The notes under the pieces: generated by a model
Seen by the model: the letters and a program-made list of their open reading frames with translations, nothing else
What the model was told of the DNA's origin: nothing
Databases searched by the model: none
Shown here: positions 1-64,000 of the stretch, in pieces
Layout of the letters: the number at the start of each line of letters is the position of its first letter
How positions within the stretch are numbered: position 1 is the first letter of the stretch
Made by a program: the position numbers and the translations under genes
From: a virus
DNA: 64,000 bases
Strand: one strand, 5' to 3'
IMG/VR virus record: IMGVR_UViG_3300028653_000014
Span: 19,070-83,069 of that record

Positions 1-996
1 GCCGCCGCTGCCCATCAGTTGGATGTAGTCAACCGCGACCATGCCAAGATCCGGATGCTTCGTCTTCAGGCGCCGCGCCTTCGACCGGAGTTCCGTGACG
101 GTGATCCCGGCTGACTCCTCGACGAACATCGGGGCGTTCGCGATCCGGCCGGACGCGTTCAGGACGCGCTCCCAGTCGTCGCCGTCGAGCCGCATCGGGG
201 TCTGTATGTGCTGCGAGTCGACGGCCGCCTCGGACGACAGGAGCCGTTGCGACACCTCCCACCGGCTCATCTCCAGGGTGAACAGCGCGACCGGGGTCGG
301 CGGGTCGATCCGGAGCGTGGAGTGCGCGAGCATCCCGAGAACCATCGCCGACTTCCCTATCGAGGGGCGAGCCGCGATCACGATCAGATTTCCCGGGTGG
401 AGACCCGAGGTCATCCGGTCGATCTCGGTGTAGCCGGTCGGCACCCCGATCACGGCCTTACCCGCCGCGGCCAACTCCTGCAGTCGCTGGACCGTCTCCG
501 TCATCATCTGGGAGGCGGTCACGAACTCGTGGCGGCGCGAGCGGGCCTGCGACAACTCGAACACCATCCCCTCCGCACGTTCGACCAGGTCGCCGATCTC
601 GCCGGGCCGTTCGTAGCCGAGCCGTGCGATGTCGGACCCGGCACGGATCAGGCCGCGCAGGGTTGCCATCTCGTGGACGATCCGGGCGTAGTGGGCCGCG
701 TTCGACGTGGCCGGGACGATGCCCGCCAACTCGTAGACGCGCGCCTCCCCGCCGACCGCCTCCGTCTTGCCGAGCTTCGCCAACTCGTCAACGACGGTGA
801 TCTGGTCGACCGGGTCGCCACGGCCGTGCATCGCCAACATCACGTCGAACAGGGCACCGTGGCTCTGCCGGTAGAAGTCGACCGGGGTGACGAGTTCGGT
901 GCAGACGCCGAGCGCGGACGGCGACAGCAGCGACGCGCCGAGCACGTGTTCTTCGGCAGCGAGATCCTGAGGTGCGGGCGGGGCCTTCTCAGGCAT
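1..996 (-). CDS. dnaB: Replicative DNA helicase DnaB (runs off the window edge)
   Basis: Manual translation from ATG 996: MPEKAPPAPQDLAAEEHVLGASLL...DFYRQSH...VPATSNAAHYARIV...LIVIAARPSIGKS (Walker A). Confidence 0.95.
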   Translation of the reverse strand, partial: MPEKAPPAPQDLAAEEHVLGASLLSPSALGVCTELVTPVDFYRQSHGALFDVMLAMHGRGDPVDQITVVDELAKLGKTEAVGGEARVYELAGIVPATSNAAHYARIVHEMATLRGLIRAGSDIARLGYERPGEIGDLVERAEGMVFELSQARSRRHEFVTASQMMTETVQRLQELAAAGKAVIGVPTGYTEIDRMTSGLHPGNLIVIAARPSIGKSAMVLGMLAHSTLRIDPPTPVALFTLEMSRWEVSQRLLSSEAAVDSQHIQTPMRLDGDDWERVLNASGRIANAPMFVEESAGITVTELRSKARRLKTKHPDLGMVAVDYIQLMGSGG

Positions 997-1873
997 CCGG
1001 GAACGCCGCCATCTGCGCCGCTGACAAGCCGCCTTTGCCGTTCAGGTTAGGCATCTGCTCCAAACCTAGCCAGTAGGACTGGAGCGACAGAGCCGTCATC
1101 ATCCCGGCAACCTTCGCCGGGTACATCGCCGCCTTGGCGCGTATCGCCGACGCCAGCGCCGCCGCGAACACATCTGGCTCCTCGTGGCAGCGAGCACACC
1201 AGTTCGTTCCGCGCGCCTCATCCTCTCGGACGCATTCCACCCAGAACTGCGCGATGATGCCCTGCGTCGTCTTGCCGCCGTACAGCGCCGTGGTCGTCCG
1301 ATCCCGTGACGCTTTGCTCGCCAGGTCTGTTCCCGGCACCACTTCGGCTAGGGCGTCGAGCGGCAGGTTTCTGCCGTTGACGCGGGGTATCTTCGGTGGG
1401 GTATCGAGCGCGGCGTCAGCCGCTATCTCTTGCCTTTGCTCTTGATCTTGCACTTGAACTTCTTCTTTTCCAGACAAGGATCGCGCGTGAGGTTCCTCAT
1501 CGGTGAGGGTAGACGCATGGGTGCGTCCAGGGGGATCAACGAGCGCCCAGACGTTCGGCAGGTTGACCTTGCCGACCTTCTGGACGTCAATCTCCAGAAC
1601 GCCTATCTCGGCGAACTCGTTGACGTATCGGTCGAGTGTGGCAAGCGACACACCGGCCTGCTCAGCGATCTCCTTCCGCGTTGCGGAGAACCCGTCACGG
1701 GCCGCAGCGCCGCCTTTCGAGTTAGCCGTCTCGGTGAACACCAGATAGATGCCCAGAGCGGTGCTGAGTCGTGCTGCCGCGAAGTGCTCACGTACGGCTT
1801 TTAGAGCATCGAGGCTTTGGTAGCAGAAGGCCGGTCTACGCCTGTCCGTTACGGCGGAGGGTTGCGCGCTCAT
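989..1873 (-). CDS. Phage replication initiator, HTH type
   Basis: FSATRKEIAEQAGVSLATLDRYVNEF is HTH-like; lies directly upstream of dnaB; ATG 1873 overlaps the upstream stop (ATGA). Confidence 0.7.
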   Translation of the reverse strand: MSAQPSAVTDRRRPAFCYQSLDALKAVREHFAAARLSTALGIYLVFTETANSKGGAAARDGFSATRKEIAEQAGVSLATLDRYVNEFAEIGVLEIDVQKVGKVNLPNVWALVDPPGRTHASTLTDEEPHARSLSGKEEVQVQDQEQRQEIAADAALDTPPKIPRVNGRNLPLDALAEVVPGTDLASKASRDRTTTALYGGKTTQGIIAQFWVECVREDEARGTNWCARCHEEPDVFAAALASAIRAKAAMYPAKVAGMMTALSLQSYWLGLEQMPNLNGKGGLSAAQMAAFPDA

Positions 1874-2445
1874 TGGGGGCGCGACTTCGGTCGGTGAGCG
1901 CCACCGTGAAAGTGGATTGCAGAATGACACGGCCGACAGAGGACGATGAGGTCTTCGCGGTCCTCCTTGCCGACGTTCGCATAGTCGCGATGGTGGACAT
2001 TGAGTGATCGACCGCTGCCGCACGTGGCGCACTTCCCTTTCGCTCTATCGAGTGCCCACTTTCTCTGCTTCGACCATTCCGGTGAAGATAGGTAGTCCCC
2101 GTACTGCATCGCCCGCAGTTCACCAACGCGCTCACTGGACCCGTCCCCCATAGAGGCAAGGGGTGAGTAGACGGATAGTTGCTCATCGACAGCGATGAGC
2201 GCCTGGTTGTAACTCTCGCTGCTATACGGGTCATCCTCGGTCGCGAAAAGGAACTGGTACGTGAGGAAGGCGCTGCAAAGATTCGAGTCGGCGGTGATCT
2301 CCAGCCACGTCCGCCACGCGCCGTCTTCGCGCGTCGGCTCGTAACCGAATCGCTGAACGAAATCAGCTACTAACGAGTCAATCGGGGATCCGTAATCGTG
2401 CCCAGTGAGTGGCGTGCGCTCACTGTCAGCCGGTGCCTGTGGCAT
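1870..2445 (-). CDS. HNH endonuclease
   Basis: CATCG...LNVHHRDY...DLIVLCRPCH. Confidence 0.85.
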   Translation of the reverse strand: MPQAPADSERTPLTGHDYGSPIDSLVADFVQRFGYEPTREDGAWRTWLEITADSNLCSAFLTYQFLFATEDDPYSSESYNQALIAVDEQLSVYSPLASMGDGSSERVGELRAMQYGDYLSSPEWSKQRKWALDRAKGKCATCGSGRSLNVHHRDYANVGKEDREDLIVLCRPCHSAIHFHGGAHRPKSRPQ

Positions 2446-2471
2446 ACTCTTACCTCTCGATCGGTTGTTTT

Positions 2472-2509
2472 GAAAAGAGTCGCCTACTGGAGAGCGGGCG
2501 GCTCTTTTC
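2472..2509. terminator. Hairpin, possible intrinsic terminator or attenuator
   Basis: GAAAAGAGTCGCC...GGCGGCTCTTTTC inverted repeat with A/T-rich ends. Confidence 0.6.
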
Positions 2510-2587
2510 GTTTCTTAGGGGCGCCAGTATCGCACGACGCCCGGCGGAAGTCTACGGGACCCGTGAACAGAAGATGCCGCACGGAGC

Positions 2588-2605
2588 GGTCACGCGGGCG
2601 TTACC
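2588..2605. repeat. 18-bp dispersed pseudo-palindrome, copy 1
   Basis: GGTCACGCGGGCGTTACC. Confidence 0.85.
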
Positions 2606-2848
2606 CGAGGATGCGCTGCTTGCCGGGTGCGAGATAGTGGTACGTCTCCCACCACCCGTCACAGCCGGGACGTGCGCAGACGCGCCACGACTCCATCAGC
2701 GCACCGATGTTCGGGTCGTAGTCGTGTCTCTCCGGCCCCCACTTGTGGCCGAGGAGACGACACCGCCACGTCTTGACCGGGTACGAGAGTACGTAGAGGG
2801 CATCGCGCCAGCCCGCATCCCGTGACCAACGCAGGAAGGCAATCGGCC

Positions 2849-3190
2849 TCACGTCTCCGCCATGCAGTCGCACTCCTTACCGGCGTGGTCTTCGACCTCG
2901 TGAACGCGCTTCCACAGCCGAAAGTAAACCGGCCCTATCTCGTCCGGCAGTTCGCCGCCTGGAGGCAGTTCCCCGTCTGCAAGCTCGACGTCGCGATCAA
3001 GCAGCGCCGTCCTCACGTCGAGGAACTCCTCCGCCTCGACGCAGTCGTCCGAGTCGACCAGCATCCGTTTCGCCTGCCCGCGCGTCTCCGCGATGAAGAT
3101 CCCGCACGGCACGTAGAACTCGCCCGGGTCGGGCCGCTCGTAGCTCATCCCGGCCGTGCGCCCTTCCAGATGGCACCAGTAGGCGTTCAC
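2849..3190 (-). CDS. Hypothetical phage protein
   Basis: Part of a chain of stop/start-overlapping small ORFs (2601-4313). Confidence 0.6.
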   Translation of the reverse strand: MNAYWCHLEGRTAGMSYERPDPGEFYVPCGIFIAETRGQAKRMLVDSDDCVEAEEFLDVRTALLDRDVELADGELPPGGELPDEIGPVYFRLWKRVHEVEDHAGKECDCMAET

Positions 3191-3392
3191 AGGATTCTCT
3201 CCCAGGCCGACTGCTCCTCACACGATCTGCACAGACACCCGAGCATCCCACGCGCGTGATCCCAGCAGAAGCAGCCGCGCAGGGGACTCAGGTCGCCCCA
3301 GATACGAACGGCAGCCGCCTCTCCGCAGCCGCCCATTTGGCAGACAGTCAGAACAGCCACCTCGGCATTCGCTATGGCAGCAGACCTTTCGT

Positions 3393-3605
3393 TCACGGCT
3401 TCCTCATGTCCGCCAGCGCCCGGGTCAGGTCAAGCGATGCACGCTTCGCCGCCGACGCCTCCTTCGACCCGCTGATCGACAGATACTGGGGATGCTCATG
3501 GGAGCGGTAGCGCACTTCCAACTCGTCGACGCGGGCCACGAAGCGGAGCGCCTCCTCGCGCGCCCGCGCGTACTTCGACGGCATCAGAACCACCCGGTCG
3601 CTCAC
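3393..3605 (-). CDS. Hypothetical phage protein
   Basis: Coupled small ORF (...SAAKRASLDLTRALADMRKP). Confidence 0.6.
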   Translation of the reverse strand: MSDRVVLMPSKYARAREEALRFVARVDELEVRYRSHEHPQYLSISGSKEASAAKRASLDLTRALADMRKP

Positions 3606-4309
3606 GTCTTCGCCTCCTCTTTCGGACGTTCGATGCCGGGCGCGTACCGCTCCTCGCGATACAGGAACGTCGAGAGGAAATCCTCGATCTCCTCCGCCGA
3701 CAGGCCGCGCTCCGCGAGTGAACGCTTCATCACATAGGGCGTGTGCGCCCAGTAGCGGAAACAGTCGCTGCGGTGCCGTTGCGGTGCGTGGAAGTGGAAC
3801 GTCAACCAGACATGCTTCGCCCGGTCGGCGGCTTCAACGTCCCACGGGATACGCAGTTCGCAGACGAGGTCCTCGTCACGCAGATGGGTCGTCGCTCGCT
3901 CCTCGACCGTCATGCCGACGAGATAAGCGCACCCGTCGCAACTGATCGCGGGCTTCGTGACCGTGGTCTTCATGACCCCACCCGCGATGCCGCGTAGACG
4001 CCCTTTCGTGCCACCCACACGTCGACCATCAGCGCCGACGTCCGGTAGTCCAGACCGCCGTCAGGGTCGCCGCCGACGCCGCAGAAGTGAGCGTGGTCGA
4101 TCAGATGGCCGATCCCGCCGAGCACCGAACGGAGCGAGCACTCACGGTGCGCGTCGACGTTGTTGATGTCGGCGCGGTCCTCGTCGGGCAAGACCGGCTC
4201 GTCACAGAGATAGCACCTCATGATCGCCTCCACCCGTCGCGTATGACGATCTGGAAGACGTTCCCGGAGCAGAAGCCGAGCCACGCTCCGACGAGCAGCG
4301 CGACGGCGA

Positions 4310-5236
4310 TCATGACGCCTCCTCGCCGAACGGGATCTCATCCGCCGCGGCCTGCTCACTCGGAGAGAGGCCTGGTAGCCCGCCGCCGGGTGCGTAATGA
4401 CCGAACACGGGCCGCTCGTCCTCGTCGGGACTCATCCGCCACTCAGGCCCCGGCAGCGAGATACCGTCCAGGACGGCCGCCCACGCCTTCTGCACGTCCG
4501 TACGGGACACAGGAGGCATCTGGGCCGGGTCGACCGCTTCACGCAACGCCACAACCGCGGCGGCGGCCTTGGCGCCCAGTTCGGCCTTCTGCTCGCCCGT
4601 GAGCGCCGACGACTCGCGCACCTTGTAGAGAAGCTCGGACGCGTCCTGCACCCAGACGGGCCAGCCGAGCGAGTCACCGTACACGGCGGCCCACTCGAAA
4701 ATCTCCGGCCACGACTTCGGCGCCGCGGGCTTCGCTGCACGTCCTCGGCCGCGAGTCTCCTCTGCCGTCTCGCCGTCAGGGTCGGCGAACTCCTTGCTGG
4801 ATACCGCGAACGACTGCGCGAGCATCGACTTGAACGCCATCGTCATCGCTTTCGACGTCGCCTTGTCGCCCATATCGGTGCCCTCACCGTACGACGACCC
4901 CTCCACGAAATCCCCGGCGGCCCCGTAGAACCGATATCCGACGTGCAGGCTGACCTCGTACATCGTCTTGCCCTGACCGGTCGTCCGTTCGCTCGTGACG
5001 CGCTCCAGGATCGTCGGCAAGCAGAACACGCCGTGCTTCGCGAGGAGCGGGTTCAGCGCGTTCATCACATCGTCGTGCCCGCGGAACATGAAGTTCTGTT
5101 GCTCGTTTCGACTGTCCTTCCCGATCGCCGGTAGCTCCGCGAGCACCGCCCACATCCGCTGGTAAATAGTGCGATCGTCGAACGCAGGCTCTCTCCACGG
5201 GGTAACGATCTCCTCCACCATCACAGACTCAGTCAT
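4310..5236 (-). CDS. ERF-family ssDNA annealing protein
   Basis: IGKDSRNEQQNFMFRGHDDVMNALNPLLAKHG...GEGTDMGDKATSKAMTMAFK; start at ATG 5236 overlapping the upstream stop. Confidence 0.85.
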   Translation of the reverse strand: MTESVMVEEIVTPWREPAFDDRTIYQRMWAVLAELPAIGKDSRNEQQNFMFRGHDDVMNALNPLLAKHGVFCLPTILERVTSERTTGQGKTMYEVSLHVGYRFYGAAGDFVEGSSYGEGTDMGDKATSKAMTMAFKSMLAQSFAVSSKEFADPDGETAEETRGRGRAAKPAAPKSWPEIFEWAAVYGDSLGWPVWVQDASELLYKVRESSALTGEQKAELGAKAAAAVVALREAVDPAQMPPVSRTDVQKAWAAVLDGISLPGPEWRMSPDEDERPVFGHYAPGGGLPGLSPSEQAAADEIPFGEEAS

Positions 5237-5553
5237 CTCTCCTCCGTCCGGTCGCGCCATACAAGCTCGACCAATCGTCTGTAGAGCGGCTGACTCATCA
5301 GCCACTGTTGCGGGGTCATCCGCTCGTGCGCGTCGAACTCCCGGTCGAACTCGTGGCTTGCCATCTCGGCGGTCGGGGCCGGGCCGTACAGATACTCGGA
5401 CGCCACCATGTCGTGCAGCGTGACCGCGTGCCTTCGTAGCCATCGTCTGACGTTGGCCCGGTGGGTCGGCTTCATCATGTCGAGACGTGTCCGGCAACCG
5501 TCGTTCGTCGTCCAGTACGTCGCCTGGGACAGCGTCTCGAACAGATCGGCCAT
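5233..5553 (-). CDS. Hypothetical phage protein
   Basis: Coupled ORF between ssb and ERF. Confidence 0.65.
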   Translation of the reverse strand: MADLFETLSQATYWTTNDGCRTRLDMMKPTHRANVRRWLRRHAVTLHDMVASEYLYGPAPTAEMASHEFDREFDAHERMTPQQWLMSQPLYRRLVELVWRDRTEER

Positions 5554-5933
5554 CAGAACGTTGCGTCTCCGAAGTCGGAACCGTCGGGCGCGTCGTCACG
5601 GCCCCGCGAGTTGAGGAACTGCACATTTTGCGCGACGACCTTGATCTTCGACCGTTTCTGGCCGTCCTTCTCCCAGCGGTCCTGCCGGATCTTGCCGTCG
5701 ACGCCGACGAGGCTGCCTTTGCCGAGATGCTGCGCGCACGCCTCCGCCTGCTTACCCCACACCGTCACGTCCACGAACGAGGCATAGTCCTGCCACTCCC
5801 CATCGACCTTCTCGCGGCTGTTCATCGCGATCGAGAACTCACAGACGGCCGTGTTGTTCCCCGCCGTGTACTTCACGTCGAAGTCGCGCGTGATGTGGCC
5901 GATCAACAGCACACGGTTAATCCCCTGAGGCAT
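5553..5933 (-). CDS. ssb: Single-stranded DNA-binding protein
   Basis: INRVLLIGHITRD...VWGKQAE...KGSLVGVDGKI; acidic C-terminus ending in F. Confidence 0.95.
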   Translation of the reverse strand: MPQGINRVLLIGHITRDFDVKYTAGNNTAVCEFSIAMNSREKVDGEWQDYASFVDVTVWGKQAEACAQHLGKGSLVGVDGKIRQDRWEKDGQKRSKIKVVAQNVQFLNSRGRDDAPDGSDFGDATF

Positions 5934-6156
5934 CAGATGGCTCCTTCCGTCGAGGTGAAGAGGGGCGGTCCGGAGCAGTTGTCACCCTGCGCGTTCAGCG
6001 TGCCCGCGGCGAACCGCGCATCTATGGTGACGCGCAGAGAGGGGTCGTCTTTGGCGCACGCGAATCTCTCTCTCATCACGAGGTACCGGCAGCAGGCGCT
6101 CCCCTTCCCGATCCTGCACACGTCCGTGACGTGCTGCGGCTCAATCGGTTGCGTCA

Positions 6157-6567
6157 TCAGCCGGTCGTCCTTTCGGGCAGGGCGGCGAGGAGTGGTTCGT
6201 CGCACACCCACTCGTAGTCCTCAACCGTCTCGGTCACCGTCACGACCGGCGCAGCCGGGTCGGGCATCTCTCTCGTGACTTCACGCGTGCCGGTCACGAC
6301 CTTGCGGCACACCGTGTCGCGATCGGTGAACGCCTCCACCGTCACGCCGCCGAAGTGGCGCTGCACGTTCATCCATTTGTCGTCCGCGCTCTTTGTGCCT
6401 TTACCGATCGCCCGGACGCTCTTGGCGAACTCCTCCGCGTTCATGGCGTAGAGACGGAAGAAAACGGTCGCGCTCAGCGCGAAGGTCTCCTCTTCGAGGA
6501 ACTCAGCGTTGGCGTCTACCCAGTCCGCGAAGTCGCGCAGCCCGGCGCTGTACTCAGAAGCGGTCAT
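6157..6567 (-). CDS. Hypothetical actinophage protein
   Basis: MTASEYSAGLRDFADW...RDTVCRKVVTGTREV...VEDYEWVC; SD GGAGG upstream. Confidence 0.65.
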   Translation of the reverse strand: MTASEYSAGLRDFADWVDANAEFLEEETFALSATVFFRLYAMNAEEFAKSVRAIGKGTKSADDKWMNVQRHFGGVTVEAFTDRDTVCRKVVTGTREVTREMPDPAAPVVTVTETVEDYEWVCDEPLLAALPERTTG

Positions 6568-7932
6568 GTCGTCGCCTCCTGTGCTCTGCGTTTCAGCCAC
6601 TCGTCGAGCGACCGTAGGACTGTCGGTTCGAGGATGATCGTGTTCGTCTCCGAGATGCCGTCCTCAGTGGTCAGCACGACGTCTCCGCCTTCCTCTTGCA
6701 CGTACACCGCGTCCCCGAGGTACTGCTTCTCCATCGACACCCCTCCCCACTTGATTAGGTAGCACGCTACCACATGGGAGGACGTGGCGCTACTCGTCGT
6801 CGAAGCTGAGGGACGAATGCCCGGCCAGCCACGCGCTCCTGAAAGCACTCCCGAAACCAGCACGATTCCTGTACGGGCACAAGTCACGCGGATTACCGGC
6901 CAGCGCCACCCGGGCACCCGCTAGATAAGCGCTCTGGAGAGGCTGTGAGCGGCTGTAGAGCCTTGCGGCGCGCTGGGACGCCCTAGCGATCTCTGAGTCG
7001 CTCACTCGTCCACCTGGGGCCGTACAGCGTCTCGGGCGCCCGATGCTTCACAGACGAACACGATCGCGCTCGTCGGGGTGCGGTCGCCCTCGTAGGCGAT
7101 GCCGCGCCCTGGGTCGTCGAGACGTGCCGCGAGCCGGTCGCAGTTCGCCTGGGTGCCCTCGTACACGATCTTCCGTTCCGGTGGCCCCTCGGTGAACTCC
7201 ATCAGGTAGCCGCACACCCAGTCGCCGTCAGGCACGACGCCTCCGGCGTACGCGTGACCATCTCAGCCGTCGAAGCCCGTTGCAGAACAGTCTCCGCCGC
7301 CACGGGACGTCCGCGCCGAAGAACAGCGTTCCCCAGCCGTAGTACGGCGGACCCGCAACGCAGCCGTCAGCAGGATGCGTTCCCGGTTCGCAGTCGCAAC
7401 AGTCGCACCAGTGCGGCCCCTTATGGCCGTGCGGCCGTTCGCAGCCATGCGACCCCCAGAAGACCCGGCAGCCCCGCACGTGACCGTCCGGGTTCGCGTA
7501 CCCGGAGTAACGGGTCGCCGCCTCGTCGCTCTCGTCGAACCAGACCATCGAGGAACGAACATCGTCGGGAGCGCAAGTGGGCGGGACGTCGGTCAAGCGT
7601 TCGGCCTGAACGTCGGCGCCGCGTCGGTTGTCCGACGTCCCGCCCACTTGCGCTCACCGCACTGGCAGCGGCCCGGCACCGACGCGAACACATGCACGTA
7701 GTCGGAGCAGCGCCTCTGCACCTGACCGTCGCTCCACCGCGGCGCGTCCTCGGCGTCGAGCGGACGCCGCTGGAACGGGATCACGTTGTACACCACCCCG
7801 GCCTGGTCTTGCGTCGCCCGCATGTAGCAGGTCGGCGATCGGTCCCAGTCGCCGTGGCAGTAGCGCACGTCACCGATCGACGCGAGTCCCGCCGCCGGTT
7901 CCTTCCCGCACAGCCCACACTGTTCGCTCACG

Positions 7933-7950
7933 GGTAGCAGCCTACCACCC
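7933..7950 (-). promoter_or_regulatory. Extended -10 promoter (TGG-TAGGCT), probably leaderless; identical 18-mer at 58983-59000
   Basis: GGTAGCAGCCTACCACCC on + strand; the -10 is 7 nt from GTG 7931. Confidence 0.6.
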
Positions 7951-8093
7951 TGGCCCGAACCGTGCTAGGGTCGGCCGGTCACGAAATCGACACGAGGAGG
8001 ACAGAGCAGCCGCACCAGCACGTCGTAGGGCACGCTGACCGCCCCGCAGGCGCAACACCGGGCGGCCGTGCGACACCTTGACACTGGAGAGAC

Positions 8094-8519
8094 TTGAAAC
8101 TCACGCTTGCAATCCTGGCCGTAACCGTCGCGGCCCTAACCCTGACGGTGAACGCAACACCGGCAAGCACCCACGCCATCGCCCGCTCGCCGCATAAACA
8201 CCGCCCAGCACATCACGGCTGGCACGCCCCTCCCTCTTGGCTCGTCGGCGCAATCTGCGTCCACGAACACGAGTCAGGCGACTGGCACTACGGCCCTGCA
8301 CATCATCCCTCAACCGGGGCATCGTGGAACGGGTATTACAACGGTTTCCAGTTCACCCTCGGCACCTTCGAGCGGGCCGAACGCCTCACCGGCATCCACG
8401 CCGACCCCGAGTGGGCACCTATCCCCGTTCAGGTCAGGCTCGCGTACGCGATCTGGCACTCAGATGGCGGCTCGTGGAGGGAGTGGCCGACAAGTTCGCG
8501 GCTCTGCGGCCTCCGCTGA
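8094..8519 (+). CDS. Secreted Rpf-like (resuscitation-promoting factor) transglycosylase
   Basis: Signal peptide MKLTLAILAVTVAALTL; C..HESG, YYNGFQFTLGTF, QVRLA, W..WP...CG. Confidence 0.8.
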   Translation: MKLTLAILAVTVAALTLTVNATPASTHAIARSPHKHRPAHHGWHAPPSWLVGAICVHEHESGDWHYGPAHHPSTGASWNGYYNGFQFTLGTFERAERLTGIHADPEWAPIPVQVRLAYAIWHSDGGSWREWPTSSRLCGLR

Positions 8520-8537
8520 ACTAACGCGCGCGTGACC
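8520..8537. repeat. 18-bp pseudo-palindrome, copy 2
   Basis: ACTAACGCGCGCGTGACC. Confidence 0.85.
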
Positions 8538-8580
8538 CGGGACGTCGTGTCGTCCGGCGCAGTCGCCATGATGCTGAGCC

Positions 8581-9105
8581 GTGAGCGACGACGGGGCCTC
8601 GCCGTTCCAGCCCGGGAGCCGGGTCCGTGAATGCGCGACCGGTCAAACCGGCGTCGTCCACACGTACATCGTCACGACCGGGGCCATGCTCGTCCTGCCC
8701 GACGGCGGCGTCCTCACGATCACGACAGTCGAACTGTGGGAGGACGAAGCCGACCCGTACGTCGTCGAGACGGTGCCGCTCGCACGGGTGCTGGAAGAGT
8801 TCGTGACGAACTGGCGGAAGACCCGGCCGTCGACCGCCGGTCAGTGGGGCAGCGACAACCGCGGCCCGAACCACGTCGAACCCCTGTCGGCCTTCGAGTA
8901 TCTGCACGAGCGCGGCGTCACCGACTACCAGATCCGGAAGGTGCGGGCGCCCGACAAGTTCCCGCACACCGAACTACGCGTCGCGGACTCGCTCGTGGCG
9001 GCGATCGGGATGCCGGAGATGTTCTACGACGGCACCCTGAACATCGCGCCGAACCCCGCCTCACCGCAGTCCCTGACGGGCAGCGGCGAACCCGAAGCCG
9101 CTTAG
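8581..9105 (+). CDS. Hypothetical protein with a possible XRE-like HTH in the C-terminal half
   Basis: AFEYLHERGVTDYQIRKVR...ELRVADSLVAAIG. Confidence 0.55.
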   Translation: MSDDGASPFQPGSRVRECATGQTGVVHTYIVTTGAMLVLPDGGVLTITTVELWEDEADPYVVETVPLARVLEEFVTNWRKTRPSTAGQWGSDNRGPNHVEPLSAFEYLHERGVTDYQIRKVRAPDKFPHTELRVADSLVAAIGMPEMFYDGTLNIAPNPASPQSLTGSGEPEAA

Positions 9106-9953
9106 ACCGGCAGCCTCACGTACACCAGGTCTGGTGCGCCGTGCGCGCGCTGGTACGCCGCCTGCCACGAGAGCGTGCTGTCCGACGGGTCCATCCGGCC
9201 GCCCATGTTGACGCATGACCAGTCGCCGTTCTTCAACTTGCTCCGCAGGATCGTGACGTGCGCACCCGCAGGCTTGGTCGGGCCGACGAACACCACCCAG
9301 TCGCCCGGCTGCGCCTGGTTCGCCGTGATGTGCGGCAGCGCCGAGAGAATCGCCCCGGTCGCGCCATCACTGTCGAACAGCGGCTGCTGCGGGCCGAAGA
9401 TCGGATGGGCCAGACCAGCATGGGCGCCGCACCCGATCGCGTGACCTGAACAATCGCACGAGAACCGCACGCTGCCGTCCCAGCGGAGCGGCGCAACACG
9501 GAACCAGTCGCGCTCGCCGGGATCTTCACCGATGAGTTCGCTGTACAGGAACAGACCCTTGTGTACGACCGTCAGGTCGGCGATCTGGAGGAACAGATTC
9601 CGGAGCCGCTGCTCCTCCAGCATGGTCGCCTCGAACGTCATCAGGTGGACGCCGAGCGCGTCGAAGTACGGCTCCAGAACCGTGTGGGCGGGCAGCGTGT
9701 AGATCGGGTCGCTCAGCAGCCCGTGTGCGCCCTTAAACGACGACAGCACCAACTGGGCCGCCTTACCGAACCCGTCGGTCTTCAGGCTCATCCCATGCGT
9801 CCCGTGCGCCCAGTCGGCCAGCGCACGCTTCACCGCCCGGCAGTCGAGACCACTCGCGCCCGGGCCGAACTGGCGCGGGTACGGGACCCTCAAACGAACC
9901 TCAACCGGCGGGGAAGGGTCACCCGCCGGTAGCACAGGCGTAGGCGTCGTCAT
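9102..9953 (-). CDS. Endolysin: peptidoglycan-binding N-terminus plus NlpC/P60-like Cys-His peptidase
   Basis: GASGLDCRAVKRAL...DGFG; DCSG...AQPGDWVVF...AHV; downstream of membrane genes. Confidence 0.75.
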   Translation of the reverse strand: MTTPTPVLPAGDPSPPVEVRLRVPYPRQFGPGASGLDCRAVKRALADWAHGTHGMSLKTDGFGKAAQLVLSSFKGAHGLLSDPIYTLPAHTVLEPYFDALGVHLMTFEATMLEEQRLRNLFLQIADLTVVHKGLFLYSELIGEDPGERDWFRVAPLRWDGSVRFSCDCSGHAIGCGAHAGLAHPIFGPQQPLFDSDGATGAILSALPHITANQAQPGDWVVFVGPTKPAGAHVTILRSKLKNGDWSCVNMGGRMDPSDSTLSWQAAYQRAHGAPDLVYVRLPV

Positions 9954-9957
9954 CTGG

Positions 9958-10173
9958 TCAGGCGTTCCGCCACGTCACGCCGCCGCCTTCGGGGCCGTAG
10001 TCGGACGGCTCACGGTGCGGGACGGACGTCAGGATGCCCGTCACGCCAACGATGGAGAGGTCGAGAACGTCCGGGCTGTGCTCCTTCACGACGAGCGCGT
10101 AGATGTTGCCGCCCTCGTCGTTCGGGCCGCTGCCGTCGTTGTAGAGAACGTACGTCGCTGCGGTTCCGATCAT
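9958..10173 (-). CDS. Hypothetical protein
   Basis: Small ORF with SD in the lysis region. Confidence 0.6.
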   Translation of the reverse strand: MIGTAATYVLYNDGSGPNDEGGNIYALVVKEHSPDVLDLSIVGVTGILTSVPHREPSDYGPEGGGVTWRNA

Positions 10174-10197
10174 GGTGCCCCTTCCGTCAGAGGTGCG

Positions 10198-10377
10198 TTA
10201 CTCCCACCAGTGAAGCAGAAGCGCGGCCGTGACGGCGACGAACCCGCCGTCGACCCAGGCGGCCTGATTCCCTGAATGGATCACCTCGTTGGTCGCGATC
10301 AGCAGCGCAACGACGAAACAGACGAGTGCTGAGAATACGGCCAGGAGGGACAGATTGTTGCGGCGTGTGACTGTCAT
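10198..10377 (-). CDS. Putative holin (59 aa, two TM segments)
   Basis: Manual translation: MTVTRRNNLSLLAVFSALVCFVVALLIATNEVIHSGNQAAWVDGGFVAVTAALLLHWWE; SD GGGAG. Confidence 0.6.
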   Translation of the reverse strand: MTVTRRNNLSLLAVFSALVCFVVALLIATNEVIHSGNQAAWVDGGFVAVTAALLLHWWE

Positions 10378-10895
10378 GTTGCTCCCTTCGGTAGGTCGGC
10401 GGCCCGTCTCCCGTGATTCGCACCTTCGCCCGAGAGCTTCGCCGCCAGTTCGGTCATCACAGCGGTCTGTGATTCGAGCAGAGTCCCGATCCGTGCGAAC
10501 TGTTCGAGGTTCGCCTGATGGTGATCCTCGTTAAGCTTCGCCAGATCGGACAGGTCGGTGCGCGACTCCAACGTGACGATCCGTTCCCGGGCGGTCTGTG
10601 CGAGCGCCTCGGCTTTCGCGGCCTGCTGGTTCAGCCGATCCTTGTCCGCCATCAGATCCTCGATCCGGGCCTGGCGGCTGTTCGCGAGGTCCTCCCACGT
10701 CTCCGCGGCCTTCGTCGCCGTCGCGAGGTTCACCTTCTGCTTCGACCCGTACCAGGCCGTCGCGATACCAGCGACGAGCAGCACGACCGCGGCGACCTCC
10801 TCGAACAGGCCGCCGGTCGAGATGACGGCTGCCAGCCAGCCGAAGGAGGCGATGGCGGTACCGATTAGTTCCTTTGGGTTCATACCGAAGATCAT
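10374..10895 (-). CDS. Membrane-anchored coiled-coil protein (lysis cassette)
   Basis: Two hydrophobic helices followed by heptad-rich coil. Confidence 0.65.
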   Translation of the reverse strand: MIFGMNPKELIGTAIASFGWLAAVISTGGLFEEVAAVVLLVAGIATAWYGSKQKVNLATATKAAETWEDLANSRQARIEDLMADKDRLNQQAAKAEALAQTARERIVTLESRTDLSDLAKLNEDHHQANLEQFARIGTLLESQTAVMTELAAKLSGEGANHGRRAADLPKGAT

Positions 10896-10900
10896 CGCCG

Positions 10901-11470
10901 CTACGGGCTGATTGTAGTCGGGGACGGGACCGGAACCGACTGCACGAAAACGGTCGTGATGCCGCCGCCCGGGGACGTGGTCGCCGGTTTGAGCGCCCGG
11001 TAGGTCGTGAAGACGAGCAGCAGAGCCACGAGGACAGCGGCGCCTGTCGCCGCGATCTGCATACCGGTACCCCAACTGCCGCGCCGGTCGGTCTTCGCCT
11101 CGGTCTGGTACTCCTCCCGCACCACCCCACGGCCGAGTGCCGCATCGACGCGTCCCTGCCACTCGTCACGCTTGTCTAGTTCGGCCTTACGTTGCGCCTC
11201 GTTCGCTGAATAGGTGTCCTGCGACACCGAGTTCTCAGACACTTTCGCGACACGGGCGTTCTCATGGTTCAGATCGCCGAGGTGCCGTTCGATGAAGAAC
11301 CAGATCGTCGCCCCGATGACGGCCGCGAAAGCGAATCGTTCGTTGTTCAACTTCCGGTCAGCCCAGATTTTCTCGTTGAAGAACTCTTTGAGGCTGATGT
11401 CGGTGGCGGACGAGGAGCCGTAGGCAGGGGCAGTGGAACGACTCGCCCCGCCCCCATCGTCGACTGCCAT
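10901..11470 (-). CDS. Membrane/coiled-coil protein (lysis cassette)
   Basis: Two TM-like segments; -10 TACCCT 6 nt before the ATG. Confidence 0.6.
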   Translation of the reverse strand: MAVDDGGGASRSTAPAYGSSSATDISLKEFFNEKIWADRKLNNERFAFAAVIGATIWFFIERHLGDLNHENARVAKVSENSVSQDTYSANEAQRKAELDKRDEWQGRVDAALGRGVVREEYQTEAKTDRRGSWGTGMQIAATGAAVLVALLLVFTTYRALKPATTSPGGGITTVFVQSVPVPSPTTISP

Positions 11471-11482
11471 GACCGGAGGGTA

Positions 11483-11514
11483 CTACGGGTCTCGCGTCCT
11501 ACGGGTCTCGCGTC
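11483..11514. repeat. Perfect 16-bp tandem duplication in a promoter region
   Basis: CTACGGGTCTCGCGTC x2. Confidence 0.9.
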
Positions 11515-11537
11515 TTATTCGCTGCCACGTTGACTCG

Positions 11538-12368
11538 TTATGCTTGGGGAATCCTCGTCGCCATCACCGGCTCGGTGAAGTGATGATGGACCACCACCGT
11601 TGTCGCCCCGGAACTTCCGCCGGGCTGCTGAGTCGCGACGATCTTCACCGTTCCACCGTCAGGGTAGAGCCGATACCCGGGATAATTGCCGTACGCGACG
11701 ACGGGGTTTGACCTCGCCGAGTCGAGCGTGTTAACAGGCCACTGCCAACGACCGACGCTCTGCGCGCTCAGCCCACCATTCGGCTCAAACTGCACACCAC
11801 CCACGAATCCTTCCGGATCTTCGGTGTCGCCGACGACCAGGTAGAAGCCGGTGTCTGCCCATTCGACCGTCGTGTCGATGAGCACCCATTCGACGGCGCC
11901 GTTGGCGGGGACGGTGATCTCGGCAATGAACACGATCCCGAGTTGGACGTTCCCGTCGGCCGTCGGATCGGACAAAGACGCGACGTCGGTGTCGATGACG
12001 AGTGTGGTTCGATTGGTAGCCGGATCGTAGGTCGCGCTCGAATTGGCGTAGTTGCCGTCGTTGCCGGTCGAACCGGAGATAACGAATCCTGCCCCGTTCG
12101 GGACGAGCGCGAGCGGAACGGCGACGGCGGTCTGGTCGCCAACGACCTCCAAGGTCTGCGCGTCGAGATCGACCGCGACGATCGGGAGAAGTGCAGGCTG
12201 GAAGTCAGTGACGTTGATCTGGACGACCTCGTCAGTGGCCCCTCCGATCTGCGTCTCCGACCCATCCGGGTTCACCAACCAGACCGTCGCATCGGCCTTC
12301 TGGATTAGCCCAGGCTCCATCTCGTCCGTCTCGCGATTGCCCTTCAGGAACTGCTGGATCAGACTCAT
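11538..12368 (-). CDS. Minor tail/virion protein
   Basis: Beta-rich and acidic; end of the tail module. Confidence 0.6.
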   Translation of the reverse strand: MSLIQQFLKGNRETDEMEPGLIQKADATVWLVNPDGSETQIGGATDEVVQINVTDFQPALLPIVAVDLDAQTLEVVGDQTAVAVPLALVPNGAGFVISGSTGNDGNYANSSATYDPATNRTTLVIDTDVASLSDPTADGNVQLGIVFIAEITVPANGAVEWVLIDTTVEWADTGFYLVVGDTEDPEGFVGGVQFEPNGGLSAQSVGRWQWPVNTLDSARSNPVVAYGNYPGYRLYPDGGTVKIVATQQPGGSSGATTVVVHHHFTEPVMATRIPQA

Positions 12369-12371
12369 CAG

Positions 12372-12554
12372 CTACTCCAACTCCTGCGAGGTTTCCGCGG
12401 TCACGCCAGCGTTACCGGCCACAAGCACGAGGTTGCCAGCGGCAATCTGCCCCTGCATCCACCGATCCGCGAGTTGCTCCGCGCTGAGCGTCACGATGTC
12501 GCCCGGGTGGGCATCGCCGATGTTCACCGTCACCCGGTAGTCGGCGTCGTCCAC
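12372..12554 (-). CDS. Small hypothetical protein (probably leaderless)
   Basis: GTG 12554 lies 8 nt after -10 TAGCAT. Confidence 0.5.
   Translation of the reverse strand: MDDADYRVTVNIGDAHPGDIVTLSAEQLADRWMQGQIAAGNLVLVAGNAGVTAETSQELE
12399..12416. repeat. 18-bp pseudo-palindrome, copy 3 (intragenic)
   Basis: GGTCACGCCAGCGTTACC. Confidence 0.8.
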
Positions 12555-12591
12555 GCGCGCTAATGCTACCGCGGCAGATGCAACGTCAGAT

Positions 12592-13689
12592 TCAATCCCT
12601 GGCGCGGAACATAAGGTCGAATACCGGAGTCGTAGGCGGCGGTGGAGGAGGGCACTCAGGCCCCGGCCCAGACGCAAGAGACATCGACCCGCCGACGGTA
12701 TACGTCGACGCGATCCCCGCCCAGGAACCAGTAATATCCTGGCCGGTGATCGGTAGCCCGGACGCGACCTGCTCGGCGTAGACCATCGATGCGAGCATCC
12801 CGTCGCTGTTGCCGTCCCAGTCGTCGAACTCTTCCACCGTCGAGATAGCCCCTGACCCCCACGTCCAAACGCCAGAGGAGCCACCGTCGTAGTTGCCGTA
12901 CGGGCCTGGGTTGCCAGGCGTCCAGATAGACCCGTGGTTCGCATCGACAACGACGTAGGTGATTAGATCGGCGGGGCCGAGGATCTCATAGTCGGGATAG
13001 ACAACCGTCGGCGTCATCTGAGGGTCGATAATGAACGGAGGCCCGACAGTGCCGGTCGTATCGGGAGCGGCGTTCTCCGTACCTGAGTTGTAGCTCCATG
13101 TGGCGCCGCTCTGAGAGAGATCATCGGGGATATCGTGATATTCCCCGAACGGCCCCAAGTAGGAGGCGCCTCCAAACGCATCCTGTGCCCAACTGCTTAA
13201 CGGCGTATCGACTGGCAACGATGGGTCTCGTTGCAATTGAACCCCCGTGTAGGCGACCGCGAAGAACCTGATCGCGGTCGGGCCGGGGAACTCTATTTCG
13301 AGGATCAGATTGTTCGACGTCGTGATGGGGTTGAGAACACAGCCGAGTTGATACTGGGCGTGACCGCCAACCGAACCGCCGAGGTTCGAGTAGCTGTCAC
13401 CGAACTTCCCGAAGATGAGTGGGAACCCGTGGCTGGTGCCGTTGTACGGGTTCAGACCGTTCGAGAACATGCAGAACCCATAGAACGCGTCGGTTGCAGC
13501 ATCGTCGGAGAAGCTATAGCCCTGGATCGTGTGACCGGGAGGGACGACTGCGACGTAACAAATCTGGATTAGCGTCGCGCCCGTAGTCGGGTCGGACCGC
13601 GGAATGTTCTGCGTGAACGGCACCGAGATCGTCGCCGCCCCACCGACGTGGCTACCGGAAGCGACGATACCTAGTGATGCGACAGTCAT
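12592..13689 (-). CDS. Minor tail / receptor-binding protein, paralog A
   Basis: Shares N- and C-terminal motifs with 13689-14633. Confidence 0.65.
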   Translation of the reverse strand: MTVASLGIVASGSHVGGAATISVPFTQNIPRSDPTTGATLIQICYVAVVPPGHTIQGYSFSDDAATDAFYGFCMFSNGLNPYNGTSHGFPLIFGKFGDSYSNLGGSVGGHAQYQLGCVLNPITTSNNLILEIEFPGPTAIRFFAVAYTGVQLQRDPSLPVDTPLSSWAQDAFGGASYLGPFGEYHDIPDDLSQSGATWSYNSGTENAAPDTTGTVGPPFIIDPQMTPTVVYPDYEILGPADLITYVVVDANHGSIWTPGNPGPYGNYDGGSSGVWTWGSGAISTVEEFDDWDGNSDGMLASMVYAEQVASGLPITGQDITGSWAGIASTYTVGGSMSLASGPGPECPPPPPPTTPVFDLMFRARD

Positions 13690-14633
13690 CAGTCGAGGGC
13701 GCGGAAGCGATGATTGAAGACGGGGATGGCCTCGGGAGGCGGGATGTCAAGCCAGATCGGGCCGAGGCCTTCGAGCATCATGTAGCCGAATCCGAGGGCG
13801 GCGAGGTTCGTGTCTGCGGTCGACCAGGTGCCGTCGAGGTCGTCGTTGAACTCGATAGGCGATAGCGGCTTCTCGAAAACGCAGAGCGAGTAGGAGGGCG
13901 GCGTCGAGGGGCCGACGAGTCCGGTTGGCATGTTGATCTGGGAGCCGATCTCCGTCCAGGTTCCATCGGCGGGTGTGAAGTCTCCAGGGTCGACCGTACA
14001 GAACGGCGAACTGGAAACGAAGTAAAGGCCGATTGATCCCTGCTCGATCGACCAGTTCGGGTAGCCGATCGGGTACGGCTCGGTCAGCACAACACCGAAG
14101 GGCGTGCTCCCTCCCTGCGTCCATTCCCAGCTAACACCGTAGGCGGACGGGCCACCAATCGGGTTGCTCCCGACCAGTCCGCGCGGCCCTGGGATATGCC
14201 CCTCGTCGAACCAGACATTCGCGGGAAGGTCGGCCACCTGATAGGCGGGGTAGGGCTGGTTGTTGACCTGAACGCCCGTATAGGCGACAGCGATGCAGAA
14301 CGAGTAGGTGACTGGCGACCCGGAAAAGGTGATAGTGATCGTGTCGCTCGAAGCCGTGAGCGGGTTGAGGATCAGACCCATGAAGGTGCCGCCGACTTGG
14401 TACCACGGGTTCGTGCCCGCCGTGTAGAGATGGGTCGAGTAGAAGGAATCGGTCGGGGCATCGTCGCTCGCAGACAGAGCGCTCTCGGGATCTATCTGGA
14501 TGACATTGACAATCACGACCGATGCGCCGAGCGTCGGGTCGGAGCGTGGCACATCGACCATCACCGGGATGTCGATCGTCGAGCCGCCTGTACCAACCCC
14601 GGTTCCGATCACGCCGAGCGACGCGACAGCCAT
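13689..14633 (-). CDS. Minor tail / receptor-binding protein, paralog B
   Basis: MAVASLGVIG...PRSDPT...AVAYTGVQ...PVFNHRFRALD. Confidence 0.65.
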   Translation of the reverse strand: MAVASLGVIGTGVGTGGSTIDIPVMVDVPRSDPTLGASVVIVNVIQIDPESALSASDDAPTDSFYSTHLYTAGTNPWYQVGGTFMGLILNPLTASSDTITITFSGSPVTYSFCIAVAYTGVQVNNQPYPAYQVADLPANVWFDEGHIPGPRGLVGSNPIGGPSAYGVSWEWTQGGSTPFGVVLTEPYPIGYPNWSIEQGSIGLYFVSSSPFCTVDPGDFTPADGTWTEIGSQINMPTGLVGPSTPPSYSLCVFEKPLSPIEFNDDLDGTWSTADTNLAALGFGYMMLEGLGPIWLDIPPPEAIPVFNHRFRALD

Positions 14634-15037
14634 CAGATAGCTCCCTGGGTGACATAGGTGACGGAGCCGTCGGTGCCGATGATGCACGTCCAGACACCGG
14701 AGCCGTCCGTCAGCGACCCCGTGATCGCCTGCGGATAAAGCGGTGCATACTCTGGCGGCAGAGTGAACACCACAGTGCCGTCGGAGCCACCAGTGAAAGC
14801 ACCGCGAATGTGCGTCCAGTTGCTGAACCGTTTGAAGCTGACAGGTGCCTGACCGCTAAATACGTTCCCCCAGCCGTTCTCGAACGGCGGCGACTCCGGC
14901 GTCGTGTTCGCATCGCCTGGATAGGTTCCGACGTAGATCCACGGGCTTGACCCGTCCGAACGTTCGACCGCGGTCAAACGGGCGTTGTGCTGCTTCAACG
15001 CCAGATCGACCGATAGTTGATTGACGGAGGACGTCAA
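14633..15037 (-). CDS. Minor tail protein
   Basis: FENGWGN...VVFTLPPEYAP...IGTDGSV, a tail-fibre-type motif. Confidence 0.7.
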   Translation of the reverse strand: MTSSVNQLSVDLALKQHNARLTAVERSDGSSPWIYVGTYPGDANTTPESPPFENGWGNVFSGQAPVSFKRFSNWTHIRGAFTGGSDGTVVFTLPPEYAPLYPQAITGSLTDGSGVWTCIIGTDGSVTYVTQGAI

Positions 15038-16638
15038 CAGGTACCCGCCGTGTCAATCGCCGTGATGGAGATCGTGAACCCCGTGCCGCTGCCCGGAGAT
15101 GAGCCGCCTGTCTCCGTCGTTATGCCTGACCCTGGCGGATCGCCGTCGCCAACCGCATAACCGGACCCGGCGTCGGTGATCGTGTACGTCACGACCGCGC
15201 CGCCGCTCACGGAGTCGACGATGTAGGTGGCCTCCTGGTTCCCTGTGTCGATGAACCCCGTATCCCCGATCACGTACCCGGTGCCACCGTCGACAAGTTC
15301 GGTTGTGACGATAGCCCCGACCTGCCGCCAGTCCGGCGACGTCACCAGCCCGACGATCTCCTCGATCCCGTCGTCGGTGATCTGCACCGGGATCGTCTGC
15401 ACCCGCTGGAACCCAGCCGCCGTCACACGGAGTTTGTTCGGCGCGTAGACCGGCGCCCGGTCGCCGATGTTGTAGTCGAGCAGCGGGATAGGTGACCGTT
15501 CCGGGATCGGGTCCATCGTCAGCGTCCGCTTCCCCTGCTTCCCCAACGTCAGCGCCTGCTGGAGCAGTTGAAGGATCGCCGCCGGGTTTATCAGGTCCGT
15601 CTGGTTCGGCTGGAACTGCGTCGACCAGTAAGGCCCGAACGTGTCGATGCTCGCGTCCGACGGGATCAGCGGGCCGAGCAACGGTGTCGGAACGTTGCCA
15701 CCAGCACCGCCGAAGTACAAACCGAGATTCAGGAACCCGCCAGGGGTCGCGTCGTGCATCCGGTCGATCCTTTTCAGATTCCGCCGGAGCATCGCCCATG
15801 AGAAGATCGAGTTCGGCCGCTCGCACCCGGCCAGGTTGTAGATCGACAGTTCATGCGTGTAGCCAGGCCGGTTGACCGGGTCGTAGATCGGGGTGAGCAC
15901 GATGTCGCAGTTGCCCGCGTCGCACAGTTGCGTCCAGGTGTCCGCGACCGTGTTGCCGGAGGTGAGCGTCAGATCGATCACCGGGGTGATCTCCAACGTT
16001 CCCTGGTAGAACGACGTGCCGCCCCAGTCCTGATACTGGTCTCCCTCACCGCTCCGTGAGCCGTCCCCGGCGTCGATGAACGAACCGTTCCCTCCGGTGC
16101 CTGGCGGGCCGACGAAAGACGGTGTTGGCCCCCACTGTCCGGCGGCTATCGCGTCGAGGGCAGCCTTGTAGACGGTGAGCGCCCAGTAGGTGCCGTTGTA
16201 CGGCCCCAGGAAGTTGTAACCCTGCGGCCCCGGCAAACCACCGGAAGCCCACACGGGCCACGCCGCCATCAGCGCCCACGGGTCGAACGCAGTGAAGTTC
16301 GTCAACGGGATGTCCGTGTCGGCCTCGTCCTCCGGCTGCATCAGAATCCCGGCGCCGCGGCACACCCACGGGTCCTGCGGCGTCGACCCGATCGGGGCCG
16401 GTGCCTCACGGCGGAACGCGTACACGAGTCGGTTCGTCTGCGCGACCAGAGGGTAGCCGTCCGTGAACAGCAGATTCACCCGAGGGTCGTCCGGGTACAC
16501 CGACGCGGCTATCTGGGCTGGCTGGTCGAGGTTGAACGTCAGCGTACGATTCGTCAGCAGGCCATCCGCCCACGTCGTCGTGACCGTGTTCAGGTCAGTG
16601 AAGATGAACCGCCACGGCAAACCTACGTACTGCGCCAT
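15034..16638 (-). CDS. Baseplate hub / minor tail protein
   Basis: Second gene after the tape measure; YNIGDRAPV...RVQTI. Confidence 0.7.
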   Translation of the reverse strand: MAQYVGLPWRFIFTDLNTVTTTWADGLLTNRTLTFNLDQPAQIAASVYPDDPRVNLLFTDGYPLVAQTNRLVYAFRREAPAPIGSTPQDPWVCRGAGILMQPEDEADTDIPLTNFTAFDPWALMAAWPVWASGGLPGPQGYNFLGPYNGTYWALTVYKAALDAIAAGQWGPTPSFVGPPGTGGNGSFIDAGDGSRSGEGDQYQDWGGTSFYQGTLEITPVIDLTLTSGNTVADTWTQLCDAGNCDIVLTPIYDPVNRPGYTHELSIYNLAGCERPNSIFSWAMLRRNLKRIDRMHDATPGGFLNLGLYFGGAGGNVPTPLLGPLIPSDASIDTFGPYWSTQFQPNQTDLINPAAILQLLQQALTLGKQGKRTLTMDPIPERSPIPLLDYNIGDRAPVYAPNKLRVTAAGFQRVQTIPVQITDDGIEEIVGLVTSPDWRQVGAIVTTELVDGGTGYVIGDTGFIDTGNQEATYIVDSVSGGAVVTYTITDAGSGYAVGDGDPPGSGITTETGGSSPGSGTGFTISITAIDTAGTC

Positions 16639-16649
16639 CAGGTGATCCC

Positions 16650-16667
16650 GGTCACGCGCGCGTTACC
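16650..16667. repeat. 18-bp pseudo-palindrome, copy 4
   Basis: GGTCACGCGCGCGTTACC. Confidence 0.9.
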
Positions 16668-16668
16668 G

Positions 16669-17580
16669 CTACGCGTAGGCGTTGTTGTAGAGGACGGTCG
16701 CTGACGCGCCGACGATCTCGACGTGCGACCCGCCGGGAGCGATCTGGAAGAAGTCCGTCGCGGTCGCCGTCAGAGACGCGCCCAAATCGGTGGAGGAGCC
16801 GTCCAGGTAGACGGTGCCGTCGAAGAAGTTGATCTCCGCGTAGTGACCGCCAGCGATGGCGGTGCCGTCGTAGACGACCTGCTCCCCCGTGTCGGTGTCC
16901 GTGATCGTGAATGACGAGGTCGCCCCAGCCACCCGAATCACGGGAAACACTGGCGCGTCACCCGCGTTCGGGAGGAGCACCGGCCCCCCACCGTCAGTCA
17001 GCGCGGACGGGGTGTTCTCCGTCCCGTCGATCGCGTACGGGAACGGCGACTCGACCTGGAACGTCACATACGTGAAGTCGTCGTCGCCCGTACCGCCGAC
17101 TACCGGGTCGATCCACGCAAGCGTCTGGATCGCCTGCAGGAGCCGTGAGTCGCCCAGACCGGTCGGGAACCAGATGAGCCTCTGGGACGTGTTCGGCGTG
17201 GCAGACGCCGTCAGGAGCGCTTGCAGGTGCAGGATCAGATGCTCGTGCATCAGCCGCAGGTCCGAGTTGCACGCCGGGACCACCTGCCCGCCGCCGTCCA
17301 CGGTCGCCGGGTAGATGCCGTCCTCGCTGATCGCGTAGCGAACCTTGATCGTCGCGCCCAGCCCCGACGTGAACCTCGGATGCAGCACCGAACCGTCCTG
17401 TTGCGAGATGTTGTCGGCCGTCACCCGCATCGTCGGCACGATCTTGTACCCGTCAGGCTCGATCAGGAAGACCGCGTTGTCGACGCCGCCCGATGATCCC
17501 GCCGTGAGCACCTCGTTGAAGGTGAGACTGCCGAGCGGCGACATCAGCACGTGCGGGACGGCGAACTCAAGATTCGGCAT
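16669..17580 (-). CDS. Distal tail protein (Dit-like)
   Basis: Follows the tape measure; QQDG, SPFPY, NAGDAPVFPVI, FFQIAPG. Confidence 0.75.
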   Translation of the reverse strand: MPNLEFAVPHVLMSPLGSLTFNEVLTAGSSGGVDNAVFLIEPDGYKIVPTMRVTADNISQQDGSVLHPRFTSGLGATIKVRYAISEDGIYPATVDGGGQVVPACNSDLRLMHEHLILHLQALLTASATPNTSQRLIWFPTGLGDSRLLQAIQTLAWIDPVVGGTGDDDFTYVTFQVESPFPYAIDGTENTPSALTDGGGPVLLPNAGDAPVFPVIRVAGATSSFTITDTDTGEQVVYDGTAIAGGHYAEINFFDGTVYLDGSSTDLGASLTATATDFFQIAPGGSHVEIVGASATVLYNNAYA

Positions 17581-17582
17581 GG

Positions 17583-20500
17583 CTAACGCGTCGCCCCGGT
17601 GAGATTCGTCGACGTCTTCTTCTGCCTGCCAGGGTTACGGCCGAGCGCGTTCGGGTTCACCTTCACGGCCTTCTCCGCCGCAAGGGTGTCGGCGATCGTC
17701 TTCGTGTTAGTCGCGATCTTCTTCTGCAACGCCGTGTTCGCCTTCGCGATTGTCAACTGCTGCTGCGCGACGTCGCGTTGCTGCTGCGCCACCAGCAACG
17801 CCGGTTGCACGATTGTGGCCTCCTGGCCGCTCCCGGTCGCGCCGCCCGTGAACCCGTTCAACGCCTTCGCCTGATCCTGGATGCCCTTCAGTTGCGCGTT
17901 GAAACCGTCCGCGAACGACGTGCCGAGCAGCTTCCCAGCCGTCTTGTAGCTGACCCCGTCCCTCTTCAGCAACGCCAGCAACTGATCGCGCCCCTTCGTG
18001 ACCGACAGCCGCCCGGTGTTGATCCCGTCCGTGATGTCGTTGATCGTCCGGGTCGCGGTGATCTTCCGCTGGTTCACCTGATCCTGGGCAACCGACAGGG
18101 ACGCCTGCTGGTACTGCTGCAGGAACGACTCGATGTACGGCTTCGTCGCCGTCGACGCCTTCGCGGCCAGCGACTGCAGTTCCGCAACCGCCTTGTTCGG
18201 GTCGGTCGACAACTGCTTGCCGCCCGGCAGCAGCGCGCTCCGGCGCAACTGGTCGAGCGAGAGCTTGTTTTGGGCCAACGTCAGCTTGTTCTGGAGGTTC
18301 GTCAGCGGCTGGTCGAGCACCGACCCGACACTCGACGCCAACGATTGCCCGATCGATGCGAGGTTCTGCTTCGCCTGGTTGATCGAGTTCGTCAGGTCGA
18401 TGGCGTTCTGCTGGATCGTCTGGCCGAGTTTCTCGTTCAGCAACCCGATCCTCTGCTGGGCCTCAGAGATCGCCTGCGCGTTCGTGTTAGAGGCCGTGGT
18501 CGCCGCCGCGATACCGGACTTCAGTGCCGCCTGGATCTGATCCTGGGCGCCCTGGATGGCCGCGTTGATCGGGTCGAGGAACAACGTCGCGAACCTCTGC
18601 CCGGCCGTCTGCGCTGAGGCAGCAGACAGCGGGTCGGGTAGCGCGTTGAAGAGAGCCGCCACACCGTTCCCGAGGCCCTTCCCCTCAGCGACCGCAGCCG
18701 TCAGCGACTGCGTGAAGTTGTCGCCTGTAGCCGTCCCTGCGTTCGTCGCGTACTGCGGCAACTCGTTCAGCCTCGTGACGATGTCACTGAGGCTCGTGGT
18801 GGCACTTCGGTTGTCGAGGATGAAGTTGATTTCCTTCTGGGTCGGTATCCGCCCGACCGTCAGGGTGAACTGAGAGAGCAGATCGAGGTTCTGACGTATC
18901 GTGGGCGTCAGGTTCTTCTGTGCGGCGGCGTCAGCCTGAATGCCCTGAGCGAAGTCGAGCGCCGCCTTCTGACGTGCTGCAGCAAAGTTTGACGCCGACT
19001 GGCCGGGGGTGGCCCCGACACCAGCACGCGTCCCACCGATCGGAACGTTGGCGTTCGTCGCCTGCGTCTTCAACGCCGCCACGAGGTCCTGTGCGGTCTT
19101 CTTCGCGGCAGTCTGACCTGTGGAGATTTTCGTCAGGTCGCTCTGGTACTGCGCCCGTGCGGCCTTTTGCTGCTGCAACGCCGCGTCAAGGTCGAGCACC
19201 GCCTGCTTGTAGGCAAGCGTTCCCTTCTTCCCGGCCGAGAGTTCGCTGTTCGCCTTCGCCTGCTGCACCGCGAGGTTCGCCTGCGCCAGAGAAAGTTTGT
19301 CCTGCGGGGTCGCCGCGAGTGCGGTGTTCAGATCGGTGATGCTCGATACGAAGTTTCGGTTTGCAGCCGTCGCGTCCGACTCCCGCGTTGCGAGATAGAC
19401 AATCCCGGCGGTAAGCCCGGCGATACCGACAACCGCAAGACCGACCGGGCCGGTCAGAGCGGCGATCCCACCCGCCAGCAGGCCGACGCCCTCCGCCCCG
19501 CCCGCCTCTACCGCCGATGCCGCTATCGCCTCGTTCGCAGCCACGACGGCAGCCGCGTTCGTCTCCACCGCCGCCGTGGTTGAGAACAGCCCTTCTACGA
19601 GCAGACTCAGGTTGCCGATGATCGTCCCGATCTTCCAGCCGAACCAGACGGCAGCCATGATCTTCACGGCGTTCCCCAATCCGCCCACGGCGCTGATGAC
19701 GGCCTGCAGGGGCGGCAGCACCGTCGACAGCACGTCCTTGACGCCGCCGATGATCTGCTTCGCGTCCGAGAGGGCCGAGTTCACGTCGCGCTGCAACTTC
19801 CCGGACTGCGTCATCTTCGTCAGCCATGCCCCGAGTTCCGACGTCAGACTCGACAGGGCCGGGAGCAGTGCGGCACCGATCACGTCCTTCGCGTTCGAGA
19901 ACGCCGCCGACAGTTGCCGCTGCTCGTTCGCGTAGTCGTGCGCGTGCGCGGCGGCCTGCTGCTGGAACTGGCCGAGATTCTCCGTCGCGAGCGCGTAGAT
20001 CGCCTCAGCCTTCTGCGCCGGGTTCAACGCCTGCGTGATCGAATCCGTCAGGCCCAGTTTGAACGCCGCGATCTTCTCGGACGTCGTGTCGACCGAGATG
20101 CCGAGTTGCTTCAACCCTCGGGTGTTGCCTGCCGCGGCCAGCACGATGCTCTGCAGCACCTGTGAAGGGTCGACGCCCTTGATCGCGGACAGTGACCCGG
20201 CGAGAGACTCGAACCCCTGAGTCATCCGGGCCGCCAACGACGGCGCGATGTCGAGGTTCTTGAAGAGGATGCCGAACCGCGCCGACGTGGCGTCCGCCGT
20301 TTGGGCGCTGATCCCGAGCGCCTGAGCGCCCTTCTCACCAAACGCCGTCAGCGCGTCACCCGACTTGCCGAACTCCTCCTGGATCACCTCCTGCGACTTC
20401 TGCAGGTTCGCGGCGCTGCCGACGACGTCCTTCGCGAACTTGACCGCGAACGCCGCCCCGATCCCGACGCCCAGCACCTTCGAAAGGCTGAACACCTTCG

Positions 20501-20987
20501 TCCTCAGACCGTCGAGAGAGGCGCCAGCGGTCGCCGCACCCGCCTCAGTCGCCACCCCGAGTTTCGCCGCCGCGGAAGCGGTAGCGTCAGCACTGAGTTT
20601 CGCCGCCGCAGCGGCCGTCGCGGACCCCTTCTCCGCGGCGGCTGCGATCTCGCCGTACGACGCCGAGAGCGCCAGGTTCGCGTCGATCTCCTTCACCGTC
20701 GCCGCAACATTCGCCTGAGCGGTCGCCGCAATCGTCTCGGCACTCGTGGCAGCCGCGTCCTTCGTTGCCGCCCCTGCCGAGACAGCCGACGAGGCGACCT
20801 CCTTGTACCCGGCGGCCAGCAGGTCGAGTTGGTCAGCCTGGGCGGCCGTACCCGCGACAGCGCCTGTGGATGCGACCTGCGCCTGGGCACCCGTCACGGC
20901 CGCCCGAACACCTGCGCTGATCTGCGCCTGCAAACCGTCCAGGTTCGCGCGGACGCGAACGTACGCTGTTGCAAGTTCGACGGCCAT
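17583..20987 (-). CDS. Tape measure protein
   Basis: 1134 aa, Ala-rich and helical, MAVELATAYVRV start, central hydrophobic segments, follows the chaperones. Confidence 0.92.
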   Translation of the reverse strand: MAVELATAYVRVRANLDGLQAQISAGVRAAVTGAQAQVASTGAVAGTAAQADQLDLLAAGYKEVASSAVSAGAATKDAAATSAETIAATAQANVAATVKEIDANLALSASYGEIAAAAEKGSATAAAAAKLSADATASAAAKLGVATEAGAATAGASLDGLRTKVFSLSKVLGVGIGAAFAVKFAKDVVGSAANLQKSQEVIQEEFGKSGDALTAFGEKGAQALGISAQTADATSARFGILFKNLDIAPSLAARMTQGFESLAGSLSAIKGVDPSQVLQSIVLAAAGNTRGLKQLGISVDTTSEKIAAFKLGLTDSITQALNPAQKAEAIYALATENLGQFQQQAAAHAHDYANEQRQLSAAFSNAKDVIGAALLPALSSLTSELGAWLTKMTQSGKLQRDVNSALSDAKQIIGGVKDVLSTVLPPLQAVISAVGGLGNAVKIMAAVWFGWKIGTIIGNLSLLVEGLFSTTAAVETNAAAVVAANEAIAASAVEAGGAEGVGLLAGGIAALTGPVGLAVVGIAGLTAGIVYLATRESDATAANRNFVSSITDLNTALAATPQDKLSLAQANLAVQQAKANSELSAGKKGTLAYKQAVLDLDAALQQQKAARAQYQSDLTKISTGQTAAKKTAQDLVAALKTQATNANVPIGGTRAGVGATPGQSASNFAAARQKAALDFAQGIQADAAAQKNLTPTIRQNLDLLSQFTLTVGRIPTQKEINFILDNRSATTSLSDIVTRLNELPQYATNAGTATGDNFTQSLTAAVAEGKGLGNGVAALFNALPDPLSAASAQTAGQRFATLFLDPINAAIQGAQDQIQAALKSGIAAATTASNTNAQAISEAQQRIGLLNEKLGQTIQQNAIDLTNSINQAKQNLASIGQSLASSVGSVLDQPLTNLQNKLTLAQNKLSLDQLRRSALLPGGKQLSTDPNKAVAELQSLAAKASTATKPYIESFLQQYQQASLSVAQDQVNQRKITATRTINDITDGINTGRLSVTKGRDQLLALLKRDGVSYKTAGKLLGTSFADGFNAQLKGIQDQAKALNGFTGGATGSGQEATIVQPALLVAQQQRDVAQQQLTIAKANTALQKKIATNTKTIADTLAAEKAVKVNPNALGRNPGRQKKTSTNLTGATR

Positions 20988-20995
20988 CTAGGTGC

Positions 20996-21738
20996 TCACC
21001 TCGCGTGCGCCACCTTCGGCCCGCCAGCAGGGGCCATCATGTCGAGCAGCCCCGGCGAGACCCGTGACACCGGCTTACGCGGCTCTGTCGGGTCCGCGTT
21101 GATCTCCGCCTCCCACTGCTCGAACTGGGCCTGGTCGGAGGCACGGTCGGCGAAGTAGGCGTGCGTCACGTTCACGAGTTGCCTGACGGTCAAGTTGTCT
21201 GCTCCTCCGGCGAGTCCGTGGAGGATGAGGTATCCGTCGAGGAGGTTCCAGTTGACGACCGCCCATCTGAAGAGCCAGCGGGCGGCACGGTAGGGCGCCG
21301 CGTCTGCGCCTCCATCATCCAGTTCACCACATCACCGACGTCGTCGATCGTGACGGGAGGTGTCGCGTCGATCGAGCGGACCTTCGCCCACTTGTCAGCT
21401 ACTTCGCCGTCACCTTCGACCGCGTCGAGGATCACCTGGTCGAACGCCTTCATCGTCTCACCGATCGAAGCGCCCCGAACGAGCACCTTCCCGAAGAACT
21501 CGTCGCACGTACAGCCCGGGTCGCCGCACTTCCCGGCCCCCTGCTCATGCTGAACCCGCTGATGCGTGCAGCGGCACTCCGTCTTCGACTGCTGCGCCTC
21601 CTTCAACGTCTCCAACGGCACGAACACCTCCGGGTGCAGCACATCGCGCATCACGAACGTTTCGCCGCCAAGCTGGAACGTTCGGTCCTCCACCGGCAGC
21701 GACGGCCTCGCCGTGCGTGCCTCATCGAAGTTCTTCAC
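20996..21738 (-). CDS. Tail assembly chaperones: 21190-21738 plus a -1 frameshifted extension to 20996
   Basis: GTG 21738 with SD; after CGCCCTAC (21290-21297) the -1 frame reads PYRAARWLFRWAVVNWNLLDGYL... and is continuous with ORF 20996-21193. Confidence 0.75.
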
Positions 21739-21763
21739 AGGCTTTCCTTTCCGTGCGTAGACA

Positions 21764-23188
21764 TCAAGTGGTCCTCGCCGCCTCCAAAGCCGGAAGTAGA
21801 AACGGCCTCGGAGCCGTGCGTTTATTCCCCACCCAGCCGACACCGCCCCCGCGCTTCGGATAAGCATGGGCCGTATTTCCATGCCCGAGTTCGACGTACG
21901 AGTTGCTCACCACCACGCCGTTCGCCAAAAACGAGTGAACGCCGTTTACGGCGAGGTCGTACAGGCTGGCGTGCCATGTCCCCTTTGACTTCGCCGCCTC
22001 GTCTCCGTAACGCCATGTCCTCAGAATGGTGGCCGGGACGACGCGGAATCTTTCAGGATCGACATATGACTTCGGGCCTGGGTTGCACACGACATAGCGA
22101 ACGCCCGCTAGAGGCTCTGGATCAATCGGCTCGAACGGCGGACGTGCCTTGTCGTAGAAATGAATGTGCGTGATCTCCACGCCGGGACAGAGGCGCAGGA
22201 GTTCTCGATCGCGCTCGATGTCTTTCTTCTGATCACGGTGCCAGTAGCCGCCGTCGGCCTCGATGATCTCGCGGCGCTCTGCATCGAAGAAGTCAACGAT
22301 GTAGTCACCAATCGGCACCTGGCGCTCGTAGTTCACTCCACGCTCATCAAGCCATGCGGCGACCTCGTACTCAGGTCGCGTCTCATGTCCCAACGCGGAA
22401 AGCTGTCTGTTCAGCCTGGCGCCCTGCTGACTTCGCTTCGCCGCCTCGGAAATCTTCTGGCGCGTAGCGTCAGAGCGGATGGCCCCAAGATGCGGATTCG
22501 CCCCGGCCGCCCATGCCTCATCCCGGCAGGCGGTGGAGCAATACCGCTTTCCTTGATTACGATGTGCGTCGAGGCAGTGATCGCACGTCTTTAGCAGTGC
22601 TGTTCCCTTGTTGTGAGCGAGTTTGCGCGTGGAATACAGCATGTCTCCATCGCGCAGGTCACCCGCGAAGATCCACTGATTACGCTCATCGCGCAGAACG
22701 AGAACGCGGTGATCGAGCGTCAGAGTGACTTGGTGAGTTCGATCTGATCTCCACGGCACTTCGATATCGATGAGTTCTGGCTTCTCGACTGCCGGAAAAG
22801 ACCACTTCCCGACGATCGGCTGGAAGTCTCCAGCCTGAGTGAGGACCTCTTCGCCTATCTCGATCTGACCGATAGTCCGCGGACCAGTTCTAGTCGTGAT
22901 CACAGTGTGCGCGTCGAAGACGCAGGCGTAACTGACGTTCGAGCCGATGTCGACATACGGGCCTTGCGAGTCGGCGCCTACCCGGTAGCCGATCGACGAA
23001 CGGAGACGGCCGGTGATGACGTTCGGCCCCGGCCGCCCCGTCGCGTTCGTCTTCGCGGCAGCCTCAACCCGGACGGCGCGCTTCACCAAGTCGACCACGA
23101 TCGCTTCGTTGAGCACCCGTGTGAACGCGGCAGCGTCGATCTGGAACTGGCCGAGCGTCGCCTGAATCTGGACATCGAGGACGCTCAC
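21764..23188 (-). CDS. HK97 gp10-like tail completion protein with intein
   Basis: Exteins TGRLRSSI...GSNVSYA|SYVELG...PRPFLLPAL give a 133-aa mature protein. Confidence 0.85.
   Translation of the reverse strand: MSVLDVQIQATLGQFQIDAAAFTRVLNEAIVVDLVKRAVRVEAAAKTNATGRPGPNVITGRLRSSIGYRVGADSQGPYVDIGSNVSYACVFDAHTVITTRTGPRTIGQIEIGEEVLTQAGDFQPIVGKWSFPAVEKPELIDIEVPWRSDRTHQVTLTLDHRVLVLRDERNQWIFAGDLRDGDMLYSTRKLAHNKGTALLKTCDHCLDAHRNQGKRYCSTACRDEAWAAGANPHLGAIRSDATRQKISEAAKRSQQGARLNRQLSALGHETRPEYEVAAWLDERGVNYERQVPIGDYIVDFFDAERREIIEADGGYWHRDQKKDIERDRELLRLCPGVEITHIHFYDKARPPFEPIDPEPLAGVRYVVCNPGPKSYVDPERFRVVPATILRTWRYGDEAAKSKGTWHASLYDLAVNGVHSFLANGVVVSNSYVELGHGNTAHAYPKRGGGVGWVGNKRTAPRPFLLPALEAARTT
21902..22924 (-). 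mobile_element. Intein (341 aa) with Zn-finger, NUMOD3-like and Vsr/DUF559-like endonuclease
   Basis: CVFDAHT start, TLDH block B, LYDLAV..HSFLANGVVVSN|S end; YERQVPIGDYIVDF...IEADGGYWH. Confidence 0.9.
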
Positions 23189-23721
23189 GAATAGCCACCC
23201 AACTGAATCCTTATTGGTATGGACCAGCCCGCCACGCCGCCCTGTGACTGCACCGGGATGGCCGGGTCGAACTGGAACTCACGCCGGTTCGACTGCGACG
23301 CGAACAGCAGGCCCGCCCGGAACTGGTTCTTCAGATAGTTCCAGACACCCCACAGGTCCGCGTAGCAGATGGCTGCGGCAGCCGAGATTTTGTCGGTCGA
23401 CGGGAGCAGCAGGTTCTGGCCGTCGTCTTCGATGCCCGGGACGCACCGGAGCACGACCGCAGTCAGCGCGATCAGGTCGACCTGGCCGGTGGTCGAGATC
23501 CGCTGCATCGGCTGGAGCGGCGGCTGCAACGGGTACGTGTCCGCGACGTTAGCGGCACCCACGTACACGAGCAGAGACGACGACGCACAGTCGAACGAGG
23601 GCGGACCCGGCCAGATGGCCTGGTAGTCAGGTTCACCACCGGGCGTCAACGCCAGCCCGGCCGCGCACGCGACGAGATACTCAGACGCGAGCGCGTAGAG
23701 TGCCTCAGGCCCGCTAGACAC
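23185..23721 (-). CDS. Tail terminator-like protein
   Basis: Position in the module; VVLRC, QGGVAGW motifs. Confidence 0.65.
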   Translation of the reverse strand: MSSGPEALYALASEYLVACAAGLALTPGGEPDYQAIWPGPPSFDCASSSLLVYVGAANVADTYPLQPPLQPMQRISTTGQVDLIALTAVVLRCVPGIEDDGQNLLLPSTDKISAAAAICYADLWGVWNYLKNQFRAGLLFASQSNRREFQFDPAIPVQSQGGVAGWSIPIRIQLGGYS

Positions 23722-24071
23722 GCGCCGCCCCCTCTCTGAGGGTTTCTACTCGCCCTGGTCGGGCAAGAGCGCCAGCAGGCTTAGGGCGCGTCCTGACGCT
23801 ACCCACACGGCACCTGGGTACCCGGGCGCGCGGCGCACGACACGACCATGCGGCCTGTGACGTCTGAGGCAGCCAGCGGGCCGGTTGGACAGCCGCGAAG
23901 CGGAGCCGGTTCAGATGCTTCCGTGAGCAGAGAGCCGCACGAGCGTCGCGGCGCAGCCGTGTCGCGTCGACCCCGGCGCTGCCCTGTCGCATCAGCACCC
24001 CCAGATACGCCGCCTGCGCCTCACCCGTCAGAGCACCATCCACATCGAGAAGGCTACAACGGCGCTAGAAC

Positions 24072-24103
24072 GAACCAAGGGCCACCGAAGTGGCCCCTGG
24101 TTC
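24072..24103. terminator. Hairpin
   Basis: GAACCAAGGGCCAC-CGAA-GTGGCCCCTGGTTC. Confidence 0.55.
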
Positions 24104-24157
24104 ACCTATGCGCGAAGGGAGACATGCGATCCCTTCACGGGATAGACTACTACACCG

Positions 24158-24175
24158 GGTAACGCGCGCGTGACT
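24158..24175. repeat. 18-bp pseudo-palindrome, copy 5
   Basis: GGTAACGCGCGCGTGACT, just downstream of a + strand TAGACT -10-like hexamer. Confidence 0.9.
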
Positions 24176-24248
24176 TAGCGGAACGCAGTAGATTGCGGCT
24201 ATCGCCGCTGAGACTAGATACCTCGGCCCGAACCTATCTGGCTTCTGC

Positions 24249-25151
24249 ATGTGCGGATGCGGTCAGAAGACCAATCTCGCCCGGTACAACGATCACGAGA
24301 AGGGGTATGTGCTCGGTCAGCCGATGCGCTATCGCCTCGGCCACGCCTTGGCGCGCACGCCGGTTATGCCGCTCGTGGCTCCTAATCCGTCCGGCTATTG
24401 CGAATGCGGATGCGGCGCAAGCACGCCCGCGGCGAAGAGAACCAATCGTCAGTTCGGACATCTAAAGGGACACCCCGTCCGCTTCATAGCAGGTCATCAA
24501 CTCAGGAATCTCTGGGAGCCGTCCCAAAATCTCACTGCTCTCTGTGCTTGCGGGTGCGGTGGTCGGACGCGTTCAGTGAAATGGGGGAACGCCTCCAAAG
24601 GGCTTTCCCGCGGTCAGGCTCAGAAGTTCATCCGCGGCCATCAACAGCGGAAACCAGTCGCAATCCAGGAAGACGAATATCTAGTCGCCGATCTCGGCTT
24701 CGACACTCCATGTTGGGTCTATCTCGGCCTGCTCGACCCGAAGGGCTACGGCATTCGGCACCGAACCGGAACGGGCACCGCACGTGCTCACCGTCAGTCG
24801 TACACGGAGTTCGTTGGTCCTATCCCATCAGGGAAGTCAATCCATCATCGTTGTCGTCACCCCGCGTGCATCAACCCAACGCATCTCGAAGCCATGCCAG
24901 TCTCCGAGAACACCGAACTCACACGAGGAACTCGACCGCCCCGCGCTGTCCGTCTACGTGTCTTTGAACGAGACGGTCACCGTTGCCGACGATGCGGTGT
25001 GACGAAGGAACTCAGCATCGACCACATCGTGCCGCTCTGTCGCGATGGCACCCACGACGAGGCGAATCTTCAGACTCTCTGCCGCTCATGCAACAGCAAA
25101 AAGGGCCGCTACTACTTCCTCGACGAACGCCTCGCTACAGCAACCCTCTAA
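24249..25151 (+). CDS. Free-standing HNH homing endonuclease (three CGCG repeats, two HNH domains)
   Basis: CGCG...KG...GH x3; IHHRCRHPACINPTHL; IDHIVP...NLQTLCRSCN. Confidence 0.9.
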   Translation: MCGCGQKTNLARYNDHEKGYVLGQPMRYRLGHALARTPVMPLVAPNPSGYCECGCGASTPAAKRTNRQFGHLKGHPVRFIAGHQLRNLWEPSQNLTALCACGCGGRTRSVKWGNASKGLSRGQAQKFIRGHQQRKPVAIQEDEYLVADLGFDTPCWVYLGLLDPKGYGIRHRTGTGTARAHRQSYTEFVGPIPSGKSIHHRCRHPACINPTHLEAMPVSENTELTRGTRPPRAVRLRVFERDGHRCRRCGVTKELSIDHIVPLCRDGTHDEANLQTLCRSCNSKKGRYYFLDERLATATL

Positions 25152-26332
25152 GACGAGTAGTCGGTACCAACGGCGCGAGCGAAAGTCTGCAAGTCAGGCG
25201 AGAAAACGGCCCCTTGACGACCTCGTCGCTGTCCCCCGGCGTATGCCTGCAAGAAAAGATCGGTGCTGACCAGACCAGTTGCCTTCGTTGGGTCAGCCCA
25301 ATTTTGGACGAGACCTCTGTCAACTTCTATTCCTTGCCGCACGACACGGGTGGCGCCCGCGGGCAGCAGACAGTCCTTCCCGTTGCAGGCCAGCCACAAC
25401 TGGTTCGCGATCTCGGTCGCGGCAGCACGGCCCAACTGGGGCGGGTCGATGCCCCACTGGTACTGGATCGAGAACGTGCCCGGCTGGTCGTCGTCCAAAC
25501 TCATGTCCTGGCAGCCGGGCCACCAGTTCGGCTCTGACGGGTCCCCGGGCGTGTCCATCCGCACGAGTTGCCGCCACTTGTCGAGCCGCCAGTTCCGGGC
25601 GCCCGTGTCAGGGTCGAACTCCAGCAGCGGCACCCCGCCGATCAGCACATCCAGGATCTTCCTCACCGGGTAGCCGCCGAGCCGGACGATCGACATCGGC
25701 GCGCACCCGAACTTGTCGCCGACCTCGTTGTACCAGGCCCAGCCGCCACCGCCGCCCCACGGCGCCGTCTGCCAGTACCACGGCCCCCACCCGTACGAGA
25801 CAGGCCCCGTGAGCCAGCAGCCGCACGCCTGGCTGCACGGACGCACCTTCCGCTGACACAGACCAGGGAAGCGGCGTCCTGAAATCTCGTAGAGCGCCAT
25901 CGACGCCTCGAACGCGACCGTGTCGAACGCGGCCGGGTTGGAACCGTAGTTGAACTGCACACAGGCGGCGACGTCCTCCCCTGTGATCCAACTGAAGCAC
26001 GGCCCCAACGTCGGGCCGTCAGGGACGCTCCCGGGAGGGTCGACCGCGGACGGGATCACGAACACCGTCCCGTAGATCGTCTCCGTCACCGTCGACCCCT
26101 GATACCCCGTCGACCGCCACCGGTACTCGCCGATCAGGGCAGGCACCCCGAGCGCGCACTCCCAATAGTCCGGCGCCGGGTTCGTCACCGCCGCATCGAC
26201 GCCCGACGTGAACGTCAGCACCGTCTTGTCCGGCTGCTCCAACTGGAACACAACCTCGGACGGGGACGGCTCCCCCTCCTGCCCGAACGTGGCGTCAAGA
26301 ACGACCGGGTTGCCTTCGGTGACGGTACTCAT
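25148..26332 (-). CDS. Head-to-tail adaptor
   Basis: LYEISGRRFPG.C..KVRP, WPGCQD, CLLP..ATRVVRQG, TGL..TDLF. Confidence 0.75.
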   Translation of the reverse strand: MSTVTEGNPVVLDATFGQEGEPSPSEVVFQLEQPDKTVLTFTSGVDAAVTNPAPDYWECALGVPALIGEYRWRSTGYQGSTVTETIYGTVFVIPSAVDPPGSVPDGPTLGPCFSWITGEDVAACVQFNYGSNPAAFDTVAFEASMALYEISGRRFPGLCQRKVRPCSQACGCWLTGPVSYGWGPWYWQTAPWGGGGGWAWYNEVGDKFGCAPMSIVRLGGYPVRKILDVLIGGVPLLEFDPDTGARNWRLDKWRQLVRMDTPGDPSEPNWWPGCQDMSLDDDQPGTFSIQYQWGIDPPQLGRAAATEIANQLWLACNGKDCLLPAGATRVVRQGIEVDRGLVQNWADPTKATGLVSTDLFLQAYAGGQRRGRQGAVFSPDLQTFARAVGTDYSS

Positions 26333-26357
26333 CGACGCCTCATTCTAAGCGGGGTTG

Positions 26358-26390
26358 TGCGGCCGGGGCGCCTGTGAAGCCCCGGCCGCA
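26358..26390. terminator. Hairpin
   Basis: TGCGGCCGGGGC...GCCCCGGCCGCA. Confidence 0.6.
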
Positions 26391-26404
26391 TCCTTAGTCA
26401 GTGA

Positions 26405-26812
26405 CTACCGGCCGAGATGCAGGAGTCTGTGATGCCGGATGCAAAGCCAGCGAACGTCGAGCGGCTTCGAGTAATCATCGTGATGCGCGTGAATCCTTCC
26501 AGAGCAGTCGTCGGACTCTCGCTCACATGGCTGAGGAACAAGATCACCGCGCGCAACGGCATTGAGCACGCGACTTCTAGCAACGATCTTTTCCGGCTCC
26601 CGCTTCTTACGTTCCAGCTTCTTCTGCGCCCACTCGTCGGAGTGACGGTGATAGGACGCTCGTGCTGCCGCCCGGTGCTGATCTCGATGCCCGACGACCC
26701 ACTTGTGGTGACGTGCAGCATTCGCTTCCCGACACTTTTCACACCTGCATTTGTGTCGTTCGTAGAAGTTGCGCGTACCGTGTCGTGGGTCGTCGGGGTC
26801 AAAATCGGTCAC
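26405..26812 (-). CDS. HNH-like / Zn-finger protein
   Basis: HGT...CRCEKC; HAHHDDYSKPLDVRWLC..HH. Confidence 0.75.
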   Translation of the reverse strand: MTDFDPDDPRHGTRNFYERHKCRCEKCREANAARHHKWVVGHRDQHRAAARASYHRHSDEWAQKKLERKKREPEKIVARSRVLNAVARGDLVPQPCERESDDCSGRIHAHHDDYSKPLDVRWLCIRHHRLLHLGR

Positions 26813-26821
26813 ACCCTCACT

Positions 26822-27469
26822 TTACGTAATTGGAGCGCTTTGGTACCCGCAGACAGCCGTCGGGACGGCCGTGTCGTAGAACCAGGCACCGTTCGGCTGG
26901 ATCGCCTCCGGCACGTCCGCGTAAATCCCCATCCCCCAGTTGCCGTTCGCGACGGTGAAGCCAGTGAACTTCGGCTGAGAGAAGTCGTTCTGGGCCGTGT
27001 CCGCGCCGCGCTGCCAGCGAGACGACGGGAACACGTAACGGCGATACGGGTACGGCGCCGACGGCTCGTGGTCGCAGTCCCACAGATCCTGCCACGCCTC
27101 GAACGCCGCGTACGGCTGCTGAGAGCCGCAAGGCACCTTGAACTGCACGCCGATCGGGAACCCGCCACCGTCGGTGATGACCGGTGCGCCCGTCAGCAAC
27201 TCCTCCAGGCCCGGCTCCAGCACGCCCTGGTCGAGTTCGAGGTTGAACCGCTTCAGGATGTCCTGACCCCGGTACGTGTTCAGAAGCTGGTCGCAGCCGC
27301 CCTTCTGGTCCTTCACCTCGCCCGCCAGCACGTCAGGCGTGATCGTCAACTGGATCGGCTTGTCGCTGACGTAGAGGTTGTTCGGTCCCGCGATGGGGTT
27401 GCCGAGCGCATCCACGCGAGTCGCCCGGATGTAGCAAAGATGGATCGCTCCATCACAGATTGCAGGCAT
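26822..27469 (-). CDS. Major tail protein
   Basis: IRATRVDALGNP, GGC, FEAW, RYVFP, NGNWG; position in the module. Confidence 0.75.
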   Translation of the reverse strand: MPAICDGAIHLCYIRATRVDALGNPIAGPNNLYVSDKPIQLTITPDVLAGEVKDQKGGCDQLLNTYRGQDILKRFNLELDQGVLEPGLEELLTGAPVITDGGGFPIGVQFKVPCGSQQPYAAFEAWQDLWDCDHEPSAPYPYRRYVFPSSRWQRGADTAQNDFSQPKFTGFTVANGNWGMGIYADVPEAIQPNGAWFYDTAVPTAVCGYQSAPIT

Positions 27470-27507
27470 GTTCTAGTCCCCCTCTCGGGATGTCGTTTGG
27501 TCTCTCA

Positions 27508-28554
27508 TCAGGAACCCGTGTTGCAGTCCGTAGAGCAACGATCCACCAGGACGGCCGCTTGTAACACGACGTCCCACACCGCCGAGTAGTAGCGTTCGGC
27601 CCGGTAGGTGAACGTGTTCGGGCGGCCATTCGTGGCGCCACTTGATGTGCCGCGGTCGAGCGCCTCCGTGCGGGTGTCCGGTGTCGTGAAGATGTCAGAG
27701 CGGCGCAGATCGACCGGGCCTGTCGCGTACGCCCACTCCTCAGTCGGGCCGGGTGTCGGATGACCGACAGGGGTCGACACGCCGACATAGCCGCCATCGG
27801 GGATGACCACGTTCCCGTTGATCGTCCGGATGACCCCGGTCTTGTCCTGGATCACGAAGCCGGTGCCCAGGAGGGCGGTCGCCATCATCGGGGAGCAGTG
27901 GATAACCCCGAGCGAACCCGTCAGGCCGATCGCGGCCTCCAGAATCTGCAGTGCATGGTTCGGTCTCGTCGCGACGTTGCCGTTCGGGAACGTCCCCATC
28001 CCGTCCGCCAGATACGGCTGCGAGGACAGGGTCGCGCCCGACATGAACTCGCGCGCGACCGCGAACGACTCCTTCGCCGCTATCGCGACGACCGCGCGGG
28101 CACGGAACGCCGCCTCGTCCGGCACCTGCTGCGACGTACACGTGATCGACTGGACGACCGTCAGCGTGTTGAACTCCGGCGGGGTCGCGTTCGAGCCGAA
28201 CGACTTCTGTACCGGGTGCGCGGCACACGCGTCCCACACCGACGGGGCATCCTCCGGGTACGGGTACACCGCGACACCGTTCAGCCAGCGTTCGCGGCCC
28301 GCGAGATCCGGCACATACACCTGCTCGTCCGGCGCGCTCGGAACCCGCAGCCAGATCGACCCGTCGGCTTTGCGATACAGGCCCGGCTCCAGAGAGCCGT
28401 CCTGGCCGATCGTTGAGTCGTCCACCGGGCCGATCGTCGTGTCGACGACGATCCTCACACCCGCCGCATCCGACGCCGCCGCCGGGACAAGCCCATGTAC
28501 TGGCGGAATCGGTAGGGGGCCATCTACGCGCCAGGTCGGGAAGTTCGCGTTCAC
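27508..28554 (-). CDS. Second capsid protein (pentamer/decoration type)
   Basis: Follows the major capsid gene; GVIH, RT..GN.V..GGY, YATGPV, AER.Y motifs of cluster-B-like actinophage heads. Confidence 0.65.
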   Translation of the reverse strand: MNANFPTWRVDGPLPIPPVHGLVPAAASDAAGVRIVVDTTIGPVDDSTIGQDGSLEPGLYRKADGSIWLRVPSAPDEQVYVPDLAGRERWLNGVAVYPYPEDAPSVWDACAAHPVQKSFGSNATPPEFNTLTVVQSITCTSQQVPDEAAFRARAVVAIAAKESFAVAREFMSGATLSSQPYLADGMGTFPNGNVATRPNHALQILEAAIGLTGSLGVIHCSPMMATALLGTGFVIQDKTGVIRTINGNVVIPDGGYVGVSTPVGHPTPGPTEEWAYATGPVDLRRSDIFTTPDTRTEALDRGTSSGATNGRPNTFTYRAERYYSAVWDVVLQAAVLVDRCSTDCNTGS

Positions 28555-28583
28555 GCCGCCCCCCTAAATGAGGTAAAATAAAT

Positions 28584-28607
28584 GCCGGGACGTATCCGCG
28601 TCCCGGC
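28584..28607 (-). terminator. Intrinsic terminator
   Basis: GCCGGGACG...CGTCCCGGC followed on the - strand by ATTTATTTT. Confidence 0.65.
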
Positions 28608-28640
28608 CCTCAACTGGGCCACATCAACCAGGGAGAAGAC

Positions 28641-29417
28641 GTGACCAGCAGCGAGCTTTGCACCTGCACCCTTTGCACGGCAGGCGAGCCTGTTCCGTAC
28701 GGCACCTGCCACTGCGCGTGCGGCGAGAAAACGAACCCGGCGCCGTTCACGAACCCCGCCAGGGACTACGTGAAGGGCGAGCCGGTGAAGTACGTCAAGG
28801 GCCACGGCTCCCGCTCGAAGGACTGGAAGAAGCGTTGGAACAGCGAGGGACCAAACCCATCCGGCATCTGCCAGTACAACGGCTGCGATCAGCCGACCCT
28901 GCTCTCCGCGAACACCGTGTGGCATCTCGGGATCATCCGAGGAGAGCCGCTCCGTATGTGCCCTAAACACAAGCACCCCGGACGGAAGAAGGCCACTCTC
29001 ACCTTCGACATTGAGGATCGTGGATACATCAGCGACGAAGGGGTGGCTAGCGACTGCCACATCTTCAATCGTGACGCCCGCGACGGGAAGAACGGCGTAT
29101 ACGGAGTCATCGGCGGAAAGTCGCGGCTCGCCCATATCGTCGCATGGGAAGCGCTCAACGGCGCTCTGCCGCGCGGTCTCACCCTCGACCATCTCTGCGA
29201 GATCAAACTCTGCGTCAACCCCGATCATCTCCGCCTCTCCACTAGAGCGGTACACGCCAAGCGGCACGCTGACCTGCGGATTGACAAGAACGTGATCTCG
29301 GCTATCCGCGACGCCCTGCGTACAAGTGATCTCACTCAGAAGCAGATCGCCGCGAAGTTCGGCGTCAGCCTCAGCTACGTGGGCAGAGTCCGCTCCGCCA
29401 TGAAGCGCGAGTCCTAG
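28641..29417 (+). CDS. Free-standing HNH homing endonuclease with C-terminal HTH
   Basis: CACGEKT...KGH; LDHLCEIKLCVNPDHL; TQKQIAAKFGVS. Confidence 0.9.
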   Translation: MTSSELCTCTLCTAGEPVPYGTCHCACGEKTNPAPFTNPARDYVKGEPVKYVKGHGSRSKDWKKRWNSEGPNPSGICQYNGCDQPTLLSANTVWHLGIIRGEPLRMCPKHKHPGRKKATLTFDIEDRGYISDEGVASDCHIFNRDARDGKNGVYGVIGGKSRLAHIVAWEALNGALPRGLTLDHLCEIKLCVNPDHLRLSTRAVHAKRHADLRIDKNVISAIRDALRTSDLTQKQIAAKFGVSLSYVGRVRSAMKRES

Positions 29418-29440
29418 ACTCCCACCGCCAAGAGCGACCG

Positions 29441-29494
29441 AGCGGTCGTGCCCTCCCGCCGATAAAGGCTGGAAGGCACGACCGCTTTTCTCTT
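29441..29494 (+). terminator. Intrinsic terminator of the HNH gene
   Basis: AGCGGTCGTGCC...GGCACGACCGCT followed by TTTCTCTT. Confidence 0.7.
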
Positions 29495-29527
29495 CCGTAA
29501 TACTCACTGAGATTAATCAGTCAGTAA

Positions 29528-31273
29528 TTACGAGTGATTCTGGTAGGAGTAGGGACAATCCCCAACAGCGACCGGAAGCGAAACGGCTCCGTTATCGCAA
29601 ACGAATGTCTCGACCGCAAGTGACTCCACACCAACGTAGGCCACATTTTCGAAACTTTCGCCGAAAAGTTGGAAATTGTTAAGCGCATTGAGTACGCTAT
29701 CCCGTACAATTCCCAACTCCAAAACTCCGCCGTCCAAATAGAGGAACGACCCCTCGGGGAAGAGGTACCAGACGACGGTCGGCGGGAACGTCAGGAGCGC
29801 CCCGTTCGCCTGGGTGCCGAACACCTGGCCGCGGCCGTTGGCGCCGTCGATGTAGTACGTCGGCTCGATCCCGAACGAGCGGAGCAGAGCCGTGACCTTC
29901 GCCTCGTCCGTGTCGAATCGCTGGAACTGGCCGCGGATGACGTCGGACACGATCAGGTCGACGGCCCAGTAGGGGATCATCAGCCTGAGGATCGCGCCCG
30001 GGTCCATCCGGTTGCGGTTCCGGAGGCCGTTCGCCGCAGCCAGGATCTGGCTGAACAGCGTGGCCGAGGCGCCCAGCCCGAGCGACCCTGCGGTCACCTG
30101 GGTCGAGAACGCGTCGATCTGGGTCAGGAGGTTCGACTCGGCCAGGCGAGCGTGGGCGGCGAGCACCAGGTTGTTCCACTGCGCGACAAGCTCCGGGAAC
30201 GCGCGCGCCCCGAGGTTGCCGAACTGCAGGCAGTGGTAGATGATGTCGACGTCGGTCTCCTGGAACGGCGGGCACGGGATCGTCTGGCACGACTTCGTGG
30301 CCGACGAGCCGCCCGCGGCGTCCTGCGTCTCGGTGATGAGGCCGACACCCGTCGTGACCGCCGAGAGGGCGGCCGGGCGTGCGTAGCGGAGACCGCCACG
30401 GTCAGCGTTGAACGACGGGAGGGCGCCCATCACGGGCCGGGTCGGCACCGAGATGTACTGCAGGTTGTAGTACGGCGTCACGGGGGCGCAGAGACCGCCG
30501 GACGCGACCAGCGAGTCGGGGGCGCCGTCGAGTTGCATCTTCTTCCGCTTCTCGAACTCGGCGTTGATGATGCTCTTCGACGTGACGGACGCGACGAGAT
30601 TCATGTTCTGCTCGATCGACTGTCCGAGCAGACGCGACTCAGGGTACTGGTCGTGCCAGTCGAACCGGCCGATCGTGAACTTCTCGTTCGTGTCCGGCCC
30701 GGCCTGCCCGAACGCCCGCTGGCGGTCGATCATCGCCTGGGCGAGGTCGAGGTCGGAGGTGAACTGGCTTCCCGGCACCCGGTCGGGGGCACCCGCGGCG
30801 GCCGTCAGCGCGATCGGCTTCTCCGTCGGCTCGTACTCGACGGGGGTGCGGTCGGCGGACGGGCGCGGCAGACGGCCACGCACGACAGGCTTCGCGGCAG
30901 CCGTGACGGCCGCTGCTTCCTCGACCGGCTCGGCAGGCTCCTCCGGCTCCTCCGGCGTCTCAGCCGCGGCAGTCGCGAGGTCAGCGAACGCGGCCTTGTC
31001 CTCGTCGGACAACTCGACCGGCTCGGCGGGCGTCTCAGCCCTGGTCGCTGCGGCGGCCTTCAGAGACTTCACAGTCTCGATGGCGGCCTTCGTCTCGTCC
31101 AGCAGGTTCGCGGTCGTGTACTCCGCGGTGATGAACTGGAGCGGGTTCGACGTGACGTCGCTGATCGCAAGCTCGTACGAGGCGATCAGACTCGCGAGGT
31201 CTTCGTCGGAAAGGGATGCGATGTCGTCTGGGACGGGCGCGAACAGCGGCTCGTCCAGGTTCTCGTTCTCCAT
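29528..31273 (-). CDS. Major capsid protein with N-terminal scaffold-like region
   Basis: SD AAGGAGG; acidic coiled N-terminus; LVASGGLCAP..YY, RGGLRY, C..IPCP, FPEL, LGIVRDS.LN..N. Confidence 0.85.
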   Translation of the reverse strand: MENENLDEPLFAPVPDDIASLSDEDLASLIASYELAISDVTSNPLQFITAEYTTANLLDETKAAIETVKSLKAAAATRAETPAEPVELSDEDKAAFADLATAAAETPEEPEEPAEPVEEAAAVTAAAKPVVRGRLPRPSADRTPVEYEPTEKPIALTAAAGAPDRVPGSQFTSDLDLAQAMIDRQRAFGQAGPDTNEKFTIGRFDWHDQYPESRLLGQSIEQNMNLVASVTSKSIINAEFEKRKKMQLDGAPDSLVASGGLCAPVTPYYNLQYISVPTRPVMGALPSFNADRGGLRYARPAALSAVTTGVGLITETQDAAGGSSATKSCQTIPCPPFQETDVDIIYHCLQFGNLGARAFPELVAQWNNLVLAAHARLAESNLLTQIDAFSTQVTAGSLGLGASATLFSQILAAANGLRNRNRMDPGAILRLMIPYWAVDLIVSDVIRGQFQRFDTDEAKVTALLRSFGIEPTYYIDGANGRGQVFGTQANGALLTFPPTVVWYLFPEGSFLYLDGGVLELGIVRDSVLNALNNFQLFGESFENVAYVGVESLAVETFVCDNGAVSLPVAVGDCPYSYQNHS

Positions 31274-31378
31274 CAGGTGTAGCCTCCTTGAACGCAAGTA
31301 GGGACTTCGGTTTGCGCTCGGCGGCTATGCCTGCCTTGCTACCGCACCCACTGGCTAAGCCGTGGTTACGATGGGTGA

Positions 31379-31407
31379 ATCGTACTGCGGTCTAGTTTTG
31401 GCTTGAA
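31379..31407 (-). promoter_or_regulatory. Late-type promoter CCGCAG-TACGAT with -35-like TTCAAG
   Basis: Same CCGCA(G/C)TACGAT occurs at 47484-47495 and 55407-55418. Confidence 0.65.
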
Positions 31408-31420
31408 ACCAGGGAAACCG

Positions 31421-31438
31421 GGTAACGCGCGCGTTACC
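31421..31438. repeat. 18-bp palindrome, copy 6 (perfect)
   Basis: GGTAACGCGCGCGTTACC, between divergent transcription units. Confidence 0.95.
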
Positions 31439-31520
31439 GCGCTACGGTGTTCTGCATGAGTGCCTCGACGCTATAGCCGCCCTACGGGGGGCGGCGCTGG
31501 AACGCGAGGAGGTACCCAAG

Positions 31521-31760
31521 ATGCGGAGATGGCACTCCGAGACCGCGCTGATGATCGCGCGGATGCAGTTCGCCCGCGCTGACCACGATCAGTGTGCTTG
31601 CCGCCGATGCACATCTGACGGGATCGGCTGGTTCCGCGACCGTCACCCGCGCGACTGTGGACGCGCCCGTTGCGGCTGTTGCCACGGCGAAAAAGCGTAC
31701 GGCCCGAAGCGTCGCGGGGCTACGAAACGGCGCGCGGTCGAGTTCGAGTTGTCGCTGTAG
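31521..31760 (+). CDS. Small Cys/Arg-rich protein
   Basis: SD GAGGAGG; CACRRC, CGRARCGCC. Confidence 0.6.
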   Translation: MRRWHSETALMIARMQFARADHDQCACRRCTSDGIGWFRDRHPRDCGRARCGCCHGEKAYGPKRRGATKRRAVEFELSL

Positions 31761-31767
31761 AGGAAGC

Positions 31768-31804
31768 GACGGGCCGCCCGTCCCCGGTTCCCGGGCGGCC
31801 CGTC
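31768..31804. terminator. Hairpin between convergent genes
   Basis: GACGGGCCGCCCG...CGGGCGGCCCGTC. Confidence 0.65.
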
Positions 31805-31867
31805 TCATCGCGGCGCTAGGAGGCGGATGACGTGTCAGCGTTCCGCCACGCCGCAATCGGGTGAAGT

Positions 31868-32293
31868 CTATGCAGGAATCGGCAGGTCTCTCAGAGTCCC
31901 GAGAACGCCCCAGCGTCCATGCTCGATCAACGTCGAGAACACGAGAGGAAGATCGACGGGCACCCCGATGTAGGCAAGTCCCGGTGTTCTCCACGTCGGA
32001 TCGATCACGCCGCCGTCTGCGTCTGAGCACCACGCGTGGTGAACCGCGAACGTGTCGTGCTCCCAGCCGTCGATCGCCGGGACGGCCCATCCTTCCACGT
32101 ACGGCAGGCCGTGTTTCTCTGCGAGACGGTAGGCGTTCGCGAAGCAGCGGCGCTCCTGCCCGAACCGGTAGCCGTGACCGCGTGGCTTCGGCTGCGGCCG
32201 GTAGCAGACGCCGTGTTCGAGCACGTGCGTGGCCCAGTCCCACCGGGAGAGCGCCGTCAGATAGTCGCGGATCACCTGCTCGTGCTCGTTCAC
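31868..32293 (-). CDS. Phage protein with a Cys-His-Asp (transglutaminase-like) pattern
   Basis: CFANAY, YVEG, HHAW, IDPTW. Confidence 0.6.
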   Translation of the reverse strand: MNEHEQVIRDYLTALSRWDWATHVLEHGVCYRPQPKPRGHGYRFGQERRCFANAYRLAEKHGLPYVEGWAVPAIDGWEHDTFAVHHAWCSDADGGVIDPTWRTPGLAYIGVPVDLPLVFSTLIEHGRWGVLGTLRDLPIPA

Positions 32294-32465
32294 GTCTCAT
32301 CCTCTGGCATGTACTCGAAGGCGAGATTGTCGTCCTCCGACGACCCGTACGTCCTCAGCCACTGCACGCACTCAGCACGGGTGGCGAGTCCCTCCTGCCC
32401 GTAGAAGGCGCGGATGGCCCGCCGCCATTCATCTGGGACGTCGACGGTGTAGGCGACACGGATCT

Positions 32466-32990
32466 TCATGCCGTCACCGCCGATCCCTGATAGACGGTCA
32501 GCACCCGGAGCGCGTGCTCCTCACAGAGCAGTTCGCTCTGCTTGCCGCGGCCCCGGTCGAACGCCAGGACGTGCATCAGTTCGTGCGCGAGCGTATGGAC
32601 GACGGCCTCTTCGACGGTGTGCGTCCGGTAGATCGGCCAGCGGCCGATGTGCGTTGCACCTTCGGCGACTGTCGTCTCGATCCACTGATAGGCGTCAGCG
32701 ACAGAATGACCGGCCGCGTACTGGCGTAGCGGGGTTGCGTGCCAGCACACGCGGGCGGCGCCGAGGATGTCCCAGTCGTCGCCCGGCACCGACGTGGTTA
32801 CGAAGTGAGCCGCACGTCCCGCCCATTTCCGGATCGACCCTGGGCCTGCGTGCCCGGACGGGAACTCGCCATCGAGCAACTTGATCGCGATCGTCTTCTT
32901 GATCGTCGGGGAGTGGGCGAGCGCGAACTCGACCAACTCGGCGGCGGTGTCGTCGCTCAGACGGCTCTGGTTAAGTAGCCGGTAGCTCAT
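32466..32990 (-). CDS. HExxH metallopeptidase-like protein
   Basis: TLAHELMH...SELLCE. Confidence 0.6.
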   Translation of the reverse strand: MSYRLLNQSRLSDDTAAELVEFALAHSPTIKKTIAIKLLDGEFPSGHAGPGSIRKWAGRAAHFVTTSVPGDDWDILGAARVCWHATPLRQYAAGHSVADAYQWIETTVAEGATHIGRWPIYRTHTVEEAVVHTLAHELMHVLAFDRGRGKQSELLCEEHALRVLTVYQGSAVTA

Positions 32991-33444
32991 GACTTCGCCT
33001 TCGTCTCAGCGACGGGCCAGAAGTACAGCCCGGCCCGGTCGTCCTCGGCCACGGTGTACATCGGGCCGCTCAGAACGACGGTGCCGTGGAAGACGGTCTT
33101 GTCGATCGTGCGGGTCACGTGGGTGCCGGGTGCGAACCTCATGACGCCTGCCCGATCTTGTACGCGGTCTCCCACCCGTTCCGGTCGCGGATGTTCATGA
33201 TCGCGTGCTCTGCTTCGACGATCGCCTTGCAGGCAGCGTCGTAGAGCGGCCGGGGCATTCCGCCTCCGGTCATGCATCCGTGCTCGTCGCGCTCGACCGG
33301 GGTCTCGAACGGGATGCGAACCATCTCGCGCCGGAGCGCGACACGGACGGCAGTCAACTCGCGGATGTGGGCGTTCAACGCGTGATACTCGGCTGCTTCG
33401 ATCATCTCTCCTACCTCCTCTTTCATGGAACGCTGACGAGACTC

Positions 33445-33519
33445 AGTATAGCAGAATACCTCTAGGCGCAAGTCTCACCCTCCCCCGTTCTTGATAGCAG
33501 GCTACCCTTGTGGTAGGGT
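33445..33519. promoter_or_regulatory. Divergent promoters
   Basis: - strand TGC-TATACT (33445-33453); + strand TTGATA-17 bp-TAGGGT, 6 nt before GTG 33526. Confidence 0.7.
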
Positions 33520-33525
33520 CGTCTC

Positions 33526-33804
33526 GTGCCGCTTAGCACCACAGGACTCATCGAGACGGTCGCCCGGTTCCGGGCTGACAAGCTCGCGCTCGTCGCGTTG
33601 ATCGGGACAATGGGCGCCGAGACCGAGGCGGACGCGCTCGCACGGCTGCGTGACGTCATCCGTGTCACGGCCGAGCAGATGGCGGCGATCAGGAAGATGC
33701 CGCGCCCGAAGCGGCAGGGATTCGATCTGTGGCATGACGTGCATGAACTCGCGACCGAGGTGGAGCCGTGGCTCGCCCAGCTTGTCGAAAGGACGGCGGC
33801 CTGA
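33526..33804 (+). CDS. Hypothetical protein (leaderless)
   Basis: First gene of a coupled + strand operon (33526-36870). Confidence 0.6.
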   Translation: MPLSTTGLIETVARFRADKLALVALIGTMGAETEADALARLRDVIRVTAEQMAAIRKMPRPKRQGFDLWHDVHELATEVEPWLAQLVERTAA

Positions 33805-34145
33805 TGCTCGCGTTCACGTTGTCGATGCCCGGCGTCGGGTCATGGGACGGCCGCTGGTCAGGAGCAGGGCGCCCGTATGTCATTGTGCGGCCCGTGCGTA
33901 GCAAGGCCGCCAAGGAGTTCGCCGAAGAGATCCTGGACGGCTCCCCGTATCGCTATGACTTCGGTGACGGCTGGGCCGCATCCGTCTCAGTGCGAGAGGT
34001 AGACGGGGTTGAGGCGCGCAAGCTGCGCCGGGCCAGCGCCGGGTTCTGCGGCTACGGGTGGATGGTCGACGAGATCATGGAGCACGGCCGCATCCTGCGG
34101 CTCGACGAACGAGGCACGATCGACAGCCGGAAGGCCGAAGCGTGA
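33804..34145 (+). CDS. Hypothetical phage protein
   Basis: LSMPGVGSWDGRWSG...YDFGDGW...GFCGYGWMVD. Confidence 0.65.
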   Translation: MLAFTLSMPGVGSWDGRWSGAGRPYVIVRPVRSKAAKEFAEEILDGSPYRYDFGDGWAASVSVREVDGVEARKLRRASAGFCGYGWMVDEIMEHGRILRLDERGTIDSRKAEA

Positions 34146-34233
34146 CCAACACGATTTGCTACCCGCACATCACGAAGCCTGGCGTCCGCTACTGCGTGCG
34201 ATGCGGCGCTTCGCTGCCGGTCTTTCGAGCGCC

Positions 34234-34251
34234 GGTAACGCCCGCGTGATC
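34234..34251. repeat. 18-bp pseudo-palindrome, copy 7
   Basis: GGTAACGCCCGCGTGATC; contains a GTGA start/stop overlap. Confidence 0.8.
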
Positions 34252-34613
34252 CCTCGCGGCCACGTTCACCGGCTCGTCCCGATCTCCGTCTACGACCGGC
34301 CCGACCGGTCGACGGTCATCCAGTCCCGCTGCCAGGCCATCATGCCGTCCGGGGCCGCCCCCGACCTCGTTTGCTCACTGGAGGAGGAGCGGGTGTTCCA
34401 CGGGCAGACACCGATCTCGATCCGGTTCAAGTTCGGCGGCATGTGGCTGAGCGCACTCGACCTGCTGCGACTGCTGCCCGTTGCCGTTCAGGAGTGCCCG
34501 AGTTGTCACGGAGAACCAACGCTGTTGCGCTGCACGATCTGCGCCGGTACGGGAGTTGTTGAACGGGAGGGCGACACCTTCGTGGCGTTGAAGCTCCCTG
34601 ATCTGAAAGTGAC

Positions 34614-35189
34614 ATGACCAGCCGAGTCCGGAATGTGCCGGAGGCGACGGCTGAGCATCTCGCGCTGGTCGAGCAGATGGCGACGAGGGCGATGACAGGC
34701 TGGTATCTCGGGTCGATGGAGACGCTGAAGGAGTTCGGCGCCACCGTCGACATACCTTCCCGGACCGACCCGGAGGAGGTGTGGGTTCGTCTGCTACTTA
34801 CGCGCGACCGGATGCACCACTCAGTCGGCTGGTGGCGCAACGCCGAGTACGAATACTGCTGGCATCTGTCGATCAGCGCGCGGCCCGCCACCGAGGTACG
34901 GCTTGCCCGGATCGGCCTGCGCGAAGACGCAGGCTACGTCGATCTGACGAAGCGCGAAGAAACCTACTGGGGCCGACTGTTCTTCGCCGCTCACGCCGAC
35001 AAGGTGTGGCACGAGCCGGGCGGCACCGACCCTCGCCTATCGCCGCAAGAGGCCCACCGCAACCGAGCGATCTCCCATCTCCGCCTGTTCCTCGACCCGG
35101 AGACATTCGAGCCGTTCATGCCGACCGGCGAGGTCTACGATCTGACACGGTGGATCGAAGGTCTAACCCCGGAAAAGGTCGACCGATGA
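34614..35189 (+). CDS. Hypothetical protein
   Basis: GWWRNAEYEYCWHLSIS; coupled ORF. Confidence 0.6.
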   Translation: MTSRVRNVPEATAEHLALVEQMATRAMTGWYLGSMETLKEFGATVDIPSRTDPEEVWVRLLLTRDRMHHSVGWWRNAEYEYCWHLSISARPATEVRLARIGLREDAGYVDLTKREETYWGRLFFAAHADKVWHEPGGTDPRLSPQEAHRNRAISHLRLFLDPETFEPFMPTGEVYDLTRWIEGLTPEKVDR

Positions 35190-35366
35190 TCGGCGGCATG
35201 GTCGGGCGCACGTATCTGCTCCCCGACGGCCGTCTCGGCCGTGTCGTCGCGCGCTGGTCGGGGAAGGGATGCCCGCGGAACGTGCTCGTCGCGTTCGAGG
35301 ACGGCAGCATGACGTGTCGGCCCTTCCGGGGCCTTCGTCGCCTCCCTGCGCCGTATACTCCGCCCC

Positions 35367-36870
35367 GTGATTGACCAGACGCAGCCGGGCGCCACGTGGG
35401 GGCTTGGCGATGTGTTTCTGCAGCCGCGGCAGGTGGCCGATCTCGCGTATCGACACGGTGTCACGAACGCCGCCGACTTGGCGGTCATCATCGCGATCTG
35501 TTACGCCGAGTCTCAGGCAGGGGTGAACGCGTGGCACGACAACCTAGCGGCGGACGGCGTGACGGTTCTGAGCCGCGACGTCGGTCTTTTCCAGATCAAC
35601 ATCCCGGCCAGTGCGATCGGCGGACCTCAGGAGGAGGCTCTGTACGACCCGGAGAAGAACGCGGCAGCGATGTTCGCGCTCTACAGCCACCGCCGCTTCG
35701 AGCCGTGGGCGTCGTTCAACTGCGTCCCGCTTGATGCCCAGATTTTGACAAGGCGCGGCTGGCTTGACTCCACCGACGTACGCGCTGGGTTCGATCAGAC
35801 ACTGGGCTATGACACGGCGCTCGAACAGCTTAGATGGACGTCGATCCTTCACGTCGGACAGCTAGAAAAGCAGGTCACGATTGAGATAGATGGCCGTCAG
35901 TGGAAGGCGCGAGTAACGCCGGGGCATCGCTGGTCCCTAGTCCGCAACTGGTATACGCGACGGACGAGGACACCGCGAGAGGAACTTGCCCCAACGAATG
36001 AGATTCGTCCACATGATCGTATTCGGCTAGCGGCAGTCGCTGTCGGAGGCGATCTCCCCATCTCCCCGCAAGAAGCAGCGGTGATTGCGTGGCTGCTTGG
36101 AGACGGGAGTATGCGCACACGTCAGAGCGACGGAAGACGCCGGGCGTTTATGGTCGAGAGCGACGAGGCAGACCTCGTTGGCAAGGCGTGCATCTTGCAG
36201 TCGAAGCCCTCAGGGGTCGCCGCATTACAAGCACTCCTAGAACCCGTCCCTCACCGCGCCACACAAACTGCGCACATCGCCGAGGGGCAAAACTATCGGC
36301 GCTCGCGATTCACGCTTGCCCCAGACTATGTACGGGACGTCCTTGCTCGTGCCGAGATCGACCAGCGTGGCCTGATGGGATTCGTGTTCGGACTAAGCAT
36401 GGAGGCGAGACAGGCGTTTGTTGAGGCATTCGTGATGGCCGAGGGTGGTCATGAACCCACAGGGTCGTATTTCACCCAGAACGAGGGGGCCACTACTTGA
36501 TGCTGCGATTGTCGCGACGTACATGAACGGCAAGCGACCGAGTGTCCACGTCAACGCGCCACATCGGTCAGACATATCGCGCAGCGTCCACCTCTGCGAA
36601 CCGTATGCAGCCGGTTCGCGCCTCCAGTTCGGAGTCGAGCAAGTCGAAGATGTCTGGTGTCCTACGACTGAACTTGGCACGTGGACGATGCGCCAGAACG
36701 GACGCGTAATGCTGACGGGGAACTCCGCCGTGTATCTGAACGACGGCTACACGGGGAAGGCCGCGCTCGGGATGTGCAACTTCGCGGTCGAACGGTTCAA
36801 CACGGCCGGGGCCAAGCTGCCGTTGCCGCTGTTCACGCTGCCCGATCTGCGCAAGAAGCTCCCGCACTAA
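35367..36870 (+). CDS. Lysozyme-like transglycosylase with intein; frame broken by one extra base at 36485-36489
   Basis: AES, DVGLFQIN, LYDPEKNA, FEPW; -10 TATACT 7 nt before GTG; the C-terminal half continues in ORF 36445-36870. Confidence 0.8.
35721..36723 (+). mobile_element. Intein with LAGLIDADG endonuclease (1003 nt = 334 codons + 1)
   Basis: CVPLDAQILTRRGW, TPGHRW, IAWLLGDG, FVMAEG, VWCPTT...MLTGN|S. Confidence 0.88.
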
Positions 36871-36883
36871 CGCGTGCGTTACC
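36866..36883. repeat. 18-bp pseudo-palindrome, copy 8
   Basis: ACTAACGCGTGCGTTACC; supplies the TAA stops of both convergent genes. Confidence 0.85.
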
Positions 36884-37544
36884 GGGTCCAGTCGATGGCC
36901 GCGACGTCACACTCATCGCAGTCGCCGACGTAGCAGCACGAAGTTCTTCCCTCGTCGAGGCCGTTCATCGTGCGGCGGCCGATCAGGCTGATCGATCGAT
37001 CCTCGTGCTGGACGAGGTTCGGGACGGTCGAGATCGGCTCGACGCCGACGTGTCTGGCCCAACGGTTCACGATCTCGTCGTCGGCGGTGAAGTCGGGCCG
37101 CCATCCTTGCACGTCGACGAACTCCAGCAGACTCGGGATCATCACCGTCGGCCATGCCACCGCGACCTGCGCCAAGAAGTGCGCCGCGGGTAGCTCGGCC
37201 CACGGTTCGTCCCGTTCGCAGGCGGCCCACACGGCACGTGCGTGAGTCTCCGGGCGCCCTGCGACGAAGAACAGGATCAGACGGTCGCTGCGGGCCTCTA
37301 CGGCCGCGTGTGCCGCGTCGCGGAACCCTGGGCAGACGGTTGTGTCGTCTTGAAGACTCACGACGTGCGTGGCTTCCTGCGGTCTCGTCTCCAGCAGATG
37401 CCGCAGGGTCCTCCAGGGTGACTTGATCGGGGCGTCCGGCTCCGGGTCGTAACACACCTGGCCGCCGACCTCCTGCGCGAGCGTCTCGGCCATCAGCGTC
37501 CGGGTCGGGTGCGCCTGCACCCTGAATGCGATGTCGACGGTCAC
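36879..37544 (-). CDS. Putative glycosyltransferase (GT-A-like)
   Basis: HVVSLQDD..CPGF, ADDE, VPNLVQH. Confidence 0.65.
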   Translation of the reverse strand: MTVDIAFRVQAHPTRTLMAETLAQEVGGQVCYDPEPDAPIKSPWRTLRHLLETRPQEATHVVSLQDDTTVCPGFRDAAHAAVEARSDRLILFFVAGRPETHARAVWAACERDEPWAELPAAHFLAQVAVAWPTVMIPSLLEFVDVQGWRPDFTADDEIVNRWARHVGVEPISTVPNLVQHEDRSISLIGRRTMNGLDEGRTSCCYVGDCDECDVAAIDWTR

Positions 37545-37556
37545 GCGGCCGTGACT
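37539..37556. repeat. 18-bp pseudo-palindrome, copy 9
   Basis: GGTCACGCGGCCGTGACT. Confidence 0.75.
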
Positions 37557-39116
37557 TTACAGCAGGCCGAGCGCGAGCATCTCTTCCAACTCCGCCTGCT
37601 CCCGCTCCGCACGCGCGTCGACGGTCGGCAGGTGTTTGTCGAGCCAGTCGGCGGGGAACCCGGAGCCGCCGCCGAGCGCGACCGTGACGGGCGGTGGCGG
37701 AACGTGGCCGCCGGACACGGTGACGGCCAGGGTCGATGTGCCCGCCAGGACGGGGGTGAGGTACTGGAACCGTGTGAGGGTCGCGGCGAGCGTGCTGGTG
37801 CCCGTCAGGGTCGGCCGGATGTAGACGACGCCCAGCAGCGACGCGGTCAGACTCGATGTGCCGACGAACGTCGGGGTCAGCAGCTTGTACTCGGCCAGTC
37901 CGGCGTCCAGTGTCGAGGTGCCGCTGAGCGCGACGGTGATCTGCTGGAACTCGGTCAGCGCGGCACTCAGCGCGGACGTGCCTGCCAGATCGACGGTGAC
38001 GTACCGGAACTCCGTGACGGCGGCGGCGAGACTCGATGTACCGGCCAGCGTGACCGTGATGCGCTTCTGCTCCGCAACACTCACGCTCAGAGACGAACTG
38101 CCCGCGAGGGTCGGGGTCAGATAGACGAGTTCCCCCAGGGTCGCCGTGAGGGTGCTGGCCCCGGCCAGGGCAACGGTGATGTGCTTGTACTCCGTGACGG
38201 CTGCCGACAACGACGAGGTGCCTGTCAGCGACACCGTGATCTGCTTGAACGAAGTCAGGGTTGCGGTCAGCGACGATGTGCCCGCGAGAGCCGGGGTGAT
38301 GTGCTTGAACTCCATCAGGGACGCGGCGAGCGTGCTCGTGCCTGCGAGTGCAACGGTGATCTGCTTGTCCGCCGTCAGGGCCGCCGTCAGCGACGAGGTT
38401 CCAGCCAGGGTGACGGTGATGGCTTTGAACTCGGTGACGGTCGCGGTCAGCGAACTTGTCCCGGCCAGCGTGACCGTCAGGTTCTTATCCGACGTCAGGG
38501 AGGCGCTGAGAGACGACGTACCGGTCAACGAGACCGTCAGACGCTTCTGCTCCGTCAGGGTCGCCGTGAGGCTGCTGGTGCCCGCGAGGGACACCGTGAG
38601 ATTCTTGTCCTCGACTAGCGAAGCGCTGAGGGCCGATGTTCCCGCGAGGGCGACCGTGATCTGTTTGAACTCCGTGAGGCTTGCCGCAAGGCTGCTCGTT
38701 CCTGCCAGTGTCACCGTGAGGTTCTTGTCCTCGACTAGAGACGCCGACAGACTCGACGTGCCCGCCAGAGCAACCGTGATTCGTTTCTGCTGCGTCAGCG
38801 AGGCCGTCAACGCCGACGTCCCGGCCAGCGTGACCGTCAGGTCGTCGTCCTCTACGAGCGCCGCCGTCAGTGACGAGGTGCCCGCCAACGCGACGGTGAT
38901 CTGCTTGTATTCCGTCAGCGTCGTGCTGAGACTTGAGGTACCGGCCAGGGCAACGACGAGGGAGTCGATGGCTGTTTCAGCCGGAACCTGCTGGCGCATC
39001 GGCTCACCAGCGCGGAAGTAGTCGAACTCGAACTCGCTGCTCTTACCCGCGAAGGCGCCGAACGGCTCCCCCGCGCGGAAGTAGTCGAGTTCGTTTGGGT
39101 TAGCCGCCGAGGCCAT
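37557..39116 (-). CDS. Thr/Ser-rich tandem-repeat virion protein (21 x 20 aa)
   Basis: Repeat unit (I/L)TVxLAGTSSLTAxLTExKx. Confidence 0.85.
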   Translation of the reverse strand: MASAANPNELDYFRAGEPFGAFAGKSSEFEFDYFRAGEPMRQQVPAETAIDSLVVALAGTSSLSTTLTEYKQITVALAGTSSLTAALVEDDDLTVTLAGTSALTASLTQQKRITVALAGTSSLSASLVEDKNLTVTLAGTSSLAASLTEFKQITVALAGTSALSASLVEDKNLTVSLAGTSSLTATLTEQKRLTVSLTGTSSLSASLTSDKNLTVTLAGTSSLTATVTEFKAITVTLAGTSSLTAALTADKQITVALAGTSTLAASLMEFKHITPALAGTSSLTATLTSFKQITVSLTGTSSLSAAVTEYKHITVALAGASTLTATLGELVYLTPTLAGSSSLSVSVAEQKRITVTLAGTSSLAAAVTEFRYVTVDLAGTSALSAALTEFQQITVALSGTSTLDAGLAEYKLLTPTFVGTSSLTASLLGVVYIRPTLTGTSTLAATLTRFQYLTPVLAGTSTLAVTVSGGHVPPPPVTVALGGGSGFPADWLDKHLPTVDARAEREQAELEEMLALGLL

Positions 39117-40978
39117 CAGGCCACCGAGAACGTGTCGAAGATCGTCTTGCCGATCCCCGAGGTGTCACCGGCAATCAGGCGTACCGTCACGATCCCAGCC
39201 TGGGTCGGGTCAATCGTGATCGACTGCTGCTCCCAGGCGTTACGGGCCAACGAGTCGAAACTGACCTGGACGTCTCCGACACCGACCTGGCCGCCCTTCA
39301 CAATCTGAAGTTGCGGCAACGGGCCTGCATAGTTCGAGTCGAACTGGCAGTAGACACTGATCGTGAGAACGCCCGCGTCTACAGCAAGATCGAAATCCTG
39401 GAATCCGTCGCCGACCACGGAGATGGCGTTCGCGCCAGTGTGAACTGTCCCGGTTTCCTTGCCGAAGTTGTTGCCCGCCTGGAACGCGCCCGAGTCGATC
39501 CGGGTCGAGAGGGACGGGCGCGGCCCGGCTCGGCCGTCGAGCGGGGTCTGCGAGCCGTCCGCACCGAACACATAGGGAGCCAGTGGACCGCCCGCGATCG
39601 GCTCGCCGAACACCCGAGACTCCGCGCCCCAAACCCGCTCCTGCCCGAAGTAGAACAGGGGCGCCCATGACGCGTCCGCGAGGTTCTGAGAGTGAGGCCC
39701 GGCCGTCACGAGCGTGTTCGCTACCCGGTTCGTGTTCATGTTGTAGTCCTCAAGGATCTGCCCGGCAACGGCCGCCGTCAGGAAAGCCTGATTGCCGCCG
39801 TACGAGAAACAGTTCTTGACGAGACACGGGACCGTCGTCGACGAGCCGGTGACGTTCAGGAGCGCCGGGCCGAGCACGGAGGCGTTGTAGATCCGGAGGC
39901 CGCCGCCCTTACCGGTGCCGGAGCCGCCCGAGATGACGGAGATGGCGACGGTGGGGCCGAGGAGGTGCGAGCAGTTCGTCATGGTGATGTTGAAGTCGTA
40001 GTCGGGACCGGCGCCGAGCGTCGCGGTGATCTGGATGTGCCCGCCAGCGGTCGCGGAGATGACGTCGACGCCGCCGCCGATGAAGAGGCACCGGTCGAAA
40101 AGCCAGTTCATGTTCGAGCCGTATGCGGCACCGATAGAGAAGAACCGGCGGCCCGCCGACGACCCTTGCTGGAACGCGCAGTCGCGCCACGTCACGTTGA
40201 CGCTACCGGCGGTGTTCGCGAGGATGTTGACGTTCGACGAAGCCTCACCGCCGACGCAGTACAGGTTCGCGAACGAAAGGTTCGGTTTGCCGTTCAGGTC
40301 GATCAACTGGTTCAGAGACGGAGCGGTACGATCACCGGCCGTGTAGGCAGTCCACTGCACCATCCCGACGTCGCCGGTCATGGCCCCCGTCACGTCGCCG
40401 AATATCTGCACCAGGCCGCCGACGGGCCGCCAGTTTGCCCCCATCGTCGACGAGAACCGGTACACCCCGGCGCCGACCCAGACGGTGTCCCCGGCCCCTA
40501 CCGGGCTGTTGGTGTCGCCCGTGATCGCGCTGTCGGCCCATGCCGCCCGAGGGTCAGCCCAGGCGCCGCCGATAGCCCACGTCTGCCCGGACGCGGACAG
40601 AGTGCAGGCACGGTCGAGGATCACCGTCGTTCCGTTCGTGACGGACACGATCTGGTGGCGGCGAGCGGTGGCGCCTGTCGAGATGCAGATGCCGCGACCG
40701 ACGTCGGCGGAGGTGAATGCGGCAGTCGCCGACGTGAACGTCGTGGTGTTGTTCGCTACGCCGTCCGTGCCTGACCGCAACGCCGTCAGCGACTTGTCCG
40801 ACCCGCCGTTGTTGTTCGATCCTCCCGCCCGGACGAACCAGTTGTCCCCGAGCGGCGTCGCGGCGCTGGTCTGCTGCGCCCGCGCCCCGGCCGCCGCACC
40901 GAGAACGTCGGTGGGGCGGAACGGGGTAGGCGGAAGGATGAACCCCGGTGCGAGCGCGGGCTGGTTCGGCCCCGGCAC
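39116..40978 (-). CDS. Beta-helix (pectin-lyase-like) fibre/spike protein
   Basis: GDTVWVGAGVY; repeated xxNC/DC strands; Gly/Ala-rich. Confidence 0.65.
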   Translation of the reverse strand: MPGPNQPALAPGFILPPTPFRPTDVLGAAAGARAQQTSAATPLGDNWFVRAGGSNNNGGSDKSLTALRSGTDGVANNTTTFTSATAAFTSADVGRGICISTGATARRHQIVSVTNGTTVILDRACTLSASGQTWAIGGAWADPRAAWADSAITGDTNSPVGAGDTVWVGAGVYRFSSTMGANWRPVGGLVQIFGDVTGAMTGDVGMVQWTAYTAGDRTAPSLNQLIDLNGKPNLSFANLYCVGGEASSNVNILANTAGSVNVTWRDCAFQQGSSAGRRFFSIGAAYGSNMNWLFDRCLFIGGGVDVISATAGGHIQITATLGAGPDYDFNITMTNCSHLLGPTVAISVISGGSGTGKGGGLRIYNASVLGPALLNVTGSSTTVPCLVKNCFSYGGNQAFLTAAVAGQILEDYNMNTNRVANTLVTAGPHSQNLADASWAPLFYFGQERVWGAESRVFGEPIAGGPLAPYVFGADGSQTPLDGRAGPRPSLSTRIDSGAFQAGNNFGKETGTVHTGANAISVVGDGFQDFDLAVDAGVLTISVYCQFDSNYAGPLPQLQIVKGGQVGVGDVQVSFDSLARNAWEQQSITIDPTQAGIVTVRLIAGDTSGIGKTIFDTFSVA

Positions 40979-40987
40979 AGGGTCTCC

Positions 40988-41719
40988 TTAGTTGATCGAA
41001 GCGAGCGTTCGCAGGTGGTTCGTAAGCTGCGTCGTCGCCGTGCCGACGGAGAACTGCGCCGTTACCGACAGCGCCGAAGCAGCGACCGTTGAGAGCGACG
41101 AGACAACAGCCGGAACGTTCGCGCCTCCGGCGGTCATCGTGTAGATCGACTGCGGCGCAGAATCGGCCGCGACCGGCACGTCGTTCAGGAACACCTTGCC
41201 CATGCAGTACGCCGAACCTGCCGCGCCGATGGAGCGCCAGCACAACGTCGCCTGCAGCGAGCCGGTGTAGTTCGACCGAGCCGTCGCGGAGAGAGCGATG
41301 GCGGCGGTGGCGGCGAGCAGGGTCCCGGCGACTCCACCCCAGCGGATACGGAACGTCAGGGTGCCCGGCGTGGTCACGACGTTCGACACATCGAACTCGC
41401 ACTCGATCTTGAAGTACGCGCCCGAGTAGATGTGCGGGTCGTTCGCGGCGAACGTGTAGTCCGGCGTGATGATCGCTTCGGCCGTCGAGTTCAGGATCTG
41501 CGTGCCGTCAGCGATGTCGGACGCGAGGATCTCGAAGAATCCCTGCTTCGTCGCGTTCGGGCCGGAACCACGCGGATGCGCTCGCGCCCGGTCGAGCTGC
41601 TCAAGCACCGATACGGGCAACCGCCCTTCCGCATAGGCGTCGTTCAAGTAGTCGCGGTAACGGTTGGCCTCGACCGGCTTGCCGGTACGAGGATCGAGGA
41701 TAAGTCCGGGATTCATCAT
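40988..41719 (-). CDS. Virion structural protein
   Basis: Beta-rich; TPGTLTFRIRWGG. Confidence 0.55.
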   Translation of the reverse strand: MMNPGLILDPRTGKPVEANRYRDYLNDAYAEGRLPVSVLEQLDRARAHPRGSGPNATKQGFFEILASDIADGTQILNSTAEAIITPDYTFAANDPHIYSGAYFKIECEFDVSNVVTTPGTLTFRIRWGGVAGTLLAATAAIALSATARSNYTGSLQATLCWRSIGAAGSAYCMGKVFLNDVPVAADSAPQSIYTMTAGGANVPAVVSSLSTVAASALSVTAQFSVGTATTQLTNHLRTLASIN

Positions 41720-42303
41720 GCCTCGCTGCTGGTCAGGCCGGAGGGCTGCACGACAGGCGTGTCGAGCGGGTTGATCGCCGTCGACGTGATCGACCCCCAG
41801 TAGATGATGTTCCCGGCACCGATGGTGACCGAGTCCAGGACGACATAGAACGTTGCCGTCTGGAGCGTCCCTGCATTCGTCGGGAACGTGATCGCGGTCG
41901 CGTTCGTGATCGCCGCCCCGGCCGTCGACGTCGGGAAGTTCGTCGTGTTCGCGGTGACCGTCACCCGTGTGTAGCCGGTGTACGACGCCTCACCCGAGGT
42001 CGCGCCCGTCGAGGCCGCCGTGATCGTCGACGTCCAGAGCGCGTGGAAGCTCGAAGCGGGGAACGAAAACGCGGCGGCGTTCCAGTACGCGTTCAGCAGC
42101 TTGCTGGCGTAATACTGGGACTTGCCGGACGCCCAGACGACGAGGTCTTTCAGGCTGCGGCGGAAGCCCCGCGTGATGACGGCGCCGGGGCGCAGAGACG
42201 GCAGCCACGGCGTCTCGATGATCGCGCCGTCAGGGCAGAACGTCAGGTTGACGCGGTTGCCGCGCCGGTTGTGCCACTGGATCTGGTCGAGTGCGATCTC
42301 CAC
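41716..42303 (-). CDS. Small fibre subunit-like protein
   Basis: GEASYTGYTRV, NATAITFP, GNIIYWG. Confidence 0.6.
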   Translation of the reverse strand: MEIALDQIQWHNRRGNRVNLTFCPDGAIIETPWLPSLRPGAVITRGFRRSLKDLVVWASGKSQYYASKLLNAYWNAAAFSFPASSFHALWTSTITAASTGATSGEASYTGYTRVTVTANTTNFPTSTAGAAITNATAITFPTNAGTLQTATFYVVLDSVTIGAGNIIYWGSITSTAINPLDTPVVQPSGLTSSEA

Positions 42304-42305
42304 GT

Positions 42306-42713
42306 CTACTCACCCCTCCGCTTCTTCAGCATTTCCTGGATCGCCTCGTACTCGTTCTGGTCAACCTGCAGACCCGGCTGCACGCCGTCCTCCAGCACGA
42401 TGTTCGCGAAGCGGCGATGCTTCCGCTCATGCCACGACCGGGTGTCCGCGTCCGTGGCGAGCCGGTAGCGCGAGTTGCCCTCGTCGTCGTCTTCGAGAAC
42501 GAGCCGTTGGTCGGGAACCTCATGCGGGTGGGCGACCACGGCGGCGAGTTCGGCCTCGGCCTCGGCAATCGCGTCCTTGTCGCCGTTCGCGGTCGCGAAG
42601 TCAAGCTGTGCCTGCGCGATAGCGGTACGCCGCGTCTTGTCGGCCTCGTCCGTCTTGACGGTGTAGTGCCAACCGTCCATGTAGACGATCGGGCCGAACT
42701 CAGTTTCAGTCAT
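42306..42713 (-). CDS. Hypothetical protein
   Basis: Coupled ORF. Confidence 0.6.
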   Translation of the reverse strand: MTETEFGPIVYMDGWHYTVKTDEADKTRRTAIAQAQLDFATANGDKDAIAEAEAELAAVVAHPHEVPDQRLVLEDDDEGNSRYRLATDADTRSWHERKHRRFANIVLEDGVQPGLQVDQNEYEAIQEMLKKRRGE

Positions 42714-44823
42714 CGATGTCCTCCTGGACGTAGACCTTCTCGCCCGTGACGGGGTCGAACTGGATTCGTACCTGCCGCGGCTTCACTTCCGCCGTGTGAG
42801 TGTGAACCTCAACCTGGGCGGGCGGCACGTTCACGACCGTCTCGGGGACGTTCACGACGACCGACGGTGCGGCCTGCTCCGGCACGGTGAAGTTCACGAC
42901 CGGCGCCTCCGCGGCGGCGACATGCACGTCGACCTGGGGGGCGGTCTGTTCCGGCACATGGACGGTGATCTGCGCGGGTTCCACCCGCACATTCTGCTCC
43001 GGCACGTTAACGGTGATCGGGGCGGCGGCCGTTTCGGGTCTGAGCGCGAACTGGCGGAGCGCCTCGATGGCAGCCGAGGCGAGGATGTCGCCCTGCGCGG
43101 AGCCGCGCTCCTGCACCGCCGACGCGACGAGCGCCATGACGCCCTGCGTGGTCGACAGGTGCGCGGCCTCCAACGTTGCGAGCGCCGCTCTGAGAGCGTC
43201 TGTGTCCATCGTTCCGGCGCCGACACCCGGTAGATCACCCAGCGAGGCGATGAGGCTCTCAGCGGACGGTACGGTCTCCTGGACGGGTTCTGGCGGCGTC
43301 AGGTCTTCCAGCACGATCGGCTCGGCCGCGAGCGCGAGCACCTCGGCGAACAGTTCGTCGGTCACGCCCGCGTTACCGGCGCGCTCGGTCACCCACTTGG
43401 CCGGGTTCTCCGGGTAAACGACCTGCGCGTCCCACCATCCGTCCGGGAGCGCCTCGGCCTCATGCTCGAAGTTGTCGACCCCGTCGATCGCGAGCATGTC
43501 GTCCTTGATCGGGTCAGGGTCGGTCCAGTCACCGCAGACGTACAGCACCGTCTTCGTGTCTGGATTCCACGCCGTCTCGCCGTAGCCGCTGGCCTCATCC
43601 TGATGCTTCGCGGCGACCTTGGCGATCTGAACGCCTACGTCCTGCGCAGCCGCGGCAGACATGGAGACGACCTGCTCGGGTAGCGCCGCTTCGCCTTCGG
43701 CCTTCCGCGCGTACAACTCCGCAAGCGTGCCGCCCGTCTCGACGGTCTCGCCAAGGAACGCGGACGCCTCGTCGGCGGAGAGCGGCCCAAACTCCAACTG
43801 TGACGCGCAGCGGCCCGGACGGCTGACCGCCGGGTGCAACGTCCCGAGTTCGTCGTTCGTCGTCACGAGCGCCAGCACCCGCAGCCCCTGACCGATCATC
43901 CCGTCGACGACGTTGAGCAGCCGCGACAGCCCCTGACCGTACGACTCCTTCGCGTTCGCCGCGAGCAGTTCCCCGGTGTCTTCCAGGATCAGCACCCGCC
44001 ACTTGCCCTGCGGGTCGCCTTCGCTGTAGACGTCACCGGTCGGCTCGTCGATCACGTCGTAACTGTCGGAGAGGAGCACACCGATCATGTAGGACGGGTC
44101 CTTGACGAAGAACGCGTCCGGGTCGGTGATGTAGTGGAACTCAGCCCACTTCGACCATTCCGACGCGAGCGCACGGAGCGCCCATGACTTGCCGGTTCCC
44201 GGTTCGCCCTGCCAGAGGATCAGTTGGCCGTCCCGCTTCGGCTCGTCCCACGACATCAGGTCGGCAAGTTCGGTGCGGACGGCGGCGGTGTAGTTGTGCT
44301 CGATGCCGTCCCACTGCGCCGACTCGATCTTCCGGAGGCGTGACTCGGGGCCGAACTTCCCGAGCGTCCAGAACGTGATCGGCACCTTCCCCTCCGTCGA
44401 GTTCAGGTAGGACGCCGGGAACTGCGCCCTGAACGCCCCGCACATCGCCGAGGCCGCCGCGCGGTCGTCTGACGCAACCTGGACGCGTAGCCACCCCCAG
44501 GAGAGCGACACGAGCGACAGCACGCCATCGGGGGAGCAGACGACGGCGCTCTCCCCGTCCCGGAACAACGTGCCTGGGATGTCTCCGAGACCGGCCGACT
44601 CGCACGGCCACCGGTCAGAGACGATCTCGTTGTGGTTCGCGGCAATCGCGAGGCTCAGGAATCTCCGCTCCGCGAGGCTGCCCTGCGTCAACTCGTAGTT
44701 CGAGACGACCTCCGGCTCGGCTGTCCCGGCGGCTAGAAGCGCCTCGTGGACGGCGCGGCGGCGTGCCCTCACGGACGGGTGACGAACGAGCGCCGGACGG
44801 CCGATGCTGACGGTGCTACCCAC
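42706..44823 (-). CDS. AAA+ ATPase (DUF5925-like) with a long C-terminal extension
   Basis: GEPGTGKS, LILED, LSRLLNVVDG, TTN, RPGR; C-terminal VNVPE repeats. Confidence 0.8.
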   Translation of the reverse strand: MGSTVSIGRPALVRHPSVRARRRAVHEALLAAGTAEPEVVSNYELTQGSLAERRFLSLAIAANHNEIVSDRWPCESAGLGDIPGTLFRDGESAVVCSPDGVLSLVSLSWGWLRVQVASDDRAAASAMCGAFRAQFPASYLNSTEGKVPITFWTLGKFGPESRLRKIESAQWDGIEHNYTAAVRTELADLMSWDEPKRDGQLILWQGEPGTGKSWALRALASEWSKWAEFHYITDPDAFFVKDPSYMIGVLLSDSYDVIDEPTGDVYSEGDPQGKWRVLILEDTGELLAANAKESYGQGLSRLLNVVDGMIGQGLRVLALVTTNDELGTLHPAVSRPGRCASQLEFGPLSADEASAFLGETVETGGTLAELYARKAEGEAALPEQVVSMSAAAAQDVGVQIAKVAAKHQDEASGYGETAWNPDTKTVLYVCGDWTDPDPIKDDMLAIDGVDNFEHEAEALPDGWWDAQVVYPENPAKWVTERAGNAGVTDELFAEVLALAAEPIVLEDLTPPEPVQETVPSAESLIASLGDLPGVGAGTMDTDALRAALATLEAAHLSTTQGVMALVASAVQERGSAQGDILASAAIEALRQFALRPETAAAPITVNVPEQNVRVEPAQITVHVPEQTAPQVDVHVAAAEAPVVNFTVPEQAAPSVVVNVPETVVNVPPAQVEVHTHTAEVKPRQVRIQFDPVTGEKVYVQEDIDD
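43360..43377. repeat. 18-bp pseudo-palindrome, copy 10 (intragenic)
   Basis: GGTCACGCCCGCGTTACC. Confidence 0.85.
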
Positions 44824-44825
44824 CG

Positions 44826-47441
44826 TTAGACCTGGCGGGCAAGCTCGGCGAACTCAGCATGAGCGGCCAACGCCTTGAACCGCTCCAACTCGACGGCCGA
44901 CAGTTCCTCGTCGAACACCGGGATGCCTGCCGCGAGCAGAGCGACGACGTGCATCTCGCCGTCATCCCCGGATGCGACGAGGTGGCGGCTGTACGGGACG
45001 GGGAAGCCCGGCACGTTCACAGCCAGCAGCGCGACAAGTTCGAGGTTCCCGTCGATCTGGCGCCAGTCACCCGACAGCTTCGCACCGCGGAGCAGCGCGA
45101 CCTTCTCGGCGGGCGCGTCCGGCTGCAACGCCCCGGCGACCCAGATGCCGTGCTCGTCCTCGCCACAGACGACGTGGGCGGCGACGGTGCCGGTGTGGTC
45201 GTAATGACGGGTCGCGTCCGCGGAGCGCATGTCGCGGTCGGCGTGGCCGGTGTCGAGGGTGATCTGTCCGCACGGCACCCGTTCGCCGTCCTCGCAGAGA
45301 ACCTCGCCCAGATGGAAATACGCGTAGTCGGTGTTCGAGTGCGGCGGCGACACGCACCTGCCGGGCAGCCCGATGTGGCAGGCGGGGGAGCCGTTGATCT
45401 CCCAGACGGCTGCATGGCCGGACACCCGGCCGTTCTCGTCGACCGTCAGCGGGGTCGGCCCTTCCAACTGCGGGTCGTCGAACCAGGACGCCGGGGGCGC
45501 CTCAGCGACAAGACCGGCAGCGGAGGCCGTCAACGACGGTTCGGCGTCGTCGCAGCCACAGTCCTCGCCCAGCACGGCGGCGGGCGTCTCAGCGGCTCCT
45601 GTGGGCTTCGCGAACCATCCCGCGTCAGCCGTGACCGTCCAGCACATCTCGGACTGCGCGGATGCGACGAGTGACTGCCCGACCGCGATCTGTGCCTCAC
45701 CGAACGCCGGGAACGGGCAGACGGTCGTCATGCCGATCTCGGCGGCCAGCACGACCGAGATGAGGTTCTCGCCGTACAGCAGGTCGAGCGGCGACACCTG
45801 GTCACGGTCGGCGTCAGGCTTCGGCGCCCACTCGCCGTCCTCGTTGAACCAGTCCGTCGACGGTGAGCGGTCCCACTTCTGAACCGCCAGATCGACCGAC
45901 ACACCGCGCAACGTGCGGTCGTCGACGAGCCGGGCGATCTCGGTGCCGTACTCCCCGGTGTCGAAAACCCCGGACGCGCGGATCAGACCAGCAGCCTCAT
46001 CCCGCCATATCTTCTGGATCTGCCCGCACAGTTCGGCACCGACGTGGCCGCCCTCTGACGTGACGGTCATCGCCATCAAAGCGAGCGGGCCGTCATCGAG
46101 CCGCGGCCACGTGATCGAACCAGGGGCGAACGCGCGCCCGTCCGACGTCATCTTCCCCTCGGGGGCCAGTACGGCAGACCACTCGGTCGGGCCTGCCGTG
46201 CTCATCGACGGCTCGGGTGCCTTCACACCCGCACGCCGCCGCGGCAGCTTCTCGCCCGGCTTGTGAGCCTCCGGCAGCGTCGCGCTGATCGCGTCCGCGA
46301 ACGTCATGCCGTTGATACCGGTGAACGTCATCGTCGCCGGGATGTCAGAGATGTTGTGCCAGCCGTTCTGGAAGGCGATCACGCCCGCGTTACTCGCGGC
46401 CATGTAGGCACCGCAGTCGCAGCCGGGAGACGAGCACGCACCGTCGTTGTCGTCGCCGCCGTGCATCCCGGCCGGATGCTCACAGTTGTCGCATGGAGCA
46501 AGAACCGCAAACCGGGCAGCGAACCTTGCCGAAAGTGCAGCAGCCTGCTTGACCCAGCCCTTCTCGATCGGCGTCCAGTCGGCCTGGTCGGAAAGCACCG
46601 GCTCCTTGTCGTCCCCGATCGTGAACGGGATCAGCCAGTACGACGGCCCATCGTCGTCATCATCAGACCCGGAGGGCGCGACGGACTCGGCCATGCTGGA
46701 GCCGTAGTTGCAGGCGATTGCTTTGTCCGCCGTCAACGCCACGTCGAGAACCGACCAGCCGTAGCCCAGCAGCGCTTGCAGATCGTCGGACAGGTCAGCG
46801 AACCCGTCCTCGTCGTCCCACACGGCGGTGCCAGCGGCGGGCGCGGCGGCGAACTCCTGCTCCCAGATCGCCGTCGCCATCGAGATGAGCGCAGGGTCGG
46901 CGTCAGGGCCGTGCTGCGCGTAGGCCATCGTGTGGGCTGCGGCGGAGGCGTCTCCCTTCCAGGGCGCCTCGATCTTGTCGTCTTCGTACTGCTTCGCGGC
47001 CTTCTCGTACAGCCCCTCGACGCGCGTCTTGATCGCGTCCGCGTCACTGCCGATGTCGGCACCTCCCCGCGCGCCCTGGAGCACCCCGGCGACCGCCGTG
47101 ATGCCGCCCCAGTTCGCGACGAGTTTGCCGTCGACCGGCTCAGCGAACCCGAGCTTGAACTTCCCGAAGTCCTCAGCGGGGCCGTCAGACGTGTCCTTGT
47201 AGAGGAACGCCTGCCCGTACTTGCCCCAGTCGACCTTGTCCTTGTCGCCGGAGCCGTCCGAGGACGCCCACTTCGCGACGGCCTGCGCGGCGGCGGGGCC
47301 GTCCCACTTCGCGTCGCGCTCCCCGAGCGGGAGACTCGTGCTGCCGCTCGCTGCGGCCACCAGCGCTGCCGGGCGCACTGCCCGCATCGCTACCTGCCGC
47401 CGTTCGGTCCTGCGCCTACGTGCCCCGGTTCCTCTCGACAT
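44826..47441 (-). CDS. Capsid maturation (prohead) protease, multidomain
   Basis: EGKMTSDGRAF, GH..AELCG.I, RGVSVD, PAF; GRVSGH, SGDWR, VNVPGFP; position between the MuF-like gene and the capsid. Confidence 0.75.
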   Translation of the reverse strand: MSRGTGARRRRTERRQVAMRAVRPAALVAAASGSTSLPLGERDAKWDGPAAAQAVAKWASSDGSGDKDKVDWGKYGQAFLYKDTSDGPAEDFGKFKLGFAEPVDGKLVANWGGITAVAGVLQGARGGADIGSDADAIKTRVEGLYEKAAKQYEDDKIEAPWKGDASAAAHTMAYAQHGPDADPALISMATAIWEQEFAAAPAAGTAVWDDEDGFADLSDDLQALLGYGWSVLDVALTADKAIACNYGSSMAESVAPSGSDDDDDGPSYWLIPFTIGDDKEPVLSDQADWTPIEKGWVKQAAALSARFAARFAVLAPCDNCEHPAGMHGGDDNDGACSSPGCDCGAYMAASNAGVIAFQNGWHNISDIPATMTFTGINGMTFADAISATLPEAHKPGEKLPRRRAGVKAPEPSMSTAGPTEWSAVLAPEGKMTSDGRAFAPGSITWPRLDDGPLALMAMTVTSEGGHVGAELCGQIQKIWRDEAAGLIRASGVFDTGEYGTEIARLVDDRTLRGVSVDLAVQKWDRSPSTDWFNEDGEWAPKPDADRDQVSPLDLLYGENLISVVLAAEIGMTTVCPFPAFGEAQIAVGQSLVASAQSEMCWTVTADAGWFAKPTGAAETPAAVLGEDCGCDDAEPSLTASAAGLVAEAPPASWFDDPQLEGPTPLTVDENGRVSGHAAVWEINGSPACHIGLPGRCVSPPHSNTDYAYFHLGEVLCEDGERVPCGQITLDTGHADRDMRSADATRHYDHTGTVAAHVVCGEDEHGIWVAGALQPDAPAEKVALLRGAKLSGDWRQIDGNLELVALLAVNVPGFPVPYSRHLVASGDDGEMHVVALLAAGIPVFDEELSAVELERFKALAAHAEFAELARQV
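46377..46394. repeat. 18-bp pseudo-palindrome, copy 11 (intragenic)
   Basis: GATCACGCCCGCGTTACT. Confidence 0.75.
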
Positions 47442-47505
47442 GATTCTCCCAAGCCCTTTCAGTCGGTGTGGCTTCTGCCGGGAATCGTAGTGCGGTGTTT
47501 TTTCG

Positions 47506-47523
47506 GGTCACGCGCGCGTTACT
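47506..47523. repeat. 18-bp pseudo-palindrome, copy 12
   Basis: GGTCACGCGCGCGTTACT; overlaps the -35 position of the protease promoter (-10 at 47484-47489). Confidence 0.9.
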
Positions 47524-47827
47524 CCTCCTCGTACTCAAGCGGAATGTAGAAATGCTCGGCAAGCCACTCAACTGCCTCGGCGAACTCAAGTCCCTGAATC
47601 TCCTGGACGAACTGGATGACGTCGCCCCGCTTGCGACACCCGAAGCAGTAAAAGAGGCCCACATCCCCTGTACTCACGGCAAAGCTCCTCTTGCACTTTC
47701 CGTTGAAAGGGCAGAAGCCGACCCAGCGTTCACCTTGCTTTCTGAGAGCCGTCCGGTTGTCGATCAACTCCACAATGTCGACAACCTGCCGCACGACCAT
47801 GACGGAGGAGTCCTTGATACGCGCCAT
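47519..47827 (-). CDS. Stand-alone DnaG-type CHC2 zinc-finger protein
   Basis: DIVELI...GFCPF...SF...FYCFGC...GDVIQFVQEIQGLEFAEAVEWLA. Confidence 0.8.
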   Translation of the reverse strand: MARIKDSSVMVVRQVVDIVELIDNRTALRKQGERWVGFCPFNGKCKRSFAVSTGDVGLFYCFGCRKRGDVIQFVQEIQGLEFAEAVEWLAEHFYIPLEYEEE

Positions 47828-48681
47828 CACCGGTCGCTCCACGGCTCGGGCATTTCCCCGTTCTTCACAGCGAGAATCCCGACTTGCTTGCCGTCGCGCC
47901 ATTGGTTCATCGCCTTCAAGTTGTAGAGCAGCCATGTCTGGGGATGCTCGTTCGTCCGTTTTGCCATCGTAAGAATGGCCCATCTCCGATAGGTGAGAAT
48001 AGGGTCTTTCGCGGTCAGCCCTTCGCCTGTTGATGCGAGCCGCCAGAACTCCGCCGCCGCTTCGGGGTCGACGCGCGAGTTGAGATACAGCGCTACGGCC
48101 ACGGGCGTCCGTGGAATCCGTAGATTCACGTAGACAGATTTAGCGAGAGTGACCGCTTCTCGTATGCCGCCGTTGTCTTCTATCCACGTAAGTGCCTCTG
48201 ACCGTGACGGCCAGTCTGTCTGCTTGAAACGATGGTGTTCATATCGCCATGCCATGTTCGCGGCAGCGGCGAGGTCTTTCGACGCTCCTTCGGTCCCGGT
48301 GACGTGCATGGCGTGCTGAAGCGTTCTCGACCTTCCCGAGTCGACGAACTGGATCGCCCGCTCCTCGTTCGGTATCCCGCGCACGACGACGGACTGGATA
48401 GCGACCCCGGATTCAACGATGGCCCAGAGTCGATGCTGGCCGTCTAGGAGTCTCCCGGACTCCCCGAAGATGATGGACTCGCCCGTGAGGATGTACTCGC
48501 CTTTGCTCATGTCCCTGGCGATTCTCGTTACGACTAGCTGAGCTACAGGACGGTTGAGTCCGTTCAGTTCAAGCCATTCCGCCGCAGTTTCGGGCGTGAT
48601 GATTTCGATGGTCACACTGACGTCCGCCAGGTCGAGGGACGCCAGAAGATCACGGACTTCCAGTGAGGAAGATCGCGTCAC
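47827..48681 (-). CDS. ParB/Srx N-terminal-domain protein
   Basis: ITPETAAEWL..N..NR, LLDGQHRLWAI; SD AAGGAG before GTG 48681. Confidence 0.7.
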   Translation of the reverse strand: MTRSSSLEVRDLLASLDLADVSVTIEIITPETAAEWLELNGLNRPVAQLVVTRIARDMSKGEYILTGESIIFGESGRLLDGQHRLWAIVESGVAIQSVVVRGIPNEERAIQFVDSGRSRTLQHAMHVTGTEGASKDLAAAANMAWRYEHHRFKQTDWPSRSEALTWIEDNGGIREAVTLAKSVYVNLRIPRTPVAVALYLNSRVDPEAAAEFWRLASTGEGLTAKDPILTYRRWAILTMAKRTNEHPQTWLLYNLKAMNQWRDGKQVGILAVKNGEMPEPWSDR

Positions 48682-48734
48682 GGGTGAACTCCTTTTGGTT
48701 AAAGAGGGTCGACCCGGCAGGTGTGTCAAGTATG

Positions 48735-51701
48735 TCATTGCCCGAACGAGACTGAGCATCTGCAGTTAGCTACCTGCGAGACGTCACCATCTGGATCACC
48801 GGGGTAGTTCAGCGCGAACCCGTCAACGTCGAACGCCTCCTCAAGAGCGCGCTGCTGACCGTCGAGGCCGTCCACGAGTTCGTGTCGCGGATACAAAGCT
48901 CCCGGAGCCGTCATCCAAGTCTTGGGCATCGTCGAGCCGGTCGCCTGCCCGACGAGTTGCGCCGACGTGACCGCGGCGCCGTTCGCCAAACCGGTCATCT
49001 CCGTATTTCCCGTGTAGACGCCGTTCGCGATAAAGTACCCGTACGGCGTGCAGAGGTTGAAGACATAGCCAGCGAACGAGACCAGTCGACTCGCGATCAC
49101 GCGGTCCAACTGTATGTCTCCGGTCTCAGCGCGCGGGTGGTCGGGTCGGCTGTCGGCGTGGATAAGAGCGTCGTGCTGCGATGGGTCGACGCAGCCGGAA
49201 TACCTCGTCGCACTCTTCAGGAGGCTCGTGCTTTGTTCTTCGAGAACGGCGGGAACGTCCATAACCGCCGAGACGACATTAACGCTGCCGATGTGATCGA
49301 ACGCTTCAACTCGGGACGGGCGGTGAAAAAGATCGCCGGGGATCTGGACACGAGCGGAATTGTCATCCGACGAATCCTGCTCGAAAACGGGATCACCCCT
49401 CGAAACCCCGCAGAAGCAGGCGCTCTGGTCAATCGCCAGCAAGCCTCCGCACTCCGCGCAGAAGGGCGAATGTCCCAGTACGTCGGCTGGGGCGAAGACA
49501 TCATCGCCGAGATGCTCTCCGAGAGGGGCGAACATCCCGAGCGACAATTCCCCGTCGGGCCACGCAATCTCGACCTCGCCCTCATGCCCGTCGCCGTGGA
49601 AGTCTGGCTCTCCTCCGCTTCGCCTCTCAATGATCCCTACTGTCGCGACCGTCTCGAATATCTCAGCGATCGTGGCTGGTGGATTTGCTACATCTTCATC
49701 GCGCGCCGCACTCGGGTTTTGGTTCCCGAAGTAGCAGACGAGATCGTCTCCTTCGTTGAGTTCGCCCGCAGTTCTCCAGCCGCCGCGCGTGAGCATCGGG
49801 TGATTCGGGGTTGCGGTGAACTCGCGGCCAGATTCCATGACGATGACCGCCATGTCTCCCTCGTACCACCGTCTCGTGACTGCCCGCACCACAGCACCAT
49901 CAACAAGCGTCTCCGCGGGTAGACAGCGCGCGATCAGGGTGGAGCGGGTGACTGACGCCTGCTTCATGCCGGACCGGATCGCCTCGGCCGTGTCGGGGAT
50001 CGACAGTCCGGCCTGGTACGACTGGCCGATGATGTCCATCACGTCGGCCTGGGTCGTCTCGGTGATGTTCGTGACCTGGCTGGCGGACTTCGCGAGCACC
50101 CCGCTGATGAGCGGGTTGTGGACGTCCCAGTTCAGCCCGGCCGCTTCGAGGACAGGGGTCATGGCGGACTTGATGAACGCCTGCCGGATCGGCTCGGTGC
50201 GCGCCTTGATCTCAGCGATCAGCGCGGTCACGTCGAGGACTTCGGCCGGGGCGGGCGCTGTCCACTGCGGCGGGGTCGGCGTCGCGTCCTGATCGCCCGC
50301 GGCGGTCAACTGGCGAACCCCGGTCAGCGGGAAGTCTGCGACCACCTGGTTGCCCTGCACGATCTTCAGCGAGTCGAAGTGGAGTGGCGCGCCGAGTGTG
50401 GCCGTGTCGGGCGGCGCAGTCGAGTCATCCCGGTAGGCGATCGTCCCGTGTGGCTGGTAGCCGTGGTTGCGCGCGTAGTCGGCGTCCGCGACTAGCACCG
50501 CCGTACAGACCGCCTGGCGCAGCTCGACAAGCCCTGGCACGTCGGGAAGAACGATCGCTGGTGTCCCGTTGCCCTGGTCTTGGAACGCGCCGACACCGCC
50601 GACTGTCCCTTCGAGCGGCGGGTGAGACGCTGCGACGCGGGTGAGTGCGGTACGTACGGCGTCGACGGTCTCCTCGTCGGTGTCTCCGAGGTACGCGAGC
50701 GTCACGTGGATGTCCTCGGGCTTCTCGCCTCCCGTCTCAGCGATTGCGGCAGCCTCAGCCGGGCGCGGAAAGAGTGCGATCATGGTTGAGGCGCTCGTGA
50801 TGTCCGCAGCGGCCGTCAGCGCAAGTGACGCGAGCAGCGCGCGGCCTTCCTCCAACCCGATCGCACCGAGCGCGTCCCGGTCGGCACGGCGGGCAAGCGA
50901 GGCGGTGAGATGGTTCGTGACGCGGGACTGGAACGTGCGGGCCGCCTGCTCACCGGCCTGCTCTAGGATCGGCTGGATCGCGGCGGCGAGCTTCGGCTCC
51001 AACGCGTCGACGCGCTTCTGCGCCTCCGCCAGAACCTTGTTGTGGAGCAGAGGCGGGACGACCTTCGCGGGCGGCGCGGACTGCGGGGCGGCGTCGGCGG
51101 TCACGGCGTGGTCGGATTCTAGCCTCACCCATTCGTCACACACGTTCGACGGCGACACCGGCGCCCCGAACATCAGGCAGACGGCGTTCTCGTAGAACTT
51201 GCAGGTCGCGCAGGCCACGTCGGGGTCGTCCGATGCCCGGTAGTGGACGCGGGCCGGGATGCCGTCGTCCACAGGCTTGTCCCCATCTGTGGATTCGGCG
51301 AACGCCCGCTCGACGTGAGCCGCGACAATGGCAGGAAAGACGGCCTGGCGCGCATCTTCCGCAGTGGCGGGTTTGAGGATGTCGCTCAATCGAACCTCGT
51401 CGAACGCGGAGTCACGGACGACGCGAAACTCAAGTCCGCCCGGATTCGGGTTGGCGGCGGTAACGCGGGCGTTACTCGCAACCGTCCTGGCAGGGGAGAC
51501 CGAGGCTGGAACGCCGCCGTCCTCCCAAGCGTTGCAGAGCCGATCTCCTTGCACGGTCACGTCGAACCGTCCGCACTGGTCGACCGTCCCAGCGCCGTAG
51601 AACGAGCACGTCGCGCACGAGACCGCATGGGTCGGCGCAGGCCGGTACTGCTCCGACGCGGGGATCGTCCCGCGCCCGTCGTTCACAGTTCGCCCTTCCA
51701 C
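48735..51701 (-). CDS. MuF-like minor head protein with Cys-cluster repeats, a 2H phosphoesterase domain and an intein
   Basis: RSTLIAR|TE, KTW, RH, DGQ, YPGDP...NCRC; HVT and HGT 2H motifs. Confidence 0.85.
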   Translation of the reverse strand: MEGRTVNDGRGTIPASEQYRPAPTHAVSCATCSFYGAGTVDQCGRFDVTVQGDRLCNAWEDGGVPASVSPARTVASNARVTAANPNPGGLEFRVVRDSAFDEVRLSDILKPATAEDARQAVFPAIVAAHVERAFAESTDGDKPVDDGIPARVHYRASDDPDVACATCKFYENAVCLMFGAPVSPSNVCDEWVRLESDHAVTADAAPQSAPPAKVVPPLLHNKVLAEAQKRVDALEPKLAAAIQPILEQAGEQAARTFQSRVTNHLTASLARRADRDALGAIGLEEGRALLASLALTAAADITSASTMIALFPRPAEAAAIAETGGEKPEDIHVTLAYLGDTDEETVDAVRTALTRVAASHPPLEGTVGGVGAFQDQGNGTPAIVLPDVPGLVELRQAVCTAVLVADADYARNHGYQPHGTIAYRDDSTAPPDTATLGAPLHFDSLKIVQGNQVVADFPLTGVRQLTAAGDQDATPTPPQWTAPAPAEVLDVTALIAEIKARTEPIRQAFIKSAMTPVLEAAGLNWDVHNPLISGVLAKSASQVTNITETTQADVMDIIGQSYQAGLSIPDTAEAIRSGMKQASVTRSTLIARCLPAETLVDGAVVRAVTRRWYEGDMAVIVMESGREFTATPNHPMLTRGGWRTAGELNEGDDLVCYFGNQNPSAARDEDVANPPATIAEIFETVATVGIIERRSGGEPDFHGDGHEGEVEIAWPDGELSLGMFAPLGEHLGDDVFAPADVLGHSPFCAECGGLLAIDQSACFCGVSRGDPVFEQDSSDDNSARVQIPGDLFHRPSRVEAFDHIGSVNVVSAVMDVPAVLEEQSTSLLKSATRYSGCVDPSQHDALIHADSRPDHPRAETGDIQLDRVIASRLVSFAGYVFNLCTPYGYFIANGVYTGNTEMTGLANGAAVTSAQLVGQATGSTMPKTWMTAPGALYPRHELVDGLDGQQRALEEAFDVDGFALNYPGDPDGDVSQVANCRCSVSFGQ
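49005..49925 (-). mobile_element. Intein (307 aa) with no sense-strand endonuclease
   Basis: CLPAETLV, ATPNHPMLTRGGW..AGELNEGD, VFNL...YFIANGVYTGN|T. Confidence 0.9.
49065..49922 (+). CDS. HTH + Vsr/DUF559-like endonuclease encoded antisense within the intein (start uncertain; frame open from 48882)
   Basis: Two HTH-like segments; GEDIIAEMLSERG...ERQFPVGPRNLDLA..VAVEV...YLSDRGWWICYIF. Confidence 0.75.
   Translation: MASERDQSTRDHAVQLYVSGLSARVVGSAVGVDKSVVLRWVDAAGIPRRTLQEARALFFENGGNVHNRRDDINAADVIERFNSGRAVKKIAGDLDTSGIVIRRILLENGITPRNPAEAGALVNRQQASALRAEGRMSQYVGWGEDIIAEMLSERGEHPERQFPVGPRNLDLALMPVAVEVWLSSASPLNDPYCRDRLEYLSDRGWWICYIFIARRTRVLVPEVADEIVSFVEFARSSPAAAREHRVIRGCGELAARFHDDDRHVSLVPPSRDCPHHSTINKRLRG
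51459..51476. repeat. 18-bp pseudo-palindrome, copy 13 (intragenic)
   Basis: GGTAACGCGGGCGTTACT. Confidence 0.85.
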
Positions 51702-51871
51702 GACTCGATCACCTCTCGGAGCGCCCGTGCCTTCTCCGCCACCGCGTCCGTGATGAGCGCCTCGTCGGCGTACTCGATCTCGACGAGCAGGTCGAGTGCG
51801 GCGGCGGTGAACTCCGTCAGCACGAGCGACGGGCGCAGCCTCACGTACAGCACCGCTTCGCCCGGCACGGG

Positions 51872-54800
51872 CTACTTGCCCGCCGTCAGCAGTCCCTGAA
51901 CGAACTGCGGGAACGAGTCCGGCATCAGTTGCGGCTTCAAGTCGTACAGCGTGCGGGCCGCGTGCTTCTCGATCGTGTCCGCAATCGACGTCTGCACCCC
52001 GTCGTCCGTGATCCCGAACACCCTGAGCGCGTCGAGGATCAACGTGCGGGCGCCGCCGACGAGGGCGGCCTCTGACGGGACGTTGGGGAGGTTCCGCACG
52101 CGCGCACGTCCCAGAGTGGCTGCAACGTCGCGTGCCGGGACGCCCTCTATCAGCGCGAGGGTTTCATCGTCGCGACGTGCGAGCGTCCGTAGGCGGCTTC
52201 CTGCGGCCTCACGAGCACGTAGGAGCGCCAACTGGGCGGCGCCCTGAACCATCACCGTCTGTGCCCGCTGCGCGGACGCCACGACCTCGTTGTCGACCCC
52301 GGCCGGGTCGTCCTTCGGCACAGGCGGCGTCTTCTCGACGTCGGCCGCCGTGACTCCGCCATCGCCTGTAGTGCCACCGTCTGGACCGGGCGAGACGAGC
52401 GTGTCCGAGTCCGGCTCAAGTTCGGAGTTCTGCCTGAGCGACGGGACGCCGTAGACAGCCAGCGACGGGTCGCGCAGCTTGACGCCGAGCCAACGGTTCC
52501 GCTCCTCCTCGGTCGGCGCGTCGTTGTCGCCGAAGTTCGCGACACCGCGCAGCGCCTCGTCACCGATGACGCCACGGTCGTGGAGGTCCTTCGCGTCCTT
52601 CGTGCGGTCCGGATGGTTGATGACCGCGGTCGCGTCGTACGCGATCACGTATTTCCCCCAGTCCGCGATGTTCTGATCCATCAGGTACGGGGACAGGTAG
52701 GCGTCCGTCAAGTCCTGCACGAGCGAATCCGCGACAGGCTGCAGGTGGTACTTCCACGTGATCTCGTCGATGTTCCAGGCGCTGTTGCCGGTGAAGAACG
52801 TCCGCCCGTCCCGCCGCGCAAGCCATGTGCGGTTCACCGTGGTGGGGCACCAGACGACTCCCGAGTAACTGACTATCTCGTCCGTGGCGCCGTCGTCGTT
52901 GAACTGCCGTCCGGCTTCCTGCGCCGCCTTGACAGGCCGTACCGCCAGAGAGCGCAGCGCCCGCACGACAACACCGCCATCGTGTGACGGTTGCCGGGAG
53001 GCGGCGCGGCCCGAGAGGATCACCGCAAGCTCGAATGCGTCGAGCCGGGCCGGGTCCTTCTGCCAGACGTCGAGTAGGCCGCCGCGGTAATGATGGCCGT
53101 CCCCCTGGCAGGAGACGTCGATGAAGAGTTCTAGTTGCGCCCTGCTCAGCGCCGAGATGAACTCCGGGCTGACGCATTTCGACGGCGCGATGTCGAGCAG
53201 GGGCTTCGACGCCTGCTGGTTCAGGTGGAAGACGGTGATGGGGACGCCGTGACTTCCATCGTTCTGCTGAATGGCCTCACGCCATGCCGGGACACCGAGC
53301 ATCCTCGTCTTGCCGACCGATGGTCCGTAGAGACGGGTCAGGCAGCCGCGGATGCGCTCCACCCTGTCGGCGTTCCGGGTGTGGGACTGAGCGATCGACA
53401 GCGTCTTGCCTCGCGCGTGTCCTTCCGTCCAGAACCAGGCGGCAAGCTCTACTAGATCGTCCGGAACGACGGCAAGATTCTCGTCGCCCGCGAACGCACC
53501 CGTGATGATCGAATCGGCAGCGGTCAGGCGCTTCGTTGTCGTCCACTCCCGCGATACGTACGGAACCTTGTCCTTGTGCCGAAGCCGTGTAACCGGCCAG
53601 CGATGGTTCAGCGTCGTGAGCGAACTGTGCGTGCGACTCTCCAGCCGACGCATCGGCTCGTTCGTCACGCCAGCGCGATAGATGTCCAGAACGGGCTGCC
53701 ACTCGGCGAGGCCGGTCTCGTGATTGAGAGTGCGTACGACGTCGCCCGTTTCGAGGTCGTCGTGCGTCACCCATCCTCTGTCCTTCGTCAGAATCTCCGT
53801 CGATTCGTCCGAGCACCAGTGGTTGACGTCGCCCAATCCGAGAAGGACTTCGGGCGGCATGTCGAGCGAGACGGCGAGGCGGCGGATGCACTCGTCGCGC
53901 AGCCCGGTCTCCGGGTACACCTGGGTCGGGTCGATGATCTGGAGATGGAAGACCAAGTCGGAGAGTTTCATCCCTTCAGGGACGCGCACACGGGCGACGA
54001 GCGGTACGACGGCCCCGGCGGTGCCTTCGTTGATGATCGGCTTCGTCATCGCCTCCGTCAGGTCGGCGAGGAACGGGTCCTCCTGCGGGTCCTCGTCCGG
54101 GGCGGCCTCTGACGGGGTGGTGGTGATCCGGTCGTCGATGAACAGGACGCCGGAGCCTGCGAGGCGTGACCGGGCGCGGGCACGGACGGCCTGCGTGAGG
54201 AGCACGTACTCCTCCAGGATGTCCAGGCACGCCATGACGGACGAGTCGGCCAGCGACGACCAGCGCGGATGCCGTTTCCAGATCCGGTAGGCGACCGCCG
54301 TGTCTGCGAGCGGCTCGAAGTCCTTGTCGGGGGCCGGGTAGAACTGGTTCGCGGGAAGCTGCGGCGCCTTGAAGCGGGTGTAGAGGCCCTCGATCAGCCG
54401 CACCTCGTCGGTGGAGAGCATCTCCCACTGTTCCAGCTTCGTCCGCTGGTTGATCGTGACGAGCAGATACGCCTCGCCGACGAGGAACATCAGGCGGCCG
54501 TAGTTCGCCAACAGCCCGGTGCGCCCGGTGCCGCCCGGGTCTTTGATCCGGGCGAGCGCGTCGATGACGACCTCGTTCTTCGTACGGACGACCTCGCCCG
54601 TCTCCTCGTCGATCTCCCCGGCGAACAACTCCAACTGGGCGAGTGCGCGGCTGTAGAACTGGGCGGCGTACTTGAGCGGCCCGACGATATCGTAGTAGCC
54701 CATCGCGCGTACCTGCCACGCCTGGATCAGTCGGCGCAGATAGGTCGCGTCGCCGTGCTGCACCAACTCCCCTGCCGCGGTGAGTGAGCCGGGCTGCTCT

Positions 54801-54916
54801 GCCCGGAGCCGATCCATTTCGGCCCGGACGGCGTTGTGGCGTGCGCTGACCCGATCAGGGGACGCGTCCTTATAGAGAACCGGGGTTGTGTCGCGGCGGC
54901 GACTGAACAGCGCCAT
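51872..54916 (-). CDS. Portal protein with intein
   Basis: WQ..A..YYD.VG, VGEAYL, RIW..HP, SRLAGSG, LDMPPEVLLG...NHW|SAW. Confidence 0.85.
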   Translation of the reverse strand: MALFSRRRDTTPVLYKDASPDRVSARHNAVRAEMDRLRAEQPGSLTAAGELVQHGDATYLRRLIQAWQVRAMGYYDIVGPLKYAAQFYSRALAQLELFAGEIDEETGEVVRTKNEVVIDALARIKDPGGTGRTGLLANYGRLMFLVGEAYLLVTINQRTKLEQWEMLSTDEVRLIEGLYTRFKAPQLPANQFYPAPDKDFEPLADTAVAYRIWKRHPRWSSLADSSVMACLDILEEYVLLTQAVRARARSRLAGSGVLFIDDRITTTPSEAAPDEDPQEDPFLADLTEAMTKPIINEGTAGAVVPLVARVRVPEGMKLSDLVFHLQIIDPTQVYPETGLRDECIRRLAVSLDMPPEVLLGLGDVNHWCSDESTEILTKDRGWVTHDDLETGDVVRTLNHETGLAEWQPVLDIYRAGVTNEPMRRLESRTHSSLTTLNHRWPVTRLRHKDKVPYVSREWTTTKRLTAADSIITGAFAGDENLAVVPDDLVELAAWFWTEGHARGKTLSIAQSHTRNADRVERIRGCLTRLYGPSVGKTRMLGVPAWREAIQQNDGSHGVPITVFHLNQQASKPLLDIAPSKCVSPEFISALSRAQLELFIDVSCQGDGHHYRGGLLDVWQKDPARLDAFELAVILSGRAASRQPSHDGGVVVRALRSLAVRPVKAAQEAGRQFNDDGATDEIVSYSGVVWCPTTVNRTWLARRDGRTFFTGNSAWNIDEITWKYHLQPVADSLVQDLTDAYLSPYLMDQNIADWGKYVIAYDATAVINHPDRTKDAKDLHDRGVIGDEALRGVANFGDNDAPTEEERNRWLGVKLRDPSLAVYGVPSLRQNSELEPDSDTLVSPGPDGGTTGDGGVTAADVEKTPPVPKDDPAGVDNEVVASAQRAQTVMVQGAAQLALLRAREAAGSRLRTLARRDDETLALIEGVPARDVAATLGRARVRNLPNVPSEAALVGGARTLILDALRVFGITDDGVQTSIADTIEKHAARTLYDLKPQLMPDSFPQFVQGLLTAGK
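52784..53815 (-). mobile_element. Intein (344 aa) with LAGLIDADG endonuclease
   Basis: CSDESTEILT..RGW, TLNHRW, AAWFWTEG, SCQGDG, VWCPTT...FFTGN|S. Confidence 0.92.
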
Positions 54917-54925
54917 GCGGGGCTG

Positions 54926-55129
54926 CTAGGGCTTCGGGGGGCCGTTGTGGGCCGACGACGCCTCGGCCGGGCCGTTCACAGGCCGCTGGGGTCCTGACCA
55001 GTAGTAGTCGGGCGTTCCTGGCCCTCCGCCGCGGCGTACCGGCTCGGGCGCTCCGGGACGTACCTGGCGGGCCACTGGCTCACGCCGCACCTGCGGGTTC
55101 TGCTGCGACCCGCCACAGTTGCACGGCAT
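54926..55129 (-). CDS. Small MPCNCGG protein
   Basis: SD GGGAG; directly upstream of the portal gene. Confidence 0.55.
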   Translation of the reverse strand: MPCNCGGSQQNPQVRREPVARQVRPGAPEPVRRGGGPGTPDYYWSGPQRPVNGPAEASSAHNGPPKP

Positions 55130-55165
55130 CTAGAAGCTCTCCCTCATGTCGCCTGCTCCTTCCGG

Positions 55166-55399
55166 CTATGCCGTTGGGGGTTGGTTCTTCAACGCCTGAG
55201 CCTTCGCCCCGGCGGTCACGCCCGTGTGGACTCCGAAGATCGCGATGGCCGCGACCGCGACGGGGGAGATGACGAGCATCGCCTGGGTGCCCGTGACGCT
55301 GCCGTGCCACGTCAAGGCTCCGAGGAGCGCGAGCACCCCGAGGATGACGAGGGTGCCTGCGACGACGAGGATGTTCGGGTTAGCGCCTGTGACGTTCAC
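55166..55399 (-). CDS. Small 2-TM membrane protein (leaderless)
   Basis: GTG 55399 lies 7 nt after TACGAT. Confidence 0.6.
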   Translation of the reverse strand: MNVTGANPNILVVAGTLVILGVLALLGALTWHGSVTGTQAMLVISPVAVAAIAIFGVHTGVTAGAKAQALKNQPPTA

Positions 55400-55432
55400 G
55401 CGGCAAATCGTACTGCGGCGATTCCAGACCCA

Positions 55433-55504
55433 AGACCGCGCCGGGAGTCGAACCCGGTTGTGCGGCTTTGCAGGCCGCCACCTAAGCCGTTCGGTCACGC
55501 GGTC
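55433..55504 (-). tRNA. tRNA-Cys(GCA)
   Basis: Acceptor GACCGCG/CGCGGTC; anticodon arm GCGGC-CTGCAAA-GCCGC; T loop GTTCGAC. Confidence 0.9.
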
Positions 55505-55506
55505 AA

Positions 55507-55589
55507 CGGAAGCTGAAGGAATCGAACCCTCGGGCTTTCGACCCGGCCTGGTTTTCGGGACCAGTTTGCCCCCACGGGCGCCAGCTTCC
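55507..55589 (-). tRNA. tRNA-Ser(CGA), atypical D arm
   Basis: GGAAGCT/AGCTTCC; CTGGT-CCCGAAA-ACCAG; long variable arm; discriminator G. Confidence 0.75.
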
Positions 55590-55591
55590 AG

Positions 55592-55675
55592 CGGCGGGGG
55601 TCGGAATCGAACCGACTCGGGCTATTGACCCTTACGCAGTTAGCGGCTGCGCTCCTGACCGTTCGGGTCCCCGCC
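55592..55675 (-). tRNA. tRNA-Ser(GCT)
   Basis: GGCGGGG/CCCCGCC; CGCAG-CCGCTAA-CTGCG; long variable arm; discriminator G. Confidence 0.8.
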
Positions 55676-55738
55676 GAGGCTACGCGCTACAGCGCGAAGA
55701 TGATGACAGCGGGGTGATACTCGGCCAGGTCATTTCAG

Positions 55739-55809
55739 GAGCGCCCCTGCGAGTTGAACCCAGTTCTCAGCCTTATGAGGGCCGCGTGTTGCCGTTTCAC
55801 TCGGGCGCT
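55739..55809 (-). tRNA. tRNA with CAT anticodon (Met or Ile2), possibly degenerate
   Basis: AGCGCCC/GGGCGCT; CGGCC-CTCATAA-GGCTG; G-G mismatch in the T stem. Confidence 0.6.
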
Positions 55810-56035
55810 GCGCGAGATACTACCGTGAAGTCCACGCTGTCGTTGGTGTCCATCACGATGAAGGCGCGGTCTCTGAGACCTACCCGGACGAGTTCACCTA
55901 CCAGCGCTTCAACGAACTCGGGGATGCTGTCGGGCGACTCGTCCGCGTCATCGGGAAGGGCGCTGTTGACGCGGATGATGAGCCGGTCGTCGGGGCCTAC
56001 CCGGAGCGCTTCCGCGTTGACGATGCGAACCTCGG

Positions 56036-56401
56036 TCACGGGTCGATGAACCTCGACCAGGCGCCGACGACGGTGCTGAGCGCTAACGGGACGGCCGCGT
56101 ACAGCGTCCAGCGCGGCTCGAACCGCCACGCGACATATGCCGCCGTGCTCAGCCACAGGCCGGAGCAGTACGAGCACGCAATCAGGTCTGCGAGCCACTG
56201 CCGCCGGTACGTGACGGTGTTCTGTACCTGCTCATTCGTGACGCCCAGCCGGGCGTTCGTAGACCCGTTGCTTGTGTGCTGCTCCCCGGTCGCCCAGGCG
56301 CGCACACGGATCAGGTACGGCATGTGGTCCCAGCCGATGAGACGAACGAGCCGGAAGACGGCGAGCGTCAAGATGACCGCGATGTACGGATGTGGTGTCA
56401 C
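56036..56401 (-). CDS. DUF1360-like membrane protein
   Basis: LAVFRLVRLI..D...LIACSYCSGLW. Confidence 0.7.
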   Translation of the reverse strand: MTPHPYIAVILTLAVFRLVRLIGWDHMPYLIRVRAWATGEQHTSNGSTNARLGVTNEQVQNTVTYRRQWLADLIACSYCSGLWLSTAAYVAWRFEPRWTLYAAVPLALSTVVGAWSRFIDP

Positions 56402-56748
56402 TCGTCGTCCTCCTGATCGTCAAGCCAAGATTCCGGGAACGTGTACGGGCGCCCCGGGTCGTCGTAGCGGATGCCGCCCCGACCGGTCTTGACCGATGGA
56501 AGCGAATCACGAATCGGCCGCTTCAGCCCGTCGACCATGACTAGGTCGTAGTAAGGGGCGACGGGCGCGCACAGACCGCCGGACGCGATCATCGACCGCG
56601 ACAGCACCGTGTTCTCGACAGGGACAGGAGGCCCAACGTCGTAGTCGATCCACTCGGCGTCGGTCTTGGCTGCCGCTGCGGGCAGCTTGCCGAACGCGAG
56701 CGCGCCAACGACCGCGCCTGCGCGCTTCAGGAACGAGCCTCTGTTCAT
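56398..56748 (-). CDS. Signal-peptide protein containing a major-capsid-like segment
   Basis: MNRGSFLKR + hydrophobic helix; IASGGLCAPVAPYYDL...RP...LPS...RGGIRY. Confidence 0.75.
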   Translation of the reverse strand: MNRGSFLKRAGAVVGALAFGKLPAAAAKTDAEWIDYDVGPPVPVENTVLSRSMIASGGLCAPVAPYYDLVMVDGLKRPIRDSLPSVKTGRGGIRYDDPGRPYTFPESWLDDQEDDE

Positions 56749-57285
56749 AGCGGCGTCTCGTCGAAGACGATCGTGCATCCGTCAGGCAGCAGCAGTCTCT
56801 CGGCCTCGGCGCTGACCTGCTCCGCAACCGCGTGAGCGTGTTCGAGCCACTGCTCACGCTGCAGCCGTGCAAGGTCTCGGGCGGCCCGCTCCCGCTCTTC
56901 CAGAAGGTCGACGAGTTCTCGCTCCTCGTCCGTCAGATCGAGGGCCGTGTAGATGCGCTCCTTGAACTGCTGGCGGAATAGAGCGAAGTCGTTCGTGCCC
57001 GAGTCGCCGATGACTCCGACCTCCACACCGGCCTCCCGCAGTTCGTCCCAGGTCGGCGGCGTGGTCACGCGACGGCAGCCTTGAGATCGTCGAGATCGGC
57101 GCGCTCGAAGACGCGATGCTCCACCCAGGTTGACTTGCACCGCAAGCAGCGCATGTGGAGCCGCGTGAATGACCCTTCCCGGCTGAACTCGAAGTCGCGT
57201 TGCATGATCGTCCCCACGCAATCGCCGACGTCAACTAGATCGACGAAATGAGGCGACTTGTGGGAATCCACGAGGCAGCGGCGCG

Positions 57286-57603
57286 TCACGGCCCCTCCAA
57301 CTGTAGAGGAACCTCGCCCAAAGGGATCAGTTCGCCGCGGGCGCCGAGCATGTGCGACGGCTGATGAGTCCAGAGCCGCCACTCGACGTTGGCTTCCTCA
57401 CGGGCGACCATCAGTTTGTACTCGGCCTCCTGCGGCGTGTTGGCGCGGCCTCCGCGCGCGAAGCGGAACCCGCGGTCGACGACTCCCTGACGGGCCTGTT
57501 GGTTGCGGCCCTCGGACACCTCCAGGTAGAGCCACCAGCGGACGACGTCGCGGCGGTCGTGGAGGCTGTCGCGTTCGTGGCCGAACTCGTACATGTCGGT
57601 CAC
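57286..57603 (-). CDS. Hypothetical protein
   Basis: One of a chain of coupled small ORFs (56745-58981). Confidence 0.55.
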   Translation of the reverse strand: MTDMYEFGHERDSLHDRRDVVRWWLYLEVSEGRNQQARQGVVDRGFRFARGGRANTPQEAEYKLMVAREEANVEWRLWTHQPSHMLGARGELIPLGEVPLQLEGP

Positions 57604-58687
57604 CTGGATGCCTCGACAGTCTCAGTGAGGATGATCGTGACGGACTGGCCGTCGTTCTTGTCGATGAACCCAATCTCCCGGCCGTGCTCGTCCGTCACAC
57701 TCGATTCCAGGCGGTGCCAGTCCGGACACGGCTCCTCGGGCTTCACGCCCAACTTCACGATGATGACGCTCATCGCTTCGCAGGCTTTCCGTGGGTCGGG
57801 CATTCCCACCAGCCGTTGAACTCCATCGGGGCGTAACAGACGGGGCACGGGCGGGGGTCCTGCGGGCGCTTCACGATCGGCTTCGCGGTCATGGTGCCCC
57901 GTGAGCGGTCATCCAGACGAGAACGTCTCTAACGGACGCACCTGCGTCGAGTAGGGATGCGGAGGCTCGCGCGTCGGACTCCTTCACCGCCTGAGGGCAC
58001 GGTGTGTCGTAGTGTGGCGGGGCGCCCGGGTGGTTACCGGCTTTGCCGCACGTCGCGCAGTATTCATATCTCGCGGTCACGGGATTCTCTTCCACCAGAC
58101 CTGCCAGTCACCGAACCTCGCGAGCCGATGCGCGCCGCGCCGTTCACGTTCTGACCAGCGGAGCGGGTACAGGCTGGCCCGTCGCAGCACGAGGTAGCGC
58201 TTCCCGATCACGAGGCCGTGCCAGCCGCGCATGTGGTGCGTCCGGATCACGGCCGTCTTGCCGCCCACCAGATGCAGGCCCGATGCCAAGGGCCGCGGTG
58301 ACGTCGAATCCCGACGAACCCGTCCGCATACGTCGGGAGTGCAGGTTTTATCGCGCGCGGGCTACGGCAGCAGGCCATCAGGAAAGCGCGTCCCTGAACA
58401 GTCTGAACGCGCCCGCCAGAAGCTCGCACACCTGATAGAGCAGATAAGCCGAAACGACGCCGAGGAAGTAAAGCGGGACGGTCCGGCCGATACCCCACAC
58501 CGTGTGGCCGTGCGCGTTGACGCCTTTGCTGCTGAGCCAGCCGAGGATCATCCCGTGACCGCCGTGGACTCCAGCCGCCCACAGCCACGCCAACACGAAC
58601 AGTGACCCAAGGCCGACGACGGCCGGTATCCCGATCGCTCCCAGAAGGAATGCTACGCCGACGGCAATCCACTGCCTATCCGTTACA

Positions 58688-58981
58688 TCACCCACGCACT
58701 GCCTCCTGCTTGATGAGTTCCGTTGACTGAGGTTCCCGCGACGTCGGGTCTGTCGCGCGTTCAAGACGAAGGTGGATCGCGTCGTCGACCCGCATCTGAA
58801 TCGACTCGCGCTCCAGCCGGATCTGGCTGAGCGTCAGTTCCGTCCGTTCGCGTTGGACGCGGCGGAGATTCGTGTTCGGCAACGTCAGTTTCCCGTTGGC
58901 GATCAGGATGGCTCCCGCGACTGTGGCTACCACCATTGACAGGCCGAGGAAGACGCTGAGGACGATCAGAGCCGCGACCAT
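58688..58981 (-). CDS. Membrane-anchored coiled-coil protein (leaderless)
   Basis: TM helix then coil; ATG 7 nt after TAGGCT. Confidence 0.6.
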   Translation of the reverse strand: MVAALIVLSVFLGLSMVVATVAGAILIANGKLTLPNTNLRRVQRERTELTLSQIRLERESIQMRVDDAIHLRLERATDPTSREPQSTELIKQEAVRG

Positions 58982-59006
58982 TGGTAGCAGCCTACCACCC
59001 GCGGGG

Positions 59007-59219
59007 CTATCGCGCCAGTGGTCGTCTCGTCTCGAAACGACGCAGCGCCGACTGCTCCGCTTCGCGCCATTCCCGCTCGAAGCCAGGATGCCCGTCCCGC
59101 TCTCTGAGAGCCTCCCTGCGCGTCACAGACGCCACAGCGCAGGAGAACGTCAGGTTGCCCGACACGGCAAGTTCAGCGACGAACAGGGCGCGCTGGTCGG
59201 CGGTCATCTCGTCGCCCAC
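59007..59219 (-). CDS. Small-terminase-like HTH protein
   Basis: FVAELAVSGNL...A.V.R.....R...PGF..EW.EA. Confidence 0.5.
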   Translation of the reverse strand: MGDEMTADQRALFVAELAVSGNLTFSCAVASVTRREALRERDGHPGFEREWREAEQSALRRFETRRPLAR

Positions 59220-59272
59220 CAGAGGAACAGGACTAGGAACACGATGCCCACCCCGATATTAAAGATGAGCCA

Positions 59273-59290
59273 ACTCACGCGCGCGTTACC
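59273..59290. repeat. 18-bp pseudo-palindrome, copy 14
   Basis: ACTCACGCGCGCGTTACC; contains the stop codon of the GT2 gene. Confidence 0.85.
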
Positions 59291-60108
59291 GCCGGGTCAT
59301 ACACAAGGCCGCGTTCGTCTTCGGAGCCGGGCGCCCGCGGCGGGTTCGGCGCGTGGAAGTAGAGGCGGAACCACTCCGCGGCCCGCTCGTCCAGGTCGGG
59401 TGCGTCCGGGTCACCCCACATCCGCCAATGACCGCCGACGTCTTCCGGCAGATCCGTCGCGGCGTACGCTCGCGCGCCATTCCGCACCTTACGGGCGAAC
59501 TGCTCCGCCGTGCGCCACGAATAGTGGTCGACCCTCAGGCCGCCCGCCGTGAGGTAGCGCTTCGACCCGTCGTAGGAGCAGCCGTGGTTGCCCGCCTCAA
59601 TCACCAGGCCCGGCCAGGTGCGGCACGCGACCTTCGGCAACGCGGACGGTTCAGCGAGCCGCCAGCGGATACGGTCGAACGGCGACGGGCACTCGGCCGC
59701 GGACGGGTCGTCGCCGGACGGGATGTAGTGGTATATACCGGCGGCCACCACCGGCACGTCGGGCGGGATGCTGCGCAGGAACGCCCCGACGGTCCGGCCG
59801 TCTTTTGCGACCCATCGTTCGTCCGCGTCGATCAGGACAGCCCAGTCGTAGCCAAGCTCGCGCGCCTGATCCGCGAGCGTCGTCATCTTCCGTGCCTGGA
59901 AGTACGCCGGGTCGAGATCGGGATAGATGGCGAGCCAGCCTTCGGTCTCCAGAGCCAGGTCGAGCAGGATCTCAGAGGTGCCGTCCGTCGAGAGGTTGTC
60001 GAGCACGAGCAGCCGGTCGATGTCCTGGGTCATCAGATGCCGGATCGTGTGCTCGATCACATCGGCCTCATCACGGACCATCATCAGCCCAGCAGAACTC
60101 AAAGCCAC
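59275..60108 (-). CDS. Glycosyltransferase family 2
   Basis: MMVRDEADVI, DNLSTDGT, IDADE. Confidence 0.85.
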   Translation of the reverse strand: MALSSAGLMMVRDEADVIEHTIRHLMTQDIDRLLVLDNLSTDGTSEILLDLALETEGWLAIYPDLDPAYFQARKMTTLADQARELGYDWAVLIDADERWVAKDGRTVGAFLRSIPPDVPVVAAGIYHYIPSGDDPSAAECPSPFDRIRWRLAEPSALPKVACRTWPGLVIEAGNHGCSYDGSKRYLTAGGLRVDHYSWRTAEQFARKVRNGARAYAATDLPEDVGGHWRMWGDPDAPDLDERAAEWFRLYFHAPNPPRAPGSEDERGLVYDPAVTRA

Positions 60109-60705
60109 CTACACGTCCCGGCGTCGGAACGCCAGCCCCGATCGGCGGTAGTGGTTGAACGGCCGCTCGTTCTTTGACGACAGCGCCCGCGTCATCGCGG
60201 TCAGACCCTCGTCAAACTCGAACCCGTTCGCGGCGAATACGCCTTTCCAGTAGTCGTCTGAGCGGCAGTTGACGTGATGCCAGCCGGGACAGCCCGGCTC
60301 CGCATGGGTGATCGCGGCGAACCGGGCCATCTTGAACGTCGCCATGAAGTTCGGGACGTACTGCTCGTCGACGTGCTCCACGAACTCAGCCGACCAGGCA
60401 AGATCGAACTCCTCCAGGCTCCCAGGGAACGGCCCAACGGTGTAGTCGTGCTGAAGTATCCGCTCGTCTGTCTGCGGTGTTCCCTCGATGCCGAGCACGC
60501 GGCAACCCTTACTCGCGAAGTAGGCCAGCGTCTGCCCGTCGCCACAGCCGATGTCGATCACCGACTTGACCTCCCACGTCTCTACGAGCCAGTCCCACAT
60601 ATCTTCATAGCGCGTATCCGGGTCGCCGCCGGTCAGGTAGCCGCCGAGGTGCCCGGCCGTCTCCATGCGGTGATGCTCTGGTTCGGTCACAGTTCGACCC
60701 ACCAT
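60109..60705 (-). CDS. Class I SAM-dependent methyltransferase
   Basis: VIDIGCGDG, FDL..S.EFVEH. Confidence 0.85.
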   Translation of the reverse strand: MVGRTVTEPEHHRMETAGHLGGYLTGGDPDTRYEDMWDWLVETWEVKSVIDIGCGDGQTLAYFASKGCRVLGIEGTPQTDERILQHDYTVGPFPGSLEEFDLAWSAEFVEHVDEQYVPNFMATFKMARFAAITHAEPGCPGWHHVNCRSDDYWKGVFAANGFEFDEGLTAMTRALSSKNERPFNHYRRSGLAFRRRDV

Positions 60706-61250
60706 ATCGATGTCCCTTCGCCCACATTCACCCTCTCTCCGAAGACTTCATTGACGGCCTGGGCGACGCCGGGGTATCCCGCGTCGGGGCCGGGCAAGTA
60801 GTCGTGCCCGCAGATCAGCCTCCTGGTGAGCGGCAGCCACGCGGCGATGTCCTGCTTGACGGATTCGTACGCATGGTCGGCGTCGATGAATGTCATGTCG
60901 ACGGCGGCGTAGCCGAAGGACAACGCCCGCATGGTGTCGGCGGCGGGGAGCGAGTACGTCTGCAGCGCACGCAGGTTCTCGAAGTGGCCGCACGAGCGCA
61001 TGAACGACCGGTAGCAGTGGCCGCCCTCGTCATCCCACGGGTCGACGCAGTAGACCGGGCCTTTGCAGCCGGTCAGGAGCGCGAACGAGGAGCGGCCGTG
61101 GAGGGAGCCGATCTCGACGACGCTGTCCATCGTGGCGGCGGTGTCGTGGAGCCACCAGCATTCGACGTTCGACATCCAGCCCCAGATGTGGTCGCCGGGG
61201 AACCCGGCGTCCGGTGTCGGCTCCGGTCCCATGATGAGCGGAGTCGTCAT
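60687..61250 (-). CDS. Class I SAM-dependent methyltransferase (Methyltransf_24-like)
   Basis: VVEIGSLHGRS, FIDADHAYE, CGHDY, PGV..AV. Confidence 0.85.
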   Translation of the reverse strand: MTTPLIMGPEPTPDAGFPGDHIWGWMSNVECWWLHDTAATMDSVVEIGSLHGRSSFALLTGCKGPVYCVDPWDDEGGHCYRSFMRSCGHFENLRALQTYSLPAADTMRALSFGYAAVDMTFIDADHAYESVKQDIAAWLPLTRRLICGHDYLPGPDAGYPGVAQAVNEVFGERVNVGEGTSIWWVEL

Positions 61251-62050
61251 CTAACCGGGCCTCTGGGTCGTACTCCGATCTCGTTCGCGCAACGCTTGCA
61301 CAAGTCATCGAAGTGACGGGGTCTTTTCTCACAACGACTGCAGAGCGGTGAGACAGCGCGAGGTTCATCGTCAATCGCCTGGCGCCGTTGATCGCGTTCT
61401 GTCAATCTTCTGCGTCTTGCATCGGCGGCTACATCTTCGCTGACTTTAAGCATCGGGCGGTGGCGATCAATTTCCGCGCTAAGTCGCTCAAACTGGCCGT
61501 CCTCCCACACCTTCGTGCCGAACTCTGATGCCGCGTAGTCGGCGAGAGGCACCAATCTGTCCCATAGGTCAATAATGACCGCTAGCAGCGCGGGTGCTGA
61601 AAGTTCATATCCATCTTCCGGCAGAGAGTTGAACGCGTCTTTTTTGGAATCGAACGCGCGGCAGAGATCGTCGATAGCGCGACACGTCGCCACGTATTCC
61701 GACCTGTCTTTCACCACGCCCCTCCACGCGTTCTCGAAAGACTTCCGCATTTTTCGGGAACCAAAAGTCGTCAGGTCGCTCGCGAAATCGCCGGTGGAGG
61801 CATCTAGCTCGTGAGTAGCGAAAAAGGCTCTTGCTACTTCGTAGTAGATGGAGATTTCGTGATCGGATAACGCTGAGGACGTCGAGAAGTAGGCCACGAA
61901 GTCGTCCTCGTATGCAGCGAAGATCGGGTCGTCTTCCCGGTCCTTGGCTCTGTCTCTGAGAACGTGTCCGTCTCCGATCGCCTGAAAATCGGTTCCCTCG
62001 GTTTCGATGCCGAACACATCTGAGAAGAACCCCGTCTTGCGGAACTTCAT
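61247..62050 (-). CDS. Hypothetical protein, visibly lower GC, C-terminal CxxC..CxxC
   Basis: 267-aa ORF interrupting the transferase cluster. Confidence 0.55.
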   Translation of the reverse strand: MKFRKTGFFSDVFGIETEGTDFQAIGDGHVLRDRAKDREDDPIFAAYEDDFVAYFSTSSALSDHEISIYYEVARAFFATHELDASTGDFASDLTTFGSRKMRKSFENAWRGVVKDRSEYVATCRAIDDLCRAFDSKKDAFNSLPEDGYELSAPALLAVIIDLWDRLVPLADYAASEFGTKVWEDGQFERLSAEIDRHRPMLKVSEDVAADARRRRLTERDQRRQAIDDEPRAVSPLCSRCEKRPRHFDDLCKRCANEIGVRPRGPVR

Positions 62051-62051
62051 C

Positions 62052-62750
62052 TCAGTAGCCCGTCCCGGTTCTGACGCCCGTGTGGTGAATCCACTCCTCG
62101 CCGTTACCCCATACGCCGAAGCGGTAGCCGCGGCCCATCAGGTCGTGGCTGAAGCGGCCCTCGCAGTGGTCTTCGTAGTCGGGCCAGGGGTTGTCGCGCA
62201 TGAACTCTGTGCTCATCAGCGACGGGTTCGTGGTGAAGTACATGCGCTGTTCCAGCCACTGGAGGCTGTAGAGGCCGAGACCGCCGAGCCACGCGTTCGC
62301 GGCATGGGTCGTCACCGGCTGATATTCGTGGCGGTGGAGGGCGTAGAGGCCGCCCGCACGCCGTTCGATCGGGTTGACCGCGTCGCGCATCAGCGACATC
62401 TGCGCCACCTCGGGTTCGGCGCGAAGGACGGTCGCGAGTTCAGCCAGGTTCACCGGGCGCAGGAACTCGAAATCATTTTCCAACCAGAAGACGTGCTCCG
62501 GCCCGTCCTTGGCCGCCTGCTGCCAGAGCGCAGCGGTCGCACCGCAGAAACCGCGCTGCTCGCTCAGGAAGATGCCGCCCCACGACCCGAGCGGCTCAAT
62601 CGGCGGCAGGCGTCCGTCTTCACCGTCCACGACACAGACGAGATCGGTGGGGCGCGGTGTGACCATCGCGGCGAAGCTCTCGATGGTGCGGTCAAGCGTC
62701 GGTGCGTCGCCGTGGGTCAACACAGCCAGCCTGTAGGAGAAGTCGCTCAC
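62052..62750 (-). CDS. Glycosyltransferase (GT-A fold)
   Basis: VCVVDG, GFCGA, FWLENDF, FTTNPSL, HTG. Confidence 0.75.
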   Translation of the reverse strand: MSDFSYRLAVLTHGDAPTLDRTIESFAAMVTPRPTDLVCVVDGEDGRLPPIEPLGSWGGIFLSEQRGFCGATAALWQQAAKDGPEHVFWLENDFEFLRPVNLAELATVLRAEPEVAQMSLMRDAVNPIERRAGGLYALHRHEYQPVTTHAANAWLGGLGLYSLQWLEQRMYFTTNPSLMSTEFMRDNPWPDYEDHCEGRFSHDLMGRGYRFGVWGNGEEWIHHTGVRTGTGY

Positions 62751-62762
62751 GCGGGCGCGACT
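62745..62762. repeat. 18-bp pseudo-palindrome, copy 15 (degenerate)
   Basis: GCTCACGCGGGCGCGACT. Confidence 0.55.
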
Positions 62763-63462
62763 ATAGCCTACTACCGGATGCCGTGCGGGCCAGATGGTCG
62801 GCCCAGATGGCGTTGTACACCTTCATCGGGTCGCCTCCGGCTACGTTGCGGCTGTTAGGCCGGACGTGTGCCCGATACACCGCGTCAGGGACATGCACGA
62901 GATGTGCGCCCGCATCCCAGAGGGCCAGGAACGTCGCGTAGTCCTCGTAGATCGTGAGCGGGGTTCCGTCGCTGGTTGTCTCCTGGAACCCGCCCGCTTC
63001 GAGGAACGCAAGCCGGGGCATGAGTGTGCCGATGACGCACTCCGACGTGCGCGGCCAGCCGCCGATGTTCGGGATGCCCGCGCCCGGCTCGCGTCCGTCA
63101 CCGGCCCAGTAGCGAACCGCGGGCGCGAGGAGCAGGTCGGGGAGCGGGAAGCCCGGATGGTCGATGCCGTCGCCGTGCCAGAGCAGCAGAAGCCGCCGGT
63201 ACATCTCCTCGACGTAGAACGGCTCCAGTTCGTCGTCGGCGTCGAGGAAGCACAGCCATTCGCCTTCCGCCCGGGCAGCGGCCTGGTTGCGCGCCTGCGC
63301 CAACGTGCCGTCCTCCAGATGGTGGACGATCGTCTCGACCGTCCCGTCGAACGGTTCCTTCATCCCCTGCCCGACGGTAGACGGGTACGCGCGTGACCAC
63401 GACAACTCCTCCCAGGCCGGGTCGCCGTAGGTCGCGACCAGGATCGAGCAGAACGTGGTCAC
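62761..63462 (-). CDS. Glycosyltransferase family 2
   Basis: ARNQAA..A.GEWLCFLDADD, GGF, YED. Confidence 0.85.
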   Translation of the reverse strand: MTTFCSILVATYGDPAWEELSWSRAYPSTVGQGMKEPFDGTVETIVHHLEDGTLAQARNQAAARAEGEWLCFLDADDELEPFYVEEMYRRLLLLWHGDGIDHPGFPLPDLLLAPAVRYWAGDGREPGAGIPNIGGWPRTSECVIGTLMPRLAFLEAGGFQETTSDGTPLTIYEDYATFLALWDAGAHLVHVPDAVYRAHVRPNSRNVAGGDPMKVYNAIWADHLARTASGSRL

Positions 63463-64000
63463 TTTCGCCTACTGCCTGACTGATAAGCCCTTCTGAGACC
63501 TTCGCCAATGCGCGCTCGGTGTTCCGCAGTGTGTCGCTTTGATCTTCTTCCCTTCGCAATGCAATCTGCCGAGTTGTCGGCGTGAGTACCGACGAAAAGA
63601 TGCTCCGGATTCACACAAGCCGGGACGTCGCAGCGATGAAGTACAAGCAGCCCGTCAGATATGGGGCCGACAAAATGTCGATACGACCAGCGGTGAGCGA
63701 GCATGTTGACATTGCCGCCCTTCGCCGATTTCGTCCCGTCCCAGAACATCCCGTAGCCACCCTTTGTCGGATGCCCCTGCCAGAGCCAGCAACCGGTAGC
63801 TAGCTCTACAACGTAACGGCCGTGGAATCTCTCTTCGTCAGTCTTGACCGTCTTGGCAGGCGCCGGAGCAATAGGGTCGCCATAGATAGTCCAGCGCCAG
63901 TAGTGAGGTCGACACCAGCCACGCGTGTACGACCTCTTAGAACATCCCTCTACGGCGCAGTCCGGAACTTCCCGCAAACGCTTGTAGTGGTAGCGACACC
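63459..64000 (-). CDS. HNH endonuclease with a NUMOD3-like tail (start may lie outside the window)
   Basis: CWLWQG, AHRWSY, LHRCDVPACVNPEHLFVGT, HTAEHRARI. Confidence 0.85.
   Translation of the reverse strand, partial: CRYHYKRLREVPDCAVEGCSKRSYTRGWCRPHYWRWTIYGDPIAPAPAKTVKTDEERFHGRYVVELATGCWLWQGHPTKGGYGMFWDGTKSAKGGNVNMLAHRWSYRHFVGPISDGLLVLHRCDVPACVNPEHLFVGTHADNSADCIAKGRRSKRHTAEHRARIGEGLRRAYQSGSRRK

Follow-up and report, generated by a model that had tools for sequence, protein, structure and literature searches.

Synonymously recoded 3' ends of capsid and adaptor genes beside free-standing HNH endonuclease genes in an uncultured phage

A nuclease gene can move together with a piece of a neighbouring gene that makes the carrier resistant, as with T4 MobA and the gene 60 bypass insert and with the hybrid atp6 genes of Allomyces. 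Competition between related nucleases with neighbouring or overlapping targets, with flanking markers carried along, has reportedly been described by Goodrich-Blair and Shub in 1996 for the intron endonucleases of the Bacillus phages SPO1 and SP82 (the I-HmuI family), which are said to be nicking enzymes of the HNH_3 type. In phage T4, the free-standing HNH endonuclease MobE, encoded between nrdA and nrdB, nicks the nrdB gene of T2, its flanks are co-converted, and polymorphisms have been proposed to protect the carrier (PMC2790892). Cleavage in intronless homing lies hundreds to thousands of base pairs from the nuclease gene, so that resection must reach homology beyond that gene (PMC2988022). 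What defines HEG islands, in which homing endonuclease genes flank essential structural genes on either side, is a high nucleotide identity shared by phages that are otherwise distant (Barth, Dunham and Seed 2023, PMC10448857). In the accessible part of that account no mention of codon recoding was found.

The DNA analysed here is a stretch of 64,000 nucleotides from the virus record IMGVR_UViG_3300028653_000014 (positions 19,070 to 83,069), called the window below. Two HNH open reading frames stand alone between its conserved virion genes, both with the homing-endonuclease-family domain HNH_3 (Table 1). The product of the gene beside the capsid gene (GC3 0.80) matches HNH_3 with an E-value of 1e-13, above the Pfam cut-off, and has a C-terminal HTH supported by weak matches; that of the gene beside the adaptor gene (GC3 0.63–0.64) combines HNH_3 (E 2e-10) with HNH PF01844 (E 7e-12), both above the cut-off. 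Both genes are convergent with their virion neighbours and adjoin the long recoded tracts described below, and, as the first-pass annotation had noted, the adaptor stop codon (25148–25150, minus strand) overlaps the HNH gene, whose own stop is at 25149–25151. A free-standing nuclease gene between conserved genes is also the arrangement of T4 MobE and of SegF/SegG, and the likeness would extend to a target some way off within the conserved gene next door, to carrier-templated repair with co-conversion, and to protective polymorphisms (PMC2790892, PMC2988022). The general premise of that annotation, that free-standing nucleases have their cleavage site in a conserved gene beside them and that the carrier is protected by polymorphisms, agrees with these two accounts. 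Unlike the MobE and Seg genes, the HNH genes here are antisense to the late operon, their domain set comprises zinc-ribbon-like CxCGCG repeats, HNH_3 and HTH, and they reside in uncultured GC-rich soil phages known from sequence alone. Moreover, whereas T2 and T4 differ, in the text available, by scattered polymorphisms only, here the whole 150–210 nt from the presumed target to the nuclease gene are at silent-site saturation.

Table 1. Features of the window discussed in the text (positions counted from its first letter)
Feature	Position	Strand	Remarks
gp10-like virion gene with intein	21764..23188	-	Pfam Hint/intein and DUF559 matches
Free-standing HNH endonuclease gene, two nuclease domains	24249..25151	+	300 aa; stop overlaps adaptor stop
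Head-tail adaptor gene	25148..26332	-	394 codons; PHROG 783 head-tail adaptor, E 2e-33
Recoded adaptor gene end	25151..25337	-	last 62 codons, GC3 about 0.52; begins at conserved RQGIEV motif
Small low-GC3 gene between tail-tube and adaptor genes	26405..26812	-	PHROG 2340 'endonuclease', E 1e-16
Free-standing HNH endonuclease gene, convergent with capsid gene	28641..29417	+	258 aa; PHROG 826/1872 HNH endonuclease
Major capsid protein gene	29528..31297	-	589 codons; PHROG 777 major head protein, E 2e-72
Recoded capsid gene end	29531..29740	-	last 70 codons, GC3 about 0.54; sequence inspected directly
Block B (N540-E550, NFQLFGESFE)	29648..29680	-	L003/L007 recoded tails start here; recoded in window too; codon alignment
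Block A (L521-N537, LDGGVLELGIVRDSVLN)	29687..29737	-	recoded in window, DNA nearly invariant in relatives; codon alignment

The two long tracts lie where the first-pass annotation placed them, with the codon strings it quoted, and in both genes GC3 falls from about 0.92 to about 0.5. The capsid gene has a GC3 of 0.87 overall and 0.92 ahead of the tail; in 20-codon bins the values are 0.85–1.00 until about 29740 and then 0.55, 0.45, 0.55 and 0.70, the best change point being 70 codons before the stop. Of the 74 codons in the gene (589 in all) that end in A or T, 32 lie within the last 70 (hypergeometric P 6e-14). The adaptor gene changes 62 codons before its stop, at about 25337, with 30 such codons among the last 62 against 63 of 394 in the whole gene (P 2e-11). 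The observed segment score was reached in none of 5000 codon shuffles in either gene. The encoded protein does still read as capsid, as had been claimed: over the 22 codons from the switch its amino-acid identity to relatives is 0.77–0.86, whereas identical residues share the same codon at a frequency of only 0.18–0.28, compared with 0.59–0.81 in other pairs.

Within the tracts the amino acids are kept, while codons are used as if drawn uniformly from each synonymous set. At conserved residues with a clear wild-type codon, the tails have that codon in 32 of 87 positions, where a uniform draw expects 33.4; in the upstream controls it occurs at 166 of 238. The capsid tail of the window has the same codon as those of L003 and L007 at only 0.19–0.37 of identical residues. 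At the RQGIEV motif of the adaptor, CAA and AGA are present in all three HNH-bearing genomes and in none of the five HNH-free ones aligned.

The tracts were compared with those of homologous loci (57 for the capsid gene, 43 of them distinct, and 24 for the adaptor gene, 17 distinct), counting a convergent HNH gene within 500 nt and taking the GC3 drop as GC3 of the last 50 codons minus GC3 of the body; 5 of the 43 distinct capsid loci have less than 300 nt of flank, too short for the HNH state to be read. HNH presence is polymorphic at both sites: three of the 43 distinct loci have such a gene beside the capsid gene, and three of the 17 have one beside the adaptor gene. The capsid-side site is empty in all capsid relatives except L003 (duplicate L035) and L007. 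In the three distinct HNH-bearing capsid genes (window, L003, L007) the drop is -0.35 to -0.38, against -0.15 to +0.12 in the 40 distinct HNH-free ones; for the adaptor, the same three genomes give -0.24 to -0.32 and the 14 distinct HNH-free genes -0.07 to +0.01. An equal drop in HNH-free relatives, named beforehand in the first-pass annotation as evidence against its reading, is thus absent from both sets of homologues, and no discordant locus, whether an HNH gene without a tract or a full tract without an HNH gene, was seen among the 43 distinct capsid loci. At HNH-free loci the next gene is 53–228 nt away, with one exception at 583 nt. The gp10-like gene of L028, with a convergent HNH gene, provides a fourth case, its GC3 going from 0.80–0.93 to 0.40–0.60. 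Since only three HNH-bearing genomes are at hand, the association rests on few independent events, although the capsid switch points, which differ by about 21 codons, indicate at least two for that gene. HNH proteins at the same site are 32–40% identical and their tree is without resolution, so that they reveal no site-specific HNH lineages. A near-identical HNH gene and tail common to two distant genomes, the hallmark of recent homing, was not found; an exact 33-nt search of the viral collection with the recoded block of the window matched nothing else, and contigs of four public runs compared with the region gave no interpretable HNH-less form.

We consider it likely that both HNH_3 genes encode intronless-homing nucleases of the T4 MobE/Seg kind, and that the nuclease gene and a co-converted, target-destroying gene end form one cassette. 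During co-infection with a relative that lacks it, the nuclease of the carrier would nick or cut the capsid or adaptor gene of that relative towards the 3' end, within a block of conserved nucleotide sequence, and repair would copy carrier DNA from the cut point through the gene end and the HNH gene. The stretch from target to HNH gene would therefore always move with the nuclease and be part of the mobile unit. The recoded end would still code for a working protein end, and its silent sites, fully diverged from those of ordinary alleles, would remove the target in the carrier. Cleavage, its position, self-immunity and copying by gene conversion are what we infer from these patterns.

Conservation of the capsid gene suggests where such targets may lie. 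Block A, in which the window differs in 10 of 17 codons, is a candidate target of its HNH nuclease; among HNH-free homologues, the 30-nt intervals 29699–29728 and 29732–29761 that overlap it rank 3rd and 5th in nucleotide conservation, and 29651–29680, in block B, ranks 2nd. The switch points of the two capsid tail types, about 21 codons apart within one conserved block, thus coincide with the intervals ranked 2nd, 3rd and 5th in the gene. The adaptor switch lies outside the 8 most conserved ones. Because any position between the switch and the HNH gene could be the target, the switch point marks it only approximately. The SPO1 and SP82 nucleases differ in being intron-encoded and situated at their target, whereas those described here are free-standing, with two separate tail starts.

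A cassette of the hybrid-gene type is ruled against: unlike MobA with gene 60 and Allomyces atp6, there is no insert, no old end has been left behind in duplicate or stranded, and any resistance would come from silent substitutions alone. A tblastn search of 23000–31400 with HNH-free tails found no remnant of a displaced gene end, returning functional tails only; the best other match had an E-value of 0.015 and the remainder were above 0.2. As in HEG islands, the two HNH genes of the window enclose p779, the tail-tube gene and the adaptor gene, and those of L003 and L007 do likewise, but unlike in HEG islands, the bracketed proteins are only 43–50% identical between the window and L003/L007, and assignment to that class, with its high nucleotide identity, was rejected.

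The best surviving alternative, which we nevertheless regard as unlikely, is passive mosaicism, in which the gene ends are recombination joints with a lower-GC relative and HNH genes landed at, or rode with, module boundaries, the nuclease being uninvolved and no immunity conferred. Phage genomes are mosaic, the capsid family includes low-GC3 relatives (body GC3 0.59 in L057 and 0.74 in L053), and GC3 is lower (0.6–0.7) in every mobile gene of this genome. It would also accommodate HNH genes that lack a tract: the fused double HNH of L007, between p779 and the tail-tube gene, has none on either side, nor has the L005 HNH, nor the gene upstream of the L014 HNH. When related HNH genes were surveyed more widely (32 of 56 loci analysed) and the comparison was confined to high-GC3 genes, a drop of at least 0.2 occurred in one of two convergent ends, that one being the capsid gene of L003 itself, in none of seven co-directional upstream ends and in 1 of 53 non-adjacent ends, a result that gives no general association. 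The proposal that each HNH gene carries a replacement gene end thus fits the capsid and adaptor sites, given the co-occurrence and the lack of an old-end remnant, but is not supported as a rule for all HNH genes. Against mosaicism, all seven tracts start within a gene and extend precisely to its HNH side, and no full-length recoded end without an HNH gene exists among the 17 distinct adaptors, as among the capsid loci. Nor is there a low-GC relative resembling the tails, whose best nucleotide identity to any HNH-free homologue is 0.52–0.62, and their amino acids are no more foreign than those of the bodies (identity to nearest relatives, tail against body, 0.88 and 0.89, 0.72 and 0.77, 0.74 and 0.67). 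In 5 of 6 comparisons GC3 is also lower in the tail than in the HNH gene next to it, one comparison being significant alone (P 4e-5), and the 32 wild-type codon matches compare with 50.6 expected from the codon usage of the HNH gene (P 5e-5).

Less probable still is self-inflicted mutagenesis, by which the HNH enzyme would nick its own allele and error-prone repair under purifying selection would scramble silent sites in situ, with no import from a donor. Fully randomised silent sites with amino acids kept are what it predicts, and the HNH-free close pair L014/L015 has a cluster of 10 silent differences in a single 90-nt bin at block B, compared with 19 in the fourteen bins before it together, which points to a local hot spot. 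Such a process is difficult to reconcile with the abrupt upstream boundary and with a tract that reaches the gene end rather than lying symmetrically round a site, and an invariant serine could have gone from TCC to AGC only through non-synonymous intermediates. Moreover, L003 and L007 have several recoded codons in common at the start of the tail, for which a ready-made tail, inherited or transferred, is the better fit. Runs of rare codons can tune co-translational folding, but a role of A/T-ending codons in the gene itself, slowing translation or shaping an RNA element for folding or operon expression independently of HNH, is highly improbable and already contradicted, as the HNH-free capsid (40/40) and adaptor (14/14) genes code for the same conserved ends without the full drop.

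Low GC3 is found elsewhere in the window as well. The first-pass annotation had listed shorter tracts as further examples, but these are within noise, segment scores of this size being common in HNH-free genes. With P values uncorrected for the post hoc choice of tracts, A/T-ending codons give 0.009 for the last 7 codons of MTP (4 of 7), 0.0006 for its first 13, 0.06 for the last 19 of p779 and 0.014 for the last 20 of MuF; the gene beside the MuF end (47827–48759) matches only PHROG 5931, of unknown function. In favour of the homing reading, the three inteins of the genome, and the C-extein of one, have low GC3 too. That C-extein (about 21767–21895) belongs to the gp10-like gene, whose homologue in L028 has the convergent HNH gene and recoded end instead of an intein. 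The small gene that separates the tail-tube gene from the adaptor gene probably encodes a small HNH-type nuclease: no Pfam match was obtained at E<0.01, and its pattern C..C..AHHDDY..WLC..HH..HH, conserved in four genomes, is one we take to be HNH-like.

If the nuclease gene and the recoded gene end do form one homing cassette, the end itself may be more than a passive hitch-hiker. We raise, tentatively and at rather low confidence, the possibility that it has evolved as a functional component of the selfish cassette, its silent sites held randomised beyond those of the HNH gene. One benefit would be that the various HNH lineages directed at adjacent motifs within one conserved block lose their targets; another would be 'linkage insurance', as with no usable homology between cut and nuclease gene, repair of a cut rival genome could not resolve until the nuclease gene had been copied. 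Competing HNH lineages would then drive an arms race played out at the silent sites of capsid genes.

Where codon bias changes abruptly beside a free-standing nuclease gene, a homing cassette can be delimited from sequence only, and as this narrows the nuclease target to a few dozen bases, the uncharacterised HNH nickases of uncultured phages become directly testable. In these phages the capsid and adaptor genes are chimeric, their 3' ends having a separate history, a point to be reckoned with in capsid-based phylogeny and in silent-site clocks. Should the divergence be actively maintained, selection on silent positions would benefit a selfish element inside the most highly expressed gene of the phage.

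The source record, from an uncultured virus, is 83 kb long, and the window (its bases 19070-83069) has a G+C content of about 65% and holds nearly all of its genes on the minus strand. The closest capsid of a cultured phage, that of Arthrobacter phage Atuin, shares 38% protein identity, and no match among cultured phages was obtained either by megablast of positions 24000-31400 or by tblastn with the 300-aa HNH protein at E 1e-15. Five HNH_3 genes above Pfam's cut-off are encoded in the whole genome, the two beside the recoded gene ends described here and three more.

Features of the virion gene region, HNH_3 genes and other genes discussed (window positions unless stated)
Feature	Position	Strand	Remark
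ERF-family recombinase	4310-5626
gp10-like protein with intein	21764-23188	-	virion gene
HNH_3 + second HNH domain, 300 aa	24249-25151	+	opposite strand to virion genes
Head-tail adaptor	25148-26332	-	virion gene
Small gene between tail-tube and adaptor genes	26405-26812	-	PHROG 2340 'endonuclease' match
Tail-tube protein	26822-27469	minus-strand region	virion gene
PHROG 779 protein	27508-28554	minus-strand region	virion gene
HNH_3 + HTH, 258 aa	28641-29417	+	opposite strand to virion genes
Major capsid protein	29528-31297	-	virion gene
DnaG-type CHC2 zinc-finger ORF	47519-47983	-	Pfam E 1e-25
PHROG 5931 gene, 310 aa	47827-48759	-	no known function
Further HNH_3 gene	63459-63977	-	above Pfam's cut-off
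Further HNH_3 genes, outside the window	~9400-9880 and 16923-17528 of the whole record		above Pfam's cut-off

The fraction of codons ending in G or C (GC3) in the capsid gene, measured per 20 codons, stays at 0.85-1.00 down to about position 29740 and then drops to 0.55, 0.45, 0.55 and 0.70, and an equivalent fall starts in the adaptor gene at about 25337. A/T-ending codons account for 32 of the last 70 capsid codons, against 74 of 589 in the whole gene, and for 30 of the last 62 adaptor codons, against 63 of 394. The observed segment score was not matched by any of 5000 codon shuffles of either gene, and the codon strings quoted in the first-pass annotation, together with the overlapping stops of the adaptor and HNH genes, were verified by direct reading of the sequence. 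The two long tracts are real. Three shorter tracts listed with them did not stand, being post hoc choices with nominal P values of 0.0006-0.06 that resemble segments of many HNH-free genes. When all called genes were scanned without preselection, low GC3 was found in whole small genes, in three inteins and in the 300-aa HNH gene, and the strongest low-GC3 segments inside high-GC3 core genes were the capsid and adaptor 3' ends. Among the strongest low-GC3 segments of the window is also the region encoding the N-terminal ~140 codons of the ERF-family recombinase (5165-5581, minus strand), where GC3 is 0.50 and becomes higher downstream.

To place these gene ends among relatives, viral and metagenome collections were scanned with the capsid protein and with an alignment of five members, which yielded 56 loci in addition to the window. 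Once rows sharing more than 97% identity in their last 600 nt had been merged, 43 distinct capsid genes and 17 distinct adaptor genes remained whose 3' ends are complete. In the window, in L003 (of which L035 is an identical contig) and in L007, a convergent HNH gene lies less than 500 nt from the capsid stop, and the same three genomes have one behind the adaptor. The GC3 of the last 50 codons minus that of the gene body is -0.35, -0.36 and -0.38 in the three HNH-bearing capsid genes and -0.32, -0.30 and -0.24 in the adaptors, and ranges from -0.15 to +0.12 in the other 40 distinct capsid genes and from -0.07 to +0.01 in the other 14 adaptors; five distinct capsid loci, all of them without a drop, have less than 300 nt of downstream flank, so that their HNH state is unreadable. 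An equal drop in HNH-free relatives, the outcome that the first-pass annotation had named as refuting its proposal, is thus absent among these 40 capsid and 14 adaptor genes, in agreement with the linkage of nuclease and recoded end that had been proposed from the sequence. A further case is the intein-free gp10-like gene of the related locus L028, which faces a convergent HNH gene and whose GC3, 0.80-0.93 further upstream, is 0.40-0.60 in about the last 57 codons; in most HNH-free homologues GC3 stays high, and in the window, where the gene contains an intein, the C-extein is low in GC3 too. Selfish elements of two kinds exploit this virion gene: in the window it contains an intein with a DUF559/Vsr-type nuclease, and in L028 (13461-14478) it faces a free-standing HNH gene and has a recoded end.

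Neither the 258-aa HNH protein nor the adaptor, each used alone to scan the viral collection, gave a match, and the genome collection scanned with the capsid alignment held no relative. Nearer capsid proteins came from a protein search: P0002, with 89% body identity, has the same CPYSY-type tail, and the tail ends of P0013, P0020, P0022 and P0046 are similar to that of the window. An exact 33-nt search of the viral collection with the recoded block found no second carrier, and neither this search nor the codon comparison of the tails revealed a recent transfer, which would show as distant genomes sharing a nearly identical cassette. The stretch also occurs in rhizosphere metagenome runs of 2019. 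Contigs from four runs that cover it in part (X11, X14, X16 and X18), aligned at 80% likeness, are short, low in depth and for the most part identical to the window, and no HNH-less form was readable in them. Two odd contig joints probably belong to other organisms. One, from 30326 to 28463, is seen in a single run; the other links 26917 to 23075 in each of the four, carries 27 identical extra letters at a depth of 7-14 and probably stems from an organism with local similarity.

The recoding is silent. Protein identities of body and tail are 0.89 and 0.88 to P0002, 0.77 and 0.72 to P0004, and 0.67 and 0.74 to P0003, so that the tails look no more foreign than the rest of the gene. Over the first 22 codons of the window's capsid tract, amino-acid identity to relatives is 0.77-0.86, and the same codon is used at only 0.18-0.28 of identical residues, compared with 0.59-0.81 in other pairs. 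At the nucleotide level the best identity of the tails to any HNH-free homologue, among rows that include duplicate loci, is 0.52-0.62, and that of the upstream sequence 0.55-0.82. The six tails were pooled and scored wherever the residue is conserved and HNH-free genes show a clear majority codon (only L035 having been removed from among the duplicate loci); the majority wild-type codon was found at 32 of 87 such positions. Uniform synonymous choice predicts 33.4 and the codon usage of the adjoining HNH genes 50.6 (P 5e-5); upstream control segments use the wild-type codon at 166 of 238 positions. Wild-type codons are accordingly avoided no more than by chance in the pooled tails, a result that lends no support to active maximisation of the difference. 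In five of six cases the tail has a lower GC3 than the HNH gene beside it, the window capsid (38/70 versus 206/258, P 4e-5) being the only individually significant one. No remnant of an older gene end was found near either HNH gene of the window.

The capsid switch of the window falls between Y520 and L521. Of the 17 codons that follow, LDGGVLELGIVRDSVLN (29687-29737), ten depart from the DNA of the relatives, all of which are nearly invariant here, and one of these changes turns TCC into AGC at an invariant serine. The block has its ordinary, unrecoded form in L003 and L007, which switch ~21 codons later, at N-V-F-Q-L-F-G-E, and have several unusual codons in common there. At least two tail types must therefore be distinguished. 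When 30-nt windows of the gene are ranked by nucleotide conservation in 54 rows of HNH-free homologues, which include duplicates, those at capsid codons 540, 524 and 513 come second, third and fifth, so that the capsid switches coincide with the most conserved DNA in the 3' half of the gene. The adaptor switch coincides with a conserved RQGIEV motif, encoded with CAA and AGA in all three HNH-bearing genomes and with CAG and a codon other than AGA (CGN in four, CTG in L028) in five HNH-free aligned genes; it is outside the eight most conserved 30-nt windows of the adaptor. A separate observation concerns two otherwise close HNH-free capsid genes, those of L014 (7001-8764) and L015, which differ at 114 of 1761 nt: the first 270 nt account for 76 of the differences, and the single 90-nt bin at codons N540-E550 (NQFQIFGESFEN...) holds ten, all silent, with A/T-ending codons in L014, compared with a total of 19 in the fourteen bins before it. 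Past nuclease activity or gene conversion may have left this cluster as a small footprint.

As a general rule for HNH genes, the recoded end is not borne out. The best 32 of 56 loci from a scan with four aligned HNH proteins were surveyed for genes with a GC3 of at least 0.75, a drop being counted from 0.2 upwards. Among these loci one of two convergent gene ends dropped (the capsid gene of L003 itself), as did 1 of 53 non-adjacent 3' ends, and no drop was seen at the seven upstream co-directional ends, a pattern without general association; 5' ends were noisy (1/3 and 1/6, with 6/53 for non-adjacent ones), and the apparent 5' tracts of L068 and L074 depend on doubtful ORF starts. No tract accompanies the HNH gene of L005 or flanks on either side the fused double HNH_3 protein of L007 (10029-11108, minus strand; 359 aa), encoded between the PHROG 779 and tail-tube genes. 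In L014 the gene upstream of the HNH gene has no tract, and the low-GC3 start of the downstream ORF is ambiguous. Nor was a recoded tract seen in the gene beside the further HNH_3 gene of the window, and the two outside it sit among low-GC3 genes, where the reading is ambiguous. Of ten HNH genes in the capsid-family loci, nine (in the window, L003, L007, L028 and L014) are antisense to the late structural operon; the tenth, in L005, is the exception.

HNH proteins at one site are only 32-40% identical, and their tree supports no branch order (0/8 branches starred). Against solved structures, phmmer gave chance matches only for the 258-aa protein and small HNH nucleases, matched via the second domain, for the 300-aa protein. 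The latter combines two nuclease domains, HNH_3 and a classical HNH, and such paired nickase domains, here or in the fused protein of L007, could produce double-strand breaks. The small gene between the tail-tube and adaptor genes (GC3 0.62) contains a conserved AHHDDY..WLC..HH..HH pattern, which we take to be HNH-like; it occupies the same place in L007, L027 and L028 and is missing from L003 and L004. Directly after the MuF-like gene, within the structural region, the CHC2 ORF overlaps the low-GC3 PHROG 5931 gene in another frame, and the pair may represent a frameshifted or mobile primase-like gene.

The association of tract and nuclease fits intronless homing as worked out in T4. In that phage the free-standing HNH endonuclease MobE introduces a nick into the adjacent conserved gene of a competing phage; this nick promotes recombination, flanking sequence is co-converted, and polymorphisms are proposed to spare the carrier (PMC2790892). 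Hundreds to thousands of bp separate the cleavage sites from the nuclease gene, and resection must therefore extend to homology beyond that gene if it is to be inherited (PMC2988022). The stretch between target and HNH gene would then be an obligatory part of the mobile unit, with its own history, which would account for four features: the tract begins abruptly on its upstream side, it reaches to the HNH side, it strictly co-occurs with the HNH gene, and no displaced remnant is left. The nuclease target would be expected at or downstream of the switch, and not necessarily on it. In full-text searches that led to papers on intronless homing, co-conversion and HEG islands, none of the titles and abstract openings mentions a break in codon bias or the silent rewriting of whole gene ends next to free-standing nucleases, and the word 'synonymous' is absent from the HEG-island paper (PMC10448857).

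The two gene ends are best explained as parts of two homing-endonuclease cassettes, each consisting of an HNH gene and a silently recoded, co-converted gene end, a mechanism that we infer from the comparisons described here. The capsid gene is the most highly expressed gene in a genome with a GC3 of 0.9, and the silent sites of its tract are fully randomised. Candidate explanations for this randomisation, which goes beyond that of the HNH gene, are that the cassette has long had a history of its own, that it has been selected for immunity and for the loss of homology between the cut and the nuclease gene, and that nuclease lineages with neighbouring targets compete.

Follow-up and report, generated by a model that had tools for sequence, protein, structure and literature searches.

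The window, a stretch of 64,000 nucleotides of virus DNA (positions 19,070 to 83,069 of the IMG/VR record IMGVR_UViG_3300028653_000014), includes a gene for a minor head protein that is interrupted by an intein, and the strand opposite the intein encodes, in the same codon register, a second protein. The features of this locus are listed in Table 1. The N-extein of the host protein contains a 2H/LigT phosphoesterase domain (Pfam 2_5_RNA_ligase2, E 5.5e-16), and the C-terminal part is MuF-like, with residues 898-986 matching the head morphogenesis, portal-MuF and MuF-type families of PHROG (E 9.4e-21). The Pfam search did not report Phage_Mu_F for the window host protein; this profile matches the host ORFs of 7 of 10 relatives, and a search with the C-extein retrieved 597 phage records that are annotated mainly as MuF-like.

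Table 1. Coordinates of the head gene, its intein and the features encoded on the opposite strand
Feature	Coordinates	Strand	Description and basis
Host gene	48735..51701	-	988-aa LigT/MuF-like minor head protein precursor, intein-interrupted; ORF call, Pfam, PHROG
Intein	49005..49925	-	307 aa, class 1, 921 bases
C-terminal splicing lobe	49005..49118	-	Intein residues 270-307, blocks F and G; pLDDT 90-96
Candidate -10 hexamer TAAAGT	49031..49036	+	Unsupported; mirror of the 'YFI' codons between blocks F and G
Shine-Dalgarno-like AGAGG	49052..49056	+	8 nt before the start position; mirror of block F Asn-Leu-Cys codons
Start-codon position	49065..49067	+	ATA; mirror of block F Tyr TAT
Antisense endonuclease ORF	49065..49922	+	285 codons plus TAG, counted from the ATG position of relatives; tblastn/HMMER homologues
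Two helix-turn-helix units	49083..49385	+	Product residues about 7-43 and 74-107
Vsr-like (PD-(D/E)XK-class) nuclease domain	49479..49838	+	Product residues 139-258
N-terminal splicing lobe	49725..49925	-	Intein residues 1-67, blocks A and B; pLDDT 91-96
Stop codon TAG	49920..49922	+	Mirror of intein codon 2 (Leu CTA)

The coordinates of the intein and of the ORFs, and the sequence strings, that were given in an initial annotation made from the letters alone are all present and correct to the base. The intein carries the signature residues C1 (in CLPAETLV), T39-P-N-H42 (block B, TPNHP), GYVFNL (block F), N307 and T+1, and belongs to class 1 by its Cys1, block B Thr-x-x-His, C-terminal Asn and Thr at +1. 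Its C-terminus reads VYTGN followed by Thr+1, so that the penultimate residue is Gly ('TGN') instead of the usual block G His, as is also the case in 24 of 26 aligned relatives; in class 1 inteins, this His is usual but not universal. The Pfam Intein_splicing profile matches the 988-aa precursor with E 7.9e-7, under the cut-off of that profile. From the conserved blocks and the conserved host frame, the intein is predicted to be active in splicing. Profile matches of the sense intein are to HINT only, and a search of the sense-strand insert for a nuclease found none recognisable, as the initial annotation had maintained. In the predicted structure, residues 173-266 have a pLDDT of about 30; the insert as modelled is not a plain disordered linker throughout because residues 81-170, which mirror the nuclease core, have pLDDT 61-90.

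In the codon register of the intein, the + strand is free of stops from 48756 up to the TAG that ends at 49922; as originally described, this frame spans the whole intein and its stop falls on intein codon 2. In most related loci, too, the antisense stop mirrors this codon. Opposite the N-terminal splicing lobe lie the C-terminal hairpin and tail of the nuclease, and opposite the C-terminal lobe lies the translation-initiation region of the nuclease gene. The AF2 model of the antisense product (mean pLDDT 85) combines HTH units with a Vsr-like nuclease; the catalytic domain, as modelled, has a Vsr-type fold, and the fold relatives include I-Bth0305I, with every Foldseek E-value for the predicted nuclease above 0.001. 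By column conservation in the alignment, the acidic residues E144, D170 and E179 are invariant or nearly so. None of the Pfam-type nuclease families matches the window product at E<=0.01, and the curated threshold of DUF559/MTES_1575 is not reached; MTES_1575 matches 4 of 23 members of the antisense family, with E down to 2.2e-5.

Relatives of the antisense product are numerous. A tblastn search with the + product matches 50 phage records, including Gordonia, Klebsiella, Pseudomonas, Aggregatibacter, Cronobacter and Salmonella phages, with E down to 7e-35, a value reached by the antisense strand of the MuF genes of Gordonia phages (Vivi2, Fosterous, Affeca and Angelicage; 31-33% identity). In all six GenBank records examined (Fosterous, Klebsiella RCIP0054, Pseudomonas BR313c, Aaphi23, Malisha and APunk), the match lies opposite an annotated MuF or minor head gene, and the nuclease is annotated in none. 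Furthermore, 24 called proteins of about 280 aa match the + product (24-60% identity, E down to 3e-88), IMG/VR holds 80 related viral loci (E down to 1e-84), and 1,287 cluster representatives are related at E<=1e-30. In every locus resolved, the relative is antisense inside an intein. The insertion sites and hosts of these inteins vary (they include MuF 'ARTE|T', MuF 'N|CRC' and a terminase), and the insertion point in the window is two codons off that of the relatives. In two pairs of loci (L016/L017 and L019/L020), the intein DNA is 100% identical and the flanks are only 80-82% identical; in a third pair (L037/L038), the intein is 99.9% identical compared with 77% on one flank. Such identical elements in diverged exteins are a homing signature, indicating at the sequence level that related elements moved recently.

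An open antisense frame alone is unremarkable in the window, because the mirror-stop codons TTA, CTA and TCA are rare (1.07% of codons in the window, where the phage has a GC content of 65%) and same-register antisense open runs of at least 307 codons occur in 7 of 25 long ORFs. What goes beyond chance is the content of the + frame, namely, its homologues, confident fold and codon-position statistics, and these bear out the original perception that what reads as the middle of the intein mirrors a genuine antisense gene encoding an HTH-HTH-Vsr-like nuclease. As anticipated in the initial annotation, homologous inteins keep the antisense frame open: a same-register - strand ORF of 300-1239 codons spans the motif-bearing + ORF in 77 of the 80 viral loci, including loci with 42-44% GC, in which each element would be expected to have 6-17 mirror stops but has none. 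Over 59 distinct inteins, TTA, CTA and TCA number 0 against 304 expected for the + frame and 80 against 355 expected for the - frame. Selection on the + frame, likewise raised at the outset, is apparent in the relatives, in which substitutions in the middle follow the + frame and those in the splicing blocks follow the - frame. Among 28 distinct sequences, with the middle represented by 225 codon columns, variability peaks at position 3 of the + frame in 153 columns versus 67 (P 3.5e-11; this and the other P values overstate independence, the loci being related to one another), and BLOSUM conservation favours the + frame in 180 columns versus 45. The pattern is reversed in blocks F/G (22 versus 6) and A/B (30 versus 15); the sense frame is better conserved in the N-terminal splicing lobe (36 columns versus 14) and in 27 of 30 columns of the C-terminal lobe. 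In these alignments, each frame is evidently under selection where its own protein needs it.

The translation signals of the nuclease gene are embedded in block F. In 56 of 59 distinct loci, the antisense start is the mirror of the block F His codon (CAT reversed gives ATG), confirming the suggestion that a His codon at 49065 would supply ATG. The start position is occupied by ATG in 51 loci and by GTG in 5, a canonical start being absent only from the window, L007 and L079; in alignment A1, the column occupied by Ile in the window product holds an initial Met in most of the 22 relatives. In the 35 loci with at least 60% GC, the block F His is encoded by CAT in 31 and by CAC in 4, compared with 25% CAT in exteins (P 3e-15). 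A Shine-Dalgarno (SD)-like motif is found in 49 of 56 relatives with a canonical start; the SD of the family is the mirror of the Asn-Leu codons, so the AGAGG proposed initially corresponds to a conserved element, and in GC-rich loci CTC or CTT encodes the block F Leu in 29 of 34 cases versus 49% in exteins (P 1.4e-5). Synonymous codon choice in these loci evidently preserves the antisense start signals. The other expression signals proposed for the window fared less well: a consensus scan of 48700-50100 detected no full sigma-70-type promoter, a search of RNA runs found none with the sequence, a TANNNT hexamer lies at the offset of TAAAGT (-34) in 10 of 31 related two-HTH-type loci, and the start codon is ATA, not ATG. 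Of the nearest in-frame canonical starts in the window, two lie upstream (GTG 48882 and TTG 48957) and one downstream (GTG 49137), and none of the three has an SD. Given that the Tyr codon TAT yields ATA at the start position, expression of the nuclease from the window copy appears doubtful. Apart from the start codon, the window nuclease shows no decay that can be read from its sequence: it retains 27 of 28 conserved residues (all 10 that are invariant and 17 of the 18 that are nearly so), scores 376 bits against a profile built without it (rank 12 of 36), and has no missense excess by profile score or conserved residues. In our reading, this copy either is translated weakly from ATA, with its SD intact, or fell silent very recently.

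The locus very probably represents a dual-strand mobile element that combines a class 1 intein on the - strand with a free-standing homing nuclease gene on the + strand, with an ATA start in the window copy. Under this explanation, 49005-49925 would be a single mobile element coding on both strands in one codon register. Read on the - strand, with the late head gene, the element would yield a class 1 intein in which a linker, part of it predicted to be disordered, connects the HINT lobes (residues 1 to about 67 and 270-307), and self-splicing would be expected to restore the MuF motif 'IAR-TE'. The + strand would carry a free-standing gene of 285 codons, the product of which, a site-specific endonuclease, would combine a pair of DNA-binding helix-turn-helix units with a Vsr-like nuclease resembling those of I-Bth0305I and the 'fractured genes'. 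The ribosome-binding site and ATG of the family would be the reverse complement of block F (His-Val-Tyr/Phe-Asn-Leu), and the last 40 or so residues of the nuclease, together with the stop, would correspond in the same way to blocks B and A. The nuclease would cut intein-free alleles of the head gene in co-infecting phage, repair would then copy in the whole element (homing), and the window start would have become ATA via a His to Tyr change in the sense frame. Both frames are kept open and both folds are predicted with confidence; we infer that the intein splices and that the nuclease cuts, and the same applies to where it cuts and to when it is made, for which the initial annotation proposed early expression independent of the head gene.

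A more specific proposition, which we consider evenly balanced, is that block F also serves to initiate translation of the nuclease, such that splicing motifs and expression signals form one inseparable sequence. The His would then be held as CAT because of the ATG, and Asn-Leu as AAC-CTC/CTT because of the Shine-Dalgarno, and the last beta-hairpin of the nuclease would mirror block B; being one physical sequence, the splicing motifs and the nuclease signals could not be separated by recombination or deletion. If so, loss of the start and missense changes would be the only routes of decay open to the nuclease because the host frame purges frameshifts, and the ATG to ATA allele of the window would represent either a naturally weakened start or the onset of decay.

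A competing possibility, to which we give somewhat less than an even chance, is that the window contains a splicing-competent intein the antisense nuclease of which has already been inactivated by the change from ATG to ATA, the initial stage of decay in the homing cycle. The ORF would look intact since sense selection forbids frameshifts and GC-rich codons rarely give mirror stops; indeed, for such a dual-coded design, an intact ORF is weak evidence of function because sense-frame selection purges frameshifts and mirror stops are rare at 65% GC. The ATA with no alternative SD-preceded start is compatible with a dead nuclease, as are the loss of the canonical start in only 3 of 59 distinct loci, implying that ATG is normally kept, the decay seen elsewhere in the family (in L005 and L048, the nuclease is split over two frames) and the commonness of open antisense runs at this GC content. 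The contigs of four metagenome runs yielded no intein-free allele as a homing target, a weak point in the same direction. However, the window nuclease lacks a missense excess, its AGAGG is intact, and ATA can serve as a weak start in bacteria.

The possibility that the + frame is not a gene, and is instead a chance open frame in GC-rich DNA the conservation of which mirrors a sense domain, appears negligible. Long antisense open runs in other window ORFs, conserved sense motifs in the middle (e.g., PDFHGDG) and the pLDDT of sense residues 81-170 are what such a reading could draw on, and it is contradicted by the open frame in relatives with 42-44% GC, the third-position variability of the + frame, the HTH plus Vsr-like fold of a product opposite a sense middle that matches only HINT, and the CAT and CTC/CTT bias that preserves ATG and SD. 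It is unlikely, too, that the antisense protein, real and expressed, functions mainly outside homing, as an anti-phage or host-DNA nuclease or as a regulator for which the intein is a safe site. The gene resides inside an intein in every locus resolved, several insertion sites and hosts are occupied, always with inteins, identical elements occur in diverged exteins, and the fold relatives include a proven homing endonuclease, I-Bth0305I. In favour of another role, two HTH units could serve regulation, the family is very large, and nothing in the present analysis ties the target to the insertion site.

Contrary to the initial annotation, which knew of no description of this arrangement, Gosselin, Arsenault and Gogarten (bioRxiv 10.1101/2025.01.02.630785, version 2025-10-20) report, in the portions of the preprint considered here, that full inteins in the minor capsid genes of actinobacteriophages carry anti-sense VSR-like endonucleases, with horizontal transfer seen for some clusters. 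Like those elements, the one in the window combines a contiguous intein with a separate antisense ORF (minor capsid proteins being among the hosts) and has a sense-frame middle without recognisable structure, splicing blocks in the host frame, an opposite-strand ORF over the endonuclease region and a Vsr-like core. It departs from them in lacking, with its ATA, the canonical antisense start implied for a functional secondary ORF of that kind. The survey as described in those portions covers PhagesDB actinophages only, whereas the window family extends to Klebsiella, Pseudomonas, Aggregatibacter, Cronobacter and Salmonella phages. The passages searched make no mention of a start codon, promoter or ribosome, nor was the dual use of block F found in them; the window ORF runs from block F to intein codon 2. 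The same preprint, in the parts considered, cites anti-sense LAGLIDADG ORFs in inteins (Gorbalenya 1998; Gogarten et al. 2002), in which the endonuclease ORF is likewise opposite the intein strand but represents another nuclease family in cellular genes (Synechocystis dnaX and Chloroflexus SpoVR-like).

Other known systems share parts of this design. In the 'fractured genes' (Dassa et al. 2009, PMC2677866), in the sections considered here, a split intein and its host gene occupy two ORFs with a free-standing Vsr-like endonuclease gene between them, unlike the window intein, which is one continuous frame reading through the opposite-strand nuclease gene. I-Bth0305I is intron-encoded and not dual-coded, and shares 21% sequence identity with the window nuclease in the structural alignment; the EDxHD motif as such was not found in the window protein, the conserved acidic residues being E144, D170 and E179. 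A canonical large intein at 21764-23188 of the same window contains an in-frame DUF559/Vsr-like nuclease (Pfam DUF559, E 2.1e-10). The two inteins of this phage share the splicing fold and the nuclease fold class, but the nuclease of 21764-23188 is part of the spliced-out polypeptide and that of 49065..49922 is a separate protein from the opposite strand. The likeness between the two nucleases that had been noted by eye stands as a common fold class and a weak hhalign match, limited to 30 columns (E 2.1e-4, probability 46%).

The arrangement is thus real and widespread and already described in the 2025 preprint, and the window is a further example rather than a new kind, adding the loss of the start codon, an insertion point two codons from that of the relatives and the dual-use block F. 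The element illustrates that some 900 bases are enough for two folded proteins encoded on opposite strands in a shared codon register, and this dual coding persists across very different phages and GC contents, providing a clean natural case for the study of overlapping-gene constraints. The presence in one phage of Vsr-class nucleases both in-frame and antisense bears on the gain and loss of endonucleases by inteins. Gene callers and intein surveys that read the host frame only class these elements as endonuclease-free inteins. Judging from the models, the family may represent a source of candidate site-specific nucleases with modular HTH recognition.

The minor head protein precursor encoded on the - strand contains the intein claimed by the initial annotation, with exact boundaries and the splicing blocks as described; the key features are listed in the table below. 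The source IMG/VR virus record is 83 kb long and 86% complete (CheckV), the GC content of the window is 65%, and the sequence is present in rhizosphere metagenome runs and in no listed RNA run. In Pfam searches, the 988-aa protein matched 2_5_RNA_ligase2 (2H/LigT phosphoesterase; E 5.5e-16) and, under the curated cut-off, Intein_splicing (E 7.9e-7), and its C-terminal part matched the PHROG head-morphogenesis/MuF families. The 2H/LigT-like domain lies within the N-extein; in a relative, locus L041, such a domain is located on the opposite side of the MuF part. The host gene had no megablast match among phages, and the N-extein had no relative in viral contigs nor, by tblastn, in phages. Among the host-gene queries, the C-extein alone matched MuF genes, leading to an intein-free site in L089.

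Features of the minor head protein gene, its intein and the other insert-bearing genes in the window
Feature	Position	Strand	Remarks
Minor head protein precursor	48735..51701	-	ORF, 988 aa
2H phosphoesterase/LigT-like domain	50409-50711	-	TIGR02258, E 2.5e-9
Intein	49005-49925	-	307 aa; Cys1 (CLPAETLV), block B TPNHP, block F GYVFNL, ...VYTGN then Thr+1
Intein junctions	49002-49004, 49926-49928		IAR/C...N/TE (slashes, junctions)
Intein residues 81-170	49416-49685	-	mirror of nuclease core
Antisense nuclease ORF	49065..49922	+	285 codons
TAAAGT	49031-49036	+	candidate -10 hexamer, a guess
SD-like AGAGG	49052-49056	+	as first described
ATA at family start position	49065	+	sense His to Tyr (TAT)
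Stop codon TAG	49920-49922	+	reverse complement of intein codon 2 (Leu CTA)
Second intein	21764-23188	-	in HK97 gp10-like virion protein
Portal gene	51872-54916	-	protein split by insert
Portal insert	52784-53815	-	344 aa; putative intein

The + frame opposite this intein is a gene. As initially annotated, the + strand is open in the intein codon register, from 48756 to the stop on the second codon of the intein. By itself, this openness is not above chance in the window, where TTA, CTA and TCA, the codons that mirror stops on the opposite strand, make up 1.07% of all codons, and same-register antisense open runs of at least 307 codons occur in 7 of the 25 long ORFs. The case for the gene comes from the product of the frame and the pattern of its evolution, and it is on these grounds, rather than on openness, that a chance open frame is rejected as the explanation. 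A tblastn search of 50,697 phage records with the + product matched 50 (E down to 7e-35), including phages of Gordonia (15), Pseudomonas (15), Klebsiella (8) and Escherichia (4), plus others. In all 6 records that were opened, those of Gordonia phages Fosterous, Malisha and APunk, Klebsiella phage RCIP0054, Pseudomonas phage vB_Pae_BR313c and Aaphi23, the match lies opposite an annotated MuF-like or minor-head gene, and the antisense nuclease gene is unannotated. RCIP0054 has an antisense run of 304 open codons, and Aaphi23 (43% GC) has one of 338 codons that includes an ATG. Of the 6 opened GenBank phage records (L001-L004, L085 and L086), 3 name the host gene merely as a 'hypothetical protein'. 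A large protein collection yielded 24 called proteins, mostly of about 280 aa, with 24-60% identity and E values to 3e-88; searching 1.84 billion representatives with a profile recovered 1,287 proteins at E<=1e-30, and a scan of IMG/VR for the antisense nuclease family, 80 loci.

The two coding frames persist together across these relatives. A same-register - strand ORF of 300-1239 codons spans the + ORF bearing the family C-terminal motif in 77 of the 80 viral loci; the remaining 3 run into contig ends or carry frameshifts. Of 84 sources, 72 allowed both intein junctions to be placed, and these contain 59 distinct DNA sequences. Among the 59, the + frame contains 0 mirror stops, where 304 would be expected from how each locus uses its Leu and Ser codons; junction finding demanded that both junctions lie within one - strand ORF, and a scan of the 80 loci without this demand revealed no broken host frame. 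For single loci at 42-44% GC, the probability of finding none is 1e-5 to 5e-8. The - frame contains 80 mirror stops against 355 expected, most of the 80 being the single codon per locus that mirrors the nuclease stop.

Selection on the two frames switches along the element. Because the codon boundaries are common to both frames, a single codon alignment, of 28 distinct sequences of the window's type, serves both. Across the middle 225 columns, variability peaks at + position 3, which is sense position 1 (153 vs 67, Wilcoxon P 3.5e-11), and BLOSUM62 conservation favours the + translation (180 vs 45, P 1.3e-17), these P values being generous because the 28 sequences are mutually related. In the splicing blocks the pattern is reversed: in the 30 columns of blocks F/G, the column counts for variability are 22 vs 6 and the sense translation is better conserved in 27, and in the 50 columns of blocks A/B, the variability counts are 30 vs 15 and the sense translation is better conserved in 36 vs 14. 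The direction of the effect is clear.

The nuclease ORF starts in block F and stops at intein codon 2, and thus overlaps both splicing lobes. A canonical start is found no more than 8 codons from the mirror of the block-F Asn in 56 of the 59 distinct loci (51 ATG, 5 GTG), corresponds in all 56 to a sense His codon read backwards, and is preceded by an SD-like motif in 49. In most loci the stop mirrors intein codon 2; in some it falls deeper within the intein or slightly beyond its edge. In block B, TATPNHP mirrors the nuclease hairpin HRVIRGCG. The initial annotation reasoned that a His CAT codon at the start position would give ATG, and this is borne out in the homologues, with CAT strongly preferred: in the 35 loci with a GC content of 60% or more, the start-mirroring His is encoded by CAT 31 times and by CAC 4 times, compared with CAT at 72 of 289 His codons in the exteins of the same loci (P 3e-15). 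Likewise, the Leu of Asn-Leu is encoded by CTC or CTT, which read GAG or AAG on the other strand, in 29 of 34 loci vs 49% in exteins (P 1.4e-5). Such biased choice among synonymous codons shows that selection acts on the antisense signal and, at the level of codon choice, that expression signals are written into block F, with its predicted dual use as ribosome-binding site and start.

The window itself is one of 3 loci among the 59 without a canonical start, together with L007 and L079. Its ATA, at the alignment column where most of the 24 called proteins have Met and the window Ile, is preceded by an intact AGAGG, and none of the other in-frame starts (GTG 48882, TTG 48957, GTG 49137) has an SD. 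All three strings proposed as expression signals are present, but no sigma-70-type promoter was found by consensus scan at TAAAGT, or anywhere in 48700-50100; a TANNNT hexamer at the same offset in 10 of 31 related loci is suggestive at most of a promoter. Otherwise, the nuclease gene looks healthy, its product retaining every one of the 10 invariant residues and 17 of the 18 that are nearly so, and scoring 376 bits (rank 12 of 36) against a profile built without it. ORF intactness says little here, given that the host frame purges frameshifts and that mirror stops seldom arise at 65% GC; the lack of missense decay suggests that either the ATG was lost recently or the ATA still works weakly. 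In two other loci, the nuclease reading frame is split across two frames, indicative of decaying copies: in L005, the host frame is open through the intein, and in L048, a stop interrupts the frame that mirrors the nuclease fragment.

The structure of the + product, modelled from a 23-sequence alignment, has a mean pLDDT of 85. Foldseek gave no match to this model at E<=0.001; 3r3p ranked top with a probability of 0.99 and E 0.038, and the assignment of the nuclease fold rests on VIA-align. Pfam searches over 23 family members detected HTH families in 12-13 and REase MTES_1575 in 4; for the window protein alone, the best match was HTH_23 (E 0.023). The sense intein model (26 sequences) has pLDDT of 91-96 over residues 1-60 and 90-96 over residues 271-307, about 30 over residues 173-266, and intermediate values of 61-90 over residues 81-170. 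The last segment mirrors the nuclease core and has invariant motifs such as PDFHGDG, which sits opposite VAVEVW of the nuclease; the segment may complete the HINT N-lobe or may only reflect mirrored conservation.

Two other genes in the window carry insertions. The intein in the HK97 gp10-like virion protein (Pfam HK97-gp10_like E 5.4e-4; TIGR01443 intein C-terminus) contains a Vsr-class nuclease in-frame (DUF559, E 2.1e-10), so that one phage carries the Vsr class in both orientations relative to an intein. The portal protein insert starts with Cys (CSDESTEIL) and ends with ...FFTGN before Ser and, by eye, looks like a third intein; it had no Pfam match and no PDB sequence match. Its same-register antisense frame contains 4 stops, and hence no antisense ORF.

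The element appears to be mobile. The intein DNA is 100% identical between L016/L017 and L019/L020, where the flanks (300-nt exteins) are 80-82% identical, and 99.9% identical in L037/L038, vs 77% on one flank; an identical element in diverged flanks is a signature of the kind expected from recent homing or horizontal transfer. Insertion sites are several: in MuF, some elements follow 'ARTE' and others precede the 'CRC' of the C-terminal motif, and a terminase is also invaded. All 27 other distinct inteins of the window's type sit after Glu or Ala, mostly as RTE/C...N/T; the window intein separates the Arg and Thr of the MuF motif, so that it is placed two codons upstream of its relatives, and the intein-free MuF of L089 reads IARTETHAY. 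The window extein has Met in place of the relatives' +1 Thr, making the Thr of 'TE' the nearest usable nucleophile. No intein-free allele was present in contigs of metagenome runs X13-X16, all of which cover the intein with no skipping joint, although these low-depth contigs say little.

The observation and core reading of the initial annotation hold, but the arrangement was not new: Gosselin, Arsenault and Gogarten (bioRxiv 10.1101/2025.01.02.630785) report 63 actinophage inteins with non-canonical endonucleases, including VSR-like ones on the anti-sense strand, and note that invaded minor capsid proteins have non-canonical types only. The preprint cites Gorbalenya 1998 and Gogarten et al. 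2002 for earlier cases of LAGLIDADG ORFs lying anti-sense in inteins, and Dassa et al. 2009 (PMC2677866) described a family of Vsr-like endonucleases located between the two parts of split inteins. The terms 'start codon', 'promoter' and 'ribosom' are absent from the searched text of the preprint, the supplements of which may name close relatives or the same features. Relative to that text, the present analysis extends the reach of the family into phages of Proteobacteria and adds the frame-switching selection, with total mirror-stop avoidance, and the apparent double role of block F, which would supply both the start and the ribosome-binding site. For the window, it adds the lost ATG, the insertion site shifted by two codons, and the second intein with an in-frame nuclease of the same class.

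What the first reader, a model, noticed from the sequence alone, without database searches (positions are those of the whole stretch)
56398..56748. Small signal-peptide protein carrying a copy of a major capsid segment
Seen: IASGGLCAPVAPYYDLVMVDGLKRPIRDSLPSVKTGRGGIRYDDP aligns without gaps to the capsid's VASGGLCAPVTPYYNLQYISVPTRPVMGALPSFNADRGGLRYARP (about 30375-30510). It is fused behind a Tat-like leader (MNRGSFLKR, with RG in place of RR, then a hydrophobic helix). It has diverged at many positions but keeps the motif residues. Inference: a capsid mimic, acting as a membrane-tethered assembly nucleator, a decoy for capsid-sensing defences, or an inhibitor of competing phage assembly.
Basis: partly seen in the sequence, partly recalled or inferred. 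Interest (0 to 1): 0.7.

Follow-up and report, generated by a model that had tools for sequence, protein, structure and literature searches.

The report
Export-tagged mini-protein copying capsid arm
An uncultured soil phage carries a small, well-conserved extra gene that joins a bacterial export-type leader to an old copy of a short, highly conserved piece of its own head-shell protein; such genes form a family I could not find described, and what they do is untested.

Summary
Window 56398-56748 (minus strand) is a real 116-codon gene, coupled by 4-base overlaps to both neighbours. Its residues 52-99 match residues 262-309 of the phage's 589-aa major capsid protein without gaps (25/48 identical, E 3e-15; profile-profile E 1.8e-22). 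It is not debris. A profile search gave 437 hits; of the 150 listed, 46 are small proteins, most matched from the leader on, and 104 are longer capsid-type proteins matched only in this segment. Among its three closest relatives the leader is 20/21 invariant, the linker 2/33, the capsid-like piece 20/41. The leader is Tat-like: 27/48 members have RR, and 5 of 10 tested pass the curated Tat-signal cut-off. This member has R-G and does not pass. The copied piece is the N-arm, first P-domain strand and E-loop base of the HK97 fold. Five of 48 relatives also carry a second capsid piece, in permuted order. The gene is accessory: 0 of 23 related phage records searched whole carry a leader-bearing member. 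Function is untested; I favour a competitive mimic or decoy of this capsid segment, taken to the membrane. No paper was found. Earlier AI notes of this scan report the same design in other phages.

The parts
56398..56748 (-). Small gene, 116 codons plus stop (P0001). Three conserved modules separated by a free linker.
   Evidence: ORF and overlaps; codon-position GC; homologs P0002-P0004 at 57-76% identity; family of small proteins.
56668..56748 (-). Leader, aa 1-27: MNRGSFLKR, an 11-residue uncharged core, then K-L-P and AAAA. Tat-like with R-G in place of R-R.
   Evidence: 20 of 21 first residues invariant among the 4 closest members. TIGR01409 gives 11.2 bits, below the 16.7 cut-off. Relatives: RR in 27/48; 5 of 10 RR members tested reach the cut-off. 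AF2 helix 3-19, pLDDT about 88.
56452..56595 (-). Capsid-like segment, aa 52-99 of the 116-aa protein. It keeps the capsid family's motif residues (GGLCAP, P.Y, RP.RD.LP, RGGI.Y).
   Evidence: BLASTP E 3e-15; hhalign E 1.8e-22; HMMER capsid profile iE 1.2e-23; same consensus in 48 small proteins and 36 capsids.
56401..56451 (-). C-terminal tail, aa 100-116: RPYTFPESWL followed by an acidic run. A third conserved module of unknown role.
   Evidence: 12 of 21 positions (aa 96-116) invariant among the 4 closest members. Similar tails in P0006, P0008, P0016, P0106. AF2 short helix 106-112. No consistent match to any one capsid site.
29528..31297 (-). Major capsid protein gene, 589 aa: a long N-terminal scaffold-like part and an HK97-fold body from about aa 260.
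   Evidence: phrog_777 E 1.9e-72. AF2 model pLDDT 79. Foldseek gives 323 PDB matches at E<=0.001, the listed ones capsids and encapsulins. VIA-align: model 271..566 on HK97 1ohg_A 117..383, Z 13.5, rmsd 4.2, 250 aligned.
30371..30514 (-). The copied capsid segment, aa 262-309: N-arm (unstructured in the monomer model), short helix 288-292, strand 295-297, strand 303-306.
   Evidence: Domain names are inferred from the order of elements and the offset to HK97 numbering.
56745..57221 (-). Upstream 158-aa ORF of unknown function; its stop overlaps the small gene's start (ATGA).
   Evidence: No significant family hit in Pfam or PHROGs (best PHROGs E 0.35) and none in PADLOC.
56036..56401 (-). Downstream DUF1360 membrane protein (121 aa); its GTG overlaps the small gene's stop (GTGA).
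   Evidence: PF07098 E 2.8e-12, phrog_781 E 3e-19. A homolog also sits near the small gene in L057 (51% over 57 aa, E 6.5e-15).
51872..54916 (-). Portal gene (1014 aa, with an insert), downstream in the same direction. In L057 the portal gene directly follows the small gene.
   Evidence: phrog_776 E 1.5e-96. L057 portal is 34% identical over 350 aa, E 1e-53.

Best explanation
The gene encodes a selected, non-essential (accessory) mini-protein. It has no fold of its own and is built from three modules. Module one is an almost invariant Tat-type N-terminal leader helix. Module two is an old copy of the most conserved stretch of the HK97-fold capsid protein: N-arm, first P-domain strand and base of the E-loop. 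Module three is a short aromatic/acidic tail. Shown: the gene is real and conserved, the copy is homologous to the capsid segment and keeps its motif residues, the leader is Tat-like at family level, and the gene is sporadic among related phages. Inferred: a free peptide can only keep the capsid's motif residues if it is read by the same partner as the capsid segment. So it acts as a competitive mimic of that segment while the leader takes it, and perhaps what it binds, to the membrane or the Tat translocase. My preferred version (about 30%) is a decoy or sink for a host factor that recognises newly made capsid protein. It would be made together with the head genes. This is analogous to the decoy fusions proposed for Bodo saltans virus. 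The other versions are listed as rivals.
For: Real gene: 4-base overlaps with both neighbours and a coding GC pattern. Homology to the capsid. Family: 437 profile hits at E<=0.001; of the 150 listed, 46 are proteins of 49-125 aa, most matched from profile position 1-3, and 104 are longer proteins matched only at about 45-98. Modular conservation among the 4 closest members: leader 20/21, linker 2/33, capsid piece 20/41, tail 12/21 invariant. Small proteins and capsids share one consensus in the segment. All 48 members hit the capsid profile, and 46/48 hit NF033847. Tat likeness: RR in 27/48, KR or RK in 5/48; TIGR01409 hits 15/48 at E<=1; 5 of 10 RR members tested reach the curated cut-off. 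No fold: AF2 pTM 0.22 with only helix 3-19 and two short helices; Atlas model pLDDT 0.35. Accessory: 0 of 23 related records carry a leader-bearing member. Same neighbourhood (DUF1360 gene, portal gene) in a relative whose proteins are only 34-51% identical, which suggests co-expression with head genes. Published precedent for 'fragment of an essential viral protein fused to a handle = decoy': passage read in PMC5871332, section 18. Capsid proteins are known triggers of bacterial immunity: PMC9712102, search listing and abstract start only.
Against: No binding partner is known. No expression data exist. This member lacks the twin arginine and fails the curated Tat cut-off. A signal-peptidase-type A-x-A site follows the leader here but not in the three closest relatives, so export is unproven. 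A decoy that binds an immune sensor might trigger it rather than block it. No PADLOC family is hit by the gene or its 6 neighbours tested. Similarity that survives only in the capsid's most conserved motifs is partly a detection bias. dN/dS against the own capsid segment is only moderately low (pN 0.30, pS 0.48 over 48 codons). No DNA of homologs could be fetched for a proper test.
Confidence: 0.55

Rival explanations
1. Assembly modulator. The peptide binds capsid protein itself, taking the place of a neighbour's N-arm and strand on the P-domain or E-loop. It would then slow, cap or localise head assembly. This could tune the phage's own assembly at the membrane, or poison the assembly of co-infecting relatives or satellites that use the same capsid family.
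For: The copied part is the N-arm and first P-domain strand. By established HK97 structures (recalled) these make contacts between subunits. 5 of 48 relatives add the C-terminal long-strand piece of the capsid, so together they would resemble a P-domain sheet. The gene sits next to head genes. The own capsid has M290-G291 where 38/41 and 37/41 capsids have R and D, while the mini-protein keeps R-D. That pattern would fit an own capsid that escapes its own inhibitor. The genome is rich in homing nucleases, a sign of frequent co-infection (earlier notes).
Against: An essential nucleator role is excluded by the sporadic distribution. The M-G/R-D contrast is a single genome. A Tat-type leader is not needed for a cytoplasmic inhibitor.
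Confidence: 0.25
2. True Tat (or Sec) cargo. The leader is cleaved and the capsid-like peptide works outside the cytoplasm, for example as an envelope-located exclusion factor or a released signal.
For: Family-level Tat signature. Small unfolded hydrophilic cargo. A basic residue follows the short hydrophobic core. Membrane-protein genes lie next door.
Against: No known extracytoplasmic partner for a capsid N-arm. R-G in this clade. The cleavage motif is not conserved among the 4 closest members. Signal peptides are usually poorly conserved in sequence, whereas this leader is 20/21 invariant.
Confidence: 0.12
3. Prohead-directed protein or protease substrate. The invariant motif lies at the boundary between the scaffold-like part and the mature capsid body, so it may be the maturation-protease site. 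The mini-protein would then be a substrate or competitor of the prohead protease, or a minor virion component near the portal.
For: The motif lies in a flexible stretch (pLDDT below 50 at 260-276) just after helix 241-256 of the model. By the VIA-align offset it lies within a few residues of the position of the HK97 maturation cut (the cut site at residues 103/104 is recalled). The gene lies directly upstream of the portal gene in L057.
Against: The copy extends about 35 residues beyond any plausible cleavage motif. Relatives add a C-terminal capsid piece that is no protease site. The leader resembles a Tat signal, not any part of this capsid or portal.
Confidence: 0.06
4. Recombination debris: a leftover capsid gene fragment that happens to be in an open frame.
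For: The genome holds homing nucleases beside the capsid gene that move gene pieces (earlier notes). One related phage (G006) has leaderless capsid-piece ORFs.
Against: A conserved family with intact frames, an invariant leader, modular conservation, coupled starts and stops and conserved neighbours. The nucleotide identity to the capsid segment is only 64.6%, so the copy is old.
Confidence: 0.02

Closest known systems
Twin-arginine (Tat) signal peptides and small Tat substrates (NCBIfam TIGR01409, Pfam PF10518)
   Same: N-terminal basic motif of the type x-R-R-x-F-L-K, a short moderately hydrophobic core, then a basic residue. 27/48 family members have RR, and 5 of 10 tested reach the curated score.
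   Different: This member has R-G and scores 11.2 bits against a cut-off of 16.7. The leader is nearly invariant, unlike ordinary signal peptides. The cargo is a viral capsid fragment. Export is untested.
N-arm, P-domain strand and E-loop base of HK97-fold major capsid proteins (NF033847 MCP_Sipho, phrog_777; fold of HK97 gp5, PDB 1ohg)
   Same: Homologous sequence over about 48-55 residues with the same motif residues.
   Different: Only a fragment. There is no spine helix and no A-domain, and it cannot form the fold. It scores 35.9 bits against a cut-off of 75.
Bodo saltans virus ankyrin-repeat proteins carrying fragments of essential viral genes (Deeg et al. 2018, PMC5871332; passage in section 18 read)
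   Same: Accessory viral genes that fuse a 'handle' to a fragment of an essential viral protein. The authors propose decoys that mimic targets of host defence.
   Different: That is a eukaryotic giant virus, the handle is an ankyrin repeat and not an export leader, and the decoy role there is also only a proposal.
Capsid-sensing bacterial immunity: CapRel (PMC9712102, listing and abstract start seen) and the Gol peptide of T4 gp23 with Lit (recalled, no call)
   Same: They show that short or defined parts of major capsid proteins are read by host defence. This is the premise of the decoy reading.
   Different: No such sensor is known for this capsid family or host, and no phage-encoded capsid-fragment decoy is described there as far as I saw.
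T4 internal proteins with an N-terminal capsid-targeting sequence removed by the prohead protease (recalled, no call)
   Same: A small phage protein with a removable N-terminal address and a protease-site-like motif.
   Different: The leader here looks like a Tat signal, and no evidence places the protein in proheads.

Membership tests
Tat signal peptide (TIGR01409 / PF10518) | Consecutive twin arginines in the S/T-R-R-x-F-L-K motif | tested here: not met
   This member reads N-R-G-S-F-L-K. 27/48 relatives have RR and 5/48 have KR or RK.
Tat signal peptide (TIGR01409 / PF10518) | Score at or above the curated model cut-off | tested here: not met
   TIGR01409 gives 11.2 bits against 16.7, E 0.38; no Pfam hit. 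Relatives P0039, P0049, P0017, P0019 and P0128 reach 16.7-21.0 bits, 5 of 10 tested.
Tat signal peptide (TIGR01409 / PF10518) | Short, moderately hydrophobic h-region followed by a polar c-region, often with a basic residue and A-x-A | tested here: inconclusive
   An 11-residue uncharged core (mean Kyte-Doolittle 1.9), then K-L-P-A-A-A-A-K. The A-x-A is absent in P0002-P0004. No SignalP or TatP was available.
Tat signal peptide (TIGR01409 / PF10518) | Tat-dependent translocation | not testable with these tools
   Needs fractionation in wild type against a tat mutant.
HK97-fold major capsid protein (NF033847, phrog_777) | Full HK97 fold (spine helix, A-domain, P-domain) and full-length profile match | tested here: not met
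   Only aa 51-96 match profile positions 233-276 of 549, at 35.9 bits against a cut-off of 75. The AF2 model has no fold, pTM 0.22.
HK97-fold major capsid protein (NF033847, phrog_777) | Homology of the N-arm and first-strand segment | tested here: met
Undescribed family 'export-type leader + piece(s) of the phage's own virion proteins' (this scan's notes; no paper found) | Small phage protein with a conserved Tat-type leader at the N-terminus and a diverged copy of a conserved virion-protein segment behind it | tested here: met
   Five of 48 relatives carry two capsid pieces in permuted order.
Core head-assembly factor (scaffold, nucleator) | Present in all phages that use this capsid family | tested here: not met
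   0 of 23 related records searched whole carry it. 9 of them are IMG/VR records at least 90% complete, and 3 are named Gordonia phage records described as complete genomes.

The most novel reading that the evidence does not exclude
Leader-tagged mini-proteins made of conserved pieces of virion proteins are a general, undescribed phage strategy. The piece captures whatever reads that conserved epitope, be it a host immune sensor or a rival phage's or satellite's subunit. The nearly invariant Tat-type leader then removes the captured partner from the cytoplasm or pins it at the Tat translocase, in the manner of hitch-hiker export. This actinophage member would be the capsid N-arm version of that system.
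Probability: 0.15. Interest if true: 0.9.

Novelty: categorically new. Interest (0 to 1): 0.66.

Why it matters
If the reading holds, phages keep short copies of the most conserved parts of their own shell protein as separate, export-tagged genes. That would be a new class of molecular mimic in phage-host or phage-phage conflict, or a new kind of assembly control. It would also point to which capsid segment is 'read' by a partner. The family is large, unannotated and known only from metagenomes here, so one experiment on one member would annotate many genes. It also gives a directly testable case: a 116-aa protein with three separable modules.

Tried and rejected
Complex prediction of the capsid body (aa 250-589, 41-row alignment) with the leaderless mini-protein (aa 28-116, 48-row alignment) gave no verdict: score 0.00, and the controls were not run. 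It says nothing for or against binding.

Expression: no RNA holder was listed among the 24 runs found. The holders are rhizosphere and soil metagenomes.

Laying contigs of 4 DNA runs on 55900-57300 showed no variant inside the small gene, so no population pN/pS could be made. The listed differences lie at 56102 and at 56893-57029, outside the gene.

The contigs of P0002-P0004, P0006 (14.5 kb) and P0108 (72 kb) could not be read, and no dN/dS between homologs was possible.

The search for related loci with A1 found nothing in viral or metagenome contigs. With A3 and A5 in IMG/VR it found capsid genes only, apart from the leaderless piece of G006. In genome contigs it found one capsid gene in a MAG contig. 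The second metagenome scan gave one small member, L057.

Named phages: megablast found no match. tblastn with P0001 and with P0007 hit only capsid genes, in 13 and 58 records.

PDB by sequence: nothing for the capsid or its profile.

Leader-only search (aa 1-40) found only the same four proteins, so I did not see this exact leader on other cargo.

The segment tree of 84 rows on 51 columns is unresolved. It needs 8 changes of label, but one origin is not excluded. The window's protein sits in a supported clade of 8 small proteins and not next to its own capsid.

The idea that the C-terminal tail is a third capsid piece was rejected as unsupported. Best matches scatter over three capsid sites, all non-significant, and hhalign and HMMER gave no second hit for this member.

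No sigma-70-like promoter and no minus-strand terminator were found in 51500-59500.

The Atlas feature hits (0.88 and below) are leads only.

Literature: six searches listed no paper on a Tat-type leader fused to a capsid fragment in phages. I judged this from titles and abstract starts only. Supplementary files were not consulted.

Full report
WHAT IS THERE. The window is bases 19070-83069 of an 83,069-base IMG/VR virus record (CheckV completeness 86%). Its GC content is 65%, and nearly all genes lie on the minus strand. The finding's ORF exists at 56398..56778 (-), 126 aa. The start that is used is almost certainly the ATG at 56748, giving 116 aa that begin MNRGSFLKR. All three close homologs start there. 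In the relative on locus L057 the equivalent GTG is the first start codon after the preceding stop. The ATG overlaps the stop of the upstream 158-aa ORF (ATGA), and the stop overlaps the GTG of the downstream DUF1360 gene (GTGA). GC at codon positions 1/2/3 is 0.68/0.50/0.80, like the capsid gene at 0.65/0.46/0.87.

THE MATCH TO THE CAPSID. The 589-aa ORF 29528..31297 (-) is the major capsid protein. It hits phrog_777 at E 1.9e-72. Its AF2 model has mean pLDDT 79. Foldseek finds 323 PDB matches at E<=0.001, the listed ones capsids and encapsulins. VIA-align places model 271..566 on HK97 1ohg_A 117..383 (Z 13.5, rmsd 4.2, 250 aligned). BLASTP of the small protein against it gives 25/48 identities with no gap, E 3e-15. 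The pair is the only copy of a virion-protein piece in another gene that the all-against-all comparison of 716 ORFs showed inside the window; one weaker case lies outside it (see the passing notes). Profile against profile gives probability 99.5% and E 1.8e-22 over 52 columns. At DNA level the two segments are 64.6% identical, 50% at third positions, with pS 0.48 and pN 0.30 over 48 codons. The copy is therefore old.

WHICH PART OF THE CAPSID. In the model, residues 260-276 are unstructured (pLDDT below 50) and follow helix 241-256. Then come a short helix 288-292, strands 295-297 and 303-306, the 30-residue spine helix 368-397, and later two long strands 518-532 and 542-554. With the VIA-align offset (model 271 = HK97 117), the copied segment 262-309 corresponds to about HK97 108-155. 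By my recollection of HK97 domain boundaries this is the N-arm, the first P-domain strand and the base of the E-loop, beginning a few residues after the HK97 maturation cut. This mapping is an inference, not a residue-level alignment.

IT IS A FAMILY, NOT DEBRIS. A word-based search found three small homologs at 57-76% identity. In their alignment the leader is invariant at 20 of 21 positions, the linker (22-54) at 2 of 33, the capsid-like piece (55-95) at 20 of 41, and the tail (96-116) at 12 of 21. This modular pattern is what selection on a protein gives. An exhaustive profile search gave 437 hits at E<=0.001. Of the 150 listed, 46 are proteins of 49-125 aa, most matching from profile position 1-3. 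The other 104 are longer proteins of 203-690 aa that match only at about positions 45-98. Six shorter capsid-like hits of 339-431 aa that I inspected have no such leader. I aligned 48 small members: 44 of the 45 fetched, leaving out the 49-aa P0106, plus P0001-P0004. R3, C60, P62, P65 and Y67 are invariant in that alignment. In the shared segment the small proteins and 36 capsids have the same consensus: GGLCAP, P.Y, P.RD, LP, F.A.R, GGI. Five capsids were dropped from that comparison because my motif pattern missed them. All 48 hit a capsid profile locally, and 46/48 hit NF033847 at E<=1. All ten members looked up come from metagenomes (JGI/IMG, ENA, Logan, MetaClust), none from NCBI, and none carries a meaningful name.

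MOSAIC MEMBERS. Five of the 48 carry a second, separate match to capsid profile positions about 484-532, the long C-terminal strands. These are P0011, P0029, P0095 and P0108 (iE 2e-11 to 4e-9) and P0016 (6.5e-4). The second piece lies before the N-arm piece, so the order is permuted relative to the capsid. Two more members, P0068 and P0053, match weakly. One related IMG/VR phage (G006, locus L055) has two adjacent leaderless small ORFs, one with the N-arm motif (iE 3.2e-6) and one with the C-terminal piece (iE 6e-19). The window's member shows only the N-arm piece.

THE LEADER. Among the 48, 27 have RR, 5 have KR or RK, and 16 (including this one) have a single R. The uncharged core is typically 11-12 residues and is followed by a basic residue and L-P. 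TIGR01409 matches 15/48 and Pfam TAT_signal 7/48 at E<=1. Of 10 RR members scanned singly, 5 reach the curated cut-off of 16.7 bits. The window's member scores 11.2 bits. In the segment tree it belongs to a supported clade of 8 small proteins. Of the other seven, P0002-P0004 share the R-G leader and the remaining four all have RR, so R-G looks derived. AF2 with the 48-row alignment gives helix 3-19, two short helices (78-82, 106-112) and no globular fold (pTM 0.22). The Atlas model has pLDDT 0.35. Only this ORF in the genome has such a leader, apart from one probably spurious regex hit. A search with residues 1-40 found only the same four proteins.

CONTEXT. In transcription order on the minus strand the genes run as follows:
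- glycosyl- and methyltransferase genes (59275-63462);
- small ORFs, then the 158-aa ORF;
- the small gene;
- the DUF1360 membrane protein;
- tRNA-Met, tRNA-Ser and tRNA-Cys (55433-55809);
- a small two-helix membrane ORF and a 67-aa ORF;
- the portal gene (51872-54916), with the minor head/protease fusion and the capsid gene further on.
On L057, a 2.7-kb JGI contig, the 97-aa member P0007 lies between a 62-aa ORF (GTGA overlap) and the portal gene, which starts at the next base. A DUF1360 homolog lies upstream. These proteins are only 34-51% identical to the window's. The neighbourhood is thus conserved across distant relatives.

DISTRIBUTION. I searched whole records with the 48-member profile: 3 named Gordonia phages and 20 IMG/VR records that carry this capsid family. 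All 23 gave the capsid hit and none gave a leader-bearing small member. Nine of the IMG/VR records are at least 90% complete. The gene is therefore accessory.

ONE ODD DETAIL. The window's capsid has M290-G291 where 38 of 41 capsids have R and 37 of 41 have D. Its mini-protein keeps R-D (RPIRDSLP). It is one genome only, so this is a lead.

INTERPRETATION. The copy keeps the capsid's motif residues although it cannot form the capsid fold. The simplest reading is that it is recognised by the same partner as the capsid segment, so it is a competitive mimic. The nearly invariant leader then acts as an address to the membrane or the Tat machinery. I rank the versions of this reading as follows:
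- decoy or sink for a host factor that reads new capsid protein, about 0.3;
- modulator or poison of capsid assembly, 0.25;
- true exported cargo with an outside role, 0.12;
- protease substrate or prohead component, 0.06;
- debris, 0.02.
None of these was tested functionally. The decoy idea has a published parallel only as a proposal, in Bodo saltans virus (PMC5871332, section 18, passage read).

KNOWN OR NEW. Six literature searches listed nothing on this design. PADLOC, Pfam and PHROGs give the gene no functional name. Earlier AI notes of this scan describe leader-plus-virion-piece genes in at least twelve other findings on other genomes, including permuted capsid pieces and two small genes upstream of a portal gene. 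These are leads, not support. What I tested here agrees with them.

Noticed in passing
window 55433-55809 (-): Three tRNA genes (Cys-gca 55433-55504, Ser-cga 55506-55590, Met-cat 55738-55809) lie between the DUF1360 gene and the portal gene. The 110-aa ORF 55166..55498 overlaps tRNA-Cys at its 5' end, so its true start is probably further downstream.
   Followed up: partly
window 30425-30433 region of the capsid gene (aa 289-291): The capsid reads RPVMGALP where 38/41 and 37/41 family capsids have R and D. The closest capsid, P0043, also deviates (Q-A). The mini-protein keeps R-D. This may be co-variation between capsid and mimic, but it rests on one genome only.
   Followed up: partly
L055 1205-1656 (-) (IMG/VR record G006): Two adjacent leaderless small ORFs of 78 and 72 aa each carry one conserved capsid piece, the N-arm motif and the C-terminal strands.
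   Followed up: partly
G000:C1:2428-2826 (-), outside the window: A 132-aa ORF resembles two stretches (aa 421-491, 34% over 71 aa, and aa 792-814) of the 871-aa minor-head/protease fusion protein. It has no leader. It may be another small gene made of virion-protein pieces.
   Followed up: partly
window 59275-63462 (-): A block of three or four glycosyltransferase-like and two methyltransferase-like genes lies upstream of the head module.
   Followed up: no
window 51872-54916 (-): The portal protein (1014 aa) aligns to the L057 portal in two blocks, aa 43-373 and 714-775. About 340 residues between them look like an insert, probably an intein.
   Followed up: no
window 56401-56451 (-): The C-terminal motif TFPE(S/A)WL plus an acidic run is conserved in the closest members and in P0006, P0008, P0016 and P0106. 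Its origin and partner are unknown.
   Followed up: partly
window 54926-55129 (-) and L057 890-1078 (+): A small Cys/Gly-rich ORF (C-x-C-G-G near the N-terminus) lies next to the portal gene in both phages. The similarity is weak (E 0.58).
   Followed up: no
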